A stretch of DNA of 64,000 nucleotides from an uncultured Saprospiraceae bacterium (GTDB lineage: Bacteria > Bacteroidota > Bacteroidia > Chitinophagales > Saprospiraceae), in contig CAKZUK010000010.1 in assembly GCA_937921775.1 (NCBI GenBank), forward strand, positions 12,037 through 76,036, written 5' to 3'. The notes beneath the pieces are model-generated. The model ran no database searches and was not told the origin of the DNA. It saw only the letters and a list, made by a program, of their open reading frames with translations. The position numbers and the translations under genes are program-made. This document shows positions 1 to 64,000 of this stretch, one piece after another; positions within the stretch are counted from its first letter, which is position 1, and the number at the start of each line of letters is the position of its first letter.

Positions 1-1195
1 CGGTCATCAAGTCTCCATCAGGCCTTTTGCAGAAATAATCATTTTTGAATCCTTGTTGATAAACGGAATTTTCTTCGTCCGTTTTAATCCCTGGATCAAT
101 CATTACAACGGTTTGGAAACCTTTATCCTTAATATCTCCAATCAGACCTTTAGGGTCAGGAAAATATTTGTCATTCCAAGTAAAGCAACGATAGCCATCC
201 ATGTAATCAATATCTAAATAGATGGCATCACAAGGAATTTTTTTATCTCTGAAATCATCCGCAAGTTCTCTTACGCGACTCTCCGGATAGTAACTCCAAC
301 GACATTGGTGAAAACCTAGTGCCCACATTGGAGGAAGCTCTGCTGTTCCTGTGAGCAGTGCATATTGTTCTGCTACATCATTCAAGTCTGGCCCATAGAT
401 AAAATAGTAATTGATTTCACCACCATTGGCTGAAATTTTTACATTCCCATCATTTTTACTATTGAAATCAAAAAAGGAACGGAAGGTGTTGTCAAAAAAT
501 ATTCCGTAAGCAATCCCTTTATTTAGAGAATAATAGAAAGGAATAGTTCGATAAAGTGGGTCAGTATTTTCGCCATAAGCGAATGCATCTGTTACCCAGT
601 TCTGAAACTGCTTGCCACGCAAATCGAGACCGCAACTTTTATCACCTAAACCAAAGTATGATTCTTTTTTCTGAGACTTAAGATAAAGTGCTACTTCCTG
701 CGTTCCTTTGTGAATGCTAGTCTTTGCTTCATAACCAATAGAATCCTGAGCAATAACTTTACCCTCAGCATTCAAAATCTTAACTGCCAAATCAGCTTTT
801 GAAATAATTACAGAAACAGAAGCAGTATCTAAAATAAACTCTGTATCATTTTCTACAAAAGATAGATTTACCTTCGATCGTTTGTAATCTTTATGAATGG
901 CATAAGAAAAATCTTTTGGCCAATATTTTAGTAAATTATATCGGAAACGAATGATACGATTAGTCAGCACAGTTACTTGCAAACTAACGTTGCCTTCACT
1001 TGCAAAAACGAATTGTTTTTTAGTTTGACTAACCAAGCGAGCAGCTCCTCCTTTATATAATTTAAATACATCTGGATAACGATCAAACTTATCTACTTCT
1101 TTGTAGTTGATTTCGGTTTTTGCAAGTGTTGCCACAACTGGCTCAGCAACTGCTTGAGCTTTCTTATCTTTCTTAGATTTCTTAATTTTAGCCAT
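1..1195 (-). CDS. Glycoside hydrolase family 31 alpha-glucosidase, N-terminal ~398 codons (C-terminal part lies beyond the window edge)
   Basis: Absent from the ORF track because it is open at the window edge. Manual minus-strand translation from ATG 1195..1193 gives MAKIKKSKKDKK...PMWALGFHQCRWSYYPESRV...CDAIYLDIDYMDGYRCFTWND...VMIDPGIK, which are GH31 hallmark stretches. Confidence 0.85.
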   Translation of the reverse strand, partial: MAKIKKSKKDKKAQAVAEPVVATLAKTEINYKEVDKFDRYPDVFKLYKGGAARLVSQTKKQFVFASEGNVSLQVTVLTNRIIRFRYNLLKYWPKDFSYAIHKDYKRSKVNLSFVENDTEFILDTASVSVIISKADLAVKILNAEGKVIAQDSIGYEAKTSIHKGTQEVALYLKSQKKESYFGLGDKSCGLDLRGKQFQNWVTDAFAYGENTDPLYRTIPFYYSLNKGIAYGIFFDNTFRSFFDFNSKNDGNVKISANGGEINYYFIYGPDLNDVAEQYALLTGTAELPPMWALGFHQCRWSYYPESRVRELADDFRDKKIPCDAIYLDIDYMDGYRCFTWNDKYFPDPKGLIGDIKDKGFQTVVMIDPGIKTDEENSVYQQGFKNDYFCKRPDGDLMT

Positions 1196-1355
1196 TTTTA
1201 ATTTTGTGTGTTAAACGAATTCTAAAGACCAATGATTCAGTAATGCTGATGTTATTTTAGAGCGAACTATATAAGTCCGAAGGCGAAAGATGGAAAACTG
1301 AATCGGCCCCAGTAGGCAAGTCCAGTCTTCTGTCTTCGGGCTTTCGTCTTTTTTC

Positions 1356-2897
1356 CTACAAAGGCATATTACCATGCTTCTTTTTAGGAAGATGATCCAC
1401 TTTATTTTCAAGCATTGCAAATGCCTTAATTAACTTTCTTCTTGATTGTTCTGGAAGGATTACTTCATCAATAAATCCTCTTTCCGTCGCACTAAAAGGA
1501 TTGGCAAATTTCTCAGCATATTCCAATTCTTTTTCTTTTAGCATGGCTGCAGGGTCATCAGCAGCTGTTATTTCCTTTCGGAAAATGATTTCACTCGCGC
1601 CCTTTGCGCCCATTACTGCAATTTCAGCAGAAGGCCAAGCCAAGTTAAGATCTGCACCGATGTGTTTTGAGTTCATTACATCATAAGCTCCACCGTATGC
1701 CTTTCGTGTTATCAGTGTTACTCTAGGAACGGTAGCTTCGCTAAATGCGTAAAGCAATTTGGCGCCATTGGTAATGATCGCATTCCATTCCTGATCGGTA
1801 CCTGGCAAGAATCCGGGTACATCAACCAACACTAATAATGGGATATTAAAGCAATCACAAAAACGAACAAATCGTGCACCTTTCTTTGAACTATTAACGT
1901 CTAAAACACCTGCCATATTCATCGGTTGATTGGCAACTATACCCACTGAACGACCAGCAAGACGTGCAAAACCAACTACAATGTTTCCCGCATAATCTTT
2001 ATGAATTTCAAAAAAGGAATCTTCGTCCATTATGCCATCAATTACTTCACGAATATCATAAGGTTGTGAAATAACTGGTGGGAGTATTTTCCCAAGTTGA
2101 GGGCGAAGCTCATCGCTAACTTCGTAAGGCAAACTCGGCGCTTTTTCCTCGCAATTTTGTGGAACAAAGCTTAATAATTTTTTCAACTGGTTGATACAAT
2201 CAATATCGTTGGTAGCTGTGAGGTGTGTCACTCCGGATTTGGTGGAGTGAGCTGAAGCACCACCTAACTCTTCTGCACTTACTTCTTCATTTGTAACCGT
2301 TTTTACAACATTGGGGCCAGTCACAAACATATAGGAAGTTCCTTCCACCATGATGGTAAAGTCAGTGATAGCAGGGGAGTAAACTGCACCTCCGGCACAA
2401 GGCCCCATGATCGCTGAAATTTGTGGAATGACACCAGAAAATTTAGTGTTGCGGTAAAAGATATCTGCGTAGCCACCGAGTGATTTTACACCTTCTTGAA
2501 TCCGTGCGCCACCTGAATCGTTTAAACCGATAACCGGAGCACCGTTCTTCGCTGCTAAATCCATGATTTTGCAAATTTTCTCTGCATGTGTTTCTGATAA
2601 GGAACCACCAAAAACAGTGAAGTCCTGAGCAAAAACGAAGACGAGTCGATTGTCTACCGTTCCGTAGCCAGTGATTACACCGTCGCTGTAAAATTGCTGT
2701 TTTTCCATTCCAAAGTCAGTACTTCTATGAGTAACTAACATTCCAATTTCTTCGAATGAGCCTTCATCTAACAGGAAATGAACACGTTCTCTCGCTGTCA
2801 ATTTCCCCTTAGCATGTTGTTTGTCTATTCTTGCTTGACCACCACCCAGTTGAGCTTTGTCTATCTTGGATTGCAGTTGACTTAATTTATCTTTCAT
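1356..2897 (-). CDS. Acyl-CoA carboxylase carboxyltransferase subunit (propionyl-CoA carboxylase beta / methylmalonyl-CoA decarboxylase alpha type)
   Basis: 513-aa ORF with carboxyl-transferase family blocks: [59 protein letters not shown]. Confidence 0.9.
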
Positions 2898-2968
2898 AAA
2901 CGTTTTATTTAGCAGGTTTGACCAGAATATTAAAACTGGTGCGCAAAGTTAAAATAAATGAGCAAAAC

Positions 2969-3649
2969 CTAAGCTAGGTTTAGACGATCAATTCGTTTTC
3001 GGAAATCATCGTTTCTCATATTGTTTTCGATTCTGGAAAAATCGGATTTAAAAGCACTATCAATAATAAGTCCACCCTTTAAGTGATGCATTTGATCACA
3101 AATCTCTCCTAATGCGGAAAAGATGTGAGAAGAAACGATAATAATCTTATTCAAACTCCGAAGTTTTAAAATAATATCTTTTAGCAACATATTGCTTTGA
3201 AGGTCGAGTCCATTGAAGGGTTCATCAAACAGGAATACTTCATTTTTTTGAAAGAATATTGCGGTAAGCGCTAATTTCTTTTTCATACCAGTGGAATACT
3301 GATCAGCAAATTCGTTTAAGGGTAGTTCAAAAGGATTTTGTTCTTCTATGTTTCCTATTTTTATGTTTCTGGCCTTACAAAGTAGTTGGAGATACTCGAG
3401 TCCCGTTATCTTAGAAAGCATGTATGGTGTGGTGGGAAGAAAACCGATGCTATCTTTTGACAAGCCTTCTTCAAAGGCTATAAGTCCATCATAGGATTCT
3501 AATCCAGCAAAGGACCTAAACAAAGTAGTTTTACCTGCTCCGTTTTCTCCAACTATACCATTCACCTTTCCTCGTTCAAAACTCAGATTGATCCCTTTCA
3601 AGACTTCCTTCTTACCATAGGACTTATGTAAATCTTTGATTTCGATCAT
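2969..3649 (-). CDS. ABC transporter ATP-binding protein
   Basis: Walker A GENGAGKTT, signature-like YSTGMKKKL, Walker B VFLFDEP. The start overlaps the stop of the upstream membrane gene by 4 nt (ATGA). Confidence 0.9.
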   Translation of the reverse strand: MIEIKDLHKSYGKKEVLKGINLSFERGKVNGIVGENGAGKTTLFRSFAGLESYDGLIAFEEGLSKDSIGFLPTTPYMLSKITGLEYLQLLCKARNIKIGNIEEQNPFELPLNEFADQYSTGMKKKLALTAIFFQKNEVFLFDEPFNGLDLQSNMLLKDIILKLRSLNKIIIVSSHIFSALGEICDQMHHLKGGLIIDSAFKSDFSRIENNMRNDDFRKRIDRLNLA

Positions 3650-4560
3650 TTATAGAGTAAAAGGTTGTTTTTGGATTTGAAATAAAAGTAAGGAATTGTT
3701 GCCAACATCAAGGGCGGAGCAAAAATACTGAATGCGACCATGATAGCAGGAATTAGCGTAAGTTCACTAGGGTAGTAGGCATATTTGGCTACAAGGCCCA
3801 TTAAAACATATGCCAATCCGACAATTTCTAAAATTAGGACGATATGCCAGTTCTCTGAAAATGCGATTAGCAAAGCAATTAAAACAGGCAGACTCAAAAG
3901 AAAACTATAGGCTAATCCAACAGTAATTTTGTTTTTCAAAAAATTGAAAATACTAAATGAATTCACCCAGACATAAAATAAAGGTTCCATAAAAGTATAG
4001 TATGCCATACAAATCAAGAAGAGTACGACCAAAGCAAAAACGCCCAGATTGAAATTGCCCACACTTATGGAAATATAGGTCAGCACATACAATCCAAGGA
4101 ATAAAAAATAGCTTTTGCGAAAGCCAATAATAAATTCAAATGGATTTTTGAAAAATGGGGTAGGGAGGACAAATCCTGATTGATGTTTTGTATTGAAAAA
4201 GGAAAGTAAAATAGCAACTAAAAGAGTCAATACTCCAAGCAAAAAATCATGTTCAAAAAACTCAAATAATACAAAAGGCAATACAATCAGTCCGTTTTCA
4301 AGCAACCGAATCTGTTGATATTTATTTTTGGTAAAGCTATTTTTCAAAAAATCGTTGCGCTCTAGTGTTCCAATATTGAAAACAAAAAAAAGTGCCATCA
4401 CTGGAAAAAGATATCGAGCCCATGTAAACTTAATAAACAGCATTTTAGAAAACACAACAAAGAAAATGGCTCCAAAGATATAAGTCAACCATGGGTTTAA
4501 GCCAAAGTCGGACAGCATCCGATGGTTTCGTTTGTATTGCAGTTTGAAGTAGTTTTCCAT
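3646..4560 (-). CDS. Polytopic membrane protein of unknown family, probable permease partner of the adjacent ABC ATPase
   Basis: 304 aa with about 8 hydrophobic segments. Translationally coupled (4-nt overlap) to the ATPase gene. I recognise no family motif. Confidence 0.6.
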   Translation of the reverse strand: MENYFKLQYKRNHRMLSDFGLNPWLTYIFGAIFFVVFSKMLFIKFTWARYLFPVMALFFVFNIGTLERNDFLKNSFTKNKYQQIRLLENGLIVLPFVLFEFFEHDFLLGVLTLLVAILLSFFNTKHQSGFVLPTPFFKNPFEFIIGFRKSYFLFLGLYVLTYISISVGNFNLGVFALVVLFLICMAYYTFMEPLFYVWVNSFSIFNFLKNKITVGLAYSFLLSLPVLIALLIAFSENWHIVLILEIVGLAYVLMGLVAKYAYYPSELTLIPAIMVAFSIFAPPLMLATIPYFYFKSKNNLLLYK

Positions 4561-4577
4561 AGTTTGCAGCAGCTCAC

Positions 4578-5315
4578 TTAATTCAATTTCCCTTCGGCAA
4601 CACAGGTCAAACCAAATAGCTTGTTCATCTTTCGAAAATTCATCTCAAAAGAATTGTATTGACGGAGTAACCAATTGACAGTACCAGGTAGTGGCGCCAT
4701 ATCAGAGGACTCCGGAGCTTCCATATTCTCATCATTTCGCTTCAAACGGCGCACGAGCCAAACCAATGGAAAAATTGAAGCAAAAATATAATAGCGCTGC
4801 GAAATAGCACATTTATTGTTAGTCATCAAGGCACTTAACATCGGAATGGTATATCTACGAAAATGTCCCAAATAAACATCGTGTGTAGACCAAACGCTCA
4901 TAAATGCAGGTACTGTAATGAAGTAATGTGCATTTTCTCCAACACGTCTTTTAATATCTTTTATGATCGCATCATCATTTTCGATGTGCTCCAATACATC
5001 CATCATAATCACCACACAATCATCGATACCTTCTGGAATATAGTGCAATTTCTTAACCGGAAGATGTTTTGTCTCTTCCAATTCATCTTCGGAGTATCCG
5101 ATATCAATCAACAAGACATCTTCGATATACTCTGGGAAAGCTGCCCACAATTCATAAGCAAAAAAACCAGAACCAGAACCAAAATCGATCACCGTCATTT
5201 TCTTGTTTTGCTCTTTTAGCAATTGTTTGAAATATCGAAACAAAGGCACTTTCTTTGATTGATAATACCAATGCGTTGATTGATCAACACCACTTTCTAA
5301 TTCTTTTAAATCCAT
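4578..5315 (-). CDS. Class I SAM-dependent methyltransferase
   Basis: 245 aa. Motif I VIDFGSGSGFF, acidic post-I LLIDIG, and VVIMMDVLEHI typical of the Methyltransf_11/23-like group. Its start lies 3 nt downstream of the stop of the upstream GT fusion gene. Confidence 0.8.
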   Translation of the reverse strand: MDLKELESGVDQSTHWYYQSKKVPLFRYFKQLLKEQNKKMTVIDFGSGSGFFAYELWAAFPEYIEDVLLIDIGYSEDELEETKHLPVKKLHYIPEGIDDCVVIMMDVLEHIENDDAIIKDIKRRVGENAHYFITVPAFMSVWSTHDVYLGHFRRYTIPMLSALMTNNKCAISQRYYIFASIFPLVWLVRRLKRNDENMEAPESSDMAPLPGTVNWLLRQYNSFEMNFRKMNKLFGLTCVAEGKLN

Positions 5316-5318
5316 GGG

Positions 5319-8300
5319 TTAGTTTTGCTTTTGAGAATCTTCGTAAACCTTGTTTAATTTTACCGCTGGTTCGAAATCCGGGTCTATATTTAGCGATTGT
5401 TTTACCAGACTAAACGAACCTTGATAGTCTTTTTCAAAATATGCTTTCTTTGCCTGGAAGTATAAAGCCAAAGCCCTCTCTCCAATTTTGTTTGCAGAGT
5501 TTGCACCGCTAGCATAAGCCTGTGCAATGTTTCCACCTGTATCGTCATAGAGGGTAATCGCATCAACCACCTTGGCATGATTTCCTTCTTGTGCATATAT
5601 GCTAGAAAGAAAATAATGGGCAGCTGAATTTTTATAATTCAAATCAACCGCTTTTTCTAATGAGGCTTTTGCATTTTGAGGATCAGCGGTATTGAGGTAA
5701 TAAATTCCATAATAATAATGTGCCGTATTGTATGAATCTCCAAGAGGTAGTAATTTATCCAGAGTCGCCTTCATATTTGGCCAATCTTGTGTTTGCTGGT
5801 AAGTCTTAATCAAGCCGGTCAATGCAGCTTCGTTTTTAGGACGCTGAGCCAGTTCCTGATTGTACAAACGAATGGCTTCTGTAAAGTTTTTCGCTTGTTC
5901 TGCCTCCGCTGCCTGCCGTTCAACAGGAGATTCCCTTTTTGAAATAGCTCCAATTGTTACACCGTTTACTTTTTCTTCGTAAACTATATTGGCTGGTGGC
6001 CAAACGCCGGAGTCAATGTGTCCTTCATTGACAAAACGAGGAATAAACATGTAGTAATCTGCTGGATACTTCTTTAAACGATCATAGTACCGACTGTAAT
6101 AAATCTTACAACTAGGAGCTAGCTTTTTCATATAAAAAATCGCAGGATCAGAACAGTTGGTAATAACAGATACTTTTTCACCTCGCTTCAAACGTTCATC
6201 ATTTTCTGCCAACCATTCACACATTCCTTTGATGGAATTCATCCAATAGTCCATCTCATAATTGGTATAAGCATGTTCTAAACCACCTGAAAGTTCATTG
6301 AAATAAACATATTGATATGGATGTTGATCAATCATTGCCTTCAGTGGCATCGCCAATAAGACAGCCATTAATACACCCATTCCATACTTAAAGGCAGGAA
6401 GTGGTTTGAAATTGATCAGCTGATTCCAACCCCAAGCGGCAACAACAACCAGTACAGGATAAACAAATAAGAAGTGACGCATTCCATCGTAAAGACTTGA
6501 TTGCTTCAATACCGCATAAGCGATAGGGAAAACCCCTGCAAAAGCCAATAGTAACAATGGTAAACGTTTCTGTGTATTGAATTTTGTAAAAACAAAACCC
6601 AAAAACAATAACCCACCAATCAAGATCACGATTGGGGTACAAATAGAAATGTATTTTGGAATATAATACCAGGGCAACTCATCCGACCACAAATGTTTTC
6701 CTTCAAAAAGCATTCGGATACTAGTCGAAAAATTAGACATTTCGCTCAAAGCTGTTAGTGGATTTTTGAAAGGAGCTTGAGCACCATATGGCCAAAAAAG
6801 TAAACCGCCAAAGTAACCACCAATAGCGACTAACAATCCAATCCCTACAATTTTTGCAAGATGCGGAAAGTCTCTTAATTTCGGTTTTAAATCATTTCTG
6901 AATAAATAGGATAGTCCAGTAAACAATCCGAGATAAGCAATCAAAAGTATACCACCTACACGCACATTTATTGCAGCTGAAACACCAATGATCAACATCA
7001 GTATGGTCTTCGTCCCTGGCCGGGGCAATTGCTTTAAGAAGCGAATCAAGTAAAGCAAAGTAAAGGCATAGGCGGCCGCGAAAGGAATATCTTTGGGATT
7101 GTTCATGGAGTGTCCAAAAATCCTAGGTGACAAAGCAATGAACAACAATGCGATAAATGCGACTCGCCAACTTCCACTTATTTCTTTTGCCAAAAGGCCT
7201 GTAAAGAAAATCATAATAAAGCCAAAAAGTGCGTTTAACCAATGGCGAATATTATACTCATCTGCATTGGGGAATTTATCATTTAACCAAGCAGCAGTAT
7301 AATCAAACAAGCCACCATAGTAGTAAAGATTTTTATAATCCAAAGCAGATTTATCTTCTCCATCCGTCTGGTAATAAGCGTATACCTTTTCTCCATAAGT
7401 TTTTTGAACCAGTTCATCCCCAGTAATGCCATAATCAGAACTTATAGTCGGCATCAAAAAAAGTAGAAATATAGAAAGTGCTAAAAACAAGAATCTAAAA
7501 ATAGGAGATTCACCTGTTCCAGCATTCCACTTCTTAAATGGTTCTACTATAAAATAATTCCAATTCAAGGCAATTGATATCATCAGAATTTGACCAAACA
7601 TTTTGATGCTATCCGAAACCAATGAAATCTTTGAATCATTCTGATGTGTCCATGTAATTGGCATCGACTGTATACGGTGACCTTCCATTTTAGCTCGATA
7701 AAGCAGCTCCACATCGTGTGCCCAACCATTTGTCTTAAGAGAAGCAAAAAGTTGTTTGGCAATTGCAGCAGGATACAATTTAAAACCACATTGGGTGTCA
7801 CGCAAATTCATGTTGGTGAACAACTGAATCATGAAATTAAAAATCAATCCAGCCACCCGTCTCATAGGTTGGCCAGTAACTTTAGAATCTTCATGCTCAC
7901 GGGATCCAATTAGGATTTGATTGGGATCAAAATCTTTTCCAGGAAGCTGATTCAACCAATTATTCAAAGCAGTTGGTTTGGTAGCCATATCTGCATCAAG
8001 GGTCAATACATAATCCCCCGTAGCCTTTTCAACACCAGCTTTTAGTGCACCACCTTTTCCAATGTTCTTAGAGAGAGGAATCAGATGAAAATCGACATTA
8101 GAAGAAAATTGCCCTGGGAAGTTTTTATCGAGTAATTTAACTGATTCATCAGAACTCCCATCATCTACAAGTATGATTTCCAGAGGCTGATTCCACTTCT
8201 TATCGAAGCTCTTTAATGTATTCAGCAGATTATCAATGCGTTTGCTCTCATTGTAACAAGGAATGATTAAAGATATTTTGCCCGAAAACTTATGTTTTGC

Positions 8301-8345
8301 AGGACTATTCTTCAAAACTGTGGTCTTTTGTTTCTTTTTACTCAT
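5319..8345 (-). CDS. Fusion glycosyltransferase: N-terminal GT2 (polyprenyl-phosphate sugar synthase-like) + multi-TM GT-C (PMT/ArnT-like) + C-terminal TPR repeats
   Basis: 1008 aa. GT2 part: LIIPCYNE, ILVDDGSSD, LTLDADM, RDTQCGFK (aa ~23-250). About 12 hydrophobic helices span aa ~280-700, with ITGDE in the first loop. TPR-like repeats run from aa ~800 (AIRLYNQELAQRPKNEAAL..., YYYGIYYLNTADPQNAKASLEKAVDLN...). Confidence 0.8.
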   Translation of the reverse strand: MSKKKQKTTVLKNSPAKHKFSGKISLIIPCYNESKRIDNLLNTLKSFDKKWNQPLEIILVDDGSSDESVKLLDKNFPGQFSSNVDFHLIPLSKNIGKGGALKAGVEKATGDYVLTLDADMATKPTALNNWLNQLPGKDFDPNQILIGSREHEDSKVTGQPMRRVAGLIFNFMIQLFTNMNLRDTQCGFKLYPAAIAKQLFASLKTNGWAHDVELLYRAKMEGHRIQSMPITWTHQNDSKISLVSDSIKMFGQILMISIALNWNYFIVEPFKKWNAGTGESPIFRFLFLALSIFLLFLMPTISSDYGITGDELVQKTYGEKVYAYYQTDGEDKSALDYKNLYYYGGLFDYTAAWLNDKFPNADEYNIRHWLNALFGFIMIFFTGLLAKEISGSWRVAFIALLFIALSPRIFGHSMNNPKDIPFAAAYAFTLLYLIRFLKQLPRPGTKTILMLIIGVSAAINVRVGGILLIAYLGLFTGLSYLFRNDLKPKLRDFPHLAKIVGIGLLVAIGGYFGGLLFWPYGAQAPFKNPLTALSEMSNFSTSIRMLFEGKHLWSDELPWYYIPKYISICTPIVILIGGLLFLGFVFTKFNTQKRLPLLLLAFAGVFPIAYAVLKQSSLYDGMRHFLFVYPVLVVVAAWGWNQLINFKPLPAFKYGMGVLMAVLLAMPLKAMIDQHPYQYVYFNELSGGLEHAYTNYEMDYWMNSIKGMCEWLAENDERLKRGEKVSVITNCSDPAIFYMKKLAPSCKIYYSRYYDRLKKYPADYYMFIPRFVNEGHIDSGVWPPANIVYEEKVNGVTIGAISKRESPVERQAAEAEQAKNFTEAIRLYNQELAQRPKNEAALTGLIKTYQQTQDWPNMKATLDKLLPLGDSYNTAHYYYGIYYLNTADPQNAKASLEKAVDLNYKNSAAHYFLSSIYAQEGNHAKVVDAITLYDDTGGNIAQAYASGANSANKIGERALALYFQAKKAYFEKDYQGSFSLVKQSLNIDPDFEPAVKLNKVYEDSQKQN

Positions 8346-8574
8346 GAATGGTTATTTCCTTCAGAAATCGGTTTACAATTCGATTGACAAATATTAAAAA
8401 ATCTTTTTATAAGCCTGTATTTATGAAGGATTATTTACGAAAAGAGAAACCTTTGGCATTGTTACCGTATAGAAAGACTGTTTGTTACGTTTCTCAAGCA
8501 AATTATAGACGCTTTATCAATGTTTTACCAAAAATAATAGATTATTTTAGCCGCTCATTTTTAATAGAAAAAGT

Positions 8575-9783
8575 ATGACACCTGCAAAAACCTCCGTAAT
8601 CTCAGATCGCATCTTAAAAATGTCTGAATCTGCAACACTTAAAATGTCTCAAATGGCTCGTGAGTTAAGGGCAAAAGGCAATGATGTAATCAGTCTCAGC
8701 CTTGGTGAACCTGACTTTGACACACCTGAGCATATCAAAGAAGCTGCTAAACAAGCACTTAATGATGGATTTACAAAATATACACCTGTACCTGGATTGC
8801 CAGTTTTGCGTGAAGCAATTTCAAAGAAGTTCAAATCAGAAAACGATTTGGATTATGCTCCCAGCCAAATTGTAGTATCTAACGGTGCTAAACAATCCAT
8901 CTACAACCTCAGCATGGCTTTGCTAAATGAAGGTGATGAAGCGATTGTATTGGCTCCATATTGGGTTTCTTACTATGAGATCATTAAGCTAGGTGGTGGA
9001 ACTCCAGTAATCGTTTCTGCCGGCATTGAACAAGATTTCAAAGTAACTGCAGCCCAACTCAAGGCTGCCATTACACCTAAAACTAAATTTGTCTTATTCT
9101 CTTCTCCATGTAACCCAACAGGTTCTGTTTACCAACGAGAGGAGCTAGAAGCTTTGGCAAATGTCATCGCTGAGCATGAAAACATATTCATCATTGCAGA
9201 TGAAATATACGAATACATCAATTTCTCTAGCAAGCATGTAAGTATTGGCGCTCTTGAAGCTGCCAAAGATCGTACGATCACCGTCAATGGTTTTTCGAAA
9301 GGATTTGCTATGACAGGTTGGAGATTGGGATACATCGGTGCCCCTCAAATAGTTGCTAGTGCTTGTACCAAGATCCAAGGTCAGGTTACTTCAGGAGCAA
9401 CGGCTTTTGGCCAAGTTGCTGCTGCTGCTGCTCTCAATGGTGACCGCAGTACAACTTCAGCGATGCGAGACGCTTATTTAAAACGAAGAGACTTGGTAAA
9501 AGTACTTTTGGACGAAATACCCGGTGTAAAAACGAATAATCCTCAAGGTGCATTCTACATATTCCCAGACATTTCTTCCTACTTTGGAAAAAGCGACGGC
9601 AACATGACTGTCAATAATGCTGATGATTTTTGTGAATACTTACTGAACCATGCCTATGTAGCAGTTGTATCTGGTTCTGCTTTTGGAGCTGACAATTGTT
9701 TCCGAATTTCATATGCCGCTTCCGACGAGCAATTAAAGGAAGCAATCCGTAGAATGTCGGATGCGCTTGCGAAGTTAAAGTAA
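8575..9783 (+). CDS. Pyridoxal-phosphate-dependent aminotransferase class I (aspartate/prephenate aminotransferase type)
   Basis: 402 aa. Motifs SLGEPDFDTP, SSPCNPTG, NGFSKGFAMTGWRLGY (PLP-lysine motif), RISYA. Confidence 0.9.
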   Translation: MTPAKTSVISDRILKMSESATLKMSQMARELRAKGNDVISLSLGEPDFDTPEHIKEAAKQALNDGFTKYTPVPGLPVLREAISKKFKSENDLDYAPSQIVVSNGAKQSIYNLSMALLNEGDEAIVLAPYWVSYYEIIKLGGGTPVIVSAGIEQDFKVTAAQLKAAITPKTKFVLFSSPCNPTGSVYQREELEALANVIAEHENIFIIADEIYEYINFSSKHVSIGALEAAKDRTITVNGFSKGFAMTGWRLGYIGAPQIVASACTKIQGQVTSGATAFGQVAAAAALNGDRSTTSAMRDAYLKRRDLVKVLLDEIPGVKTNNPQGAFYIFPDISSYFGKSDGNMTVNNADDFCEYLLNHAYVAVVSGSAFGADNCFRISYAASDEQLKEAIRRMSDALAKLK

Positions 9784-9801
9784 AATTGGATCGACAATCT
9801 A

Positions 9802-9859
9802 AGTGTCAGTGGCCGTTTCTGTTTGCGTTCAATCGCGATTGAAAACCGCCACTGACACT
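9802..9859. repeat. Inverted repeat between convergent genes (12-bp perfect arms AGTGTCAGTGGC / GCCACTGACACT, 34-nt loop); possible bidirectional terminator
   Basis: Arms read directly at 9802-9813 and 9848-9859. It sits between the aminotransferase (+) and MATE (-) 3' ends. Confidence 0.45.
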
Positions 9860-9878
9860 ACCCGTCTAATTGAAAAGA

Positions 9879-11216
9879 TTACACTTTCAAGAGATGCCAC
9901 TTCTTCGTCCGTAAATACCAAACGGTTAGCCCCAACAAAATAATCCAGTAGAAAATCTCTCCTGCCCAGGCCCATTCTAATCCTCCATAGGTAAATTCTA
10001 CTACCACATAAATATAAACCATGTAAAACACAGCGCAGAGAAATTGAATTTTCAAACCATAATAAGTTGCACCCGTCCCAGCCAAACCATTAAAATATAC
10101 ACCTCCAACCGAAAACAGACTAAGGATACCCATCAAAACATAAAAAGTCGGCCTTGCTTCTGTAATCAATGACATATCCTCAGATCCCAACAATGGATAC
10201 AAAATATGTTCCGGCCAAATCACTACTGGCAAAGCCAATACCATGGTAACCATCCAACACAACTTCGCTGTTTTCCAAATCATAGGTTGCACTGCCTGTC
10301 GCTTTTGTTGACCAATTAGATTACTTACAATGGTATTGATACCCGAGGAGAATCCCCAACACGGAATCGACAAAAACAAGTAGACCATTCGCACCAAATT
10401 AGTAATGGCCAATTGACGCTCCCCAAGGTTTTCTACAATTCCAAAGAACACAAACCAACTTCCCAATCCAACCACCGCTTGAGCTACAATTGGAGTTGAG
10501 ATACTCAATTGCTTTTTTATAAGTGGTACATCAATCTTAGGAAACTTAAACAAATGGAAATCGCACACTTCCTCATCAAAGAAGATATAGATCACAAAAA
10601 TGACAAAGGCAATTATTTCAGCAATGGTACTTGCAACCGCAGCACCTCCAATCCCCATGGCTGGCAAACCGAAATGACCGAAAATAAGCGCATAGTTGAG
10701 TATGATATTGACAACGGCAAGAATCAAGGTATCAATGACGATAAAGGTCGTACGTGCAATTCCTGTATATAAGGCAATGATTGCCACTCCCATATAGCTA
10801 AAAAACACACCAAAGGAACGGTAATGGATATATTCTAGACTTTTTTCGTAAATAATATCGGAATTGACAAAGAGCGCAAAGAAGTATTGACAACCGTAAT
10901 ACATAAAGAGAAACATGACTATAGACAAACCCAACTCGAAATAAAGCATCGCATAAAAGGTTCTTCCAACCTCTTGAGGATTACCTTCTCCTGCCCGACG
11001 AGCAATCATAATCTGGCCTCCTTTAGAAAATCCATAGCCAATTGCAGCCACAATCAGATAGAAAACACTTACAAACCCAATAGCTGCAAAGTCAACTTCA
11101 CTCAAGTGATACAAAAACACACTATCACTCAAAGCTATCACATTCTGTACCGCTGAGCCCAACATGATTGGTGCTGAGATAGAGAAAATTTGTTTATATG
11201 ATGTGTTTAATTGCAT
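9879..11216 (-). CDS. MATE family efflux transporter
   Basis: 445 aa with 12 hydrophobic segments. The N-terminus IFSISAPIMLGSAVQNVIALSDSVFL is typical of MATE/NorM-like proteins. Confidence 0.85.
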   Translation of the reverse strand: MQLNTSYKQIFSISAPIMLGSAVQNVIALSDSVFLYHLSEVDFAAIGFVSVFYLIVAAIGYGFSKGGQIMIARRAGEGNPQEVGRTFYAMLYFELGLSIVMFLFMYYGCQYFFALFVNSDIIYEKSLEYIHYRSFGVFFSYMGVAIIALYTGIARTTFIVIDTLILAVVNIILNYALIFGHFGLPAMGIGGAAVASTIAEIIAFVIFVIYIFFDEEVCDFHLFKFPKIDVPLIKKQLSISTPIVAQAVVGLGSWFVFFGIVENLGERQLAITNLVRMVYLFLSIPCWGFSSGINTIVSNLIGQQKRQAVQPMIWKTAKLCWMVTMVLALPVVIWPEHILYPLLGSEDMSLITEARPTFYVLMGILSLFSVGGVYFNGLAGTGATYYGLKIQFLCAVFYMVYIYVVVEFTYGGLEWAWAGEIFYWIILLGLTVWYLRTKKWHLLKV

Positions 11217-11246
11217 CCGGGCCTCAAAAACGGCAATAATACCAAC

Positions 11247-12443
11247 TTATCCAAGTGCTTGCTCAAGATCAGCGATAATATCTGCTACATTCTCTATTCC
11301 TATCGACAAACGAACCAAACCATCTGTTATTCCATTTCTTTCTCTTACTTCTTTAGCAACATTGACGTGCGAGCTGGATGCTGGATGCAAAATGAGGGTG
11401 TCCACATCGCCTAAGGTAGGAGCAAGAGAACAGAATTTGATTTTATTCATGAAATCCATTCCTCCTTTAAAACCTGAATTCAGTTCAAAGCTCAACATGC
11501 CACCGAATTGACTCATTTGCTTTTTAGCAAGCTCGTGATCAGGGTGGGAGGGCAGGCCATTATAATTTACACGATTAACTTTAGGATGCTCTTCGAGATA
11601 CACTGCAACTGCCATTGCATTACTACAATGTCGATCCATTCTAACTTCTAAGGTCTTCAAACCATTATTGAGCAACCAAGCATCGAAAGGGTTGCAATTC
11701 GTACCCGCCAGCTTCATGGTTCCCCATACTTTTTTATGCATCAATTCAAGATCTTTCCCTATGATGATACCAGCAATTGAATTACCATGCCCATTCAAAT
11801 ATTTTGTTGTAGAGTGAATAACAAAGTCGACTCCAAGGCCAAAAGGTTGCTGCAAATAAGGTGTACAAAATGTGGAGTCAACCGCACTTTTAATGCCATG
11901 CTTATTCGCAATTTGAGCCAAAGCCTCGATATCCACACAAGCAAGTGTGGGGTTTGCTGGCGTTTCAAAATAGATCATCTTTATCTTTGGATCACCTGCT
12001 ACTATCGTTTCAACTTTTTCAATGTCTTGCAAATCTGTCATGACCGTTTCAATACCTAGTGGTCCCAATACCTTTAGCAACAATTCAGTCGTTCCTCCAT
12101 AGAGATTGCCTTGAGTCAACAACTTATCACCAGCTTGCAAACAAGACATTAATAGTGTTGAAATAGCAGACATTCCCGAGCTGCACAAAACGGCAGAAGC
12201 TTCCATGTCCAAGCCATAAGTTTCGAGCATCGCTATCTTGGTCGCCACTGTATCAATCGTTGGATTCCCATATCTGCCGTAAGAATGACCGCTTGCTTTG
12301 CCACTAAAAATATCAATCCCTTGATCTATACTTTCGAATTCAAAAGAAGACGTTTGATAGATCGGAAGTTGGTGCGGACGGGTGCTACGCTGATCCTTAA
12401 TTTCCTTAACGCAAAGTGAACCAAATCCTTTTGTCGATTTCAT
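11247..12443 (-). CDS. Cys/Met-metabolism PLP-dependent enzyme (transsulfuration family; MetB/MetZ/methionine gamma-lyase-like)
   Basis: 398 aa. Motifs PIYQTSSFEF, YGRYGNPT, HSTTKYLNGHG (PLP lysine), LAPTLGDVDTLILHPASSSH. Confidence 0.85.
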   Translation of the reverse strand: MKSTKGFGSLCVKEIKDQRSTRPHQLPIYQTSSFEFESIDQGIDIFSGKASGHSYGRYGNPTIDTVATKIAMLETYGLDMEASAVLCSSGMSAISTLLMSCLQAGDKLLTQGNLYGGTTELLLKVLGPLGIETVMTDLQDIEKVETIVAGDPKIKMIYFETPANPTLACVDIEALAQIANKHGIKSAVDSTFCTPYLQQPFGLGVDFVIHSTTKYLNGHGNSIAGIIIGKDLELMHKKVWGTMKLAGTNCNPFDAWLLNNGLKTLEVRMDRHCSNAMAVAVYLEEHPKVNRVNYNGLPSHPDHELAKKQMSQFGGMLSFELNSGFKGGMDFMNKIKFCSLAPTLGDVDTLILHPASSSHVNVAKEVRERNGITDGLVRLSIGIENVADIIADLEQALG

Positions 12444-12809
12444 AAAGATGTTATTTTTATTTGAACGGCTAATTTGGGGAGATTTTATGAGAAAAACTAC
12501 ATTTCTCTTTGCAAGATTTGTAGGTTTTGTGATGTGCCTTACATTTATTTACGAGCCGACCATCTTCATTAATAATAACATCTAAGGAGAAAGGTAGGAA
12601 ATACACGAAAATTTAAGATATTTGAGCCCTCACAGATCCAATCACCTAGTATAATCTTTGTATTAATATTATCTTTTTAGTTCCTTTTTACGGAATTTGC
12701 ATTACAACTATGGAGGCGAACGAAAATACTATAGCTTGACTTTGTTCGTTTTAACACAGTTGTTGTCCAATCAAAATATTCCAGAAAAACTGTCTCTTAG
12801 CTTGTTTAT

Positions 12810-15800
12810 ATGCGATTTATAACCACTATCTCTCTATTACTTTTTACTTTTTCACTTTTTTCACAGCGATCCTTTCCGGTCAAAGTGAATAAAAAGTGGG
12901 GACTCATGAATGCCGAAGGCAAACTAATCCTTCCTCCTGACTATGACGGAATTGGAGAGTTTAAACGCTTTGGATATGCTGTAATGCAGAAACAGGGAGC
13001 TGTAGGAATGATCGATTATCTAGGCAATGAAATTGTTTCCCCACAATACGACGACATCAAAATTCTTGACTCCATCCTCATCGCAGTGATGGATGATATG
13101 GAATGGATGGTTTTAAACATTGACGGCGAGATCGTTTTGGAAAAAGGATATGAAAAAGTCTATGTTTGGGAAGGTCGCTTTCTTGGATTCATGAAAGGTA
13201 AAAAATGGGGAATAGCAGATATCAATGGTCAAAAAATTTGTTCTCCAAAATACGACGAGATAAAACTGGAAAAAGAAAAGTATTTTAAAACAAGAGTTAA
13301 AGACAACTTTGGACTCATAAGCCTATCTGGCAAAGTCATCCTTGAACCTCTTTGCGATGATATTAGAATTTACAATGATAGCCTGTTCTTCTATCAAATT
13401 GAAAAGAGTTGGGGAGCAGTTGACCACACCGGGCGTGAAGTGATCCCTTCCAACTATGATGACTTTAAAAAAGTAGCTACGAATTTCATCTCGCTTACTC
13501 GTAACAAAAAACGATACTTATTTTCGATTCCTGAAGTAGCCATTGTTACAGATGGAGAATATGATGATTACTATTCTTTTTCTAATGATTTTGCCTTAGC
13601 AAGAAAAGATCAAAAATTAGGTTTACTTGACTTAAAAGGCAACTTGGTTTTGCCATTGCTTTATGAAGAAATCAGCACTTTTGATGGTGATCGATTTAGA
13701 GCAAAGAAAACCAACCTTTGGGGGATTGTTGGATATAATGACGAAAATATCTTGCCTTTCGAATTCGAATATATTGCACCACCTAAGGAACGAATCATCA
13801 TTTACAAACAAAATGGATTACTAGGCCTTCTTGATGGCGCATTAGAAAAAGCAGTTGATCCTGAATGGGATAAAATTGAAATCGCAGAGGGTCAAGCCAA
13901 AGCATTAAAAGGTAAAGAATTTAGTATCTTCTATTTTGACGAAGAAGGTATTATCCAAGATGAAAATTCTTTTGAAGAATTAATCACCATAAAAATAGGA
14001 GGTGATAGCAGAACCGCTCGCCGTACTTGGACTCTACAAGATAGAATCAATCCAAATATCTTAGATAACTTCGAATGGTATTATTCAGGTCGTGCTAGAA
14101 AATTTGGTCTTCGCAGACTTGACGATGGTTCCATTCAAATAGAACCTTCTTTCCATAACATTCAAGTTGAAAAGGAACTAGGATTTACAATAGTGGGACT
14201 CGAAAAATTAGGTTACTTTGACTACGAACGAACTTCTTATCGCTTTGAAAGTGTCCATGGTATTGTCAACAACGAAGTAGGACTCTTAGTGACTTCTGTC
14301 AATCTATGGGACATTAGACTGAAGGATTTTGACAACGGTAGTCGTGTAGCTCGTTGTCTGGATGAAAATGGTAGATATGGATTGGTCAGTAGAGACCCGA
14401 TTGGTTTGGTTATGGAAAAAGGATATGCTTACATCGGAGAATTCCATAACGGCCTTGCACGGATGAGCAAAAGAGGAAGAATATCTGGTTCTACTAAACG
14501 AAAAGACAAGGAACGCGGACTGGGCAATTTAGATATCGCATTGAATGAAATGATTGCCGCAAACTCACTGTTGGATTATACACTCTACGACCAAGAGTTT
14601 GAAACAGAAGCACAAATAATTTGCGAAGATTGTACCTGGGGATATGTAGACACCACAGGTGCCGTAGTTGTTGAACCACAATATTCTTTCGCTAGAAACT
14701 TCGTCAATGAAGTAGGGATTGTAAGTTTAGATAACAAATGGGGATTGATTAGTACCAAAGGAAAATCTCTAATTCCTTGTGAATACGACGGTCTTCATTT
14801 TATGGAAAGTACCAACAATGAAATTCTTCGCATCTACAACAATAATCAAAAATTTGGACTGATTGATACACTCGGCCAAGTTACAGTCAACCTAAAATAC
14901 GACAAAATCGGAGCCTTCCGTGAAGGCCGACTAGCAGTTAATCGAAATGGAATTTGGGGCTTTGTCAACCTTGACGGACAGGAAGTTATTCCTCCTCGTT
15001 TCAAAAAAGTAAACAACTTTCACGATGGACTTGCTTCTGTAAAGACAAGTCGAAAATGGGGATTCATTGACCAAAATGGGGATACTCAAATTGAGTTTAA
15101 ATTCCGTCGACTAGGAAACTTTAAAGATGGGCTTGCCTGGGCATACACCTACAAAGGAACCGGTTACATCAACACAGAAGGCAAGATGGTAATCCCTCCT
15201 GACTTCGACAAAGCTTTTGACTTTGAAGGAGACGTCGCTCGTGTTGTAGTCAATGGCAAATTTGGTTTAATCAATAGAGCAGGTGATTTCGTACAAAAAC
15301 CAAAATTCACCAACATCGATTCTTTCAATGAGTATGATGTTGCCATTGCACGATATGGGAATGATCGAATCCGATATGGCTTAGTCAACAAATCGGGAAA
15401 CCTCATTACTAAACAAAACTTCCGATCTATCCGACCATTTAAAGAAGGTCTTGCCGCTGTAAAGTATAGAGATGGCTATGGCTTCATCAATTCTAAAGGC
15501 GAGTTAGTGATAGATGATACTTATTCCAAGGTTTCTGAATTCTCAAATGGCCGTGCCGCAGTGCAGCGCGATGGCCAATGTGGTTATATTGACAAAGAGG
15601 GTAGAGAAGTGGTAGAACTTGAGTTTTCAAAATGTCTTGACTTTGATGAAGGTAAGGCCGTGGTTTATCGAGGTTACAGACAAGGAGGTATTATTGACAC
15701 CCTTGGTAATTTCATTATTGAACCTACATTGGATCGAATCCTTGACTTTAGTGATGGCCGTGGTTTGGTTCGCGACAAAAATGCCCGATTCTATTACATT

Positions 15801-16142
15801 ACTCAAGAAGCAGACATGTCGGATGGTTATTACCAAACAGCTGGTAGCTTTAAACATGGTGTTGCCGTAGTTCAAAGTAAAGGCCGATGGGGAGTGATCA
15901 ACCAAAAAGGAATTGAGATAATACCTCCAAAATATGATCGTATTGAATCTTTCGAAGGTGGTTATGCAAAGGTAGGCATTAAACGATTTAATGGTCTTAC
16001 AAACTTAAAGGGTGAATTGATTATCCAACCCGAGTATGAATACATTTCTTATGTTGGAGAAGGTTTATTCAGAATAGAACAGGGAGATAAGATTGGTTAT
16101 TTCAATACTTCTGGACGCTGGGTTTGGGGACTAAAAGAGTGA
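12810..16142 (+). CDS. WG-repeat (KWG/WG_beta_rep type) secreted protein, about 28-30 tandem repeats
   Basis: 1110 aa. Signal-peptide-like N-terminus MRFITTISLLLFTFSLFSQ. A ~35-aa unit recurs: KWGLMNAEGKLILPPDYDGI, KWGIADINGQKICSPKYDEI, KWGLISTKGKSLIPCEYDGL, KWGFIDQNGDTQIEFKF, RWGVINQKGIEIIPPKYDRI and others. Confidence 0.85.
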   Translation: MRFITTISLLLFTFSLFSQRSFPVKVNKKWGLMNAEGKLILPPDYDGIGEFKRFGYAVMQKQGAVGMIDYLGNEIVSPQYDDIKILDSILIAVMDDMEWMVLNIDGEIVLEKGYEKVYVWEGRFLGFMKGKKWGIADINGQKICSPKYDEIKLEKEKYFKTRVKDNFGLISLSGKVILEPLCDDIRIYNDSLFFYQIEKSWGAVDHTGREVIPSNYDDFKKVATNFISLTRNKKRYLFSIPEVAIVTDGEYDDYYSFSNDFALARKDQKLGLLDLKGNLVLPLLYEEISTFDGDRFRAKKTNLWGIVGYNDENILPFEFEYIAPPKERIIIYKQNGLLGLLDGALEKAVDPEWDKIEIAEGQAKALKGKEFSIFYFDEEGIIQDENSFEELITIKIGGDSRTARRTWTLQDRINPNILDNFEWYYSGRARKFGLRRLDDGSIQIEPSFHNIQVEKELGFTIVGLEKLGYFDYERTSYRFESVHGIVNNEVGLLVTSVNLWDIRLKDFDNGSRVARCLDENGRYGLVSRDPIGLVMEKGYAYIGEFHNGLARMSKRGRISGSTKRKDKERGLGNLDIALNEMIAANSLLDYTLYDQEFETEAQIICEDCTWGYVDTTGAVVVEPQYSFARNFVNEVGIVSLDNKWGLISTKGKSLIPCEYDGLHFMESTNNEILRIYNNNQKFGLIDTLGQVTVNLKYDKIGAFREGRLAVNRNGIWGFVNLDGQEVIPPRFKKVNNFHDGLASVKTSRKWGFIDQNGDTQIEFKFRRLGNFKDGLAWAYTYKGTGYINTEGKMVIPPDFDKAFDFEGDVARVVVNGKFGLINRAGDFVQKPKFTNIDSFNEYDVAIARYGNDRIRYGLVNKSGNLITKQNFRSIRPFKEGLAAVKYRDGYGFINSKGELVIDDTYSKVSEFSNGRAAVQRDGQCGYIDKEGREVVELEFSKCLDFDEGKAVVYRGYRQGGIIDTLGNFIIEPTLDRILDFSDGRGLVRDKNARFYYITQEADMSDGYYQTAGSFKHGVAVVQSKGRWGVINQKGIEIIPPKYDRIESFEGGYAKVGIKRFNGLTNLKGELIIQPEYEYISYVGEGLFRIEQGDKIGYFNTSGRWVWGLKE

Positions 16143-16258
16143 TAAGTTGGAATTGGAATAACTTAAGATATAGGATGTGAATGATTTCTTTTTACTCCCG
16201 AATTACATAGGGTTTCACAAAACTATTTCTCCGCATTAGAACTTATCATAATTCCAAT

Positions 16259-16810
16259 TCAGATTTTTAATAACACCACAAGCCATTCCTCTCCATTAGT
16301 ATCCACATAGGTTTTCAAAACTACAAACCCAAGCTTCTCATGAGCACGCAAAGATCGTGTATTCCTTGCCGCAATTTCTGTGATCACATAATCAAAATCG
16401 CTACCCATTTCCACTTTCATTTTTTCATAAAGCCCCGAAAAAATTCCTCTACCTCGATATCCTTTTGCAATACACACTTGTCCCATCACAAAGTATTTAG
16501 CTTCAGCTAATTTCTCATCTTCAAAAATCATCGAATTGATTTGCTCAAACATCGGAACAAGAACTGGAATAGCGTTTCCGAAAGAAGGCAACATCACCAA
16601 AGTATAAGCAATCACTTCATCCTCATCTTTTGCAATGACATGTGGATAAGGATCGTTCATTGCGCTAAGCAAATCAAAATCATGTTGAACGGTTACAAAA
16701 CCCTCTTGCTTCAATTCTTCCTCAGAAATATTACTTTCCAGATTTGCTTGTTGCAAATCTAGAATTCCTAATAAATCATTTTCAGATTGGACAGTTGTAA
16801 AGGAAATCAT
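16259..16810 (-). CDS. GNAT family N-acetyltransferase
   Basis: 183 aa. Acetyl-CoA binding-type motif CIAKGYRGRGIFSGLYEKM, followed by RSLRAHEKLGF. Confidence 0.7.
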   Translation of the reverse strand: MISFTTVQSENDLLGILDLQQANLESNISEEELKQEGFVTVQHDFDLLSAMNDPYPHVIAKDEDEVIAYTLVMLPSFGNAIPVLVPMFEQINSMIFEDEKLAEAKYFVMGQVCIAKGYRGRGIFSGLYEKMKVEMGSDFDYVITEIAARNTRSLRAHEKLGFVVLKTYVDTNGEEWLVVLLKI

Positions 16811-17034
16811 GAAGGAAATTTAGTAAAAAATTTTGAATAGCTAAATTAATAAAATAATTTTTTTTTCAAAAAAAATAATGATTCATAGAACTTGTTTTAA
16901 ATATTAGGACACGTTTACCAAACATCGAAAGTTGAGTCAATAGCCATACTATCCTTATACTGAAATTGTCATTATCATTGGAATTGCAATTCAATAAGCT
17001 ATATTAGCATTATCATTAACGAAAATCCAATACC

Positions 17035-18480
17035 TTGAAAAAGTCATTCATCCAGCGAATCAAAGTTCCTCATGTATTCGTACTCCTCATGAGCGTCATC
17101 CTTTTTAGTTCGATTATGACCTACCTAGTTCCTTCTGGAAATTACCAACGAGAAGAAAGAACGGTCAATAAACTGACTAGAACAATGGTGGTTCCGAACA
17201 CTTTCAAGAGTATCGAAAAACACTACAGCCTTAAAGGTGCATTGATTGGAGATGATCAAGAGGGCAAAGCCTCACCCGTAAGTTTGCTTAAATTCCTATC
17301 GGCAATCCCACGTGGATTAGAAGGCGCCGCTGACATTATATTTTTCATTTTCATTGTTGGTGGCATCTTTAATGTAATTCAAAAAACAGGAACCATCACG
17401 GCCGTCATCCAAAAAATGTTGGATAAGTTTGCCAATTCAGGAATTGTGCTCATCGTTATTATGATGGTCTGCATTGCCATTGGCGGATCAACGATAGGAA
17501 TGGGGGAGGAACTAATCCCATTAGTCCCGGTGTTTTTATATGTCTCCTCTCAAATGGGCTACGATCGAATTTTTGGTCTAGCGCTTGTGATGCTTGCTGC
17601 TGATGTAGGATTTGCGGCAGCTACGACCAACCCCTTTACTGTCCAAATTGCTCAAGGAATTGCGGAGGTTCCGATTGGAAGTGGAATCGGTTTTAGGTTA
17701 GTATTTTTCGCTTGCATAATGACAGCTACTTTGATTTATGTAATTCGCTATGGAACAAAAGTTAAAAACGATCCTTCCAAATCTTTGTTAGCAGATATTG
17801 AATATTCTGCGAAAGATTTAGATGTGGAGCGCATTCCTTTACGTAAAGCGCATCTAGCCGTGGTGCTCATTTGTATTGTCATCTTTGGCTCTATACTCTA
17901 TGCTACACAAACGCAAGGTTGGTGGCTAGCGGAAATGGCGGGTGGTTTTATCTTTATGGGATTGATTGCAGCATGGATAGCTGGACTGACAATTGACGAG
18001 ACAGTTAAAGCTTTCGCAAAAGGTGCCGAAGAAATGGTCATCGCTGCACTAGTAGTTGGTTTCGCCAAAGGTATACAAATCGTGTTGATGGATGGCCAAA
18101 TCATGGATACACTCATTTATGGCGCTGCAAGTGTTTTGCAAGATTTCCCAAAACTGGTGGCTGCAGAAGGCATGCTGGTATTCCAATCATTACTTAACTT
18201 TTTTATTCCCTCTGGTTCCGGTCAAGCAGCTGCTACCATGCCATTGATGGCACCACTTTCTGATGTACTTGGCTTGTCTCGACAAACTGCTGTTTTTGCA
18301 TTTACTTGTGGTGATGGTTTTTCCAATGTCATTATACCGACCTCTGGTGTTTTGATGGCAATGCTTGGTTTAGCCAAAATCCCCTACGATCGCTGGTTGA
18401 AATTTATTGGCCCTTTGTTTTTGATTCTTATGGGGATCTCTGCGATTTTTATCGCTATCGCTGTTATGATTGATTTTTAA
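17035..18480 (+). CDS. YfcC / DcuC-like (C4-dicarboxylate anaerobic carrier superfamily) membrane transporter
   Basis: 481 aa, TTG start at 17035, polytopic. Blocks VPHVFVLL, IFFIFIVGGIFNVIQKTG and IPSGSGQAAATMPLMAPL resemble the YfcC family. Confidence 0.7.
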   Translation: MKKSFIQRIKVPHVFVLLMSVILFSSIMTYLVPSGNYQREERTVNKLTRTMVVPNTFKSIEKHYSLKGALIGDDQEGKASPVSLLKFLSAIPRGLEGAADIIFFIFIVGGIFNVIQKTGTITAVIQKMLDKFANSGIVLIVIMMVCIAIGGSTIGMGEELIPLVPVFLYVSSQMGYDRIFGLALVMLAADVGFAAATTNPFTVQIAQGIAEVPIGSGIGFRLVFFACIMTATLIYVIRYGTKVKNDPSKSLLADIEYSAKDLDVERIPLRKAHLAVVLICIVIFGSILYATQTQGWWLAEMAGGFIFMGLIAAWIAGLTIDETVKAFAKGAEEMVIAALVVGFAKGIQIVLMDGQIMDTLIYGAASVLQDFPKLVAAEGMLVFQSLLNFFIPSGSGQAAATMPLMAPLSDVLGLSRQTAVFAFTCGDGFSNVIIPTSGVLMAMLGLAKIPYDRWLKFIGPLFLILMGISAIFIAIAVMIDF

Positions 18481-18506
18481 TCTGAGTTCTGAGTTAGCTT
18501 AGAGAA

Positions 18507-18557
18507 CTGTTTCATTTGAACCTTGGTGATTTTCCCTTCAGGCTTCAAATGAAACAG
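18507..18557 (+). terminator. Long hairpin after the YfcC-like gene (14-bp perfect arms CTGTTTCATTTGAA / TTCAAATGAAACAG)
   Basis: Arms at 18507-18520 and 18544-18557, 27 nt after the stop codon. The T-tail is weak (CGAAGTTTTC). Confidence 0.45.
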
Positions 18558-18726
18558 CTCCGAAGTTTTCAGCATCATGCAAGGCTAAAAGAAATACATA
18601 TAATTCCTCACATCACCCTGATTGAAAATCGCTAGATAATAAGAGCAGCACCAAACGTACCATTCACCCAGCCAAAACAAGCATTCACTACTTACAGCTT
18701 CGATCTTAGTTTTTAATACTGCACAT

Positions 18727-18734
18727 TAGATTTG
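18727..18734 (+). promoter_or_regulatory. Candidate Bacteroidota -7 promoter box TAGATTTG (TAnnTTTG)
   Basis: Exact match to the consensus, 33 nt upstream of the ATG at 18767. Confidence 0.35.
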
Positions 18735-18766
18735 AAATAATTAGCTCAAAATTTAAATCTGCATGT

Positions 18767-21700
18767 ATGAAAAATTTAATCACAAAAAGGGCTGCCCACC
18801 TAACAATCGTAGCATTACTCTTTTCTAGTTTTGCTTTTACTCTTGTAAAAACACAACACCATCCGTTTGTAATTAACTTGCTAACACAACTCAAGCTGCA
18901 TAGCCAACAAGTGCAAAGTGAGAAAGTATATGTGCAGCTAGATCGAAATTTCTATCAACCGGGGGAACACATTTGGTTTAAGGCATACATTCGAAATGCA
19001 AATGGCCTCACCCAAACTGACATCAGCGACATCGTATATGTCGAATTGATTAATCCAAAAGGATCTGTCATTGGACGACAAAAGCTGATGGCAACGAATG
19101 GCTTAGGATCAGGTGTATTTCCCATTTCTGAGGATGTAGGTGGGATTTATAAAATAAAGGCATATACTTCTTGGCAAAAGAATTCCCAAACTACTTTTGT
19201 ACGAGATGTACAAGTTCAAAAGGTGGTATTACCTAACTTAAATATGAAACTAGACTTTGAAAGAAAGGCTTATGGTGCAGGAGATCAAGCTATAGCAAAT
19301 CTCTCTTTAGAAAGTTTAGACAACCTTCCTTTGCGTTATGCAAAATATGAATTCATCGTTCAAGTGGAAGGAAAAGAAGTACTTCGTCGAAAAGAAAGTG
19401 CCGACTTTGATGGTAAAGCAAGCATACAATTTAAACTCCCCAAAAAACTCAATTCAAACGATGCATTACTTCAGGTGATTATCCCACATAAAGGTGTAGC
19501 TGAATCAATTTCAAGATCAATTCCAATTGTTTTGAATGATATTGATCTACAATTTTTTCCGGAAGGGGGCGATCTGATTGCTGGTCTAAAAACTAAATTA
19601 GCATTCAAAGCTTTAAATGAATTTGGCAAACCTGCTGATATTGAGGGGGCTATTTATAACGCTTCTGGGGAGGAACTTTATGCTTTCAAAAGCTTTCATC
19701 AAGGAATGGGAAATTTAAATTTCTACCCTGATCGAAATGTAAAATACTACGCTAAAATTACCAAGCCAGAAGGCATTGCTAAAAAATATTACATTCCAAT
19801 TGTAAAGCCTCGAGGTTACAACCTCCATGTTTTATCACAAGATGATGAACAAATTAAAGTAAGCATTCAATCTACTCGATATACCGAATTGCATCTAGTT
19901 GCTCAAAACAATGACTTCATTCCTTTTTCAAAAACATTTATGATTGACAAGGAAACAACGATTAGTATTCCAATCAAAGATTTCCCAATGGGAATTTCAA
20001 AGCTGACACTCTTTGACTCTAAAGGCCAAGCACATTGTGAACGATTAGTTTTTGTCAATCCAAATAAGCATCTAAACATTTCGGTAAAAACCGACAAAGA
20101 AAAATATGCTCCACGAGAAAAGGTAGTAATGGATATCAACATAAGTGATCAAGAAGGTCATCCCGTAGCCGGTAACTTTTCACTTTCAGTCGCAGATAGC
20201 AAACTCCTTACTTTTGCTGATGATAAACAGGGACATATTTTTGCCAAAATATTTCTGGAGAGTGAACTAAAAGGAAAAATTGAAGAACCTGATTTCTATT
20301 TTAAAAAGGATGAAGCCAAAGCGATTGTCGGACTTGATTTATTAATGCAAACGCATGGATGGAGACGATTTGACTGGAAAGAAATCCAGAAAGAAGAACC
20401 AATTGCTTACACCTTCAAAAAGGAAGAAGCATTTATTGGAGGAAAAATAGTAAACGAATGTGGTGAACCGATTGTCAATGCCAGAATATCTGCGATAGGA
20501 CATGATTCCCATACTACAAGTAACGAATTTGGAGATTTCAAACTAAAAGGATTTCCATTTACTCATATCGGAAACAGAATTAAAATTGAATCTACAGGTA
20601 GAGCTTCTATCATAAAATCCGTTTCAGAATACAAACAAGATTTCTTCATCATTCAACCAGAAGGCTATGGGACAATATCTGGTAAAATATTACTTCCAAA
20701 TCGCACAAAAGCATCTGCTGCTTATGCAACTCTTTTTGATGACGAGGGCCAGCGATGGACAGGTAGGGTTTTTCAAAAACAAAATGAATATGCATTCAAC
20801 AATATACCTGCAGGTGAATACACGCTTCGTCTAAATCACCCTGGCTATAGATCTCATCAAGTCGAACGAGTTCGAGTTTGGGCAGGGACCAACATAAACA
20901 TTAGTCGAAAGCTAAAATCAAGCACTGATCCAACAGAAATATACGTTTCACAATTCAATAAAGAAATGGAGCAATCCAACAACGAATGGCTTAGCGCAAA
21001 AAATGACTTAAAAGCAGTAAGCAAGCAAAACACTCCTCCAGTTCATGAACTTGTTTTTCAAAAATCAAGGATTGCAGTTCGAGGTGGTGGAGTCAGTCTT
21101 GACGAAATTATTATTACAGAGTTCAAGGTTCCGCTAATCCAACAAGACAATACTACTCAAGGCGGCATAAAAACAGCGGAAGAAATTGCCAAATTACCCA
21201 CCAAAAACATTGGGGCTTTAGCTTCATCTGTAGCTGGGATGAGCCAGCTCGATGAAGGAGACGCCATTAATGTACGAGGTTCTCGCAGTAATGCAACGGA
21301 TGTTTATGTAGATGGCATTCGAGTAAATGCCAATGCCATTCAAAGTACTGACATCGAACAGATAGCTGTATTAACTGGCGGAATACCTGCCATGTATGGA
21401 GGAGGTTTATCACTTGACTTAAGAGCAAAAAAACGATACAATCCCCAATCAAAGTTTGATGGTAAACGCAATACAAACCTAATGGGGTATATAGACTATG
21501 ATGGCGATGATCAAGGATATGGTCTTGGATTAGGCGATGGAGGTTTTCAAAATACTGGAGAAGGGGCTAATAATTTTGTCGGAAATAATTATCGATATTC
21601 AAAACATAAAAAGTATAAGAAAACCCCGAAGAACATTTACCGACTAGTAGATCAGCGTCCCCAACTGAAATCAAAAGAATGTGAAAAAATAATGGATCCC

Positions 21701-24163
21701 GATGAATGTCAAGCTTGCTCTGACAATAAATTAATGGAACGTATTGAAACCGCCATCGAGAAAGCATATAAACACGGTAAGATGTACTCTGGAAATGCAG
21801 TCATTCATTTTTATGTAGATCGTAATGGTCAGTCTGGCGATGTCAACATTCATTTCGAAACTTCAGGCTACAACTACTATGTTCGAAATAGCATTACATC
21901 TGCTATAAACGACATTAAACCTAAAAAATGGCGACCAGCAAAGCTAAATGGACGCAGCGTCGCGAGTTGGTATTCCATCCCAATTGAATTTGGATATCCT
22001 GGTAAATATCAACAATCAAATTATACACCAACTAGAACTTTTTATGCACCAAAATATGAGACAAAGCAAGTCGTTGATCAAAGAAGTGATTTCAGGTCAA
22101 CGATCTACTGGAATCCAAATATTACTACAGATGAAGATGGAACTGCTAAACTAGAATTCTGGAATTCGGATGACCTCACTACTTTCACCACAACTATTGA
22201 AGGCTTTTCTAACAGTGGCCTAGTAGGAGCTACCGAGCACAAGTATTATACACAAATGCCATTTTCGCTTAGCGCAAAAGCGCCTACCTCTTTTCTGGTT
22301 GGTGATGAAGTTCGCCTACCAATTATCTTAACAAATAATACAGAGGAGACTATTGAAGGCCAACTTAACATTATTGTTCCAAGTTGCTTTAAACAATTAA
22401 AAGAAGTTGACTCCCAGTACATTTTACTTGCAGGTGAAAGTCGAAGCGTGTACCCAACTTATGAAGTTACACCCGACTGTACAAAAGACAAATTTGAGGA
22501 CAAAATTGAAGTCTCTTTTAAATCTTCCGGCTTCGGAGATGCATTTACTAAAAAGATCACCATACAATCCTCTGGTTATCCAATTTACGAAATGTTTACA
22601 GGCGGTGACACTTTAAATGTATTTGATCTAGACATCAAAGCACCTCGAAAAGGATCTATTAATATGAGATTGGATGCGCATCCTTCAGTACTCTCAGAAG
22701 TGATGTCAAGCTTGGAACGGATGCTCAGACAACCAGGTGGATGTTTTGAACAAACCAGTAGTTCCAACTACCCTAACATCATGGTGATGCAATACATGAA
22801 AAATCATCCAAATAATTTTAATACTAAAATTCAATCAAAAGCAAAATCCTACTTGGAGTCTGGCTACAAACGGCTCATCGGATACGAAGTAAAAGGAGGT
22901 GGTTTTGAATGGTTCGGCCATCCACCTGCTCATGAAGCGTTAACTGCTTACGGACTCTTGGAGTTCACAGATATGAAATCGGTTTATCCAGTTGATAAGA
23001 AAATGTTAGATAGAACTGCAAAATGGTTGTTAGGTCGTAAAGATGAAAATGGTAGTTGGAAAATATCAAACGCAGGACTGCACTCTTGGTTAGGTACTTC
23101 AGAAATTCGAGATGCTTATATTGTATGGGCATTATGCGAAGCAGGCTATGCTTCAAAAATAGGCTTGGAGATTGAAAAGTCTTATTCCGATGCATTAACA
23201 ACAGAAGACCCTTATATCATGGGACTTGTATGCAATGCATTATTTAAAGCAAAAGATAAGCGTGCTGAATCACTTTTAGAAATATTACTAAAAACGCAAG
23301 AGAAAGATGGTTCCTTTATAGGAAAAACGGCATCGGTTACAAGATCAAAGGGAAAAAATCTAATGCTTGAAACTACTGCTCTCGTTAGTCTAGCCATGAT
23401 GAAATCTAATCACGTTTCATTATTTGAATTGGAGCGAGCCATTACAACTATTGCCAAATCGAAAACACAATACGGTTTTGGTTCAACTCAAGCTACGGTG
23501 CTTTCACTAAAAGCATTGATTGAATATGAAGACTTTAAAAGCAAGGATGTATTGCAAGGAAAAATTGAACTATTAGTGGACGGGAAGGTGATTGATCAAT
23601 CCGTTCAATTTAATACGAAGCAATCGAATTCCATCGCTTTATCTGATCTTGGAAAATTCGTTTCAGAAGGTAAGCATACCGTAGAAGTGAGATTTGTGAA
23701 TAGTAAAAAAGCAATTCCTTTTGAGTTACAATTAAGCTACCACTCCAAACTTCCGCAGGTACAAGAAAGTGATTGTAAAGTTACTTTAAAAACAGATCTA
23801 AAGAGGGGAGAAGTACAACACGGAGAAACGCTTCGATTGACAACGGCTTTATCAAACAACACGGAAAAAGGACAAGCTTCACCAATTGCAATCATTGGGA
23901 TTCCATCCGGGCTTAGCCCTCAACCATGGCAACTCAAAGACATTCAGGAAAAGAAGTTAATCGACTATTATGAAATCATTGATGATAAAATTGTTTTCTA
24001 CTTCAATGGTTTAGAAGCCAATGAAACGCGAACAATTCACCTGGATTTGAAAGCAGATATCCCGGGTAATTTTGAGTCGCCAGCTTCTTGTGCTTATTTG
24101 TACTATGAGAATGATGTGGTGAATTGGGTCAATCCTAGTTCAGTTAGAGTCATGACAAATTAA
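18767..24163 (+). CDS. Alpha-2-macroglobulin/thioester-domain family protein with inserted CarboxypepD_reg, TonB-dependent-receptor Plug-like and TonB C-terminal-like modules
   Basis: 1798 aa with a signal peptide. MG-type repeats (DRNFYQPGEHIWFKAYI; KTDKEKYAPREKVVMDINISDQEGHPVAG) and an A2M block FRSTIYWNPNITTDEDGTAKLEFWNSDD. CxEQ thioester motif GGCFEQT (Cys codon 22742-22744). Plug-like segment nt ~21101-21410 and TonB_C-like segment nt ~21638-21997. Confidence 0.8.
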   Translation: MKNLITKRAAHLTIVALLFSSFAFTLVKTQHHPFVINLLTQLKLHSQQVQSEKVYVQLDRNFYQPGEHIWFKAYIRNANGLTQTDISDIVYVELINPKGSVIGRQKLMATNGLGSGVFPISEDVGGIYKIKAYTSWQKNSQTTFVRDVQVQKVVLPNLNMKLDFERKAYGAGDQAIANLSLESLDNLPLRYAKYEFIVQVEGKEVLRRKESADFDGKASIQFKLPKKLNSNDALLQVIIPHKGVAESISRSIPIVLNDIDLQFFPEGGDLIAGLKTKLAFKALNEFGKPADIEGAIYNASGEELYAFKSFHQGMGNLNFYPDRNVKYYAKITKPEGIAKKYYIPIVKPRGYNLHVLSQDDEQIKVSIQSTRYTELHLVAQNNDFIPFSKTFMIDKETTISIPIKDFPMGISKLTLFDSKGQAHCERLVFVNPNKHLNISVKTDKEKYAPREKVVMDINISDQEGHPVAGNFSLSVADSKLLTFADDKQGHIFAKIFLESELKGKIEEPDFYFKKDEAKAIVGLDLLMQTHGWRRFDWKEIQKEEPIAYTFKKEEAFIGGKIVNECGEPIVNARISAIGHDSHTTSNEFGDFKLKGFPFTHIGNRIKIESTGRASIIKSVSEYKQDFFIIQPEGYGTISGKILLPNRTKASAAYATLFDDEGQRWTGRVFQKQNEYAFNNIPAGEYTLRLNHPGYRSHQVERVRVWAGTNINISRKLKSSTDPTEIYVSQFNKEMEQSNNEWLSAKNDLKAVSKQNTPPVHELVFQKSRIAVRGGGVSLDEIIITEFKVPLIQQDNTTQGGIKTAEEIAKLPTKNIGALASSVAGMSQLDEGDAINVRGSRSNATDVYVDGIRVNANAIQSTDIEQIAVLTGGIPAMYGGGLSLDLRAKKRYNPQSKFDGKRNTNLMGYIDYDGDDQGYGLGLGDGGFQNTGEGANNFVGNNYRYSKHKKYKKTPKNIYRLVDQRPQLKSKECEKIMDPDECQACSDNKLMERIETAIEKAYKHGKMYSGNAVIHFYVDRNGQSGDVNIHFETSGYNYYVRNSITSAINDIKPKKWRPAKLNGRSVASWYSIPIEFGYPGKYQQSNYTPTRTFYAPKYETKQVVDQRSDFRSTIYWNPNITTDEDGTAKLEFWNSDDLTTFTTTIEGFSNSGLVGATEHKYYTQMPFSLSAKAPTSFLVGDEVRLPIILTNNTEETIEGQLNIIVPSCFKQLKEVDSQYILLAGESRSVYPTYEVTPDCTKDKFEDKIEVSFKSSGFGDAFTKKITIQSSGYPIYEMFTGGDTLNVFDLDIKAPRKGSINMRLDAHPSVLSEVMSSLERMLRQPGGCFEQTSSSNYPNIMVMQYMKNHPNNFNTKIQSKAKSYLESGYKRLIGYEVKGGGFEWFGHPPAHEALTAYGLLEFTDMKSVYPVDKKMLDRTAKWLLGRKDENGSWKISNAGLHSWLGTSEIRDAYIVWALCEAGYASKIGLEIEKSYSDALTTEDPYIMGLVCNALFKAKDKRAESLLEILLKTQEKDGSFIGKTASVTRSKGKNLMLETTALVSLAMMKSNHVSLFELERAITTIAKSKTQYGFGSTQATVLSLKALIEYEDFKSKDVLQGKIELLVDGKVIDQSVQFNTKQSNSIALSDLGKFVSEGKHTVEVRFVNSKKAIPFELQLSYHSKLPQVQESDCKVTLKTDLKRGEVQHGETLRLTTALSNNTEKGQASPIAIIGIPSGLSPQPWQLKDIQEKKLIDYYEIIDDKIVFYFNGLEANETRTIHLDLKADIPGNFESPASCAYLYYENDVVNWVNPSSVRVMTN

Positions 24164-24404
24164 TAAAGGAGTGTTGATAAGACGAGCGCATCGGGAGGGA
24201 AGCCAATAACTAAGAGTCTTAATTCGTCACATAGGCTAAATATATAACGTATTTTTTTTGAGCAAACTCTTTCTAAAAAACCAATGAATGGTACATGAGG
24301 AAAAACCTAAGTACTCGATTTGAACAAAAATTCTACGTTCAAAACATAAAGAAAATTAGGTTACAGTGTACTAATCGTAAGGACAAAGTTTATTAGTTGT
24401 TTTT

Positions 24405-24442
24405 GAGAAGCCTTGCAGGTGTTGCGGGGCTTCTTTTTTTTT
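24405..24442 (+). terminator. Rho-independent terminator (stem GAAGCCUUGC/GCGGGGCUUC, then 10 T)
   Basis: The hairpin has two G-U pairs that form only on the + strand. The T-run 24431-24442 follows. It lies 240 nt downstream of the A2M-like stop. Confidence 0.7.
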
Positions 24443-24493
24443 ATAAATTACTTTCTAGAATTAATAATTTACCTGTTTGGGTCAGCGAAGCAA

Positions 24494-24706
24494 ATGGCTA
24501 TCTCCAAAAATATTTTCCTTCTAAATTACAAATCAAAAATGGCACAAAATTTAATTGGAATTACATTAATAAGTTTTGGCTTTTTCATAGCTTGGTTTAC
24601 TATTAAAAACTATAAAAAATCAGATAAATACAGTACAGTTCGAACCTTTTGTGGTGCGCTTATAATAGCACTAATCGGCTTATTAGTATTATTTGATCTC
24701 TGGTAA
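24494..24706 (+). CDS. Small two-TM membrane protein (start uncertain; ATG at 24494 or 24539)
   Basis: The tracked ORF 24413..24706 begins with TTG inside the terminator hairpin, so I prefer an internal ATG. Two hydrophobic helices: LIGITLISFGFFIAWFTI and FCGALIIALIGLLVLF. Confidence 0.3.
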   Translation: MAISKNIFLLNYKSKMAQNLIGITLISFGFFIAWFTIKNYKKSDKYSTVRTFCGALIIALIGLLVLFDLW

Positions 24707-24721
24707 TTAACATTTTATTCA

Positions 24722-25072
24722 TCACTCCGCATCACCCTCTCGAAAAGTAGTTCGCTCAGGATTGTATCCCTCTGGAAATCGAGCCTTCAGTTTATCCACA
24801 TTTGTCTGCATGACCTCCTCCAGCGTAAATCCAAACTGCGTACACAAGGCAGATACATACCACAATACATCTCCAAGCTCTTTCTTCATTTTCAATTTAT
24901 CAATCCCTTGCTGATGATAGATTCCTTTTTTAATCAGATCTGCTACTTCTCCAGCCTCACCCGTCAGTCCAACAGCCCACCAAGAAGTCATAACCTGATC
25001 AGGAGTAATGTCAAAATCCGGTTTTTCAATAAGCGTTCGACCCGCCAATTTTTGATATTCATTTGCTTTCAT
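24722..25072 (-). CDS. MazG-like nucleotide pyrophosphohydrolase (small all-alpha NTP-PPase)
   Basis: 116 aa. Motifs LTGEAGEVADLIKK and ELGDVLWYV, the EExxE/D metal-binding helices of the MazG superfamily. Confidence 0.75.
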   Translation of the reverse strand: MKANEYQKLAGRTLIEKPDFDITPDQVMTSWWAVGLTGEAGEVADLIKKGIYHQQGIDKLKMKKELGDVLWYVSALCTQFGFTLEEVMQTNVDKLKARFPEGYNPERTTFREGDAE

Positions 25073-25350
25073 AGCCGCTAATATAAGGAATCAATGGCGT
25101 TTTCAGCATCAGTGACGAGGTCAGTGCGCTAATGCTTAGCTTTTCCTAATTGCACCGCTAACTATCTTTCCACTTATATTAGAAAGACTTAACACCTAAT
25201 ACTAACTCTTTGAAAAACCAGCTTAAGAAAATAAAGAAAGTTAAAAAAATTAAAATTATGTTATTATAAAAAAATGGAATACTACTTGCAGTAAACAACC
25301 GTTAAGGAGAAGTTATTCAAATTATCACATCTCCCAAAAAGAGCTACACA

Positions 25351-26343
25351 ATGAAAAACATTAAAATCACCCAACTTCTAGCCTTGCTAGTCATTCTTAT
25401 CTTATCCAGTTGTGGAAAAGACAATGACACCAAACCTAGAAAAGACACTGATTATAGTAACTTTTACCGCCTACAAGCTTTCGAAGTAGAGACTAGACCC
25501 GCTCATAGAGAAGTTCGAATCCTATTTCAGGTGAAAGACAACGAATACAATGGCATTGCTGGTCTTACTGTCGATGATATGAATGTATTCGAAAACAGTG
25601 GTTCCATCGATACAGAAGGAGAGTTAACATTAGCTCCAAACGAAATCCCTTCTAGCTTAAAAACAGTGCTGTTACTCGATTTAACGCGAAGTGTAGAAGG
25701 CTTAGTACCTCAAATAAAAGCTGCCTGTAATACGCTTATCGACAATAAATTACCAGAGCAAGCAATTGCCATTTATACCTTTAATTCCGATACTTATTTA
25801 CTACAAAACTTCACTACTGATGCTAATCTGTTAAAAGCAGCCATCAACAGCATGCCTGAAACTGACCTGGTGAATTCAACCAATCTCTATGGCGCAGTAA
25901 TGGACGTAGCGGATACTTGGACGGACGTATTTACCCTTCAAACTATTGAAGATGGTAGCCTTATCGTTTTTACGGATGGCCGACACAATGCCACACCGAA
26001 TATCACGCTTAGTGACGCAATCGGAGCTATTGGAATGAAAAAACGCTATGTAGCGGCTCTAAATAGTGCTGATCTAGACGAGTCATCCCTAAAAGAATTA
26101 GCTGGAGGTTCAGAGAGATATTTCAAAGCAGATGATGTTTCTAGCTTAGAAGCCAAGTTCATAGAAATTCAAAATGAAATTCAACGTTTATCTAAAAGTA
26201 TCTATTATCTATACTATCAAAGTCCCATAACTGATCCAACTCCTCACCTAAACGAGCTGCTCATAGAAATTAATGGAAACACCAATATGGGTGTTGACAA
26301 CCACATCCTTGAGTCATTTAATAGCGAGGGTTTTGGTAATTAA
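25351..26343 (+). CDS. Lipoprotein with von Willebrand factor A-like domain
   Basis: 330 aa. Lipobox ILSSCGKD. VWA-like strands VLLLDLTRSV (DxTxS MIDAS-like), IAIYTFNSD, LIVFTDGRHN. Confidence 0.6.
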   Translation: MKNIKITQLLALLVILILSSCGKDNDTKPRKDTDYSNFYRLQAFEVETRPAHREVRILFQVKDNEYNGIAGLTVDDMNVFENSGSIDTEGELTLAPNEIPSSLKTVLLLDLTRSVEGLVPQIKAACNTLIDNKLPEQAIAIYTFNSDTYLLQNFTTDANLLKAAINSMPETDLVNSTNLYGAVMDVADTWTDVFTLQTIEDGSLIVFTDGRHNATPNITLSDAIGAIGMKKRYVAALNSADLDESSLKELAGGSERYFKADDVSSLEAKFIEIQNEIQRLSKSIYYLYYQSPITDPTPHLNELLIEINGNTNMGVDNHILESFNSEGFGN

Positions 26344-26393
26344 TTAAGACATTTTCCTCAAAGAAAAAAGACCATCATCCTTTGGTATGATAT

Positions 26394-26455
26394 GAGGTCG
26401 CTTTATTCAGAGACTTTCCGTTAAGGTATTGGAAGTTTCTGAACAAAGCGGCCTC
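26394..26455 (+). terminator. Long imperfect hairpin (~25 bp) downstream of the VWA lipoprotein gene
   Basis: GAGGTCGCTTTATTCAGAGACTTTCC ... GGAAGTTTCTGAACAAAGCGGCCTC, with several G-U pairs on the + strand. It starts 50 nt after the stop. Confidence 0.5.
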
Positions 26456-26611
26456 TTATTAGTTGACACGAAGCCAAGAACGATCTCTCTTCAAAGCGAT
26501 CCCAAAACAAAGTCATAAAAATTGAGCAATAAATTTGGTCAGTACAATTTGGAATGATACCTTTGGCTTTCGCTTAAATAGAAAAGCTAATTCTATCCTG
26601 CTTTTCAAAAT

Positions 26612-26645
26612 TTTCATCCCATATCACTTAAGAATTTCATCCCAT
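26612..26645 (+). repeat. Direct repeat TTTCATCCCAT x2 in 23-bp register
   Basis: Copies at 26612-26622 and 26635-26645, immediately upstream of a TAnnTTTG box. Confidence 0.5.
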
Positions 26646-26651
26646 GCAACA

Positions 26652-26659
26652 TAATTTTG
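26652..26659 (+). promoter_or_regulatory. Candidate -7 promoter box TAATTTTG in a gene-free gap
   Basis: Exact TAnnTTTG match. A + strand hairpin with T-run lies ~40 nt downstream. Confidence 0.3.
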
Positions 26660-26696
26660 TAGCGTGTAATTTAATTATTGCTACAATTGAACCTCA

Positions 26697-26728
26697 GTCG
26701 CAGCTCCTTAGTTGGAGTTGCGATTTTC
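26697..26728 (+). terminator. Hairpin GTCGCAGCTCC/GGAGTTGCGAT followed by TTTT (candidate terminator of a short + strand transcript)
   Basis: 11-bp stem with two G-U pairs that form only on the + strand. Confidence 0.4.
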
Positions 26729-26941
26729 AGTTTAGCAAAGAAGTGGATCAACAAGCTCCCTGGGATAAAATACCTAGCTCAATTCTTATTTTTGTTTGCT
26801 TAACTATAGCCTCTCAAACCGGGATGACAAAGATGAGACACAGGTTAAAAGCCTCCCTGACCCTAGGCTAGTCTTAGCTACAGTTTTAATGAGCAACAAT
26901 TGCTAACATCCTATACGCTAGATTCCTCATCTTTCTACTAG

Positions 26942-28105
26942 CTAAAGAGCATCAAAGGCAGACTCTAAATCAGCAATCAACCAATCGGCATCCTCCCAGC
27001 CAATATAAAAGCGAACCAAGCGCCAATTCGTGGTAGACTCCGACTCTTTACCCTCCAGCCCATGAAAGGCACAAAAAGGCAACACCAATGATTCATGACC
27101 TCCCCAAGAAACAGCCAATAAAAATCGTTTTAAGCGACGAAAAAAGATCTCAACCTGCTCCACATTATCTGCTCTTAGTATAATGGAAAACAAACCACCT
27201 GCGCCACGCATCTGGCGCTTAGCCAATTCATATTGAGGAAAGCTAGGATGAAAAGGATGTATAATCTCAGCAACTTTAGGGTGTTGTTCTAAATAAGCAA
27301 TGATCTTCTGCGCGCTAGTATTACTCCGCTCCATTCGAAGCTCTAGTGTTCGTAAACCCCGAATGACCAACGAAGCACTCTGAGGCGAAATAATTCCACC
27401 CAAGGTCATAAATTCTCCTTCAAATACCTGTCGAACAATATGTTTACTGGACGCTAAAACACCAACCACAACATCACTATGACCATTCAGATATTTAGTA
27501 GCCGAATGAACCACTATATCAATTCCAAAATCAATCGGATTTTGATAAATAGGAGAGGAGTAGCTATTGTCAATAATAGAAATTAAGTCATGCTTTTTAG
27601 CAATAGCTGCACAAGCTTCCAAGTCTTGCAATTTAAAAGTAGCAGAAGTCGGACTTTCTAAATACAATACCTTAGTATTATCCTGTATAGCTCCTTCAAT
27701 TGCTTTCAAGTCCGTTCCATCTACAAAGCTATGACTTACACCAAAACGCTTTAGAAAAACAGTCAACAGCTTATGCGTCCACGAATATGGAGACTCTACA
27801 CAAATTATATGATCCCCCGTTTGAACCTGACTAATCACAGCCGCAGAGATGGCTGCAACTCCAGACCCAAAAATCAAAGCATCTTCTGCATGCTCCAATG
27901 CTGCTATCTTCTTCCGGAGGATTGACACGGTCGGATTATTCCCTCGTGTATAAATGGAACTATTCATCTCATCTTTAATCGCTCTCCGAAAATCATCAAG
28001 TGTATCAAAAACAAAATTACTAGTTTGAATAATAGGAGGGGAAACTGCGTTGAAATAATGTTGACGATCCTCGCCCAAATGCGTTAGAATTTCACTGAGA
28101 TTCAT
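26942..28105 (-). CDS. Cys/Met-metabolism PLP-dependent enzyme (cystathionine beta-lyase / gamma-synthase-like)
   Basis: 387 aa. Motifs PPIIQTSNFVF, YTRGNNPT, HSATKYLNGHSDVV (PLP lysine), SWGGHESL. Confidence 0.85.
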   Translation of the reverse strand: MNLSEILTHLGEDRQHYFNAVSPPIIQTSNFVFDTLDDFRRAIKDEMNSSIYTRGNNPTVSILRKKIAALEHAEDALIFGSGVAAISAAVISQVQTGDHIICVESPYSWTHKLLTVFLKRFGVSHSFVDGTDLKAIEGAIQDNTKVLYLESPTSATFKLQDLEACAAIAKKHDLISIIDNSYSSPIYQNPIDFGIDIVVHSATKYLNGHSDVVVGVLASSKHIVRQVFEGEFMTLGGIISPQSASLVIRGLRTLELRMERSNTSAQKIIAYLEQHPKVAEIIHPFHPSFPQYELAKRQMRGAGGLFSIILRADNVEQVEIFFRRLKRFLLAVSWGGHESLVLPFCAFHGLEGKESESTTNWRLVRFYIGWEDADWLIADLESAFDAL

Positions 28106-28390
28106 ATTTCTGATTTTTTATTGAAGTAAACTTACGGAATTAGATTGAAATGTAAATTTAAAAATTGATTCGGAGAGATGCGTAGTTGCGTCTCATCGCA
28201 GGATGATATCAAACTGGAATTGATTTTATCATGATATTGTGTTGGAGCTTAACATCACGAGCTTAGCATTCCACACAGAGAGGAATTAAGCTTATTTTGC
28301 TTGCGCAAAAAAGAGGAAATAAGTTAGAAATTTATTCTTGTAAAGCCATCAAACCTTAGTTCTATTCAAATTCCAAGCTTTAATTAGTTG

Positions 28391-29020
28391 CTAATAAATA
28401 CCACGAATCAAGCGATAAGAATCACGACAATATTCCAAATACTCCTCGCCCAAAGCATCAATCAATACCGCCTCCTCAATTCGAATACGATGAATAATAG
28501 CAATAAAAATCGGTAAGAAAATAAACAACAAGGAGATCCAATTAGAAAGTATAATCCCCAAACCAAGATAAGCCAACAGCAATCCTAGATAACTGGGATG
28601 TCGGATATTTTTATAAATGCCTTCTTTAACCAACTTCCCGTTTTCAGGAACAGTCACGTAAATATTGAAGGCATCTTGAAGAGTATGAATAGAAATCCAG
28701 CGTATTGCAATTCCAACACAAGTAATTAGAAAACCAAGACTTGGAATTAGCGGATTAAAATCATTCATGTCTGTCAATAACAACATAGCGGCTATTATAG
28801 CTGAAATAACAGCCATGGTACCAGCAATCCATATCATAACCAATGAGCCTTTATCCAATTTAGTTTGGACGACTTTATCCGGTCGACTTCCTTTTGTAAG
28901 AAGAAGAGCAATCTCAAAGAGTAAGAAAAAAATGCCTACTACCAGAAAGGCTGATATGATACTTGAACAAGAGTTAAACATAATCCCACAAAGAAAAGAC
29001 TTTCTTTCCAAGCATCCCAC
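28391..29020 (-). CDS. Isoprenylcysteine carboxyl methyltransferase (ICMT)/phospholipid methyltransferase family membrane protein (start uncertain)
   Basis: 209 aa, polytopic. The C-terminal block LVKEGIYKNIRHPSYLGLLLAYLGLGI...RIEEAVL is typical of the ICMT/PEMT family. Confidence 0.7.
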   Translation of the reverse strand: MGCLERKSFLCGIMFNSCSSIISAFLVVGIFFLLFEIALLLTKGSRPDKVVQTKLDKGSLVMIWIAGTMAVISAIIAAMLLLTDMNDFNPLIPSLGFLITCVGIAIRWISIHTLQDAFNIYVTVPENGKLVKEGIYKNIRHPSYLGLLLAYLGLGIILSNWISLLFIFLPIFIAIIHRIRIEEAVLIDALGEEYLEYCRDSYRLIRGIY

Positions 29021-29253
29021 TTTATCATTGAATCATTTACAGTCCCTGTTAGCTTGCGGACAAAGCTATAGAGTTAATACACAATTGCCAATGGCGGATC
29101 CGTCTTTACTTTCCCTTATCCCCATTTAACTAACCTTAACGCACTTTACGATTTTCTTGACGTTTTACAAATAATCCTTTGTGCCTTACATAAGTCAAAG
29201 ATTCAAGGAACTCATAAGAAGGTACATTTTTTCACCTTTTAAATTGAACAACC

Positions 29254-30450
29254 ATGAAAGCATTACATGTAAAATTAACCTCCACTACATCTCTATTCTT
29301 AATGCTGTTCTTAATCAGCTCTTGCAGATCTCCGCAAAAAATGGTTGAATCAGGCGATTATGACCGAGCAATCGAATACGCAGTCCAAAAGCTTGAAGGC
29401 AAATCAAAGAAAAAGGAAAAATTTGTCCGTGCGCTCGAAGAAGGATTCAGCAAAGCAACTAGCAGAGATATGCGCGACATAGCAGCCTTAAAGAATGATG
29501 GTGCTGCTCATAGCTGGCAAAAGATATACAGCATCTATCGCGATATCGAGTTGCGCCAGGAATTGGTTGAACCACTACTTCCTCTCATTGGGAAAGCTGG
29601 ATACCATGCGACTTTTAAGTTTGTAAAGGTCGATGAACCAATTAAAGAAGCTAAACATCGCTCATCTGAATACTACTATTCAAAAGGAGAGGACTATCTA
29701 AAAGATGCTCGACTTGGCGATAAAAATGCTGCAAGAAAAGCTTACAATGCATTCAACAAAATCAATCAGTTTTATCCTGACTTTAGAAACAAAGAAAAGC
29801 TTACCCTTGAGGCAAGACACTTAGGTACCACTCGCTACCTATTTAAAATGGCCAATGACGCTCGTGTAACTTTACCCACTAGCTTCGAACAAGAATTGCT
29901 ACGCATCAGTGTACGCGATATGAACTCAGTCTGGAATGAATTTGACATGAAGCCAGTTGAAGGAGTTATTTACGATTACGATATTCTTATGCGTTTGACA
30001 AATATTGAAGTGAGTCCTGAGATTTTAAAAGAACGTGCCTATGTTGACCATAAAGAAATAGAAGATGGCTTTGAGTATGTTCTAGACAACAATGGCAATG
30101 TATTAAAAGACACTTCTGGTAATGATGTAACAGTGCCTCGTAAGGTTTTTATTTATGCAAATGTCATTGAGGTTTACCAAAATAAATTTGCTCGAGTTGG
30201 TGGCCGATTGGAAGTCTTCGATAGAGACAACAAAAGCCTGATCGACACTCGACCAATTACGGTAGAAACTATTTTTGAAAATTACGCTTCAACTTTTACA
30301 GGTGACCGTCGCGCATTATCAAGAGATTCTAAAAACCGTTTGGGCAATAGCCCGCAACCTTTCCCTCATGATGATGATTTGCTTTTGGAAGCAGCAGAGC
30401 GACTTAAGCCTATTGTCAAAGAAGAAGCTAGTCGATTCCTATTGCTGTAG
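29254..30450 (+). CDS. Lipoprotein of unknown function
   Basis: 398 aa with lipobox LISSCRSP. No recognisable catalytic motif. Confidence 0.6.
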   Translation: MKALHVKLTSTTSLFLMLFLISSCRSPQKMVESGDYDRAIEYAVQKLEGKSKKKEKFVRALEEGFSKATSRDMRDIAALKNDGAAHSWQKIYSIYRDIELRQELVEPLLPLIGKAGYHATFKFVKVDEPIKEAKHRSSEYYYSKGEDYLKDARLGDKNAARKAYNAFNKINQFYPDFRNKEKLTLEARHLGTTRYLFKMANDARVTLPTSFEQELLRISVRDMNSVWNEFDMKPVEGVIYDYDILMRLTNIEVSPEILKERAYVDHKEIEDGFEYVLDNNGNVLKDTSGNDVTVPRKVFIYANVIEVYQNKFARVGGRLEVFDRDNKSLIDTRPITVETIFENYASTFTGDRRALSRDSKNRLGNSPQPFPHDDDLLLEAAERLKPIVKEEASRFLLL

Positions 30451-30526
30451 TAACTCAAAATAGTAAAGATGGAGGAGTGATCTGACAAACTGAGCAGATT
30501 GCGTGGCGAGAAACCCATTCCAAAAC

Positions 30527-30564
30527 AAAAAAGCCCGAAGCGAATATACGCTCCAGGCTTTTTT
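30527..30564. terminator. Bidirectional terminator hairpin between convergent genes (AAAAGCC...GGCTTTT)
   Basis: A-run, then the imperfect stem AAGCCCGAAGCG/CGCTCCAGGCTT, then a T-run. Confidence 0.6.
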
Positions 30565-30585
30565 CCTTAAAAGGAAGACATCAAT

Positions 30586-30774
30586 TTATTCCTCAATGTC
30601 TTGAATAAAATTCTTATCAGTCACCAACAATAGAGTGCTAAGCATGACTAATAAAGACACAGATACACCTATTACAGTATTAACTTCCAACAAATAAAAA
30701 ATAGTAAAAAAGAAGGAGAGGCTCATAACTAGAGCAAGAGAGAAACCAGATAATACGAATAAGGTTTTTTTCAT
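30586..30774 (-). CDS. Small membrane protein (62 aa from ATG 30774)
   Basis: MKKTLFVLSGFSLALVMSLSFFFTIFYLL...VSVSLLVMLSTLLLV gives two hydrophobic helices. The tracked ORF extends to 30825. Confidence 0.35.
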   Translation of the reverse strand: MKKTLFVLSGFSLALVMSLSFFFTIFYLLEVNTVIGVSVSLLVMLSTLLLVTDKNFIQDIEE

Positions 30775-31005
30775 GGTTAAAACGGTTTTTAGAATTTTAA
30801 ACTTCGATGCTTTTGGTAAGTCCAAGATACAAAAAGAATGCCAATTACAAATTAATTTCTATACAAACGTTAGAGGTTTTATTAATATTATGCTTTGTTT
30901 TAAATATCATATTAAATCATCATTAAAAAGCTTAATAGAATTGCTATTTTCGCACTAAATTAAGCGATACTGCTTATTTACAAGCCAAACTAATAGCTAT
31001 AATTT

Positions 31006-32346
31006 ATGAAATCTATTTGCATAAAAAATGCACGTATAGTTAATCGAGGGAAGATTGAAGAACGAGATATCTATATTGAAAACCAACGTATTAGCCGAAT
31101 TGAGAATAATATTTCAAAATCTGCTGATATTGAGCTTGACGCCAAAGGAAATTTGGTAATGCCGGGTGTTATCGACGATCAAGTACACTTTAGAGACCCA
31201 GGATTGACACATAAAGCTGATTTGTATACGGAGCCTCGAGCTGCCGTTGCAGGGGGCACCACGTCCTTTATGGAAATGCCTAATACAAAACCAGCTGCTT
31301 TGACACAAGAACTACTAGAATCCAAATACCAGACAGCTGCCAACAAATCTTTGGCAAACTACTCATTTTTCATGGGTGCTTCCAATGAAAATTTGGAGGA
31401 AGTGCTAAAGACTGACCCTAAGTCGGTTTGTGGTGTAAAAATATTCATGGGCTCTAGTACGGGAAATATGCTGGTCGATGAACGATCCGTTCTAGAATCA
31501 CTATTCGCAAAGGTACCAATGCTGATTGCTACTCATTGTGAAGACGAAGCAACGGTTCGTGCCAACACAAAAACTTATATCGAAAAATACGGAGATAATA
31601 TCCCAATTCTCTGCCATCCCGACATTAGATCAGTGGAGGCTTGTTATAAATCTTCACATCTAGCTATTGAATTAGCAAAGAAATACAATACTCGTCTGCA
31701 CATCCTACATATTTCTACCGCGGATGAGTTGGCACTTTTCAGAAATGACATCCCCCTTTCTGAAAAAAGAATAACCGCAGAAGTATGCGTTCACCACCTT
31801 TTCTTCAATTCAGCAGATTATGAAGCACAAGGAACACATATAAAATGTAACCCCGCTATAAAAGCAGCGTCTCATCAACAGGCTTTATTCCCTGCATTGC
31901 TTGACAATAGACTTGATATCATTGCCACAGACCATGCACCGCATACATTGGATGAAAAAGACAATCTATATACTTCAGCTCCATCTGGTCTTCCTTTAGT
32001 ACAACATTCATTGAATGTAATGCTTGATTTCCATCAAAAAGGGATGATTTCGCTAGAGCGAATGGTAGAAAAAATGTGTCATGCTCCGGCAGAATGTTTC
32101 CGACTCGCCGAGCGAGGATACTTAGATGAAGGATATTTTGCGGATATTGTGGTCGTTGACATGGAAAAAGAGTGGCAAGTACAACGTAATGGCCTTTATT
32201 CCAAATGTGGATGGTCGCCATTTGAAGGCCACAACTTTAAAGGTCAGGTTGAATCAACTATCGTAAGTGGCCACCTGGCATATCACAAAGGACAATTTGA
32301 CGAAAGCAAAAAGGGCATGCGCCTCGCTTTCAATGGCTGGACTTAA
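31006..32346 (+). CDS. pyrC: Dihydroorotase (amidohydrolase superfamily, long type)
   Basis: 446 aa. Motifs PGVIDDQVHFRDPGLTHK, GGTTSFMEMPNT, HCED, HILHIST, ATDHAPH. Confidence 0.85.
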   Translation: MKSICIKNARIVNRGKIEERDIYIENQRISRIENNISKSADIELDAKGNLVMPGVIDDQVHFRDPGLTHKADLYTEPRAAVAGGTTSFMEMPNTKPAALTQELLESKYQTAANKSLANYSFFMGASNENLEEVLKTDPKSVCGVKIFMGSSTGNMLVDERSVLESLFAKVPMLIATHCEDEATVRANTKTYIEKYGDNIPILCHPDIRSVEACYKSSHLAIELAKKYNTRLHILHISTADELALFRNDIPLSEKRITAEVCVHHLFFNSADYEAQGTHIKCNPAIKAASHQQALFPALLDNRLDIIATDHAPHTLDEKDNLYTSAPSGLPLVQHSLNVMLDFHQKGMISLERMVEKMCHAPAECFRLAERGYLDEGYFADIVVVDMEKEWQVQRNGLYSKCGWSPFEGHNFKGQVESTIVSGHLAYHKGQFDESKKGMRLAFNGWT

Positions 32347-32461
32347 ACATGTAATATTCATACTACGGTTTCTTAATTTCGAGAATCCAAAACAAACTCT
32401 AACGAACAAGGAGTCTACCTAATTTAAGAGTAGCTCCAAGAGTAAAAAACTAACAATCAAA

Positions 32462-33535
32462 ATGAGTGGTGATTTTATTTTATTAATCATATTTTTCTTC
32501 GTTTCAATTATCTTTTCTTTCCTCTGTTCTATCTGGGAAGCGGTGCTTTTAAGTATTCCGGCAACTTATGTCCAGGAACTAAAACAGTCCGGCTCTTCCG
32601 TTGCAGAACCACTTCAAAAAATAAAAGATAAAATCTCAAGACCATTAGCAGGTATCCTCACGCTTAACACCATCGCCCATACTGTTGGTGCAATCATGGT
32701 AGGTACCTTTGCTACAAAAATATGGGGGACTGGACCGATAACCTCATTTGGAATCCCAGTTTTCATGACCCTTGCCATTCTTATTCTTTCTGAAATAATC
32801 CCAAAAACGTTGGGTGCAAATAACTGGAGAGGTCTCACCCCGTTCACAGTACGTTCCCTTAATTTCATTCTTTTTATCCTTTGGCCCTTGGTATGGTTAA
32901 GTGAGTTAATTACTAGCGCCATGAAAAAAGACAAGACTGCTTCTATCAGTCGAGCAGGTATGTCTGCCATGGCAGATCTAGGTTTAAAAGAAGGTGTCTT
33001 TAAAGACGGTGAATCGAAGATCATTCGAAACCTCATGCACTTCAATAAAGTGAGAGCAGAGGATATCATGACGCCTCGTACTGTGGTAACTTCCGCTGAA
33101 GAAAACACCACGATTCGTGACTTCTATGAAAACAATCGCGACCTACGTTTCTCTCGTATTCCAATTTATAAAGAAAGCAAAGATGACATCTCTAGCTACT
33201 TTTTAAAGAGTGATCTGCTTGACTTTATGATTCAAGATAAAGGAGACAAAACACTTAAAGATATTGCTCGTCCTATGAGTATCGCAAATAAGTCAATGAT
33301 ACTTCCTGACTTGTTCAACAAGCTAATGGAAAAGCGTGAACACCTTGCCTTGGTTGTTGGTGAATTTGGTGGAATGGCTGGTGTAGTGACCATGGAAGAC
33401 GTCATTGAAACATTACTCGGAATGGAGATTGTAGATGAATCTGACAATACAACAGACATGCAAGCACTTGCCCGTAAAAACTGGGAAAAAAGAGCTAAAG
33501 ACTTAGGAATCAGTGAAGGTAAAAAACCAGAATAA
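32462..33535 (+). CDS. CNNM/DUF21 transmembrane domain + CBS-pair protein (hemolysin/CorC-related), lacking the CorC_HlyC tail
   Basis: 357 aa. DUF21-like N-terminus (LCSIWEAVLLSI..., LTLNTIAHTVGA), then a CBS pair (EDIMTPRT..., LALVVGEFGGMAGVVTMEDVIE). Confidence 0.85.
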   Translation: MSGDFILLIIFFFVSIIFSFLCSIWEAVLLSIPATYVQELKQSGSSVAEPLQKIKDKISRPLAGILTLNTIAHTVGAIMVGTFATKIWGTGPITSFGIPVFMTLAILILSEIIPKTLGANNWRGLTPFTVRSLNFILFILWPLVWLSELITSAMKKDKTASISRAGMSAMADLGLKEGVFKDGESKIIRNLMHFNKVRAEDIMTPRTVVTSAEENTTIRDFYENNRDLRFSRIPIYKESKDDISSYFLKSDLLDFMIQDKGDKTLKDIARPMSIANKSMILPDLFNKLMEKREHLALVVGEFGGMAGVVTMEDVIETLLGMEIVDESDNTTDMQALARKNWEKRAKDLGISEGKKPE

Positions 33536-33550
33536 ACGGTCGAAAATTTT

Positions 33551-34186
33551 ATGCAAAACAAGCCTTACATAATTGGGATAACAGGAGGAAGTGGTTCAGG
33601 AAAAACGACCTTTATCAAACAGATTAGGGAGCAGTTTCCAGAAAAACAACTTTGTATCTTGTCTATGGATGAATACTACCGCCCCCGAGAAGAACAAGAC
33701 AAGGATGATGAGGGAATTGTACATTTTGACAAGCCTAAATCTATTGATAAACAAGCACTGTTGCGTGACATCAGTCAGCTCATGGCAGGATCGATCGTTA
33801 GCTTACCTCGCTACAACTTTAACAATAAAGATGCAGATCCGGTGATGCTAACTTTTCATCCGGCTCCTATCATTATTGTCGAAGGTTTGTTTACTTTTCA
33901 TTATAAAAAATTGCGTAAGCTTCTAGATCTAAAAATCTATTTTCACGCCAAGGATAACTTAAAAGTGATTCGTCGAATCAAGCGAGATCAGGTGGAGCGC
34001 AACTATCCGATAGAAGATGTACTGTATCGATACGAGAAGCATGTCTTGCCCGCATTTGAAAAATACATAAAACCATATATCGAAGGAGCTGACATTGTCG
34101 TTAATAACAATAAGAACTTCGAAAAAGGTTTTAATGTTATTTGCGGGTTCCTCAAGAACAAACTTGCGGAGCATAAGCAGTCATAA
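33551..34186 (+). CDS. udk: Uridine kinase
   Basis: 211 aa. P-loop IIGITGGSGSGKTT, then SMDEYY, IIIVEGL, RRIKRD. Confidence 0.9.
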   Translation: MQNKPYIIGITGGSGSGKTTFIKQIREQFPEKQLCILSMDEYYRPREEQDKDDEGIVHFDKPKSIDKQALLRDISQLMAGSIVSLPRYNFNNKDADPVMLTFHPAPIIIVEGLFTFHYKKLRKLLDLKIYFHAKDNLKVIRRIKRDQVERNYPIEDVLYRYEKHVLPAFEKYIKPYIEGADIVVNNNKNFEKGFNVICGFLKNKLAEHKQS

Positions 34187-34242
34187 AGTGTGCACTGCTT
34201 TTTTTCATGGCCTGCAATCTGTAGGATCACTTTATAAAAGCT

Positions 34243-35301
34243 ATGCAAAAATTACTTACACTCACCTGCCTCTTTTTAGCTGCCTATTTTAGCCATCTCC
34301 ATGCACAAACCTATAAAGGAATATGGATGGTAAATGGGAAGCTCGAGACTAATACTTATACATTAAACGGTAGCCCCACAACAATACTTCATCTCCAACC
34401 AGAACTAGCCCTCAACTTTAGTGAAAGCTGGATGGCTGGAGCTTCGCTCTCCATCGATTTTGCAAATAAGATTGCAAGGGTAGGGCATGGCCTGTTTGTT
34501 CGCCACACATTTATTAGAGCAAATAAAAATGAGATTTTCGCACATGCCTTTTTCGAGCACAGCAGTCAACGCTACTTACAGGGTGGGGGAAATAGCAAGT
34601 ACACAACAACTACGATAGGCCCTGGATTTGGATTACTACATTTCTTCAATAGTGCCGTTGCGCTTGAAGCAAAAATGGATTACAATCTTTTTCAAAAAAC
34701 AAGGAGTCAATTTAACTCCAATAAAAGAAATGCAAACTTTGTATTAAATTTCGGACTTCAATACTTTTTCGACAGTAAATTAAAAGCGGATTCTGTTAAG
34801 TGGAATTATAACATCAACAAAGGAGATTGGGTGATCGGCGGTACAGCTACTTTTGGTTACAAACCGAACTCTAATCCTGATTTTAATTTTACTTCTAGTA
34901 ATATCTTGCAACCATTTGCTGCTTACTTCATTACTAGTCATATCCTGTTGGGCTCCGGATTCAATACTGGAAATGACGCAAGTTTCCAAAGGATTCTCCT
35001 AGGCCTTTCACCTTTTAGCAGGTACTATATCAAGGTAGCTAGGAAGCATCAATTTTTTGGTGAGTTAAAGTTCTCTTACAATTTCATCTGGCAAAACTCA
35101 GGCGAACAATATAAAAGGTTCCCATATTCCTATGCTATAAGTCCTGGCCTTGGATATAGCACTTGGATATTACCTGAAGTTAGCTTCGACATAACCTTCA
35201 GTATAGATAATAATGCTTTGTACGATCAAATTTTAGATGAATGGTTTAAAGCCAAGCAATTCAACCTTAACGTGGGCTTAACTGCTTTTTTGCGCAAATA
35301 G
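34243..35301 (+). CDS. Putative outer-membrane beta-barrel protein
   Basis: 352 aa. Signal peptide ending HLHAQ, with alternating hydrophobic beta-strand pattern and aromatic-rich strands. Confidence 0.5.
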   Translation: MQKLLTLTCLFLAAYFSHLHAQTYKGIWMVNGKLETNTYTLNGSPTTILHLQPELALNFSESWMAGASLSIDFANKIARVGHGLFVRHTFIRANKNEIFAHAFFEHSSQRYLQGGGNSKYTTTTIGPGFGLLHFFNSAVALEAKMDYNLFQKTRSQFNSNKRNANFVLNFGLQYFFDSKLKADSVKWNYNINKGDWVIGGTATFGYKPNSNPDFNFTSSNILQPFAAYFITSHILLGSGFNTGNDASFQRILLGLSPFSRYYIKVARKHQFFGELKFSYNFIWQNSGEQYKRFPYSYAISPGLGYSTWILPEVSFDITFSIDNNALYDQILDEWFKAKQFNLNVGLTAFLRK

Positions 35302-35425
35302 TCGTTATTAAGCTAAATAGATTGAATATGAATGGATTGGATTAAAATTAGGGGTCAAAACATCAATTTAAGGCGCAATTTTTGCCAAAAAGGACATATT
35401 CTTATTAATTAAAATCTTTTATATT

Positions 35426-35433
35426 TATCTTTG
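35426..35433 (+). promoter_or_regulatory. Candidate -7 promoter box TATCTTTG
   Basis: Exact TAnnTTTG match, 61 nt upstream of the DUF1573 gene ATG. Confidence 0.3.
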
Positions 35434-35493
35434 TCTTATTAATGAGACTCAAATGAATTATTTAGATTATAAAAATTAAAAATTCTAATATCA

Positions 35494-36243
35494 ATGAAAA
35501 ATTTAAAGATCGTTTTTACACTTGCAATGGTTGCGATGCTATGCATGCCTGTCATGGCTCAAAAGGCATCGAAGAAAGCTAAAAAAGCATTAATTACTAA
35601 CGTTACGAAAATGGATGCTGAAAAGCAGAAAATGATTGTAGATTACGCTAGAAGCCTAGAAAAAGTAGACACTAAAAAAGCTTTAGCAAAAGCATACAAA
35701 AAACTATCTACTGACGATCGTCAGAAATTGATGGACTATATTGCAAAAGTAAATGCTCCTGCCAAGCTAGCGCCAGCAGCTCCAAAGAAGCCTAGAGTAA
35801 ATATGAAAGATGGTGTTGCTAAAGCAAAACCTGCAAAGCCTTCCAAAAGTAAAGTTGCTGCACCAAAAGGGCCAATGACACAAGTAGAAGTAATCGAAGC
35901 TACTTATGATTTCGGTGTAATCACTCAAGGTGAAAAAGCACAGACTATTTATAAAATTAAAAATGTTGGTAAGCACCCTCTAGTTATCAGCAAAGCAAAA
36001 GGTAGCTGTGGTTGCACGGTTCCTAAATGGCCAAAAGAAGCAATCGCTCCAGGAGAAATTGCGGAAATTGATGTTGTTTTCAACTCAAGAGGAAAGCGTG
36101 GTAAGCAAAACAAGCGTATCACTATTACCGCTAATACTGATCCTGTTTCTACCATTCTAACAATCAAAGGAGAAGTAAAAATGCCAGCTGACGCTCCTAA
36201 AAATGGTGCTAAAAAGCCTGCATCTCCTCCAGTAAAGGAGTAA
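35494..36243 (+). CDS. DUF1573 domain protein with Ala/Lys/Pro-rich linker regions
   Basis: 249 aa with a signal peptide. DUF1573 core: YDFGVITQGEKAQTIYKIKNVGKHPLVISKAKGSCGCTVPKWPKEAIAPGE...VVFNS. The AKP-rich stretch is AKLAPAAPKKPRVNMKDGVAKAKPAKPSKSKVAAPKGP. Confidence 0.75.
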   Translation: MKNLKIVFTLAMVAMLCMPVMAQKASKKAKKALITNVTKMDAEKQKMIVDYARSLEKVDTKKALAKAYKKLSTDDRQKLMDYIAKVNAPAKLAPAAPKKPRVNMKDGVAKAKPAKPSKSKVAAPKGPMTQVEVIEATYDFGVITQGEKAQTIYKIKNVGKHPLVISKAKGSCGCTVPKWPKEAIAPGEIAEIDVVFNSRGKRGKQNKRITITANTDPVSTILTIKGEVKMPADAPKNGAKKPASPPVKE

Positions 36244-36272
36244 TTATTTCTTTTAGCTTTAGCTAAAAAGTT

Positions 36273-36312
36273 ATCCCGAACTTGCTTGATTGCAGGTTCG
36301 GGATTTCTTTTT
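36273..36312 (+). terminator. Rho-independent terminator (ATCCCGAAC/GTTCGGGAT + T-run)
   Basis: 9-bp perfect stem at 36273-36281 and 36296-36304, followed by TTCTTTTT. Confidence 0.75.
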
Positions 36313-36538
36313 GTGAGATGCAAAAATTCTTTTTCGGGAATGAATGACAAATCGAAAGAATTGAACGCCAAGCCAAGCATCGGCAGAGGTTAGAACATTT
36401 TTTTCATATTTCGTGCTCCAACTGTATCTTTATTTTAACATTACAACTATCGATATCCCGACTGAGTTAGGCTCTTATAAATACAATACCCAATTTGATA
36501 AATTCATTGAATTTTCTTTTCTTTAGTATACCAACTAA

Positions 36539-37330
36539 ATGAAAAACCATCAAATGGGAAAAAATTTGTTTACAACAGCAACGATTTATTGTCTGCTCTT
36601 CCTTAGCTTCAGCGCTACAAGTCAGATTGTCAACATCGAAAAACAACGAAATAATACTCCTGACTCCATCCACTGGACTGGCAACATCAAGCTAGGATTC
36701 AACCTAGTAGAAAATAACAAAACCATCATCACCGTTAATGGAGATATGAGGCATGATTTTACAAAAAACCGTCACCTCTTTCTTTCTATCTCAAAATACA
36801 ATCTCGGCAAAGTCGATAATGAGGATTTTCTAAATGATGGTTTTCAGCATTTTCGATACAATTACAAAATTAATGATTGGCTGGTTTGGGAAGCATTTAC
36901 TCAAATCCAATATAACGAACGAATAAACTTAAAAATGCGTTGGCTAGCTGGATCTGGCCCTAGGTTTAAGCTGCTTAACGAAGATCGATATCAATTATTT
37001 TTTGGAACCATGTACATGTATGAATACGACAAAGAAGTACAAGGAGAAGAAGATGACCTTATCATTCATAACGACAACAGAGTTAGTAGTTACCTAGCCA
37101 TCAGTTTACAACCATTAGATAATCTTCAATTTAATAGCTCGTCCTATTACCAACCAGTATTATCTGATCTGTCAGACTTGAGATTATCCTCAGAATCTAA
37201 CTTATTAATCAAGGTTACCGAACGTTTAAAGTTTTCATCTACCTTTTCTATTGTTTATGACTCTCGTACTCCAGAGGGGGTTCCAAATACTACCTATCGT
37301 TTTTCGAATGGTGTGCGGTGGGAGTTTTAA
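36539..37330 (+). CDS. Putative outer-membrane protein (DUF481-like)
   Basis: 263 aa with a signal peptide. Repetitive beta-strand pattern, ending YRFSNGVRWEF. The family assignment is from memory only. Confidence 0.5.
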   Translation: MKNHQMGKNLFTTATIYCLLFLSFSATSQIVNIEKQRNNTPDSIHWTGNIKLGFNLVENNKTIITVNGDMRHDFTKNRHLFLSISKYNLGKVDNEDFLNDGFQHFRYNYKINDWLVWEAFTQIQYNERINLKMRWLAGSGPRFKLLNEDRYQLFFGTMYMYEYDKEVQGEEDDLIIHNDNRVSSYLAISLQPLDNLQFNSSSYYQPVLSDLSDLRLSSESNLLIKVTERLKFSSTFSIVYDSRTPEGVPNTTYRFSNGVRWEF

Positions 37331-37401
37331 AGATTTGAAAGTTCACTCGAATGCGGAGTTCCGCCAGACTAGGGAACTACCGACCTCCAATTCCTCATTT
37401 C

Positions 37402-37674
37402 TTAAACGATCTCATCAAACTCATCGACACCATCTTCAACTCTAAGGGAGTCCAAGCGTGTGGATTCCATTGTCTCAAAAATATTGTCAACTCTTTTTAT
37501 GAAAGCAGCGTCAATCACACGTTTGACATCTTCAATGCCCATCATATGCTGACCGCCACGATATTTGTAAGTTTGTTCTAATAGATTTTTTTCAAACTTA
37601 ACACTAAACTTGTCATCCATTTTAAAAACAGTGACCATGTAAGTAGCGTGTTCTATGTAGCCAATTATTCGCAT
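37402..37674 (-). CDS. Hypothetical protein (90 aa)
   Basis: Intact ORF with ordinary composition. It lies downstream of the decarboxylase cluster on the same strand. No motif recognised. Confidence 0.45.
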   Translation of the reverse strand: MRIIGYIEHATYMVTVFKMDDKFSVKFEKNLLEQTYKYRGGQHMMGIEDVKRVIDAAFIKRVDNIFETMESTRLDSLRVEDGVDEFDEIV

Positions 37675-37842
37675 TTTTTCTTTTTTTGTGTTGTAACCGT
37701 TCAGGCCTATTGTAGCTATATGACAAAGCTAGCTTAGAAGAAGTCAGACAATTGCTAATCAAGCCGAACTGTTCCTTTATTTTTTAAACTAATAAGTCGC
37801 TCAAGTTACAAGTTTATTTAGTTTTAAATAGCCTTTCAAGTG

Positions 37843-39045
37843 CTAAGATAAAAATGAAATCAATACTCCAGCCGCGACTGCAGATCCAATCACACCAGAA
37901 ATATTACTAGACATAGCGTATTGCAAAATATGATTCTGAGGATCATATTTAAGTGCAATGTCGTTAGCAACTCTGGAAGCCATTGGAACAGCACTCAAGC
38001 CAGTTGCGCCAATTAAAGGATTAATCTTCTTCTTTGAAAAAACATTGTAAATCTTCACTGCAGTAATACCTCCACAAATAGAGATAGCGAAAGCAATAAA
38101 GCCACCGACTACAATCATTAGCGTAGTTGGATTTAGAAAAGTGTTCGCCGTCATCGTTGCTCCTACAGTCAAACCCAAGAAGATCGTGGCAGTATTCATA
38201 ATCGTTTCTGAAGCAGCTTTAAACAGTCGATTGGTATCTGTACCAATTTCTTTAATCAGATTACCAAAAAGAAGCATTCCTACTAAGGGAACTGAAGAAG
38301 GCACTAGCAAAGAAACAATGGTTCCCAATGCAATCGGAAAGATAATCTTAACCGTTCTGATATTTTTAATCTTCGTCTTATTTGGATACAAACGATCTTG
38401 TTCCTTCATGTTTATTTTCAATTCCTTTTCAGACACCGTGTATTTCACCACCAATGGAATAATCACTGGAACCAAGGCCATATATGAATATGCCGCTATC
38501 GCAATTGGGCCCAAAAGATGGGGAGCTAAAATAATAGCTGTATAAATTGCAGTAGGTCCATCAGCTCCACCAATAATACCAAGTGCTGCAGCTTCTTGAA
38601 CTGTAAAGCCCATAAAAACAGCCGCAATCAAAACGGAAAATATTCCAATCTGTGCTGCAGCTCCAAAAAAAGCCAAACGAAGATTTCGAAGCATCGGACC
38701 AAAATCGGTCATAGCACCAACTCCCATGAAAATAAGTGGTGGCAACAAACCCGTTTTTATCAAAAGATAATAAAGCATATTCATTATACCATATTCTTTT
38801 GCGATTCCAATTATTGAAATATGCTTTAATTCCTCTTCCGCAATAAGAACCACATCCATGTGCCCTCCTGGGAAGTTAGCCAGTAAAACTCCAAATGCAA
38901 TGGGAACTAAAAGCAATGGCTCGTATCGTTTTTTGATTCCAAGATAAAGCAACAAAAAGGCCAACAAAATCATTAGAATCGTAGCAGGATTCTTAGCTAT
39001 GTCGCCAAAAGCAGTCATCTCATATAGTTTCTCAAGTATTTCCAT
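37843..39045 (-). CDS. oadB: Sodium ion-translocating decarboxylase beta subunit
   Basis: 400 aa, polytopic. Blocks EPLLLVPIAFGVLLANFP, MTDFGPMLRN and GATGLSAVPMASRV are typical of the OadB/GcdB/MmdB family. Confidence 0.9.
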   Translation of the reverse strand: MEILEKLYEMTAFGDIAKNPATILMILLAFLLLYLGIKKRYEPLLLVPIAFGVLLANFPGGHMDVVLIAEEELKHISIIGIAKEYGIMNMLYYLLIKTGLLPPLIFMGVGAMTDFGPMLRNLRLAFFGAAAQIGIFSVLIAAVFMGFTVQEAAALGIIGGADGPTAIYTAIILAPHLLGPIAIAAYSYMALVPVIIPLVVKYTVSEKELKINMKEQDRLYPNKTKIKNIRTVKIIFPIALGTIVSLLVPSSVPLVGMLLFGNLIKEIGTDTNRLFKAASETIMNTATIFLGLTVGATMTANTFLNPTTLMIVVGGFIAFAISICGGITAVKIYNVFSKKKINPLIGATGLSAVPMASRVANDIALKYDPQNHILQYAMSSNISGVIGSAVAAGVLISFLS

Positions 39046-39054
39046 TTTAGCTTT

Positions 39055-40971
39055 TTATACAACTCTAAAAATCACATCATCTTCATCAATCTCTTCACCA
39101 TGTCGACCTACAATCTCTACAACTTTTCCTGACTTATCAGCTGTAATTGCATTGATCACTTTCATTGCTTCAATATAAGCAATGGTATCTCCTTCGGTAA
39201 TCGTATCACCAACCTTTACAGGGGTTTCAGAAGGATCTTTAGTAAGATAAAATTTACCTTCTAGTGGAGCAATAATTTCTTTGGACTGTCCATTGGTAGC
39301 AGGGTAGGGCGGAGGTGCTGGCACATTGTTAACAGGAGTCGAGGCAGCTGTGTTTATTGCAGGAACTCCAACATCATCATAGGAAATACGTACTTTAAAT
39401 TGCTCTCCATTCACATCTACATTAAGTGACTTAGGTTGGAGTGGGGCAGTGTTAGCTGCTGCAACGGGAACAACAATCGGAGCAGAGCCAGCATTTGACT
39501 TTGCTGCTTTCTCAGCTTTTCGTTTTGCAAGGTCGGCACTAAATGTTTCTTTTGCTTTACCTGAACGGTAATCGAGGTATTGAGCAGGGTGCATGGCATA
39601 TTCTAAAAGCTCTTCATCATCTTCACCGTAATCCCATCCTTGTTTGTCCATTTTCTCTGCAAATAACTCCAACTCATCCTGATAAAGATCCTGAGGAACT
39701 CCAGTAAAAAATTCTCGTTTTTGTGCGATAGCGAGTGCCTTAATTTCAGGAGCAATAGGCGCAGGTAATTTACCCGATCGTCCCATGATCATTGCCCAAG
39801 TATTCTCATCGATCATTGACCAACGTTTTTTTCCTTTGATCAACTGAACAGCGTTCATCAAGGAAACGTTTTTGACGTATTGGCTAAATGGCGTTACTAA
39901 TGGTGGGTAACCAAGTCGAGGCCATACATATTCTACTTCCTCGAAAAGCTTCATTAATAATTGTTCTTGTGTCATTTCAGGTTTCCCATTTTTGGTCAAC
40001 CATTTATTCAAACTACGCAAGTTCTTTTCTAAATCAGCCATTAAACTACCCATCATACCACCTGGTAAACCTGGTCCAATCAACAAGGCGTTTAAAGATC
40101 GGTTCATGGGGTTGATGTAATAACCAAGGAAGTCATCCATGAATTCTTGTGTCAAAGCACGAGCTTCCATGTAAGCATTCATGTTGATATCTGGTATACT
40201 GAATCCAGCATCTTTGAGCATTGCATGGATCGTTAATATATCAGCATGACCTGTTCCCCAAGAAAGAGGCGACATCCCAACATCAATTATATCTGCTCCG
40301 TTTCTTGCAGCCTCTAAACTTGAAGCTACTGAAAGTCCAGGAGTGGAATGTCCGTGATATTGAACAAGTACATCTGGATGACGAGATTTGATGCCAGCTA
40401 CTATTTTCCCAACAGAGACCGGACGACCGATACCCGCCATATCCTTTATGCAAATCTCCTCTGCACCAAGGTCAATATATTTATCAGCTAATTGAATGTA
40501 ATAATCGACGGTATGAACAGGGCTAAAAGTGAGACTTAGAGCGCCTTGAGCAATCATGCCTCCTTCTTTAGCAAACTGAAATGAATTTCTTAAGTTTTCC
40601 GGATTGTTGAGTCCATCAAAAGAGCGGGAGATATCTGTCCCTTGTTTCTTTTTGACAATGAACATCAGGCGACGGATATCAGCAGACACCGGACTCATAC
40701 GTATTCCGTTGAGACCACGTTCCAGCATTTGAGTTTGGATACCTGCGTCGTTAAACGGTTGTGTCCATTCTCTTACGGCTCTGTTCGGGTTTTCACCGTA
40801 GAGCAAGTTGATTTGCTCAAAGCCCCCACCATTCGTTTCTACTCGGCTAAAACAACCCATATCTATTATTGGCTGTGCCACTCTTTTCAATTGATCGACT
40901 CTAGGAACATATTTCCCTGACGACTGCCACATGTCACGATATACGAGACAAAATTTAATTTCTTTTCCCAT
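39055..40971 (-). CDS. oadA: Oxaloacetate decarboxylase alpha subunit / pyruvate carboxylase subunit B-type carboxyltransferase with C-terminal biotinyl domain
   Basis: HMGL-like TIM barrel (RDMWQS, ETNGGG, IKDMAGI, HGHSTPG). A Pro/Ala-rich linker precedes the biotinyl-lysine motif IEAMKV. I prefer ATG 40971 over the tracked GTG at 40986. Confidence 0.9.
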   Translation of the reverse strand: MGKEIKFCLVYRDMWQSSGKYVPRVDQLKRVAQPIIDMGCFSRVETNGGGFEQINLLYGENPNRAVREWTQPFNDAGIQTQMLERGLNGIRMSPVSADIRRLMFIVKKKQGTDISRSFDGLNNPENLRNSFQFAKEGGMIAQGALSLTFSPVHTVDYYIQLADKYIDLGAEEICIKDMAGIGRPVSVGKIVAGIKSRHPDVLVQYHGHSTPGLSVASSLEAARNGADIIDVGMSPLSWGTGHADILTIHAMLKDAGFSIPDINMNAYMEARALTQEFMDDFLGYYINPMNRSLNALLIGPGLPGGMMGSLMADLEKNLRSLNKWLTKNGKPEMTQEQLLMKLFEEVEYVWPRLGYPPLVTPFSQYVKNVSLMNAVQLIKGKKRWSMIDENTWAMIMGRSGKLPAPIAPEIKALAIAQKREFFTGVPQDLYQDELELFAEKMDKQGWDYGEDDEELLEYAMHPAQYLDYRSGKAKETFSADLAKRKAEKAAKSNAGSAPIVVPVAAANTAPLQPKSLNVDVNGEQFKVRISYDDVGVPAINTAASTPVNNVPAPPPYPATNGQSKEIIAPLEGKFYLTKDPSETPVKVGDTITEGDTIAYIEAMKVINAITADKSGKVVEIVGRHGEEIDEDDVIFRVV

Positions 40972-41067
40972 GTTTGTGCGTTTCACTTATTGAATGGGGT
41001 AAAATATTTATCGTTTCAACTATTTCTTAACCCCTAATTAACTATTGATTTAATTAAAAACTTTCTT

Positions 41068-41346
41068 TTATACTTTTTCGATTCTACTTATTTTTCCTTT
41101 ACCATTGGTTACTGCTTCTACTGCAGCAATAATCGCAACCATTTTACTTTTTGAAATGTTATCCTCATCATAAAAGACTGGGATTGGCTTAGTCTTAGAA
41201 TTTTGTATTTTTTGCTCTCCTGGAAAGAACCGATTGACAAACTTTATCAAGGTTTGACCAGTTATCAACACGAGAAAGAGAATAATAAAAACGGTTATCA
41301 TTCCTACTAACAAAACTAAAAGAGCCTGACTAATTACTGGATCCAT
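41068..41346 (-). CDS. oadG: Small single-TM protein, OadG (decarboxylase gamma subunit)-like
   Basis: From ATG 41346: MDPVISQALLVLLVGMITVFIILFLVLI..., an N-terminal TM helix. Its position directly upstream of oadA-oadB matches the oadGAB order. Confidence 0.55.
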   Translation of the reverse strand: MDPVISQALLVLLVGMITVFIILFLVLITGQTLIKFVNRFFPGEQKIQNSKTKPIPVFYDEDNISKSKMVAIIAAVEAVTNGKGKISRIEKV

Positions 41347-41515
41347 ATAAATTTCATTTAAAAAGTAAGTGTAACAACTACACCCACCCAAATTTTAGGT
41401 TGCCAAAGTAACTAAATTAGATTAAAAAATTGCGTGATTTGGCAATTTAAAGCACTAATAATTGGTCTACATAGTTTGTACCTAACAAGTAGCAGTAAAG
41501 TTTTAAACAAAAACA

Positions 41516-41523
41516 TATCTTTG
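41516..41523 (+). promoter_or_regulatory. Candidate -7 promoter box TATCTTTG
   Basis: Exact TAnnTTTG match, 53 nt upstream of ATG 41576. Confidence 0.3.
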
Positions 41524-41575
41524 GCCTTCTTAAAACGATTTGCTCAAAGAAATCAATAAAAACAAGAGATTATTA

Positions 41576-42874
41576 ATGGATAAGGCAATACAAGTATTCA
41601 AATTTGGAGGTGCTTCTGTTAAAGATGCAGAAGCAGTTAAGAACGTTGCAGGCATTCTTGAGAATTATAAGGATAAATCTTTGGTTGTCATTGTTTCAGC
41701 AATGGGTAAAACAACCAATGCTTTAGAAAAAATCGTGGCAGCATATTTCGAAAAAGACATTGAAAAAGCTTTATCCTTATTAGAGGAAACGAAAATTGCT
41801 CATTATCAGATCATGGCCAATTTGTTTGACCAAAATCATGAGATATTTCCGATGGTCAATGATATTTTTGTAGAGATAGAATGGGTATTAGAAGATGATG
41901 TCCAAGATGGCTATGATTACATTTATGATCAAATCGTATCCGTTGGTGAATTGGCTTCTAGTAGAATTCTTGCAAGCTATTTGAATGAAAAAGGGCTATC
42001 TACTGCATGGCTAGACACTCGCGATGTTATCTTGACTGACGACTCATTTAGAGAAGCACGGGTTAATTGGGAACAAACTCAAAATCGCGCTCAAAAACAA
42101 GTCCCTGCTTTGCTTAAAAATAACCAGTTCGTTCTCACACAGGGCTTTATTGCAAGCAACAATGAAAACCAAACTACCACTCTCGGTAGAGAAGGCTCTG
42201 ACTTTACAGCGGCAATTTATTCCTTTTGCCTTGACGCTACTTCATTGAGTATTTGGAAAGATGTACCCGGTATATTAACCGCTGACCCTAGATTATTTGA
42301 TAATGTCACACTAATCAATCGCTTGTCCTACAAAGAGGCAATTGAAATGACCTATTATGGAGCTAAAGTTATTCATCCAAAAACGATCAAGCCCCTTCAA
42401 AACAAAAACATACCTCTTTTTGTAAAATCATTTATTGATCCAGAAGGAGAGGGGACAATGATAGACGCTGATACAAATATAATTGAGTATCCTCCAGTAA
42501 TTGTCGTAGAGCGCAATCAATGCCTTTTACACATTTCAACTAAAGATTTTTCATTTGTGGCAGAATGGCATCTATCCTATCTTTTCAAATTATTCAATGA
42601 GCATCGGATCAAAATCAATATGATGCAAAACATGGCGATCAGTTTTTCCGTTTGCGTTACCAATATCCCCGATAGAATCAAAACACTTATTGATACTTTA
42701 GAAAAAGATTTTAAAGTAGTAAAGGACGATAATCTAGATTTGATAACTGTTCGAAACTATAGAGAAGAAATGCTAAAAGATTTAACTCAAGGCAAGATTG
42801 TCTTATTTGAAGAGCGTATTCGTAAAACTATTCAAATGGTAATCAAAAATGTGCCTTCAATGAAATGGAAATGA
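41576..42874 (+). CDS. lysC: Aspartate kinase
   Basis: VFKFGGASV, VVVSAMGKTTN, TTLGREGSDFTAA and a C-terminal ACT-like region. I prefer ATG 41576; the tracked ORF starts at TTG 41540. Confidence 0.9.
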   Translation: MDKAIQVFKFGGASVKDAEAVKNVAGILENYKDKSLVVIVSAMGKTTNALEKIVAAYFEKDIEKALSLLEETKIAHYQIMANLFDQNHEIFPMVNDIFVEIEWVLEDDVQDGYDYIYDQIVSVGELASSRILASYLNEKGLSTAWLDTRDVILTDDSFREARVNWEQTQNRAQKQVPALLKNNQFVLTQGFIASNNENQTTTLGREGSDFTAAIYSFCLDATSLSIWKDVPGILTADPRLFDNVTLINRLSYKEAIEMTYYGAKVIHPKTIKPLQNKNIPLFVKSFIDPEGEGTMIDADTNIIEYPPVIVVERNQCLLHISTKDFSFVAEWHLSYLFKLFNEHRIKINMMQNMAISFSVCVTNIPDRIKTLIDTLEKDFKVVKDDNLDLITVRNYREEMLKDLTQGKIVLFEERIRKTIQMVIKNVPSMKWK

Positions 42875-43071
42875 AATTAGTATTGTCACATTAAGAATAA
42901 AACTGGCAATGTTTTTGATCTAACTAAAAAATACTCGCTCAAAATAAAACCAATCATTAAACAGTTCAAAGACTGAATTACTTTAATTCTTCTTTTTGAA
43001 ACATAATTTTGATTTAATAGTTAGAGCACTTAAGCCCCCCATTCATATCACCCATTCTAAAACTCTGAAAT

Positions 43072-43269
43072 ATGGATAGTAACGATTTCAACAAACTCAT
43101 CGGTCTTTTATCAAAATTAAATGCCGCCACCTCAAAAGCAAAAAGAGAGGATGGATGTTTTAGTAAGTATCACACGAGCTCAATTGAGATTCTTAATGAC
43201 TTACCAACACACATTAGACGTCTTGAACAAGGATTAAGAACTGCTAGAGTACTAAAGGAAGTTCATTAA
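43072..43269 (+). CDS. Hypothetical small protein (65 aa)
   Basis: ORF followed 18 nt later by a very strong terminator. No motif recognised. Confidence 0.45.
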   Translation: MDSNDFNKLIGLLSKLNAATSKAKREDGCFSKYHTSSIEILNDLPTHIRRLEQGLRTARVLKEVH

Positions 43270-43286
43270 TAATAAGACTCGTCAAT

Positions 43287-43325
43287 AAAAAAGCCTTTGA
43301 TCAACGTGATCAAAGGCTTTTTTTA
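43287..43325. terminator. Strong bidirectional rho-independent terminator (17-bp perfect stem AAAAAAGCCTTTGATCA / TGATCAAAGGCTTTTTT)
   Basis: Arms read directly, with a 3-nt loop ACG. An A-run precedes the stem and a T-run follows it. Confidence 0.8.
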
Positions 43326-43478
43326 TTAAAGTTGTTAAGAAGCAAAGAAGCTGTAACAACATATTTTAAAAAACGTATATCCTTCTGTATGAAAGCAGAC
43401 CATGCTTTCTCGATTATTCCCAAATACCGATTAAATAAAAACTCCAAGCTTTTAAAGCTACGTCATAGGGTTTTGAGG

Positions 43479-43508
43479 GGATAAGGCTTCATCGCTTTAT
43501 CCTTTTTT
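43479..43508 (+). terminator. Orphan + strand terminator (GGATAAGGC/GCTTTATCC + TTTTTT)
   Basis: 9-bp stem with one G-U pair that forms only on the + strand, followed by 6 T. No annotated + strand gene ends here. Confidence 0.5.
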
Positions 43509-43526
43509 ATTGAAGCTGTTTTTAAA

Positions 43527-44717
43527 TTATTTAATCACTCCAAGTGCTTTTCCAACTTTAGTAAAAGCTGCTACTGCTTTTTCCAAATGCGCTCGCTCAT
43601 GTCCTGCAGAGATCTGCACACGAATCCTTGCGAGATCCTTAGGTACTACAGGGTAATAAAACCCAATCACATAAATACCTTCATCTAAAAGAGCATTCGC
43701 AAACTTCTGAGATAACTTCGCATCGTAAAGCATAATGGGTACAATTGCGTGTACACCTGGAATAATATCAAAGCCTTGCTTAGCCATTTCTTCACGAAAA
43801 TACTTCGTATTCTCTTCTAGCTTATCTCTCAAAACAGTGCTTTCACTCAATAGGTCGAGTACCTTAATAGAAGCCCCCACAATAGCAGGAGCTAAAGTAT
43901 TAGAAAATAAATAAGGGCGAGAACGTTGGCGAAGTATCTCTACTATTTCCTTTTTAGCAGCAGTAAAACCTCCAGAAGCACCACCAAGTGCCTTCCCAAA
44001 TGTTCCAGTGATAATATCCACACGTCCCATCGCATTACAATATTCATGCGTTCCTCTTCCTGTCTTTCCTACAAAACCTGTAGAATGACATTCGTCAACC
44101 ATTACCATTGCATCATACTTATCTGCCAGATCACATATCTTATCAATTTGAGCAATCGTTCCGTCCATTGAAAAGACACCATCCGTAGCAATCAAACGAC
44201 GTCTAGCCCCCTGAGCCTCTTTCAACTTAGCCTCCAAGTCTTCCATGTCATTCGTCTTGTAACGAAAACGAGCAGCTTTACAAAGACGCACTCCATCAAT
44301 AATTGAAGCATGATTAAGCGAATCACTAATGATTGCATCCTCTGCAGTTAGAATGGGTTCAAACAAACCTCCGTTTGCATCAAAAGCAGCGGCATATAAA
44401 ATCGCATCTTCCATTCCAAGAAAATCAGCAATCTTTCTTTCCAGTTCTTTATGAATGTTTTGTGTTCCACAAATAAAGCGAACAGAAGACATTCCAAATC
44501 CGTGTGTATCAATCGCGTCTTTAGCGGCTTTAATTACATCAGGGTGAGAGGAGAGTCCTAGGTAATTGTTCGCACAAAAATTAAGCACTGTACCGCCTGA
44601 TTCCGTTTTTATTTCTGCAGATTGAGGCGTAATAATAATACGCTCTGCTTTATATAATCCAGCTGCTTTGATTTCTGAAAGTTCAGCCTGTAAAGCTGGT
44701 TCTACTGATTTAAACAT
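43527..44717 (-). CDS. kbl: 2-amino-3-ketobutyrate CoA ligase (glycine C-acetyltransferase)
   Basis: 396 aa. Motifs [29 protein letters not shown] (PLP lysine), RVQISAGH. Confidence 0.9.
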
Positions 44718-44770
44718 ATTGTGTGTTAATTTTATGATCTACTTTTTGGTGTAATAAGTTTGACTTCGAA

Positions 44771-45754
44771 CTAAAACTTCTTAACTATTTGCTCAGTTAT
44801 AGATCGAGATTTTTTAATTTTTTTTTTAAGATTTAGGATCATATCTTTTGTCATTGATTCCAAATCATAAGTAGGTGACCAGCCCCAATCATTGCGAGCC
44901 GAACTATCATCAATACTATCCGACCATGAATCGGCAATCGCCTGTCTAAAGTCTGGTTCGTAATCAGTAGTGAAGGCTGGGATATTTTTTTGAATCTCTG
45001 CCACCAATTCTTTTGGCGTGAAATCCATTCCTGAAAGATTATATGAACCTCGTTCCTTAATTTTTTCTGAAGGCGCTTCCATCAAGTCAAGAGTTGCTCG
45101 AATAGCATCTGGCATATACATCATAGGCAGCCTTGTATCATCTTCCAGATAACAAGTATAATTTTCCCCTTTTACTGCATAGTGAAAAATTTCTACTGCA
45201 TAGTCTGTTGTTCCACCACCAGGTAGAGATTGATAACTAATGATACCAGGGTAGCGCAAGCTCCGGATATCAAGGCCATAGCGTTTGTGGTAGTAAGCAC
45301 ACCAATGCTCGCCTGCAAGTTTGCTCATTCCATAAACCGTAGAAGGATTGAGAACAGTATCTTGTGGAGTATTAATACTAGGAGTACGATCACCATAAAC
45401 AGCAATAGAACTAGGGTAGAAGATGCGGCTGATTTGTTTTTCTCGAGCAGCTTCCAACACATTGAAGAGACCATTCATATTTAGCTCCCAGGTAAATAAA
45501 GGATTCTTTTCTCCCTTTGCAGAAAGTAGAGCAGCAAGATGATAGATTTCAGTGATTTGGTATTGATCAATAAGACTTAGCAATCGCTCTTTATCGAGAA
45601 TATTGAGGATTTCGAATTTTGCTAAATCGTGAGCAGGTTTATTAATATCAGTTATGATGACATTTTGTTTACCATACTTTAGTACTAAAGCTTCGGTAAG
45701 AACGGAGCCAATTTGACCGCTAGCTCCGGTTATCAAGATTCTTTTTATCCTCAT
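44771..45754 (-). CDS. tdh: NAD-dependent epimerase/dehydratase-fold L-threonine 3-dehydrogenase (SDR-type TDH)
   Basis: ILITGASGQIGS, YGMSK (YxxxK), and its position directly upstream of kbl. I prefer ATG 45754; the tracked ORF starts at GTG 45778. Confidence 0.75.
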   Translation of the reverse strand: MRIKRILITGASGQIGSVLTEALVLKYGKQNVIITDINKPAHDLAKFEILNILDKERLLSLIDQYQITEIYHLAALLSAKGEKNPLFTWELNMNGLFNVLEAAREKQISRIFYPSSIAVYGDRTPSINTPQDTVLNPSTVYGMSKLAGEHWCAYYHKRYGLDIRSLRYPGIISYQSLPGGGTTDYAVEIFHYAVKGENYTCYLEDDTRLPMMYMPDAIRATLDLMEAPSEKIKERGSYNLSGMDFTPKELVAEIQKNIPAFTTDYEPDFRQAIADSWSDSIDDSSARNDWGWSPTYDLESMTKDMILNLKKKIKKSRSITEQIVKKF

Positions 45755-45919
45755 AGAGTTTATCGCCTTGAGATTCACATAGTAAGTTGCACATCTGACT
45801 TAAGTTTATTTAAAGTAAAATGACAACGATTATAAAACACTGTCTGCAAAATAAGGATAGTTTTCTTGTTTAGTTAGCAAAATCAAGTGATTTTCTTTGA
45901 ATTATTTTTTGGCGAAAAT

Positions 45920-46450
45920 TCACTGAGGGAAGTCAGGTATCTCCGCTAGGAAGGTAAACGTTTCCTTTTTATAATCCATTTCGCAACAATAGGTATCTAA
46001 ACCATTGGTAACCAGCAAGTAAGGAACTCTTAAAGGTGTATTATATCGAGCTATCTGTTCAAAAGCCGCCAAAGTAATGGGCACCTCCGCAGCTTTGCAC
46101 TCAACAAGCATAAGAGGTATCATTTGTTTATCATATATCAACACATCGCACCTTTTTGGCATTTGATTAAAAACCACCTTTTTTTCAACACTTATTCGAT
46201 TTGGATTGTATGATTTAACTTGAATTAAGTACTGAATAAGAAGCTGACGTACGAATTCTTCTGGCGCGAGAACGAGTAATTTTCGTCGAATCGGATCAAA
46301 GATCATTCTTTTATTATCCACCTTCTCTATTCGTAGAGAGCTGGAAAAACCAGTAAAATCAATAGGTATTTTCACTTTCAATAATTTGAATGAAGCATTG
46401 CTGCAAAAGCAATAAACACTTTTTAAATATTTTATTTTAATATAAAACAA
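45920..46450 (-). CDS. HsdR_N-like (type I restriction enzyme R N-terminal, PD-(D/E)xK-like) small stand-alone protein; start codon uncertain
   Basis: Motifs LAPEEFVRQ, ISVEK, RCDVLIY, LMLVECKA. There is no ATG before the conserved N-terminal segment; candidates are TTG at 46450 or TTG at 46381. Confidence 0.6.
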   Translation of the reverse strand: MFYIKIKYLKSVYCFCSNASFKLLKVKIPIDFTGFSSSLRIEKVDNKRMIFDPIRRKLLVLAPEEFVRQLLIQYLIQVKSYNPNRISVEKKVVFNQMPKRCDVLIYDKQMIPLMLVECKAAEVPITLAAFEQIARYNTPLRVPYLLVTNGLDTYCCEMDYKKETFTFLAEIPDFPQ

Positions 46451-46606
46451 TAAACCATGCTACTATGTCACAAATACTCAAAAATATTGCAAACAAGTAA
46501 AGGCTAGATAAGATATTATTGTTATATAATTCATCTGACAACAACACAAAACTAACTGGTCAGATAAATTACCCAAACGTTTTACAACAAATAAACACAA
46601 TTAACA

Positions 46607-47152
46607 ATGAAAGAATTCAACATTCTTTTGGTCGGAGACTTTCTCTCTGAGCAAGAGATCACAACTGCGCTTAATTCGTTCGAAGAATTCTACCAAAGCG
46701 TCACCCACAAACACCAGAGAAAAACAAAATTAACAATAGTTGAAAGTCCACGTAACTTTTCTACTATAAATAAATTGATAGATGAGCGCAATCTAAATAC
46801 AGCATGTAATCTTATTTCTCCAGAAAATGAGACTGCAGTTACAAATGTATTAAAGAATAGCTCAATTATGTTTTTGCCCACGGCAAGCAACATCTCTAAA
46901 TTGATTCCAGTTGCTTTTAAAAACAAGCTTCCAATTCTAACTATTTCTACTGATTCAAATAGAGAACTACTTGACAACACTTGTAGTCGAATGGTAAAAG
47001 GGACAAATAAAAATGATATGGAAGAGCATTTCTCAGAAATATTAAACATGCTTTATTTTGACCCTGAAGCACGTCAAATCTTAGCCAAAGGTTCATTGAG
47101 TCGATTCAATAAGGAATATAGCTGGGGGAAATTAAACGCTATGTCTGCCTAA
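46607..47152 (+). CDS. Hypothetical protein (181 aa), weak Rossmann/glycosyltransferase-C-terminal-like pattern
   Basis: Intact ORF. NILLVGD..., IMFLPTA..., LPILTISTDSNRELL. Assignment is weak. Confidence 0.4.
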   Translation: MKEFNILLVGDFLSEQEITTALNSFEEFYQSVTHKHQRKTKLTIVESPRNFSTINKLIDERNLNTACNLISPENETAVTNVLKNSSIMFLPTASNISKLIPVAFKNKLPILTISTDSNRELLDNTCSRMVKGTNKNDMEEHFSEILNMLYFDPEARQILAKGSLSRFNKEYSWGKLNAMSA

Positions 47153-47171
47153 AGAATGGGATGTTTCTATA

Positions 47172-47208
47172 GAGTTAGATCCTTCTTTTCAAAAGTGGGA
47201 TCTAACTC
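47172..47208. terminator. Hairpin between convergent genes (GAGTTAGATCC / GGGATCTAACTC)
   Basis: 11-bp stem with a 14-nt loop. No clear T-run on either strand. Confidence 0.4.
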
Positions 47209-47351
47209 AAAATAATTGGATTCACAACTAGTAAGTGCTTTGACTTAATTGGTTTAACATTAATCGATGAAGAATTTTTAGTTCAATTGACTAATTATTT
47301 GTCTTCATCCTTTTGGCTGGAGTCAAATAATTAGGTCATAGCACTTAAGTA

Positions 47352-47912
47352 CTATTTCAACTCTTTCACCTTTACCTTCACATCGTGCTGAATTTTGAGA
47401 AATTCAGCCATATTAAGTAGTTCAAGATGTTGCTCCTTTGTTTCAATATCTAATTCACATTCAAAGACTCCTTTTTTTGTAGGTATACGCATAAAGCTTC
47501 CGCCAAAAAGTTGGTCTTTCTTTCTTGCCTTTCCTTCAGCTAAGGTCTTTATGTCAAAACTAATTTCCTGCAACTGTTCTTGCGGGATATCAAATCTCTC
47601 TTTTCCTTTCACAATTTGTAATGCATCTTCATTAAACTGAATAGCTCCGTTAATTATCGTTTTTTTCCTAAACAATGTCCGAATTGCAGGCAGGATCAAA
47701 AAAATCAGCAAAGCTAAAATTCCCAAATAAACGAACTGAGAATAAGCACCAACGCCTATTTGCGCAATAAATTTATCAACAATTGGAATTCTCCCCATGT
47801 CCATATAGGTCAAGCCCATATAACCCAACAAAGCCGCTGAGAATAAACCTGTTAGAAGGGATCGCTTTCGAATCCTTCTTCTTTTAATAATATTGGCTTT
47901 AAAGCTAAACAT
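47352..47912 (-). CDS. Membrane protein of unknown function (2 TM + ~100-aa soluble C-domain)
   Basis: 186 aa. Basic N-terminus KRRRIRKR, then TM helices LLTGLFSAALLGYMGL and VYLGILALLIFLILPAI. Divergent from the Clp-like gene. Confidence 0.5.
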   Translation of the reverse strand: MFSFKANIIKRRRIRKRSLLTGLFSAALLGYMGLTYMDMGRIPIVDKFIAQIGVGAYSQFVYLGILALLIFLILPAIRTLFRKKTIINGAIQFNEDALQIVKGKERFDIPQEQLQEISFDIKTLAEGKARKKDQLFGGSFMRIPTKKGVFECELDIETKEQHLELLNMAEFLKIQHDVKVKVKELK

Positions 47913-48202
47913 ATAAATAAGTTTGTTTTGTAACTATGGAAGTCCGAAGAAAAGAAGACGGGGATTTCCCCCAAACCTAAATCCTTGTTTCCTAGAAATT
48001 CAAAGTAGAACGATGCGTTAAGGCATAAGGCCTAAAAAAGGTCAACTTCCATCTTCCTTTTCAAGCAAGGTTTACATTAGTTTTATAAAATGATCGTCCA
48101 TTTTTCTCCAATGATCTAACACAAAAATATCAAAGCTGCCCATACATTCTGAATTTTATCGACTAAAAGGTTGAAAATCCTAACTAATTAGGCAAATTCC
48201 AA

Positions 48203-48210
48203 TACATTTG
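48203..48210 (+). promoter_or_regulatory. Candidate -7 promoter box TACATTTG
   Basis: Exact TAnnTTTG match, 20 nt upstream of ATG 48230. Confidence 0.35.
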
Positions 48211-48229
48211 CGATAGAACAAATAAAAAT

Positions 48230-51200
48230 ATGGCCTTTCATATTACGATACCTTTTTATGCTATGAAGCTTAAGTTCAATGACGACATTGATCTTAGCAG
48301 TCCTATTTTAGATCGCGATGCCCTGCGAATTAATAAAGCCGTACATATACTTGCCGGTAAATATGCCAACGAATTTCAGCAAAAAATGCTGAACCCCGGT
48401 AAGGTTCATAAGCTTTTTGAAGAGAACCAGCCTGATCTTTATGAAAAGGACAAACTAACTATTTCCTTCAAAGCTTCAAAAGATAAAATTTCATATCCTG
48501 ACTTTGAACTTCAGTTTGATTACTTCTATAAAGAAACCATTAATGGCTTTTGGGGATTTGTTCCTGCTGTTGGCGTGGAATCAGTAGGCGCAGACGAGTC
48601 TGATTTAGTGGAAAATTTGAATGAAGCTATTCGGCTTGAATTTGTGCGTAACCGTAGGCTATCACAAGTAAACAAAATCGTTGCTGTTATTTGGTGGGAA
48701 TCGGTGGAGTTGGTAAAAACAGAAATGCACCTGTCCGTTCCTACACCTCGTGAAATCGAGGATATGAATAATAATTTTCAAGAACTTTTTTTAACTAAGG
48801 TAGCATCAAGACTAATCGTAACCGAAGAAGGAGTCTTTGGACGCGAAAAAGAGATGGAACAATTCGAACGAGCCATCTATAGCAAATTCAATAAAAATGT
48901 ATTGCTAGTTGGTCCTTCTGGAGTTGGAAAAACAGCACTTGTACATGAGCTAGCGAGAAGAACCGATCATCTAGATGATTCTATTTGGTCGACCACTCCT
49001 TCAACACTTATCAAAGAATGCACTGGCGATACTGGCTGGCAGGAAAATCTCGCCAATCTATGCGAAGAGCTGAAACAAACAGATGACTTCTTATATATCT
49101 CCAACCTTATGGAATTGTTTGAAGTAGGTCAATACCAAGGCAATGATGTGAGTATGGCCATGTTTCTAACATCCTATTTGTCTAGAGGTGAGATCAATAT
49201 AATCTCAGAATGCACAGAAGAAGAATTAGCTAAAATTGACTTAAAACAACCAAATTATCTTTCGCTGTTTCAGATCATTCGTATTGACGAGCCTACTGAT
49301 CAGTTGAATGAAATTATTGTAAAAAAAGTAGAGAAGATTGCCGCATCGCGATCTTTGATAGTAGAACGAGAAGCAATAGAAGAAACCTTAAGACTCAACA
49401 AACGATTTACACCATACTCTGGTTTGCCCGGAAAGCCAATTCGCTTTCTAGAAAACACCATCATCAACAAAAGTAAAAACTCAAGCGATAAAACTATTTA
49501 TCGCAAAGATGTCATTCAAGGATTTAGTGAAGAATCTGGTTTGCCACTTTTTATGATTGACCCTGATATTCCGATGGATACCAATGCCATAAAAGGAAAA
49601 TTCAATTCAAATGTTTATGGACAAGAGAAGGCAGTATCTGCCGTAGTTGATATGTTAGCTTCTGTAAAAACGGCATTGGCAAGAACAGGACAACCAATTG
49701 CATCGTTTCTTTTTGTTGGCCCTACTGGTGTAGGAAAAACGGAAATGGCACGTGTACTTTCACAATTCATGTTTGGGAGTAGAGACCGCATGGTTCGCTT
49801 TGACATGAGTGAATTTTCCTCTGGCTATGCGATGGGAAGATTGATTGGTGAGAACTACGACACCTCTGGTTTATTAACTTCAGCTGTACGTCAAAATCCA
49901 TTTTGTGTCTTGCTTTTTGATGAGATTGAAAAAGCGCATCCATCTGTTTACGACATCTTTCTTCAAATATTGGGGGAAGGCCGTTTGACGGATCCTTCTG
50001 GAAAAGTCGTCAACTTTTGCAGCACCATCATAATCATGACTTCAAACATAGGTGCCAGCAAAATGATGAGCAATCAAATTTCAATGACTGGAGGATCGAA
50101 TGCGATCAACAAACAAGATGTATCTGATTTTTTCAGTGGAGCAGTTCAACGGTTTTTCCGACCTGAACTTTACAATCGATTTGATCAGGTGATTCCTTTT
50201 GATCCTTTGGACCAAGACACCATGCGTTTTGTCGTAGAACGTGAAATTGAACTACTTAAAAGTAGAGAAGGTATTCGCTTTCGCAAAATGGATTTCACAA
50301 TAAAAGATGAAGTTCTATACTATCTTGCTCAAAAAGGCTACGACATAAAGTACGGTGCCCGTAAATTACAACGCAGCATCCGCGATGAAATCACAGCCCC
50401 TCTATCTACGGCATTGAACGACTACGGTTTTGAAGATCAACTCATTGTCAACATTGGAATCGCAGATGAGAAGCCAAACATTCAAATAGAATCAGATCCA
50501 CTCGGTGTTGATTTGTTCTTTGAGGAATTAGATAAGATTACTGATGCTGATTATGCGAGTAGCTTGCGCCGTCAGATTATGCGTTTACAACAAGGAAATT
50601 TTTACATCCGACTTCTGAGTCAGATCGATATCATAGAGAACGAAAAAAAGCGACTCAAAGATGATTTTTGGAAAGACAATATTCGTGCAAAAAAATACAC
50701 CAACCTACTAGAGACCAAAGGTAGAATGGACCATTTCCATCAAAACATAGTCAAAATTGAAAACGATCATGCAAATGTTGTAATGGAACTCCAACCATAC
50801 ACTGATCAAATGTCAAAAGATCTAGAGCAATGGAAAGAGGATTTTATCTCTTTAAAAATGGAGGTCTACTCTAGAAAAGAGGAAGGGGCAGATGTTGCTT
50901 TGATTTATATTTATGGTTTTAACCTAGAACCTATCATAAAGTTCTATCGCGAGCTTTTTGACTACAAAGATTACGATTATGAGATGATGAGCATCTGGTT
51001 TAAAAAACAGGATGCTTCAGAAGTGAAAGAAGGTGAGGTAATAGAAAACTACCACATCAGCAACATCAACAAAGACAAAAAATTAGATACGACACCTGCA
51101 CATAAAGGCGACCTTCACTGTGGTCTTCTTTTCCGAGTAGATGGGCCATGCGCCAAGCTTTATTTATCTGGTGAAGATCAATCGATAGAGTGGTGGACTA

Positions 51201-51439
51201 GCGATAAAGAAAAAGAAAGTTTTGTAGTAGAGATAAAAGAAAAAATGGAAACTCCGCCCGGAGGAATTCATAGAAAAGATTATTATTCTGGTTCAAAAGA
51301 TAGAATCGTAAAGCCTGAACATTTAAAAGACTTGAGTTTATCGATTAACCGTGAGATTGGGAAGGGAGATTTGGTAGACACGATTAGCTCTGCTTTGGAT
51401 GATCGGTTTAAGGTTTCTTTGGATTTGGCTTTGGGGTAG
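48230..51439 (+). CDS. Atypical Hsp100/Clp-family double AAA+ ATPase with novel N- and C-terminal domains
   Basis: 1069 aa. D1 has Walker A GPSGVGKT, but the Walker B position reads FLYISNLMEL. D2 is canonical: GPTGVGKT, VLLFDEIEKAH, MTSNIG, FRPELYNRFD, KYGARKLQRSIRDEI. Confidence 0.85.
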   Translation: MAFHITIPFYAMKLKFNDDIDLSSPILDRDALRINKAVHILAGKYANEFQQKMLNPGKVHKLFEENQPDLYEKDKLTISFKASKDKISYPDFELQFDYFYKETINGFWGFVPAVGVESVGADESDLVENLNEAIRLEFVRNRRLSQVNKIVAVIWWESVELVKTEMHLSVPTPREIEDMNNNFQELFLTKVASRLIVTEEGVFGREKEMEQFERAIYSKFNKNVLLVGPSGVGKTALVHELARRTDHLDDSIWSTTPSTLIKECTGDTGWQENLANLCEELKQTDDFLYISNLMELFEVGQYQGNDVSMAMFLTSYLSRGEINIISECTEEELAKIDLKQPNYLSLFQIIRIDEPTDQLNEIIVKKVEKIAASRSLIVEREAIEETLRLNKRFTPYSGLPGKPIRFLENTIINKSKNSSDKTIYRKDVIQGFSEESGLPLFMIDPDIPMDTNAIKGKFNSNVYGQEKAVSAVVDMLASVKTALARTGQPIASFLFVGPTGVGKTEMARVLSQFMFGSRDRMVRFDMSEFSSGYAMGRLIGENYDTSGLLTSAVRQNPFCVLLFDEIEKAHPSVYDIFLQILGEGRLTDPSGKVVNFCSTIIIMTSNIGASKMMSNQISMTGGSNAINKQDVSDFFSGAVQRFFRPELYNRFDQVIPFDPLDQDTMRFVVEREIELLKSREGIRFRKMDFTIKDEVLYYLAQKGYDIKYGARKLQRSIRDEITAPLSTALNDYGFEDQLIVNIGIADEKPNIQIESDPLGVDLFFEELDKITDADYASSLRRQIMRLQQGNFYIRLLSQIDIIENEKKRLKDDFWKDNIRAKKYTNLLETKGRMDHFHQNIVKIENDHANVVMELQPYTDQMSKDLEQWKEDFISLKMEVYSRKEEGADVALIYIYGFNLEPIIKFYRELFDYKDYDYEMMSIWFKKQDASEVKEGEVIENYHISNINKDKKLDTTPAHKGDLHCGLLFRVDGPCAKLYLSGEDQSIEWWTSDKEKESFVVEIKEKMETPPGGIHRKDYYSGSKDRIVKPEHLKDLSLSINREIGKGDLVDTISSALDDRFKVSLDLALG

Positions 51440-51595
51440 AATTTCCTTTCTTACTGTGATTCTATTTACTTACAATAAGAAACAAAGCTAATCTCCAATC
51501 GTCTAAAAATAAACCATCTTCGACTTGTAAGATGGCGATAAAAATAGGTCTGAAATCACCTTGTTACAATATGTTTCTCGGATGAGATCAAATCT

Positions 51596-51637
51596 AAATA
51601 AGGAGCATCTTTTCAAAAAAAGATGCTCCTTATTTTT
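51596..51637. terminator. 18-bp perfect AT-rich hairpin (AAATAAGGAGCATCTTTT / AAAAGATGCTCCTTATTT) about 160 nt after the Clp-like stop
   Basis: Arms read directly with a 4-nt loop CAAA. The T-run is partly within the 3' arm. Confidence 0.65.
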
Positions 51638-51725
51638 GAAAAGAAACAGTTTTCTCTTTAACTTCATTCCATACCTTAGTTAACTTGACGACTTAAGCCT
51701 CATCTACACAAACCACTTATACAGC

Positions 51726-54578
51726 ATGATAGACGATCTGTATAGAATAACAAGCCACCTGTACAGCAATTCGGTATTTATTATCATTTGCCTCGTGCTT
51801 ATATTCTCCAACCAAATAGATGCGAACTCTGCTCCCTTTCTAATAAAAGAAAGTCAGTCTTACTATGAAATCCGTTCTTCTATCGAAATTCTTCAAGATG
51901 AAAACTATTCTATTGAAGAGATACAAACAGAGGGTATTCAAAATCAATTTCAACGTTTTTCAGAACATAATCTTGATTTAAAAGCGGGACAACTGTATTG
52001 GGGAAAAATAGAGCTAATTAACATGCTTCCTGATGCTGGGAAGCACCTGGAATGGGTACTTCATTTGTCTAGTGGTTTTACTCGGATAGATGTTTTCGTC
52101 CAACAATCTGACGGATCTTTTGAGCAACAATTGAATGGAACATTTGTACCGAATACAAGAAAAGAGTTTACACCAACATCATCAGGTAATTTAGTCAACC
52201 TCCAATTACACCCACAACAAATTAAGCTTATTTATTTTAAAGGGATAAGTGAACGCCCCTCAATAAAGCCTTCATTTTATACAAGATTAGTAGATGCGGA
52301 CAGATTCTACATGGATTTGTATCAAGAACGTACACTCAATTTTCTCTTTATTGGTTTTGTTTCGATGATGATGATTTACAATGTCATTCTTTACTTTTTT
52401 TGGTGGGATAAAAGTTCTCTTTATTATTCTGGATACTTATTTACCATTGTATTTTATTCTTTATTTATCACCCAAGAATTAGCCAATTGGTTCGAACCCA
52501 TTTTATTTCCAGAGCATCCGCAATATCTATATTTTGGAAAGTTAATCATCTACTTAGGTACAATAAGCTATCTCTCATTTCTTAAACAATTTTTGGATTT
52601 AAAAACCTTAGCGCCGAAGTGGAATCGGTATTTTTCTATATTCATTGTTGTAGGTTTGATTTGGATGTTCTTTGATACAACTATGTTAATCTTATCCAAC
52701 TTCAGTTTTGTGGCCACAGATGTTATTACTATTTCATTTGTGTTGTTATTTATTATTAGCAGTTTTGTATTTCTTTTTCCTTTGTATAAGACAAAAGACA
52801 AAAAAGGATACTTTATTATTGCAGGTGTTTTGGTCATGAATTTTGGTTTGCTGGGCACTGCTATATCCCGAACTATGTCGACTGAATTTTCTGTCCTTTA
52901 TTTGAGAATAGGGACCATTTTAGAGATCGTAGTCTTTTCCCTAGGTTTGGCCTTTCGCCAAAAAGAAAATGAAAAAATAAGGCAACAGACACGATTTGAA
53001 TTAGAAAAAACAAAACTACTACAAGTACAAGCTGCTATTGAAAAAAATCGCCTCAAAGAATTAGACAACTATAAGACTAAATTGTATGCCAACATCACAC
53101 ACGAATTCAGAACACCATTAACTGTCATTCAAGGCATGGCAGGACAAATCAACGGTAGATATAAAAAGGAGACACAACTCATTCGACGTAACACTCAACA
53201 ATTACTACACTTAGTCAATCAAATGCTCGAATTAGCTAAACTTGAGTCTGGAACATTAAGACTACATCCACAGCAAGGTGACATTATTTCTTTTTTAAAA
53301 TACGAAATAGAATCCTATATCACTTTGGCAACCAGTTATCATATCGACTTGACTTTTACTAGTTCCTCTGATGTTATCAATATGGATTTCGATATCCAAA
53401 AACTCCGTCGTATTCTTTCCAATTTACTGTCAAATGCCATCAAATTCATGTCCAGTAAGGGAGTCATAAATATAGATGTTACAAAGTACAATCAAATTCA
53501 AACGCCACATATACAAATCAGAGTTACTGATAATGGCGCAGGAATTCCCGCCCTACAATTACCTTACATCTTCGATCGTTTCTATCAGGTAGACACATCC
53601 GCTACTCGTTTGACCGAAGGTACTGGAATAGGCTTAGCACTAACCAAAGAATTGGTCGAACTTATGAAAGGAAACATTGAAGTAGAAAGCCAAGTCGATA
53701 AAGGAACTACCTTTATTATCCAATTACCCATCACACAAAATGCTCCAATTGGGGAAACTGAATATATCTCCTCGGATTCCTTATACAATGAACAAGTAAA
53801 ACCCAATATTTCTCATCCGATTATAAACAATTCAAATCACTCAACAGTTTTGCTCATTGAAGACAATACAGATGTCATTCAATATCTCATTGCTTGTTTG
53901 CAAGATGATTATCAGATACTGACAGCCTTGAACGGGCAAGAAGGTATTCACACCGCAATTACACAAACACCAGATATTATTATCAGCGACGTAATGATGC
54001 CCAAAGCAGATGGTTTTGAAGTAACGCAAGTACTGAAACAAGATGAACGTACCAGCCATATTCCGATTATATTATTAACCGCTAAGGCAGATCAGGAATC
54101 CAAATTGGAAGGCTTAGAAAGTGGTGCCGATGCTTATTTGTCTAAACCATTTGACAAGAGTGAATTGATGATTCGCTTAGCAAAACTGATTGAAATTAGA
54201 AAAAAGCTACAAGTTTATTATGTTGGAAGCGCTTTAGAGATAAGCAATCCGGAGGAAGAGATCTCAAAAGAAGCCGTATTCCTCCAAAAGCTAAAAAGTC
54301 ACGTAGATCAACATTTGGACGATTCCGATTATAACATTGAGGAATTAGCAAAAGACATGTTATTAAGTCGTCAGCAACTCTACCGAAAGACGAAAGCTTT
54401 GACGGGTAAATCTGTTGCAGCCTATGTCCGCCTCATCCGTTTGCATCACGCTAAGAAGTTATTACAAAAAACTCACCTCAACGTTTCTGAAGTAGCGTAT
54501 CGGGTTGGATTTAGTGATCCAGGTTATTTTTCAAAATCCTTTTCTGAGGAATTTGGCTATGCACCTAGTGTGGAGTAA
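51726..54578 (+). CDS. Hybrid sensor histidine kinase / response regulator / AraC-type transcription factor with 7TMR-DISM sensor
   Basis: 950 aa. 7TMR-DISMED2-like N-domain and 7 TM helices. H-box ANITHEFRTPLT, N-box LSNLLSNAIKF, G-boxes DNGAGIP/GTGIGLAL. Receiver LLIEDNTD...ISDVMMPKADGFE...LTAK. HTH VSEVAYRVGFSDPGYFSKSFSEEFG. Confidence 0.9.
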   Translation: MIDDLYRITSHLYSNSVFIIICLVLIFSNQIDANSAPFLIKESQSYYEIRSSIEILQDENYSIEEIQTEGIQNQFQRFSEHNLDLKAGQLYWGKIELINMLPDAGKHLEWVLHLSSGFTRIDVFVQQSDGSFEQQLNGTFVPNTRKEFTPTSSGNLVNLQLHPQQIKLIYFKGISERPSIKPSFYTRLVDADRFYMDLYQERTLNFLFIGFVSMMMIYNVILYFFWWDKSSLYYSGYLFTIVFYSLFITQELANWFEPILFPEHPQYLYFGKLIIYLGTISYLSFLKQFLDLKTLAPKWNRYFSIFIVVGLIWMFFDTTMLILSNFSFVATDVITISFVLLFIISSFVFLFPLYKTKDKKGYFIIAGVLVMNFGLLGTAISRTMSTEFSVLYLRIGTILEIVVFSLGLAFRQKENEKIRQQTRFELEKTKLLQVQAAIEKNRLKELDNYKTKLYANITHEFRTPLTVIQGMAGQINGRYKKETQLIRRNTQQLLHLVNQMLELAKLESGTLRLHPQQGDIISFLKYEIESYITLATSYHIDLTFTSSSDVINMDFDIQKLRRILSNLLSNAIKFMSSKGVINIDVTKYNQIQTPHIQIRVTDNGAGIPALQLPYIFDRFYQVDTSATRLTEGTGIGLALTKELVELMKGNIEVESQVDKGTTFIIQLPITQNAPIGETEYISSDSLYNEQVKPNISHPIINNSNHSTVLLIEDNTDVIQYLIACLQDDYQILTALNGQEGIHTAITQTPDIIISDVMMPKADGFEVTQVLKQDERTSHIPIILLTAKADQESKLEGLESGADAYLSKPFDKSELMIRLAKLIEIRKKLQVYYVGSALEISNPEEEISKEAVFLQKLKSHVDQHLDDSDYNIEELAKDMLLSRQQLYRKTKALTGKSVAAYVRLIRLHHAKKLLQKTHLNVSEVAYRVGFSDPGYFSKSFSEEFGYAPSVE

Positions 54579-54597
54579 GCTAATATATGTTTCAGTC

Positions 54598-54634
54598 AAA
54601 AGCCTCGGTATCTACTTGACTCCGAGGCTTTTTT
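54598..54634 (+). terminator. Rho-independent terminator (AAAAGCCTCGG / CCGAGGCTTTT)
   Basis: 11-bp stem followed by TTTTTT, 20 nt after the stop. Confidence 0.8.
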
Positions 54635-54788
54635 ATTGATTTGCGCCTGAATGAGTCATAGTTACCTGCTTTTGTTACATAGTTCCATGTTTAAAATGGA
54701 GCGGAGTCCCACCTTTGAGGAATAGCAAAATTATTTTGGATATCGTTCTAAAATAAAAAATATTTTCTAACCTTTTAAAACCTAAATT

Positions 54789-55460
54789 ATGAAAAAGTTA
54801 ATGCCCTTCGTGGCCCTTCTCGTCATTCTTGGATGTGCTAAACAAGAAACACCACCATCTATTCCTGACCATCAGATGGAAGAAATTATTAGCCCCAACG
54901 TTTACCATTTCAATATTGATGAAAATGAAATCAATTTTGAAGCTGTTTCTCTTGAATCATTAAAATCTAATTCCATTGCTACAGTCACAACAAGATCGAA
55001 TCATCCTCATTCCAATGGTCATTTTTCTGCAGTCGATGGCGCTGCTACCTTTTCTTATTCTGTAATGCAAAACAATGGTGGCGTACATGGCCACATCAAT
55101 ATGGGTGGCATCAACTGGGACATGCAACTATCAAGTGAATGCATTGTTGTAGAAGGAAATAATGCTGTATTTGCAGGACAAATTACTGATGTAACGCTTA
55201 TTCCTTCTGCATTGGAAGATCAGATCAATAGCATTCCTGAATTCGGTGGAGTAATTGGAACGTACATTTATCTTCGCGTTGAGGATCATGGAGAAGGAAA
55301 TAATGCACCCTCAGATCGATTTAATAACTATTACTACATTTCACCAGAGCAGTTTGGCCCACTTTGTCACCTTATCCCACCAAACACTTCTGCCTGGCTA
55401 CCGGAAACAGTTTTAGATACAGACAATGAATCTGACCAGATTCAGGTAAGCGGTGACTAA
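54789..55460 (+). CDS. Lipoprotein of unknown function
   Basis: 223 aa with lipobox VILGCAKQ. No recognisable motif. Confidence 0.55.
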   Translation: MKKLMPFVALLVILGCAKQETPPSIPDHQMEEIISPNVYHFNIDENEINFEAVSLESLKSNSIATVTTRSNHPHSNGHFSAVDGAATFSYSVMQNNGGVHGHINMGGINWDMQLSSECIVVEGNNAVFAGQITDVTLIPSALEDQINSIPEFGGVIGTYIYLRVEDHGEGNNAPSDRFNNYYYISPEQFGPLCHLIPPNTSAWLPETVLDTDNESDQIQVSGD

Positions 55461-55490
55461 ACTTAATTGATCTCTCCTCTTATTGAAAAT

Positions 55491-55534
55491 AAAAGAGAAA
55501 TAGTCAAATAAGGAGTCTTGGCTATTTCTCTTTT
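55491..55534 (+). terminator. Terminator hairpin (13-bp perfect arms AAAAGAGAAATAG / CTATTTCTCTTTT)
   Basis: Arms at 55491-55503 and 55522-55534, 31 nt after the stop. Confidence 0.65.
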
Positions 55535-55667
55535 CATTGAGCTTTAGAAACCAAAAATAAATTCCCTCTCATGTGATATAGTATTCGCCTGATTAAGTCA
55601 ATAACAGGGAATGCATTACAAATTCTAATGATTCAATCTTTCATTTTACAATCTAAAAAACTAACCA

Positions 55668-58058
55668 ATGAAAAACATCACCTTTACATTCAGTTTAATT
55701 TTTTTCATATTTTTTCAAAGCAATTTAATTGCACAGTTTCAATCCCAGTGGACTAATGTTAGCCCTAATTACCAAGTCAACAATGACCCATTCGGATTAG
55801 GATTCTATGTCGTGGATGAAAACATAGCCTGGTCAATCCCGCTTTGGCTCAATGGCCAAATCAATCCAAAAATCAGTAAAACGACCGATGGTGGAGCAAA
55901 CTGGAGTATTTATTCGCCAGACCTACAGGCTTCGGATTTAGTTCCAACCATTGTATATGCCCTCGATGAAACCAGAGCGTGGATAGGCACACAACAGATG
56001 CCTAGTGGTAATTATGGTTCTGTTATGAAAACCACTGATGGTGGAAACTCCTGGTCGACACTTGATATTCCATATGTCGAGGATCAGATTCCTTATGCTA
56101 TCCATTTTTACAATGACATGGAAGGGATTGTGGTTGCACAAGATTTTTTTACGAGCACCAACCATGTTGACATTTACAAAACGGTCGATGGTGGACTAAG
56201 CTGGCAGGTCGTATCGCCAAGCGGTTTATTACCTGCTGAAATTATGTGGCTTTGGTCTGGTGAACATATCATGGAACGGATAGGCGACCATTTATGGATG
56301 GGCACAGGAAAAGGTCGTGCGATGCATTCTACAGATAGGGGAGAGACCTGGAGTATTGTTGAACTAGGGTTTAGCTCTACCAGAGGAGTCAACTCCGTAG
56401 CCTTTATGAATGAACAAACTGGTGTTGCACTCACTTCTTATGACTTAGATATCCTAAATAATTCTGCTTGGATAGATGAGAGTAGAACCTTGGCGGTAAA
56501 AACGACAGATGGTGGGGCAAGTTGGAATCCAATCAATATACCTCCTCTATTGGAACATATCGAATACGTTCCTAACTCAGGTGGCGTATTTATTGGAGCC
56601 AGTGGATATACAGGATATAATCAACATTTTATTTCGAAAGATATGGGAGAGACTTGGAAAGAATATAGTTCTCCGGGAATGATTAACATTAATTTTACAA
56701 GTCCGGAATCTGGCTTTGCAACTGTCTTAGGCTTTGCTTATGGTATTTTCAAATACGAGGGAGAGCCTTTATTATTTGACGAAAGTCCCTTGTCTGCTCC
56801 CAAATGGGTCGGTCAAGCAGATCAACTGACTCCTGCCTTTCATACTATTAACGATGTACATATTATTGATACCGATATGGTCTGGGGCCTCACCAGTCCT
56901 TTCCTTAGTCAAATTCCTAATTCTAATCCTTCCGTAGTTCGTACAATTGATGGTGGGGATAATTGGGAAGAATTGCCGATAACAATAGCTCAAGGCCGAC
57001 GTACATTTGACATACATGCCATGGATGACGAGACTGCTTTTGTTACAAGTAACAATTTGGGGTCAAGCAAGGAGTTGTTAAAAACTTCCGATGGTGGTAA
57101 TTCTTGGAATGTAGTGAATTCAAACGATGCATGTGGGGGATATGTTCACTTTTTCAATTCGCAAGAAGGTTTAGTTATCAATGACGATTTAATTGAAATC
57201 ACTAATGACGGAGGCATTTCCTGGACGGTACCTGATCTCAATATTCCTAATCTTTCGAATGGAGATATTTTTGATAAAAACTTTGCAGTTGAAAACACCA
57301 CAGAAGCAAGAGGAGATAGCTTTTGGTATTTGACGAGGAATAACAAAATCATTCGAACCAATGACAAAGGAGAAACCTGGGAGGTTTTTAATACGCCTGA
57401 AAGGTTTTGGTCTATAGCAATGCGTGACAGTTTAAATGGATTAGCTGTCGCTATCGAATATGATATCTATATCCACAGAAGCCATATTTATAAAACAGCA
57501 GACGGTGGTGAAACTTGGGAAATAGCAGCTATTATGGATGGCGATTTCACTGCTTTTATGTTGGAATATATAGAAGGTAGTGAAGCTTACATGGGATCGA
57601 ATTATGGAAATAGTGCGACCTGTTTTACTATTGACGATGGAGCTACCTGGGAACTTATTGAAGGAGCACCTTCTACTGGTATTTCAAAATTCCTTGATCC
57701 TGAGACGGGATGGGTAGTTGGCACTAGACGTTATACGGGGTTCTCACCACTCATCTACAAATGGGACGGCGAAGCTTTTCCCCAATTAATTGTTGGTATC
57801 GAAGAATCCGTTTCCCTTATGAATATTCAGGTTTTTCCAAACCCAATCAAAGATTATATCACGATCAATCTAAATGATTTAAATCGGGGAAAAACGACCA
57901 TCGATTTACTAGATGTTAATGGGCAACTAATCAGAAGTACTCTAACAAATGAAAACATATATACTTTCAAAAACTTAGCAGATTTGCCCTCTGGTAACTA
58001 TTTCATTAGAGTTATTATTGACAAAAAATTAAGGACTTTAAAAGTAATCAAACAATAG
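55668..58058 (+). CDS. BNR/Asp-box repeat beta-propeller protein with T9SS C-terminal sorting domain
   Basis: 796 aa with a signal peptide. About 12 Asp-boxes: TTDGGANWS, TTDGGNSWS, TVDGGLSWQ, STDRGETWS, TTDGGASWN, SKDMGETWK, TIDGGDNWE, TSDGGNSWN, TNDGGISWT, TNDKGETWE, TADGGETWE, IDDGATWE. C-terminus VFPNPIKDYITINL...GNYFIRVII...LKVIKQ is Por_Secre_tail-like. Confidence 0.85.
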   Translation: MKNITFTFSLIFFIFFQSNLIAQFQSQWTNVSPNYQVNNDPFGLGFYVVDENIAWSIPLWLNGQINPKISKTTDGGANWSIYSPDLQASDLVPTIVYALDETRAWIGTQQMPSGNYGSVMKTTDGGNSWSTLDIPYVEDQIPYAIHFYNDMEGIVVAQDFFTSTNHVDIYKTVDGGLSWQVVSPSGLLPAEIMWLWSGEHIMERIGDHLWMGTGKGRAMHSTDRGETWSIVELGFSSTRGVNSVAFMNEQTGVALTSYDLDILNNSAWIDESRTLAVKTTDGGASWNPINIPPLLEHIEYVPNSGGVFIGASGYTGYNQHFISKDMGETWKEYSSPGMININFTSPESGFATVLGFAYGIFKYEGEPLLFDESPLSAPKWVGQADQLTPAFHTINDVHIIDTDMVWGLTSPFLSQIPNSNPSVVRTIDGGDNWEELPITIAQGRRTFDIHAMDDETAFVTSNNLGSSKELLKTSDGGNSWNVVNSNDACGGYVHFFNSQEGLVINDDLIEITNDGGISWTVPDLNIPNLSNGDIFDKNFAVENTTEARGDSFWYLTRNNKIIRTNDKGETWEVFNTPERFWSIAMRDSLNGLAVAIEYDIYIHRSHIYKTADGGETWEIAAIMDGDFTAFMLEYIEGSEAYMGSNYGNSATCFTIDDGATWELIEGAPSTGISKFLDPETGWVVGTRRYTGFSPLIYKWDGEAFPQLIVGIEESVSLMNIQVFPNPIKDYITINLNDLNRGKTTIDLLDVNGQLIRSTLTNENIYTFKNLADLPSGNYFIRVIIDKKLRTLKVIKQ

Positions 58059-58080
58059 TCTTTTAACCCCACCCACCATT

Positions 58081-58121
58081 GCCCTTCTATTCATTTGAGT
58101 AGGAGGGCTACTTTCGTTTTT
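58081..58121 (+). terminator. Terminator hairpin (GCCCTTCT / AGGAGGGC) with T-rich tail
   Basis: 8-bp stem with one G-U pair, followed by TACTTTCGTTTTT. It starts 23 nt after the stop. Confidence 0.55.
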
Positions 58122-58432
58122 CTGAGCTTATCCAAAAAAAATCATGCTATGTCTTCATTCCAAACAAGAGTATTCCCACCATCGGAATCTTAAGGGTATA
58201 GAAAACCCCTTTTAAACAGCTTCCAATATCGTTAAAATTCATACCCAAAAAAATTTCCCTCCAAAAAGTCCGTTATCAAATCATAACAGCATATAAGTAG
58301 GTGTTTGAATCAATAAAATTCGAACGATTATTAATTTAAACCAAGCATCGCTAGGGGCATAGCAGCTTCCAAGTGTATAAAGCATAACTATTACTATTTT
58401 CTTTTAACGTTCAACAAAAAAAATATTCAATT

Positions 58433-59716
58433 ATGAAGCAATTAAGTTTACTAGTCCTAGGCTGCCTTTTTGCTATCTCTTTTACTGCTTGTAAGAAAGA
58501 TCTTAACACAGCTACGGTGACCTACCAAGAAGCGACTGCCACCTATGGCAACTTGGAAGCGGTCAGAAACCTACCACTCAACAACTCGGTACGAGCTGTT
58601 GAAAACCCCGGAAAGGTCTTCGTAGGAGCAGATTTTATCTTACTTGGAGAAGAAGAACAAGGAGTTCATGTCATCAATAATTCAGATATCAACAACCCTC
58701 AGTTCATTAACTTCATCGATATTCCGGGCAACCGTGAGTTTTTTGTAAAAGGCGATTTCCTTTATGCAGAAAGCTACTATGATCTAATCAAAATTGATTT
58801 AACTGATCTATCCAATGTACAACTTGTCGCACGTGCTAACAATATTTTGCAAGAAACGATCACCAATGACAATGGCGAAGCTTTGTTAGGGTTCACCTTC
58901 AACGAAGTCACCAAAGACATTGATGTAAAAAGCGACATCTACAATGAAATTGTCACCGAACAGTTTATTTACTATGACTTTGCAAAACAGGTAATACCAA
59001 AATCTGCCGTTCCTTCTTCCTTTGCTGGAAATAGCAATGGTAAGTCCGGTACCGTCAATCGAATCACCCATGCACAAGATCATGTCTATGTCATCAGCCT
59101 CAATGCAATGGCCATTATTGATGATGCCAATGGCGTTTTCCAATCAGTAGGTTCTACCAGTCAAATCAATTTCCCAGAAGCAATGGAAACTATTTTTCCT
59201 TATGAGGACAAGCTATTTGTTGGTTCAAGGACTTCTATGAACATCTACGATGCCGCAAATCCTGAAACTCCTTTCGAACTGTACGAATTTCAACACGCAA
59301 CTTCCTGCGACCCAGTCCTCCCAACCGATGATGTAGCTTACATTACCTTGAGAACAGCTGACTTTTCGGACTGCCCTGGCAACACCAATGCACTAGTTGT
59401 TTTGAATATAGAAAACCTAGATAATCCAAGAGAAGAGGAACAAATAAACATGGCAAGTCCTTATGGAATGACTGTGATTGGCGACCGTCTTTTTGTTGGT
59501 GAGGGAGAAAACGGTTTAAGTATCTTTGATGTTAGTGATCGTAAAAAACCTATTAGCATTAAAAAGGATGATGGCGTAAAAGCATATGACATCATTGCTC
59601 ACCCTAGCAACGAAAATATTGTTTTAATTGCTGGACCTAATGGTTTGAGTCAGTATACTATGGATGGAGATAATTCTAATATTGATTTAGATTTTAATAG
59701 TCAAATTCAATATTAA
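58433..59716 (+). CDS. Lipoprotein, LVIVD-repeat-like beta-propeller
   Basis: 427 aa with lipobox SFTACKKD. Recurring strands: GVHVINNSDINNP, DFLYAESYYDLIKIDLTDLSN, DHVYVISLNAMAIID, ALVVLNIENLDNP, DRLFVGEGENGLSIFDVSDRKKP. Confidence 0.6.
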   Translation: MKQLSLLVLGCLFAISFTACKKDLNTATVTYQEATATYGNLEAVRNLPLNNSVRAVENPGKVFVGADFILLGEEEQGVHVINNSDINNPQFINFIDIPGNREFFVKGDFLYAESYYDLIKIDLTDLSNVQLVARANNILQETITNDNGEALLGFTFNEVTKDIDVKSDIYNEIVTEQFIYYDFAKQVIPKSAVPSSFAGNSNGKSGTVNRITHAQDHVYVISLNAMAIIDDANGVFQSVGSTSQINFPEAMETIFPYEDKLFVGSRTSMNIYDAANPETPFELYEFQHATSCDPVLPTDDVAYITLRTADFSDCPGNTNALVVLNIENLDNPREEEQINMASPYGMTVIGDRLFVGEGENGLSIFDVSDRKKPISIKKDDGVKAYDIIAHPSNENIVLIAGPNGLSQYTMDGDNSNIDLDFNSQIQY

Positions 59717-59729
59717 GAAGTGGCAGTCT

Positions 59730-59750
59730 AAACTGCAAAAGCAGTTTTCA
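59730..59750 (+). terminator. Short terminator hairpin AAACTGC-AAAA-GCAGTTT + TC
   Basis: 7-bp stem, 14 nt after the stop. Confidence 0.45.
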
Positions 59751-59909
59751 TTCGCTATGTAGACCCACTCATTTGTTTTTTAAAAAACCGTTCTTTGACA
59801 AATAACATAATAATGCGCGATGGCTTAGTTTTCAATAATACTAAGTCATCGTGCTTAACCATAAAATTCTAACATTCTGAAAAAGCAACTACATACACCA
59901 TTCAAAATA

Positions 59910-60662
59910 TTGCTACTAGCCATCTTTCTTCTTTGTCAGTTCAATAAGCTTGAAGCACAAATAAGAATGAGAACGATGATCGTCATGCAAGATCGCTCCA
60001 CCTATGCAGGTGAGGTCATAGACAATGACAATGAAACCATCACCATGCAACTTGATTCAGGTGCAACGATTGTCATACCACGTGACAAAATCAGAAGTGT
60101 AAAATCAGGTTCCGACAAACTTGTGCATTCCAATGGTAAGTTCCATTATACCAAAGGATACTTTTTCTCTCTTTCGCTAGGTTTCAATCCTTTTAAAGGA
60201 GATGCAGGAAATCTTCAACCAACAGAGCATACTGAGTTACTCATAGGCTGGCGATTCAACAAAGATTTATCAGTCGCAGTAGGAGTAGGGGCAGAATTGT
60301 CGGGAACTAGTGTAGGAGGATTTGGAGTTGAAACTATATTTAATTCTTATTTTTTATATGGCCGTTATTACCTAGCAGATTGGCGTCATAGACCTTACAC
60401 CTACGCGAGACTTGGCTATGGCTCTGGGCCTTCACAAGACTTTGAGTCCGGCCGACACACTGGAGGTCTTCAGGCTCAATTCGGTGCTGGTTTTCATTTT
60501 GCTTCGCGCAAAAAATCCAAGTTTAACGTTTCACTGGCTTACCATATTCAAAAGACAGATGGCAATCAACGCTTCCTTGATGTTTTTGGAAATGAAGTTG
60601 CCATTGATTATAATCTACTTATTCGAGAGGCTATTTTTAAGCTTACTTATGAATTTCGTTAA
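59910..60662 (+). CDS. Putative outer-membrane beta-barrel (OmpA-N/porin-like) protein; start codon uncertain
   Basis: 250 aa from TTG 59910, ending in the beta-signal-like KLTYEFR. In-frame upstream codons (back to 59874/59877) would add KKQLHTPFKI and give a better signal peptide. Confidence 0.55.
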   Translation: MLLAIFLLCQFNKLEAQIRMRTMIVMQDRSTYAGEVIDNDNETITMQLDSGATIVIPRDKIRSVKSGSDKLVHSNGKFHYTKGYFFSLSLGFNPFKGDAGNLQPTEHTELLIGWRFNKDLSVAVGVGAELSGTSVGGFGVETIFNSYFLYGRYYLADWRHRPYTYARLGYGSGPSQDFESGRHTGGLQAQFGAGFHFASRKKSKFNVSLAYHIQKTDGNQRFLDVFGNEVAIDYNLLIREAIFKLTYEFR

Positions 60663-60762
60663 GGAAGAGATTGAAAACACCCTTCGACTTCTCTACGCAA
60701 GCCGAGGATGACAACTAATGTATCACTATTCCTTTATCTCAATCGGCTCCCGAACCTACATT

Positions 60763-62304
60763 TCAGTTCATCTTAGACAAAACAGAAGCTGGTTGAATGA
60801 ACATTCCAGTAGACTTCGTATCACCAGTAGCCTTACCAGTATCCTTCAATAATTTATAAACTTCCTTCGTCGTTAAATCCGGTTGAATGCTTTTCATCAC
60901 ACCAACCAAGCCAGCAACATAAGGCGTAGCCATAGAAGTTCCATTAAATGTATTGTAAGTGTTATCTGGAGTAGTAGAGTAAATTTTCACACCTGGCGCT
61001 GCAATTCCCATATCAATATTATTGACGGTATTGGAAAAAGAAGCGCGATTCAATAGCGTATCAACTGCCGCGACAGTGATCACGCCCTTTGCAGAAGCTG
61101 GAGCAAAACCAGTGGCATCCGCATTGCTATTTCCTGCGGCAACAATTACAATCGCACCTTTATTATTACAATACTTCACCGCATCGGAATAAGCTTTTTG
61201 GCGACTACTATTAGAACGACCACCTAAAGACATTGAAATAACATCAGCTCCATTATCAGCAGCCTCCAGCATTCCATTGATGATCCCCCTTTGCGTTCCT
61301 CCACCAAAATCAGCAAGGACTTTAATCGAAGTTAATTCTACAAATTGATTGTTAGGAGAGAAAGAAGCAACACCAATTCCATTATTTGAAATAGCTCCAG
61401 CAATACCCGCACAATGCGTTCCATGTCCTTTTACATCTTTATCATATTTACTGGAAAGTGATTTATAATTAGCTGCTAAGTCTTCATGTTTTGCATCAAC
61501 ACCAGTATCCAAAATAAAAACGCGAGCTTTCTTTTTCGGTTTTATATTTTTGCTTTTAATCAAACTATAAAGATCAGCGACTTGCATTTCATCAAATCCC
61601 CATAACTCAGATAGGGCAGGATCGTTGATGCCATAATCCTTGTTTCGCTTGGAAGGCTCTAGTGTCGACTTCATCGGCTCCACATTGATGGTTTCATTTT
61701 CTTCCACCCAATCCACTAATTCATTTTGCGAAAGCAAAGCCTTAATTTTCGAAATAAGATGTTCTTTTCCTTCAGGAATGTTTATCACAAAATAATTATC
61801 CAACTCAGTTGTTGAAGATTGCTCCATTTCAAAAGCAGCCTCAAAACTGAGATCGTATTTTTGTAAAACCCGACTCAATTCTTTGATAGAATGCCCTTCA
61901 TCAATTTCTACCAGTAATTCCCAATCCTGATCTAATTTGAGATCGGTACGGGCTATTTCTGAAATGCTAGTCTGCGGAAAGGTCTGCTCTAAAACCTCCT
62001 TAAAGTAAAAATTATAAATAAGCGCTGTACAAAGTCCCATTAATAAGAAGACCTTGGGATTTTTTCGAATCATCGAAAAACCAGCTGAAACACCACTAAT
62101 GATCAAAAGATCACGAAACATCGTGCTAAATTTGTAGCTTATTTCGGCATCAGCCATAAACAAGGAAACGCCATAAGCTACTATAGCAGCAAAGAAGACG
62201 AAACGAAGCAAAGAGCTCAATTTCTCGTTATGCTGGAAATAAAACCAACCAACTAAGCCAGTGAAGGCGACGATATAACTAAGGGGATAAAGTTGTTCTA
62301 ACAT
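60763..62304 (-). CDS. S8 (subtilisin) family serine peptidase with N-terminal 4-TM anchor
   Basis: 513 aa. Catalytic triad motifs ILDTGVD (Asp), GHGTHCAGIAG (His), GTSMATPYVAG (Ser). Four hydrophobic helices in aa 1-100, with a propeptide-like region between. Confidence 0.9.
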   Translation of the reverse strand: MLEQLYPLSYIVAFTGLVGWFYFQHNEKLSSLLRFVFFAAIVAYGVSLFMADAEISYKFSTMFRDLLIISGVSAGFSMIRKNPKVFLLMGLCTALIYNFYFKEVLEQTFPQTSISEIARTDLKLDQDWELLVEIDEGHSIKELSRVLQKYDLSFEAAFEMEQSSTTELDNYFVINIPEGKEHLISKIKALLSQNELVDWVEENETINVEPMKSTLEPSKRNKDYGINDPALSELWGFDEMQVADLYSLIKSKNIKPKKKARVFILDTGVDAKHEDLAANYKSLSSKYDKDVKGHGTHCAGIAGAISNNGIGVASFSPNNQFVELTSIKVLADFGGGTQRGIINGMLEAADNGADVISMSLGGRSNSSRQKAYSDAVKYCNNKGAIVIVAAGNSNADATGFAPASAKGVITVAAVDTLLNRASFSNTVNNIDMGIAAPGVKIYSTTPDNTYNTFNGTSMATPYVAGLVGVMKSIQPDLTTKEVYKLLKDTGKATGDTKSTGMFIQPASVLSKMN

Positions 62305-62489
62305 GTTAAAAGGTTCTGCGTACTACATTTAGGTAACAATATTTTTAATAACTACCAATATAACCGAACAATTGTACAAATTTTGGGTTAATAGACGAAC
62401 CTCTTTATTTATTCGTCATAGATTAAGGTTAAACACCCAATTCGTGACAAACATTATCGTCTAATTTCTTAATTAGCGCTTTAAATTTT

Positions 62490-62497
62490 TATTTTTG
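62490..62497 (+). promoter_or_regulatory. Candidate -7 promoter box TATTTTTG
   Basis: Exact TAnnTTTG match, 24 nt upstream of the trxB ATG. Confidence 0.35.
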
Positions 62498-62520
62498 CGC
62501 ATCATAAATTTTAAATAAAT

Positions 62521-63465
62521 ATGGAAAACGAAATACAACACCACAAATGCCTTATAATAGGTTCAGGTCCAGCAGGTTATACTGCAGCAGTTTATGCAGC
62601 TAGAGCGAATATGCATCCTGTGCTTTTTACTGGCCCAGAACCAGGTGGACAGTTAATGATCACTACTGATGTAGAAAACTACCCTGGATACCCTGATGGC
62701 ATCATGGGACCTGCTATGATGGATGAATTCCGCAAGCAAGCAGAGCGTTTTGGAACTGATGTACGCTATGAAATGATCTCTAAAGTTGATTTTTCAGGTC
62801 CAGTACACAAGGTTTGGACAGAAGCTGGCCAAGAAATTCACGCTGACTCTGTAGTTATTTCTACAGGAGCTAGTGCTAAATGGCTAGGTCTTGAATCAGA
62901 AAAACGCTTGACCAACAAAGGAGTATCAGCTTGTGCCGTTTGTGATGGTTTCTTTTTTAAAGATATGGATGTAGCTGTAGTTGGTGGTGGTGATACCGCT
63001 GCTGAAGAGGCTAGTTACCTTGCAAAGCTTTGCCCACAGGTACACCTTATTGTGCGTAGAGACGAAATGAGAGCTTCTAAAGTAATGCAAGATCGTGTTT
63101 TGAATACGAAAAATATTACCGTTCACTGGAATACAACTACTGAAGAAATCTTAGGAGAAGAAGAAGTGGAAGCAGTCCGCGTAAAAAACACAATAACTGG
63201 TGATCTATCTGAAATTCCTGTAAAAGGATTTTTCGTTGCCATTGGCCACAAACCAAACACCGCTATTTTTAAAGACTGGATTAAATTGGATGATGTTGGA
63301 TATATCACAACAGTTCCAGGAACTTCTCGTACCAATATAGAAGGTGTTTTTGCAAGTGGAGATGCACAGGATCGGATTTACCGTCAAGCAGTAACTGCAG
63401 CCGGTACTGGTTGTATGGCTGCACTTGATGCAGAACGTTATTTGGTTGAGAAAGGTGTTGTTTAG
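62521..63465 (+). CDS. trxB: Thioredoxin-disulfide reductase
   Basis: 314 aa. Motifs IIGSGPAGYTAA (FAD), redox-active CAVCDG, VVGGGDTAAEEA (NADPH), GDAQD. Confidence 0.95.
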   Translation: MENEIQHHKCLIIGSGPAGYTAAVYAARANMHPVLFTGPEPGGQLMITTDVENYPGYPDGIMGPAMMDEFRKQAERFGTDVRYEMISKVDFSGPVHKVWTEAGQEIHADSVVISTGASAKWLGLESEKRLTNKGVSACAVCDGFFFKDMDVAVVGGGDTAAEEASYLAKLCPQVHLIVRRDEMRASKVMQDRVLNTKNITVHWNTTTEEILGEEEVEAVRVKNTITGDLSEIPVKGFFVAIGHKPNTAIFKDWIKLDDVGYITTVPGTSRTNIEGVFASGDAQDRIYRQAVTAAGTGCMAALDAERYLVEKGVV

Positions 63466-63689
63466 AAAAGGTAAAACCGCAAAAGTTAAAATGTAAAAGT
63501 TTCCCGCGAACCTAATGTTCGCGACTTTCGGATACTTTAGTATTTTGCGATTTTATATTTCAACAATAGCTACAAAATAAATACTAAGTGAAATTTTGTG
63601 AAACGATACGATAAAAATTCAGAAATCTGAAACATATGCAGTCAGATTCCCGATATTAAAGTTTACTTAATTAAACGAAAATTCTAAAG

Positions 63690-64000
63690 ATGTCTAAAAC
63701 AACAAGATTCCGCCCTGGTGTACTTTGGGGTGACGAGGTTCAAGAACTTATGAAGCACGCCAATGATAACAATTACGCCTTACCGGCAGTAAATGTTATT
63801 GGTACCAACACCATCAACGCAGTACTTGAAACAGCAAGAGAGGTCAACTCACCAGTGATGATTCAGTTCTCAAATGGTGGTGCTCAATTTAACGCTGGAA
63901 AAGGTTTGTCAAACGAAGAACAGAAAGCAGCTATCCTAGGCTCTATCTCTGGTGCTATGCACGTACACTCAATGGCAGCTGCCTATGGTGTTCCTGTGAT
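63690..64000 (+). CDS. fba: Class II fructose-bisphosphate aldolase, N-terminal 103 codons (continues beyond the window)
   Basis: Manual translation from ATG 63690 gives MSKTTRFRPGVLWGDEVQELMKHANDNNYALPAVNVIGTNTINAVLETAREVNSPVMIQFSNGGAQF..., a typical class IIa FBA N-terminus. Confidence 0.9.
   Translation, partial: MSKTTRFRPGVLWGDEVQELMKHANDNNYALPAVNVIGTNTINAVLETAREVNSPVMIQFSNGGAQFNAGKGLSNEEQKAAILGSISGAMHVHSMAAAYGVPV

Follow-up and report, generated by a model that had tools for sequence, protein, structure and literature searches.

Within the window, the whole 64,000-nucleotide stretch of DNA that has been analysed, one gene (Table 1) is best explained as encoding an A2M/complement-like thioester protein of a third bacterial type, which is centred on Saprospiraceae and uncharacterised. 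Drawing on sequence, structural models and analogy, we give an even chance to the reading that this protein acts in the periplasm as a thioester trap or sensor set off by proteases, in which hypervariable linkers would serve as bait and Ton-type modules as docking sites. The open reading frame has turned out as originally described: its translation contains all peptides that had been quoted, and the Cys codon of the thioester motif (22742-22744) lies within GCFEQT at 22739-22756. Ahead of the gene, TAGATTTG matches TAnnTTTG with the start codon 33 nt downstream; TAnnTTTG is taken to be the Bacteroidota -7 consensus, and the sigma-70 scan does not cover promoters of this kind. The terminator-like hairpin behind the gene suggests that it is monocistronic.

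The Pfam matches along the 1798 aa follow the order MG2, CarbopepD_reg_2, CarboxypepD_reg, Plug, TonB_C, A2M, TED_complement and A2M_recep, which is the order that had been expected, with TonB_C as the weakest match (below its cut-off in the whole protein). The claim of a thioester-type A2M/TEP protein has been borne out by these domains, by fold matches and by the GCFEQ motif, whose cysteine, when examined for conservation, has been found in 120 of 120 relatives. Pfam places MG2 at aa 53-142 (50 bits, cut-off 32.8), and the PDB sequence search has aligned residues 48-169 to residues 102-221 of C3 and 126-231 of human A2M, i.e., to their MG2. Only ∼20 mature residues precede this region, so that an equivalent of MG1 is absent and, by the estimated domain count, the full set of eight MG domains is not present. 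After a weak A2M_BRD match (aa 361-477), the LNK-like segment shows an identity of 0.60-0.74 to close relatives and a low pLDDT in the isolated fragment; it has been used as the search pattern for the family. TED_complement has been matched at aa 1308-1587 (96 bits), in agreement with the helices that the model places at aa 1308-1588, and encloses GCFEQT (aa 1325-1330). A BLASTP comparison with the C3d sequence has aligned His1439 with the His of VIHQEM (E 4e-10), which we take to be the catalytic His of C3, ∼110 residues past the thioester Cys; 102/120 relatives have a His at the aligned position. The C-terminus has been matched by A2M_recep (aa 1710-1783, 27.9 bits) and by bMG10, the latter exactly at its cut-off. 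AlphaFold has modelled the C-terminal half with a mean pLDDT of 86.9 and a pTM of 0.82, and in Foldseek this half has reached query-normalised TM-scores of 0.65-0.71 to native C3, C5, A2ML1, CD109 and TEP1 and only ∼0.34 to activated C3b or induced A2M; the half is thus modelled in the native arrangement with a buried thioester. From MG2 onwards the chassis has been found complete, comprising MG domains, conserved linker, MG6/MG7, a TED between beta-sandwich halves and MG8.

Table 1. Features of the thioester-protein gene and its flanks, numbered from the first letter of the window
Feature	Position	Strand	Basis or remark
TAGATTTG, candidate Bacteroidota -7 promoter element	18727..18734	+	putative; read from the sequence only
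Whole gene, 1798-aa thioester-containing A2M/TEP-like protein	18767..24163	+	ATG start, single uninterrupted ORF
Signal peptide or signal anchor (MKNLITKRAAHLTIVALLFSSFAFTLV)	18767..18847	+	sequence and N-termini of relatives; cleavage putative
MG domains, MG2 to first part of MG6	18908..20206	+	MG number estimated from length
LNK-like segment LLTFADDKQGH...HGWRRFDW, directly ahead of insert	20207..20416	+	strongly conserved
First carboxypeptidase-regulatory-like (SusC NTE-type) beta-sandwich	20435..20656	+	CarbopepD_reg_2
Second carboxypeptidase-regulatory-like beta-sandwich	20672..20902	+	CarboxypepD_reg; confident model
Hypervariable linker 1, aa 721-777, helix then disorder, candidate bait	20927..21097	+	conservation, pLDDT
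TonB-box-like motif LDEIIITEF, aa 778-786	21098..21124	+	sequence
Plug core, aa 787-880, no barrel after	21125..21406	+	Pfam Plug; Cir/Fiu profile matches
Hypervariable low-complexity linker 2, aa 881-955, candidate bait	21407..21631	+	conservation, pLDDT
TonB_C-like domain, aa 956-1078, invariant C972 and C984	21632..22000	+	Pfam, profile, model
Short disordered linker into R.FY.PKY...R.DFRST, third candidate cleavage region	22001..22093	+	pLDDT, conservation
A2M domain (second part of MG6 and MG7)	22094..22369	+	Pfam A2M, aa 1112-1201
Thioester domain, alpha/alpha toroid nested between beta-sandwich halves	22688..23530	+	TED_complement
Thioester motif GCFEQ (Cys1326, Gln1329)	22739..22753	+	kept in 120/120 relatives
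His1439 codon	23081..23083	+	aligned with C3 catalytic His (VIHQEM)
C-terminal MG8 / receptor-binding-type domain	23780..24154	+	Pfam A2M_recep; modelled as beta-sandwich
Terminator-like hairpin, 14 pairs, then T run	24405..24435	+	∼240 nt past stop codon

The distinguishing part of the protein is the insert at aa 551-1109, which had been assigned to the bait-region position. This assignment has held, as the insert lies between the weak A2M_BRD match and the A2M domain, and residue 600 of TEP1 has been aligned to residue 1101. By sequence, the insert is accordingly assigned to the site of the A2M bait and of the anaphylatoxin domain of C3, with an atypical content. All four foreign modules of the original prediction are supported by Pfam, by the corresponding segments of relatives and by the Plug profile, TonB_C being the weakest call. 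As a single-sequence PDB search with aa 543-1100 gave no match at E up to 1, profiles have been needed for the insert, and a Foldseek query built from the aa 440-1215 model returned mostly tandem beta-sandwich matches, which gave no help for the TonB_C and Plug folds. The sandwiches have been matched by CarbopepD_reg_2 (aa 557-615, 37.6 bits; pLDDT of the first sandwich 86-96) and CarboxypepD_reg (aa 636-712, 45.1 bits), and sandwich matches in Foldseek include the SusC NTE 9hfj (TM 0.82, normalised to target length) and carboxypeptidase D 5aq0. A TonB-box-like run, with the family consensus LxEVVVTxYKVPLI, has been found in most Plug-bearing relatives. For the Plug itself, the Pfam match spans aa 802-880 and scores 44.9 bits (cut-off 23.9, E 1.9e-11), and the profile of this segment has retrieved exclusively transporter plugs from the PDB, namely Cir (E 1.6e-3) and Fiu. 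As had been noticed, no barrel follows: no TonB-dependent-receptor barrel family has been matched by Pfam, and the Plug runs past a GG(I/T)PA.(F/Y)GG motif into a disordered linker. In Bt1763, the TonB box DEVVVTG has been placed after the NTE domain, the SusC NTE being Pfam 13715 (PMC7782687). Based on the 9hfj-like sandwiches, the LxEVVVT consensus, this position of the NTE before the box and a real transporter in the genome of a relative, which carries sandwich, TonB box and plug in the identical order, the insert copies, in its order of modules, the N-terminus of a SusC-type transporter.

The TonB_C-like domain has required closer inspection. In the whole protein, Pfam has scored it at aa 1008-1075 with 20.5 bits (cut-off 24.6, E 6.8e-4), and when the segment is scanned alone the score amounts to 24.8 bits (E 3e-5), with 7 of 11 close relatives matching as well. 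Its profile has found TonB C-terminal domains only in the PDB, at E about 0.06, and AlphaFold has modelled aa 948-1078 as a confident alpha/beta domain (pLDDT 90-97). It had been suggested that Plug and TonB_C gate each other within the same chain. This idea has not found support: the Plug region has been modelled with a pLDDT of 30-45, the secondary-structure output shows no strand at the TonB-box residues, and inspection of the AlphaFold model for packing between the two domains has been uninformative or negative, since the Plug segment did not fold. Moreover, among 69 full-length relatives, the Plug is found in 57, TonB_C in 17 and both together in 14, so that the Plug works mostly without a TonB_C in cis. 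Docking to the Ton machinery in trans would be plausible for the insert modules. The Plug may be a folded binding module, may fold only on a partner or may itself be a protease-labile element.

Together with the sandwiches, the TonB_C-like domain evolves fast (identity 0.17-0.35), which a role as spacer or in variable recognition would fit as well as docking. Strand addition is the way in which TonB_C-like domains bind TonB boxes, and one could therefore imagine that the domain grabs bacteriocins or similar toxins by their TonB boxes on import, while plug and TonB box imitate a transporter as seen from the periplasm, and that the intruder is thereby positioned for covalent capture. Fast-evolving domains of this kind are expected of arms-race surfaces, and the content of the insert, which behaves as a variable cassette, differs between paralogues and species. 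However, such a decoy is wholly speculative and in our estimate hardly probable at all: TonB_C occurs in just the 17 full-length relatives mentioned above, the thioester would stay hidden on binding alone, and neither toxin nor immunity genes are found near the window gene or at the relatives' loci examined.

Conservation within the insert has been found to be strikingly uneven. In comparison with the 12 closest relatives, linker 1 shows an identity of 0.08-0.12 with ∼20% gaps, and its pLDDT is low past a helix at aa 727-752. Linker 2, rich in K, R, G, N and Y, shows an identity of 0.09-0.11, gaps of 0.34-0.42 and a pLDDT <50, the latter also being found for aa 1079-1109, which lead into the conserved R.FY.PKY...R.DFRST segment, the counterpart of the alpha'NT position of C3. 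TonB box and Plug, on the other hand, are kept at an identity of 0.49-0.60 among close relatives, similar to the core. This difference has been counted in favour of bait linkers combined with Ton docking, and the two hypervariable linkers flanking the conserved plug are the likely bait, as judged from conservation and model. A simpler interpretation would be inert domain shuffling, in which a plain periplasmic protease trap has gained the sandwiches, Plug and TonB_C only as spacers or as an enlargement of a bait that is partly unfolded, and does not bind Ton components at all. The barrel-less Plug that AlphaFold has not confidently folded would agree with this interpretation, as would the beta-sandwich families Big_1, SdrD_B and PEGA in the Pfam lists of some relatives and the shortest family members (about 1520 aa), which do without Plug and TonB_C. 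The latter indeed imply that Ton docking cannot be essential to the core function of the family. Shuffling nevertheless appears unlikely, as genuine baits are hypervariable and not conserved, whereas TonB box and Plug are strongly constrained in comparison with the linkers and are retained in most of the full-length relatives sampled (57/69).

The search for the distribution of the architecture has revealed a large family with 1876 matches and 359 species genomes, nearly all from Saprospiraceae and allies and abundant in Saprospiraceae. The same architecture is shared by 12 independent species genomes and, likewise, by many metagenome proteins at 38-48% identity. This recurrence, together with the single uninterrupted reading frame, has led us to reject an assembly or gene-fusion artefact that joined an A2M gene to a transporter fragment and a TonB gene, in favour of which nothing has been found and to which practically no probability remains. 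No meaningful family for the window protein has been obtained in the NCBIfam scan, and our literature search has yielded no publication that deals with this architecture, with A2M in Saprospiraceae or with anti-sigma factors of the A2M type.

At the N-terminus, about a third of the sampled relatives combine a membrane helix with a cytoplasmic motif. In 25 of 26 such TM-anchored relatives, the ORF of an ECF sigma factor ends at or just upstream of the start, and 24 of the 26 contain the Plug; no Pfam family has been matched by their N-terminal motif. Judged only from gene arrangement and topology, these sigma-coupled relatives would be anti-sigma factors. The arrangement recalls TonB-dependent trans-envelope signalling and has suggested a force-gated sensor, in which TonB engages the box of the insert and pulling driven by the pmf unfolds the plug, triggering an A2M-type rearrangement with or without proteolysis and, in the sigma-coupled relatives, release of the ECF sigma factor. 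Such a sensor would account for a TonB box and Plug that are conserved like the catalytic core between hypervariable flanks and for the TonB-box-like run that accompanies most Plugs; as most Plug-bearing relatives are devoid of an in-cis TonB_C, the box would meet TonB in trans. We nevertheless consider it quite improbable, because the Plug has not been modelled as a folded unit able to resist force, the window protein has no sigma partner, with a short signal-type N-terminus and DcuC upstream, and a protease bait explains the hypervariable disordered linkers better. To our knowledge, force activation of a thioester protein is also without precedent. A broader proposal, which we regard as very improbable, is that the thioester switch is coupled to both the Ton motor and transcription: TonB would act on box and plug, pulling with or without proteolysis would fire the A2M-type rearrangement, and anchored paralogues would release their ECF sigma factor. 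If this were true, the anchored paralogues would be the first thioester-protein anti-sigma factors, forming a bacterial 'sense, tag and signal' module, with the window protein as its soluble effector version.

As to its cellular location, no Cys has been found in the first 40 residues of the window protein; MKNLITKRAAHLTIVALLFSSFAFTLV is thus free of Cys and contains no lipobox. Pfam has found no T9SS C-terminal domain in the window protein. Such a domain is present on a different protein of the window. Based on the signal-type N-terminus without Cys, the missing T9SS domain, the invariant Cys pair of the TonB_C-like domain and the relatives in which a cytoplasmic motif, a TM helix and a long linker precede the same body, the protein is presumably periplasmic. 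Its gene is surrounded by those for DcuC (upstream), a small ORF, MazG and a VWA protein. That pbpC is not adjacent had been stated correctly, as seen from the neighbouring genes, and pbpC is also missing in the four relatives examined. A conserved operon partner has not emerged either, since the neighbours of signal-type members differ at every locus examined, and no Ton-system or transporter gene is conserved as a neighbour at these loci. PADLOC has returned no defence-system match.

Returning to the protease-triggered trap or sensor with docking modules, which we favour, the bacterial A2Ms known so far are tethered periplasmic protease traps (PMC5764988), and the following course of events may be proposed. 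Proteases reaching the periplasm would cleave the exposed hypervariable linkers (aa 721-777, aa 881-955 and possibly aa 1079-1109), which would free the MG ring from its constraint and expose the thioester, as in A2M, C3 and TEP1. The exposed thioester could then bond covalently to nearby amines or, via His1439, to hydroxyl groups. Plug and TonB box, both conserved, would contact the TonB of the cell, and the TonB_C-like domain would contact the TonB boxes of transporters; these contacts would keep the trap at Ton-dependent gates beneath the outer membrane and would do what the lipid anchor does for ECAM or the MagB tether for MagD. In the membrane-anchored, sigma-paired relatives, the same event might additionally signal to the ECF sigma factor. 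If the mechanism holds true, it would show how bacteria station a covalent trap, or set it off, at the import gates of the outer membrane, the sigma-coupled relatives would show how gene expression could be linked to the activation of a thioester protein, and the family would offer a tractable bacterial model for the evolution of activation modules in thioester proteins. The swappable, Ton-derived folded cassette parallels the insertion of the anaphylatoxin domain that defines C3/C4/C5.

Compared with the systems from which its insert resembles parts, the window protein has its CarbopepD_reg-type sandwich followed by TonB box and Plug as in SusC-type transporters, but lacks the 22-strand barrel, in place of which a disordered linker and then TonB_C follow the Plug. 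The Plug is shorter than that of Cir, ∼12 residues of which are unmatched in the profile alignment. The TonB_C-like domain resembles Bacteroidota TonB C-terminal domains in motif pattern, fold and the Cys pair preceding the domain, and one relative (P0038) possesses the typical PQFPGC...C form; in contrast to a TonB energy transducer, the domain is internal (aa 956-1078) and, in the window protein, so diverged that its Pfam score lies at the cut-off or slightly under it, and there is no N-terminal TonB membrane anchor.

Regarding the chassis, the eukaryotic TEPs (A2M, A2ML1, CD109, TEP1 and C3/C4/C5) likewise consist of MG domains with the insertion point in MG6, MG7, a nested TED, MG8 and a CxEQ motif, and they have provided both the best PDB sequence matches and, in their native conformation, the best structural matches. 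With C3 the window protein shares a His at the position of the catalytic one, and as in C3/C4/C5 its bait position is filled by folded domains instead of a bare loop. It differs from the eukaryotic proteins in that MG1 is missing and the alignment begins at MG2, in that CFEQ replaces CGEQ, in being bacterial and presumably periplasmic, and in inserting NTE-type sandwiches, a TonB box with plug and TonB_C; unlike C3/C4/C5, it has no Pfam matches to anaphylatoxin (ANATO) or NTR/C345C domains. Bacterial A2Ms have been divided into type I, which is ECAM-like, contains a thioester and is linked to pbpC, and type II, which is MagD-like, lacks a thioester and is part of the mag operon (PMC5764988). 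Type I proteins such as E. coli ECAM/YfhM and Salmonella SaA2M are exported periplasmic thioester A2Ms and presumed protease traps as well (PMC5764988, PMC4498604), but the window protein has neither a lipobox Cys nor an adjacent pbpC. No ECAM or SaA2M chain is found among the PDB sequence matches at E up to 0.01 or the top 50 structural matches; bMG10, at its cut-off, is the sole bacterial MG family of Pfam that has been matched, and the TED fits the eukaryote-type TED_complement. Pseudomonas MagD of type II is similar in being a periplasmic A2M-like protein that is active while tethered to envelope partners (PMC5764988), yet it has no thioester and belongs to a six-gene mag operon, whereas the window gene encodes a thioester motif and has no operon partners. 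The chassis is therefore closer to eukaryotic TEPs than to ECAM, and with its likeness to animal A2M/TEP/C3 including a C3-type His, its missing MG1 and the Ton-derived cassette at the activation site, the family fits neither type I nor type II of the bacterial A2Ms.

The window gene is a single unbroken ORF (18767-24163, + strand), and its product of 1798 aa represents a third type of bacterial A2M/TEP protein with a thioester motif, so far uncharacterised, which carries a modular activation cassette derived from the Ton system. All peptides quoted in the original prediction have been found in its translation, and the thioester Cys codon has been confirmed at 22742-22744, inside GCFEQT. The four foreign modules described there have been recovered by Pfam, by segment profiles and by an AlphaFold model of the TonB_C-like domain, and the Plug indeed lacks a barrel, as the Pfam scan of the window protein matched no barrel family. 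The domain order has turned out as expected (see the table), but TonB_C scores under its cut-off in the whole protein and is the sole borderline call in an otherwise solid domain assignment. Scanned in isolation, the TonB_C segment has reached 24.8 bits, Pfam has matched TonB_C in 7 of 11 close relatives, and the PDB matches of the segment profile, weak as they are (E ~0.06), have all been TonB C-terminal domains. The Plug segment profile has matched transporter plugs only (Cir, Fiu; PDB). Two invariant cysteines precede the TonB_C core, which fits a periplasmic disulfide.

Coordinates of features in the window (nt), in the window protein (aa) and in three loci of relatives (nt within the locus); identities are among the 12 closest relatives of equal architecture
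Feature	Position	Source	Remark
Strong terminator-like hairpin	nt 24405-24435		downstream of A2M-like gene
MG2	aa 53-142	Pfam	
CarbopepD_reg_2	aa 557-615	Pfam	
CarboxypepD_reg	aa 636-712	Pfam	
Plug	aa 802-880	Pfam	44.9 bits, cut-off 23.9
TonB_C	aa 1008-1075	Pfam	20.5 bits, below cut-off 24.6
A2M	aa 1112-1201	Pfam	
TED_complement	aa 1308-1587	Pfam	96 bits
A2M_recep	aa 1710-1783	Pfam	
Two beta-sandwiches	aa 551-722	AlphaFold model	confident
Helix, then disorder	aa 727-752 (helix)	AlphaFold model	
Plug region	aa 811-947	AlphaFold model	poorly modelled, pLDDT 30-45
TonB_C-like alpha/beta domain	aa 948-1078	AlphaFold model	confident, pLDDT 90-97
Disordered linker, MG7 next	aa 1079-1109	AlphaFold model	
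Linker	aa 721-760	segment identity	0.08-0.12, gappy
Linker	aa 881-940	segment identity	0.09-0.11, gappy
TonB box plus Plug	aa 781-880	segment identity	0.49-0.60, on par with MG/TED core
Beta-sandwiches		segment identity	0.17-0.33
TonB_C-like domain		segment identity	0.21-0.35
ECF sigma ORF / thioester gene	L003 7372-8004 / 8001-13715	called genes	
ECF sigma ORF / thioester gene	L007 4444-5004 / 5001-10766	called genes	
ECF sigma ORF / thioester gene	L009 4378-5016 / 5001-10313	called genes	

Among solved structures (PDB search), human A2M, CD109, A2ML1, TEP1 and C3 come closest in sequence, and ECAM and SaA2M have been absent from the PDB sequence matches of the window protein. The model of aa 1085-1798 is confident (mean pLDDT 86.9, pTM 0.82) and has given query-normalised TM-scores of 0.65-0.71 against native C3, C5, A2ML1, CD109, frog A2M and TEP1, but of only ~0.34 against activated C3b or induced A2M, which argues for a predicted native state in which the thioester would be buried. 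The proposed thioester Cys is conserved, with GCFEQ present in 120/120 of the best relatives (the best 120 of 1876 homologues). His1439 (GLHSW; codon 23081-23083 checked) has been aligned by BLASTP with the catalytic His of C3, using a C3d sequence whose GCGEQ thioester motif and GSTQAT motif align with those of the query; a His is kept at this position in 102 of the same 120 relatives. The catalytic His of C3 and C4B permits reaction with hydroxyl groups, and the aligned His1439 hints at a similar reactivity, whereas human A2M has an Asn at this position. Since the C3 and A2M alignments begin at MG2, with ~20 mature residues ahead of it, an MG1 equivalent seems to be absent from the window protein (18767-18910).

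The predicted location of the insert at the bait-region position has been borne out, as the insert is flanked by a weak A2M_BRD match (aa 361-477) on one side and by the A2M domain on the other, and TEP1 residue 600 is aligned with query residue 1101; A2M has its bait at this position, while C3/C4/C5 have the anaphylatoxin domain there. Directly ahead of the Plug stands LDEIIITEF (aa 778-786), and the TonB-box-like family consensus, LxEVVVTxYKVPLI, agrees with TonB boxes such as that of Bt1763 (DEVVVTG), which likewise comes after an NTE domain (Pfam family 13715; PMC7782687). A genuine transporter in one relative's genome has shown the identical order of sandwich, TonB box and plug. Therefore, the cassette corresponds to a SusC-type N-terminus without the barrel, followed by a TonB_C-like domain. 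According to the model of aa 440-1215 and the segment identities, the linkers are both disordered and hypervariable and thus bait-like, and the conservation of the TonB box/Plug segment implies a conserved partner; in a rival explanation, the Ton modules would be inert spacers. Intramolecular gating between Plug and TonB_C, as originally envisaged, has remained unsupported, because the TonB box forms no strand in the model and TonB_C is missing in 43 of the 57 Plug-bearing full-length relatives.

The family comprises 1876 homologues (E ≤ 1e-5), labelled in the sources by domain names alone, with every one of the best 120 above 1200 bits, and our literature search on this architecture has found no paper. 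A relative is encoded in 359 species-representative genomes, the best 80 of which are almost all MAGs of Saprospiraceae, Lewinellaceae or Chitinophagales; the closest among the matches listed has 67% identity and comes from a Saprospiraceae MAG. Among the best 120 relatives, the thioester Cys lies at an approximately constant distance from the C-terminus, while total length varies from 1512 to 1979 aa, and similarity to the query's own segments has identified the Plug in 71 and TonB_C in 11 of them. The shortest family members have sandwiches only (e.g., the 1520-aa protein of the cultivable relative Aureispira sp. CCB-E). A short signal-type N-terminus together with Plug and TonB_C has been found in 12 of 69 full-length genome genes, the window gene counted. 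Several genomes carry two or more family paralogues, which are sometimes ~30 kb apart and of differing N-terminal types, and paralogue pairs include loci L053 and L076 on contig CALFBH010000007.1 and loci L012 and L038 in one MAG. A few residues (e.g., N564D, T599A, I908L, P1051S) separate the window translation from P0001, a database cluster representative encoded on a 63,485-base ENA contig, and therefore a near-identical strain is present in public data.

The N-terminus of the window protein is signal-type and has no lipobox Cys, and Pfam has found no T9SS C-terminal domain in it, although one other window protein has one. Ahead of the common body, many relatives have an additional N-terminal stretch made up of a putative cytoplasmic motif (HEFDFNPxAWxKMExLLD), a TM helix and a long linker of low complexity (~100 aa), which would place the body itself in the periplasm. 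Of the 26 full-length relatives with this motif (loci among L011-L090), 25 have an ECF sigma ORF whose end lies at their start or just before it; where genes have been called (the three loci L003, L007 and L009), the overlap with the start amounts to 4-16 nt. The sigma-coupled relatives may thus be thioester-protein anti-sigma factors, a role read only from gene arrangement and topology, as Pfam has no match for the motif. The arrangement has been observed in 0 of 43 signal-type genes including the window gene, and the window protein is not of the sigma-coupled type.

The window gene is solitary, with a DcuC transporter gene upstream across a 286-nt gap and a terminator-like hairpin, a small ORF, MazG (opposite strand) and a VWA protein downstream; the signal-type relatives examined have no constant neighbours, the context changing between loci. 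A 14-nt inverted repeat (ctgtttcatttgaa / ttcaaatgaaacag, 18508-18521 and 18544-18557) that closely follows the stop codon of DcuC may represent a terminator without a T run. The 97-aa ORF at 24413-24706 has no Pfam match, and its TTG start falls within the downstream hairpin, so the true start, if the ORF is a gene, probably lies further downstream. Two Cys/Met-metabolism PLP enzymes and a class I/II aminotransferase are encoded on either side of the A2M gene (8575-12443 and 26942-28105), and in a 1110-aa protein at 12810-16142, 13 stretches match WG_beta_rep (WG-containing) repeats (E 7.8e-147). The region 48230-62304 includes a ClpB-like double-AAA protein, a 7TMR-DISM hybrid histidine kinase with AraC output domain, an S8 subtilase and a BNR/sortilin protein whose T9SS sorting domain confirms a Bacteroidota host using T9SS secretion.

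The mechanism that we propose builds on three features: a TEP chassis modelled in its native state, with thioester motif and His conserved; a cassette of Ton origin occupying its activation site; and hypervariable disordered linkers surrounding a conserved TonB box and plug. Proteases entering the periplasm would cleave the linkers (predicted sites within aa 721-777, 881-955 or 1079-1109), the MG ring would then rearrange as in A2M, C3 and TEP1, and the thioester would bond to the intruder or to neighbouring envelope material. The Ton modules could alternatively serve a mechanical activation driven by TonB, or a decoy against TonB-exploiting toxins; an assembly artefact has been excluded. In the protease-triggered mechanism, the TonB_C-like domain, together with the plug and its TonB box, would moor the protein to TonB or to transporters, much as a lipid anchor or MagB serves as the tether of other bacterial A2Ms (PMC5764988).

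Follow-up and report, generated by a model that had tools for sequence, protein, structure and literature searches.

A Clp-type double AAA+ ATPase with a release-factor-derived C-terminal module in the Saprospiria

Clp ATPases, release factors and AAA+ motors at the ribosome

Among described Hsp100 proteins, the closest in sequence to the protein reported here are the ClpP partners ClpC, ClpA and ClpE, with ClpC providing the best PDB sequence matches. Like ClpA and ClpC it has two tandem AAA+ modules, the second composed of AAA_2 and ClpB_D2-small with a complete set of catalytic residues, and over aa 202-652 it shares 30% identity with E. coli ClpA, without any insertion of M-domain size. 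Unlike ClpA and ClpC, it has no Clp_N, its first module (D1) is without Walker B acids, arginine fingers and the pore-loop tyrosine, the [LIV]-G-[FL] loop is missing, and a further 315 residues derived from a release factor (RF) are found at the C-terminus; nor does it have the coiled-coil M-domain inserted in D1 of ClpB, ClpC and Hsp104. The stand-alone disaggregases ClpG and ClpK are comparable in that they too are Hsp100 proteins extended at both termini by family-specific sequence, but those extensions are unrelated to RFs, and both proteins have an M-domain and an active D1.

In bacterial class-I RFs, domain 1 is the helical domain facing the GTPase/L11 stalk, and superdomain 2/4 binds the decoding centre. 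The C-terminal module shares with RF1 and RF2 the predicted fold and order of these domains, the F-W motif in domain 1, E-x-G in the strand preceding the recognition loop and, in a low-confidence alignment, an invariant Arg and Asp of domain 4. Unlike RF1 and RF2, it has no domain 3 with its GGQ, lacks the GTGGDEA helix tip and the RIHTS strand motif, and shows no conservation of a PxT/SPF loop; its family matches PCRF only below threshold, and it forms the C-terminus of an AAA+ hexamer subunit, not a free factor. PrfH (RFH), the RtcB-linked RF for damaged ribosomes, is an RF1/RF2 paralogue truncated and specialised for a particular ribosome state; domain 1 is missing from it and the GGQ domain is kept (PMC6514570). 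The module, which keeps domain 1 and loses GGQ, is the opposite case, and PrfH is a weak structural match to it (9mor_A, Foldseek E=0.11).

Certain type-II AAA+ unfoldases, Drg1 and Rix7, are recruited through ribosome-binding adaptors and reportedly extract factors from pre-ribosomes. In eukaryotic RQC, the RF-like adaptor Vms1/ANKZF1 brings the type-II AAA+ unfoldase Cdc48 to the ribosome (PMC6514570). We regard both as conceptual analogues, and a functional analogy with the present protein is hypothesised. Vms1 is an active catalyst of the unrelated eRF1 (RNase H-like) fold and associates with Cdc48 non-covalently, whereas the module has the bacterial RF fold, is predicted to be inactive and is covalently fused to its ATPase.

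The gene and its AAA+ modules

The gene lies in a window of 64,000 nucleotides, the whole stretch of DNA analysed, from an uncultured Saprospiraceae bacterium (Table 1). Its product, identical to a protein present in public data (P0001), is a double AAA+ ATPase of the Clp/Hsp100 type; a non-Clp N-domain is followed in order by D1, D2 with D2-small, and the RF-derived module. A previous sequence-only reading had proposed a Clp-type double AAA+ unfoldase with a degenerate D1 and a degenerate class-I RF-like module, a proposal it would have given up had profile and structure searches shown no RF-like signal or placed the protein in a characterised Clp subfamily. All of the motifs it quoted are found at the positions it gave, both kinds of search returned an RF-like signal, and the protein scored below the cut-off of every curated Clp equivalog; the proposal is supported. 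Against the NCBIfam models, TIGR02639 (ClpA) aligns over aa 200-727 and scores 331 bits (cut-off 993), ClpB scores 308 (1232), TssH/ClpV 249 (885), ClpG 239 (1900) and ClpK 229 (1900), and assignment to any of these five curated equivalogs was rejected, each score being below its cut-off. A literature search found no description of an architecture joining a Clp-type ATPase to an RF module.

Table 1. Features of the locus, in window coordinates
Feature	Position (nt)	Strand	Details or basis
Upstream divergent gene, 185-aa predicted membrane protein	47352..47912	-	conserved neighbour in part of the family
Complete gene	48230..51439	+	1069 aa, ATG start; ORF list and translation
N-terminal domain, aa 1-199	48230..48826	+	family-specific, not Clp_N
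Possible HicB/UPF0150-like strand-helix motif, aa 101-141	48530..48652	+	PDB profile match, AF2 model
D1 AAA+ module, aa 200-450	48827..49579	+	aligns to ClpA D1
D1 Walker A GPSGVGKT, aa 228	48911..48934	+	motif check
D1 Walker B position LYISNLME	49091..49114	+	SN replaces ClpA D-E (BLASTP alignment to E. coli ClpA)
D2 AAA+ module and D2-small, aa 451-754	49580..50491	+	predicted intact motor ring; Pfam
D2 Walker A GPTGVGKT, aa 497	49718..49741	+	motif check
D2 pore-1 loop LIGENYDTSGLL	49841..49876	+	ClpA alignment
D2 Walker B LLFDEIEKAH	49910..49939	+	D564 and E565 invariant in 120/120
ClpA IGL / ClpC VGF ClpP-docking loop position, NQISMTGG, aa 615	50072..50095	+	ClpA alignment
RF-derived module, aa 755-1069 (315 aa)	50492..51436	+	AF2, Foldseek, PCRF, hhalign
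RF domain-1-like helical bundle, aa 757-883	50498..50878	+	AF2 helices, PCRF
RF domain-2-like beta/alpha region, aa 889-1003	50894..51238	+	AF2, hhalign
RF domain-4-like strands and C-terminal helix, aa 1010-1068	51257..51433	+	AF2, hhalign

No Pfam family matches aa 1-200 of the protein at E<=10, or the N-domain of 34 family members at E<=0.04, and alignments to ClpA, ClpB and ClpC begin only at aa 198-200; the earlier statement that Clp_N is missing here is borne out by the protein and by these relatives alike. The N-domain is conserved across the family (mean column identity 53%). AF2 models it with little confidence as a whole (pLDDT 63), the core at aa 70-140 being modelled confidently, and a Foldseek search with this weak model returned no matches. 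A proposed likeness to HicB/UPF0150-like domains, centred on the motif NGFWGF...RLEF at aa 105, survives as a weak hint: the sole PDB profile match of the N-domain is 2yzt_A (TTHA1756; E=0.17), aligned to aa 101-141, exactly where the motif had been flagged and where the model shows strand-strand-strand-helix at pLDDT 81-93 (the HicB_N unit being strand-strand-strand-helix-strand), but none of the Pfam HicB-type families matched any of the 34 members.

In D1 the G, G, K and T of the Walker A motif are invariant in all 120 relatives. Elsewhere in the module, alignment to E. coli ClpA by BLASTP sets S291-N292, within DFLYISNLMEL at aa 286, opposite the Walker B D-E, S-L opposite the arginine-finger pair R-R, and TGD opposite the pore-loop KYR. 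The Walker B site reads [RSTNH]-[NS] in 120/120 relatives, the acidic pair never being present, and the arginine fingers and pore-loop tyrosine are missing from the same 120, in agreement with the earlier view of a degenerate D1 that keeps its Walker A. By its sequence D1 is a catalytically degenerate, non-hydrolysing ring; since the P-loop is kept, ATP binding and hexamer cohesion are probably retained. The alignment to E. coli ClpA, itself without an M-domain, runs continuously with no insertion of such size between D1 and D2, and the ClpB-type M-domain is missing, as had been supposed.

The second module is matched by Pfam AAA_2 (E=1.5e-48, aa 488-653) and ClpB_D2-small (E=2e-12, aa 660-732), and PDB sequence matches to ClpC, ClpB and ClpA extend to about aa 745. 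Sensor 1 (N606), the arginine finger (R650) and sensor 2 (R711) are invariant among the 120 relatives. The protein itself reads VLLFDEIEKAH (aa 560), MTSNIG (aa 603), FRPELYNRFD (aa 643) and KYGARKLQR (aa 707). The pore-1 loop is five residues shorter than that of ClpA (GAPPGYVGFDQGG) and keeps its aromatic residue, a position held by Tyr or Phe in 110 of the 120 relatives. In its sequence motifs D2 is complete as a motor, having both Walker motifs, both sensors, the arginine finger and an aromatic pore loop, the textbook Hsp100 D2 that had been described.

The position of the ClpP-docking loop reads NQISMTGG, as previously noted, with I-S-M where [LIV]-G-[FL] is expected, so that the motif is missing from this protein. 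The Gly of this tripeptide is required for ClpP docking. I-S-M is found throughout the clade of the protein, and Gly is replaced in over half of the family; 53 of the 120 relatives have [ILV]-G-W, in surroundings that we take to resemble the ClpC loop region, and the others listed have ISW, ISL, ISF, INL or similar. Some family members might therefore still dock ClpP; coupling of the 1069-aa protein to ClpP is unlikely, and it would accordingly act as a remodeller and not as a component of a protease.

The C-terminal module and its relation to class-I release factors

The extra C-terminal part had been placed from about aa 778 onward; its actual start is near aa 755 (nt 50492). Five AF2 models of aa 755-1069, built without templates, are mutually consistent (pLDDT 88-90.5; best model pLDDT 90.5, pTM 0.82). 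Searched against the PDB with Foldseek, the module finds class-I RFs in all of its best 37 matches (RF1, RF2, mtRF1 and PrfH chains), led by RF2 at E=7e-7 and probability 1.00, with the first non-RF match at E=0.2 and probability below 0.1; TM reaches 0.49 against free closed RF2 (2ihr). This is the outcome anticipated by the sequence-only reading, which had also called for a profile search. There, PCRF (PF03462) was matched by 8 of 34 family members, all below threshold (best E=2.5e-4; one relative scored 20 bits against a cut-off of 24), and was the only Pfam family matched by more than two of them, mapping in register to the helical part; aa 741-1069 of the 1069-aa protein itself had no Pfam match, PCRF included. 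An hhalign comparison of the family with an RF profile of 70 sequences gave E=1.4e-3 over 244 colinear columns (probability 17%); the score was 33.0, against 17.1 when the profile was reversed and no more than 29.9 in 12 block shuffles, and removal of RF domain 2 from the profile abolished the signal.

The domain-1-like bundle comprises helices at module residues 3-34, 36-55, 57-61, 63-97 and 105-129 in the AF2 model, PCRF profile positions 7-88 aligning to residues 49-126 in one relative, and carries a conserved F-W motif (KDDFWKD) in which F59 and W60 are nearly invariant. The domain-2-like strands and helix span residues 135-249, where hhalign pairs module IYG...FY with RF RAGTGGDEA...RMY, and iEf.i.G.c..LfLk.E.G.q.W with vIa.I.G.gaYs.LKfESG.HRVQRV. 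Three motif pairs had previously been matched to RF2 by eye, the module partners being KDDFWKDNIRAKK at aa 810, ADVALIYIYGF... at aa 887 and VDGPCAKLYLSGEDQS at aa 970; hhalign aligns the same pairs, colinearly. After the last domain-2 strand only about 65 residues remain, modelled as three short strands and one 21-residue helix; an alternative hhalign match of low confidence sets pRR.ie...kD..kInRE here against RF RIRTYNfPQgRvTDHRInLTL, so that the invariant module residues R271 and D280 stand opposite an Arg and an Asp conserved in RF domain 4. Conservation within the module is highest in the acidic junction helix DPLGxDLLxEELDKI, adjoining D2-small. Judged from the models, the last 315 residues share ancestry with a bacterial class-I RF, domains 1, 2 and 4 being kept in native order; this homology rests mainly on the predicted fold, the sequence-level likeness being below curated thresholds.

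The elements that make an RF catalytic are gone. GGQ is absent from the 1069-aa protein and the RF-1/GGQ domain (PF00472) gave no Pfam match; a short linker, TPPGG, lies between the domain-2-like and domain-4-like parts, the site of GGQ domain 3 in RFs. Domain 3 is an insertion into the codon-recognition domain (PMC6514570), and in the modelled structure this peptidyl-tRNA-hydrolase domain is excised at its insertion point. With neither domain 3 nor GGQ there would be no peptidyl-tRNA hydrolase, and the module is predicted to be unable to release peptides. Of the further statement that GGQ, SPF and PxT are all missing, the first two parts hold; one PxT (PYT, aa 856) is present, though it is the only one in the C-terminal part and lies in the helical region, the domain-2-like part having none. 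The loop between the last two domain-2-like strands, where PxT/SPF would lie, is not conserved, and hhalign sets a 7-residue gap opposite GTGGDEA, the helix-5 tip. By alignment, the stop-codon-reading elements (PxT/SPF loop, helix-5 GTGGDEA tip and RIHTS strand) are not conserved in the module.

Distribution, selection and a possible role at the ribosome

The protein had been called an orphan, which does not apply to its phyletic spread: over 120 clusters at 90% identity share its length and architecture. The family comprises 347 clusters at 50% identity, and the long matches among the 150 listed are of 1029-1141 aa with the module from about aa 730-830 onward. At least 101 species genomes encode it, all from Saprospiraceae, Lewinellaceae, Phaeodactylibacter or unclassified Bacteroidota; the family is lineage-specific, restricted to the class Saprospiria of Bacteroidota and constant in architecture, and the distribution of the gene is vertical and housekeeping-like. 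Compared with an 82%-identical relative, dN/dS is about 0.05 overall and 0.04-0.14 where dS could be estimated (N-domain, D2 and the domain-4-like part, the last at 0.14); in the other parts dN is 0.07-0.18 with dS saturated, the domain-1-like and domain-2-like parts having dN of 0.07 and 0.18. All four parts of the protein appear functional and under purifying selection.

The gene occurs about once per locus (87 ORF pieces in 81 loci), with neighbours that include aroK, yajC, DUF429, an SDR and similar genes; no translation-related gene was found as a conserved neighbour across the loci. As reported before, there are no ClpP, T6SS or co-chaperone genes nearby, within about 8 kb. The divergent membrane-protein gene, whose product has no Pfam match, belongs to a cluster with members on the opposite strand, some 300 nt upstream, at 16 of the 81 loci, that of the 82%-identical relative included.

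As a whole, the best explanation, to which we give even chances, is a lineage-specific Hsp100/Clp unfoldase that remodels ribosomes by means of an RF-derived adaptor. The module would be a built-in adaptor docking the hexamer, independently of the codon, at the ribosomal A site or factor-binding site; D2 would use ATP to pull on a target bound there, be it a stuck factor, a factor of hibernation or assembly, or a subunit interface, and stalled, hibernating or immature ribosomes would be remodelled or cleared as a result. Counting against such a model, no translation gene is among the conserved neighbours. By analogy with ClpA and ClpB, the module on D2-small would lie at the exit face of the Clp ring; such an arrangement is not evidently favourable for passing a substrate bound to the ribosome into the D1 entrance, which also counts against the model.

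That all of the RF codon-reading residue sets are gone means that the docking surface may be repurposed for a non-ribosomal partner, and the module could have been exapted with no ribosome contact, as a client or adaptor platform or a regulatory or oligomerisation domain of a general or specialised remodeller, the role filled by analogy elsewhere by Clp_N, the M-domain or the ClpG extensions. We consider this rather unlikely. The loss of the codon-recognition elements together with the catalytic domain and the neighbourhood without translation genes are in its favour, and the junction helix beside D2-small, being the best conserved part, fits an intramolecular role; yet the three RF domains are kept in native order and arrangement, with the likeness to free closed RF2 noted above, each of the three RF-like parts appears to be under purifying selection, the Arg and Asp paired at low confidence with conserved domain-4 residues are invariant, and the simplest reason for keeping an entire A-site-shaped body would be that its binding site has been kept. 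Could the RF likeness itself be a product of structure prediction, or a fold matched by chance? The profile scores are sub-threshold, searching the PDB with the family profile gives no sequence at E<=10 and the consensus sequence matches no Pfam family, but five template-free models concur, the top 37 Foldseek matches come consecutively from one protein family, and three independent weak sequence signals fall in the right order on the right RF domains, above controls, which makes an artefact hard to credit.

It is improbable, too, that the protein, as a derivative of ClpA/ClpC, serves a ClpP-dependent protease as its ATPase, with a built-in RF-like adaptor that delivers ribosome-associated or nascent proteins for degradation. 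Its nearest sequence relatives are indeed ClpP partners, and [ILV]-G-W stands at the ClpC VGF / ClpA IGL position in the 53 relatives mentioned; against this, more than half of the family, this protein included, has another residue in place of the Gly (ISW, ISL, INL, ISM), no clpP gene is nearby, and six 315-aa modules on D2-small would crowd the ClpP-docking face. An ATPase of an anti-phage or conflict system, with the RF-like module as decoy or sensor for translation-targeting effectors, is suggested by the PADLOC models PDC-M37B and DolB, which match D2 at E ~1e-31, but these matches span only the generic ClpB-like AAA_2 region (aa 451-617), and a gene present about once per locus, class-wide, of constant architecture and among housekeeping neighbours, with no defence-island context found, makes such a role very remote.

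To return to the ribosome-remodelling unfoldase, targeting of the Clp-RF fusion to ribosomes is plausible from sequence and predicted structure, and the fusion of an RF module to a Clp-type ATPase may be a sign of a motor acting on ribosomes.

A Clp-type AAA+ core

The Clp-RF gene, which encodes a Clp-type double AAA+ ATPase with a release factor (RF)-like C-terminal module, is a single open reading frame (Table), and the peptides quoted from it by the sequence-only reading were all found at the residues and nucleotides assigned to them. Pfam identified AAA_2 (aa 488-653, 1.5e-48) and ClpB_D2-small (aa 660-732) in the second AAA+ module (D2), and generic P-loop matches only around aa 202-290 in the first (D1). 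The best NCBIfam model, ClpA (TIGR02639), covered aa 200-727 and scored 331 bits where its cut-off is 993, and the scores for ClpB, TssH, ClpG and ClpK were equally far under theirs. Sequence matches in the PDB were to ClpC, ClpB, ClpA, ClpE and Hsp104, confined to aa 198-770. The BLASTP alignment with E. coli ClpA was continuous over aa 202-652 (30% identity); an M-domain is therefore absent.

This alignment placed the D1 Walker B D-E of ClpA against S291-N292, its D1 Arg fingers against S345-L346 and its D1 pore-loop K-Y-R against T-G-D. The D1 P-loop does not vary among 120 full-length relatives, in which the Walker B pair reads [RSTNH]-[NS] and is acidic in none, and the Arg fingers are missing. 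In D2, all 120 share the Walker B D-E, sensor 1 N, Arg finger R and sensor 2 R, the Walker A G-P-T-G-V-G-K-T is very highly conserved, and the shortened pore loop retains Tyr or Phe in 110 of the 120. We conclude from these sequence patterns that D2 is probably the motor and D1 a nucleotide-binding, non-hydrolysing ring. In all 120 relatives a Trp, W270, directly follows the site at which the D1 pore-loop tyrosine has been lost; this residue could have a structural role, or take the tyrosine's place as the aromatic that contacts substrate.

At the position of the ClpP-docking loop (IGL in ClpA, VGF in ClpC) this protein has I-S-M, and ClpP docking by it appears unlikely. The same column reads [ILV]-G-W in 53 of the 120 relatives, with the Gly replaced in the rest (ISW, ISL, ISF, INL or similar among those listed); the family may thus be split into ClpP-binding and ClpP-independent members.

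The N-terminal domain (aa 1-199) has a mean column identity of 53% in the family and a dN/dS of 0.13, pointing to purifying selection, and has no Pfam match in any of 34 members. Its AF2 model is weak as a whole (pLDDT 63), although aa 70-140 form a strand-strand-strand-strand-helix core that is predicted with confidence, and this low-confidence model gave no Foldseek match at E<0.05. Searched against PDB sequences, the family profile of the domain had one match, over aa 101-141, to TTHA1756 (2yzt_A, E=0.17), which we take to be a UPF0150/HicB-like protein. The match falls on the motif that had earlier been flagged as HicB/UPF0150-like, and that identity is no more than a hint.

The release factor-like C-terminal module

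The extra C-terminal module proposed by the sequence-only reading exists, and begins about 23 residues earlier than had been thought, at around aa 755. Pfam has no match in aa 741-1069 of the window protein. For structure prediction, aa 755-1069 were aligned with the corresponding segment of 33 diverse relatives that share 28-37% identity with the query; the five models agreed with one another (mean pLDDT 90.5, pTM 0.82). The 37 best Foldseek matches in the PDB were all class-I release factors (RF2, RF1, mtRF1/mtRF1a, PrfH), with a best E-value of 7e-7 (probability 1.00) and a best TM-score of 0.49, to the free, closed form of T. thermophilus RF2 (2ihr); the first match to anything else had E=0.2 and probability 0.04.

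Pfam PCRF was matched below its threshold by 8 of 34 members (best E=2.5e-4), and was the sole family matched by more than two of them; in one member, PCRF profile positions 7-88 fall on module residues 49-126, the helical part with the F-W motif. Comparison by hhalign of the 120-member module alignment with an RF profile (E. coli RF1 and RF2 together with 68 RF1 sequences from metagenomes) gave E=1.4e-3 over 244 colinear columns, with a score of 33.0 against 17.1 for the reversed profile and at most 29.9 across 12 block-shuffled profiles. The signal was abolished when RF domain 2 was taken out, and it needed a profile: E. coli RF1 alone gave a local match of only 22-37 columns (E ~0.02). Both peptide pairs previously matched by eye were recovered, IYG...FY with RAGTGGDEA...RMY and iEf.i.G.c..LfLk.E.G.q.W with vIa.I.G.gaYs.LKfESG.HRVQRV. 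The module profile had no match among PDB sequences and the module consensus none in Pfam, so the RF similarity is too weak in sequence for plain HMM searches; a scan of viral contigs found no RF relatives. That weakness could speak for an artefact, which we consider unlikely beside the fold match and the PCRF and hhalign signals; these same results bear out the earlier proposal of an RF-like C-terminus.

The GGQ domain 3 of release factors is an insertion within the codon-recognition domain (PMC6514570). Some 140 residues follow domain 2 in release factors, whereas the module has only about 65, in the topology of domain 4. We conclude that domains 1, 2 and 4 were probably kept and domain 3 excised; deleting domain 3 from the RF profile brought a small hhalign gain (best E=3.9e-4), and its predicted absence therefore rests on model topology and length. 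An alternative hhalign pairing of low confidence (E=0.064) sets pRR.ie...kD..kInRE against RIRTYNfPQgRvTDHRInLTL, and the invariant module residues R271 and D280 align to an Arg and an Asp common to RF1 and RF2.

Neither GGQ nor SPF occurs in the 1069-aa protein, and the sole PxT of its C-terminal third is a PYT at aa 856, within a helix. Family members differ in the loop that connects the final two strands of domain 2, the GTGGDEA helix tip of release factors lies opposite a gap in the hhalign alignment, and the RIHTS strand motif is absent from the module; as judged by alignment, the stop-codon-reading elements are not conserved. The protein is a D2-driven Clp-type motor covalently joined to an RF body without hydrolase and without codon reader. 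No stretch of the C-terminal third is better conserved than the acidic helix that joins D2-small to the module; this helix may serve as a fixed hinge or in docking.

Features of the Clp-RF gene, its product and its surroundings (window positions unless given as module residues, counted from the start of the C-terminal module)
Feature	Position	Strand	Remarks
185-aa predicted membrane protein	47352-47912	-	Divergent; no Pfam match
Clp-RF gene	48230..51439	+	One ATG-initiated ORF, 1069 codons
G-W-Q, with W270	49034-49042		aa 269-271
ClpP-docking loop position	50072-50095		I-S-M
Acidic junction helix	50495-50539		aa 756-770, DPLGVDLFFEELDKI
RF domain-1-like helical bundle	module residues 3-129		Model
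RF domain-2-like unit	module residues 135-249		Model; strand-helix-strand-strand-strand-strand
Short linker			Model; after domain-2-like unit, window sequence EKMETPPGG
Three short strands and 21-residue terminal helix	module residues 262-314		Model
950-aa 7TMR-DISM sensor/histidine kinase/receiver/AraC-HTH hybrid regulator	51726-54578	+	Downstream of Clp-RF gene
BNR/Sortilin-type protein with Por_Secre_tail (T9SS) signal	55668-58058		After hybrid regulator gene
S8 protease with N-terminal hydrophobic segments	60763-62304	-	9.3 kb downstream of Clp-RF gene

Distribution and gene neighbourhood

The protein had been taken for an orphan; a full-length search instead returned a protein of identical sequence and, at 90% identity, over 120 clusters of relatives (query coverage 97-100%). 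These are 1056-1105 aa long, save one 982-aa partial sequence, and apart from four close relatives they are 45-51% identical to the window protein; their sources are Saprospiraceae, Lewinellaceae, Phaeodactylibacter and Bacteroidota MAGs. Searching exhaustively with a profile of the C-terminal module alone gave 347 clusters at 50% identity, 217 of them at E<=1e-10. Among the 150 matches listed, the long ones (1029-1141 aa) carry the module from around aa 730-830 to the C-terminus, the shorter ones resemble gene fragments, and no free-standing or otherwise fused module was seen. A scan of species-representative genomes found the gene in at least 101, the named ones all Saprospiria or unclassified Bacteroidota, with Phaeodactylibacter luteus KCTC 42180 and P. 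xiamenensis KD52 as cultured carriers. From a codon alignment with a relative 82% identical, dN/dS is 0.05 overall and 0.04-0.14 in the N-domain, D2 and the RF domain-4-like part, dS being saturated for the other parts. Throughout a bacterial class, the pairing of Clp-type motor and RF body has been conserved under constraint.

We clustered 81 loci, which hold 87 Clp-RF ORF pieces, essentially one copy each. The neighbours are mostly housekeeping genes (shikimate kinase, YajC, YbbR, DUF429, SDR, dihydrolipoyl dehydrogenase), and neither ClpP, a GGQ protein nor a translation factor is a conserved neighbour in these loci. The sole widely shared neighbour is a Peptidase_S8 subtilase with a signal peptide, whose gene in about 25 of the 81 comes next after the Clp-RF gene in the same orientation (Lewinellaceae, Phaeodactylibacter; loci L004, L006, L014, L017, L023, L028, L039, L042, L066 and L079 among them). 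The two genes are separated by a median of about 8 nt, and in five further loci their ORFs overlap, which suggests that they are co-transcribed; the pairing may reflect a functional link or lineage synteny. In the window, the hybrid regulator stands downstream in place of the subtilase. The T9SS signal on the BNR/Sortilin-type protein encoded after it confirms that the window comes from a member of the Bacteroidota. The divergent 185-aa gene is kept about 300 nt upstream in 16 of the 81 loci. No Rfam family reached gathering score anywhere in the 64-kb window, and promoter-like sites around the Clp-RF gene were no commoner than in shuffled sequence; terminator-like sites numbered nine against 3.3 expected, none marking an obvious end of the gene.

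A possible ribosome-directed machine

The Clp-RF protein works like, and descends from, the ClpA/ClpC-type Hsp100 proteins, and departs from them in its N-domain, D1 catalysis, ClpP loop and equivalog score. Its module has the fold of RF1 and RF2, and lacks their GGQ, their codon recognition and a Pfam score above threshold. A survey of bacterial RF-domain architectures, which tracks the GGQ domain, makes no mention of a Clp-RF fusion (PMC6514570), and our full-text literature searches found no description of one. PrfH shows the opposite truncation, with domain 1 missing and GGQ kept, whereas the Clp-RF module keeps domain 1 and is without GGQ.

In release factors, domain 1 contacts the L11 stalk and RF3, and domains 2 and 4 fill the 30S decoding site. 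Since the parts retained are those that make these contacts, the simplest reading of the RF remnant would be a built-in, codon-independent ribosome-docking adaptor. A Clp-type hexamer would insert a catalytically dead, codon-blind RF body at the A site or the factor-binding site. With D2 as its motor, it would go on to unfold something at the factor-binding site or pull it out, or to destabilise the particle; its targets would be a bound protein to be extracted, or stalled, hibernating or immature ribosomes to be pried apart. We tentatively propose a previously unrecognised ribosome-directed AAA+ machine in Saprospiria that docks by its RF body and remodels by D2, a proposal approaching an even chance at best and falling somewhat short of it in this fullest form.

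Against such a machine, geometry is a real difficulty, since analogy with ClpA and ClpB would place the module's attachment on the exit face of D2. The main rival is that the module was exapted for a non-ribosomal partner or for regulation, to which the lack of translation factors among the conserved neighbours lends itself; the ribosome-contacting parts are nonetheless those retained, and we hold this rival to be doubtful. A ClpP-coupled protease role is possible for the I-G-W members, and with ClpP recurring beside none of the gene's clustered loci as a conserved neighbour we regard it as quite improbable. The protein was matched in PADLOC, which would fit a defence-system ATPase; these matches are only generic AAA_2, and we rejected that unlikely reading.

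In bacteria, release factors (RF2-ArfA, ArfB, PrfH) serve in ribosome rescue and quality control, and it is only once released that ssrA- or Ala-tagged products become substrates of AAA+ proteases such as ClpXP; we know of no bacterial AAA+ unfoldase with its own A-site-shaped module, and found none. The eukaryotic AAA+ motors with ribosome adaptors, Cdc48-Vms1 and Drg1, would be functional analogues by hypothesis, and if this holds Clp-RF would be the covalently fused bacterial counterpart of such a pairing. The family illustrates a clean loss of the GGQ domain from the codon-recognition domain that hosts it, which is informative for models of RF evolution; if docking has been retained, the module would represent a release factor that evolution has pared down to a targeting device and nothing more. 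What gives the family its considerable interest is a specific prediction that can be tested, two cultured species carrying the gene: provided that the RF-derived domain has kept its ability to dock on ribosomes, the family would be the first Clp-type mechanical, ATP-driven ribosome remodeller in bacteria.
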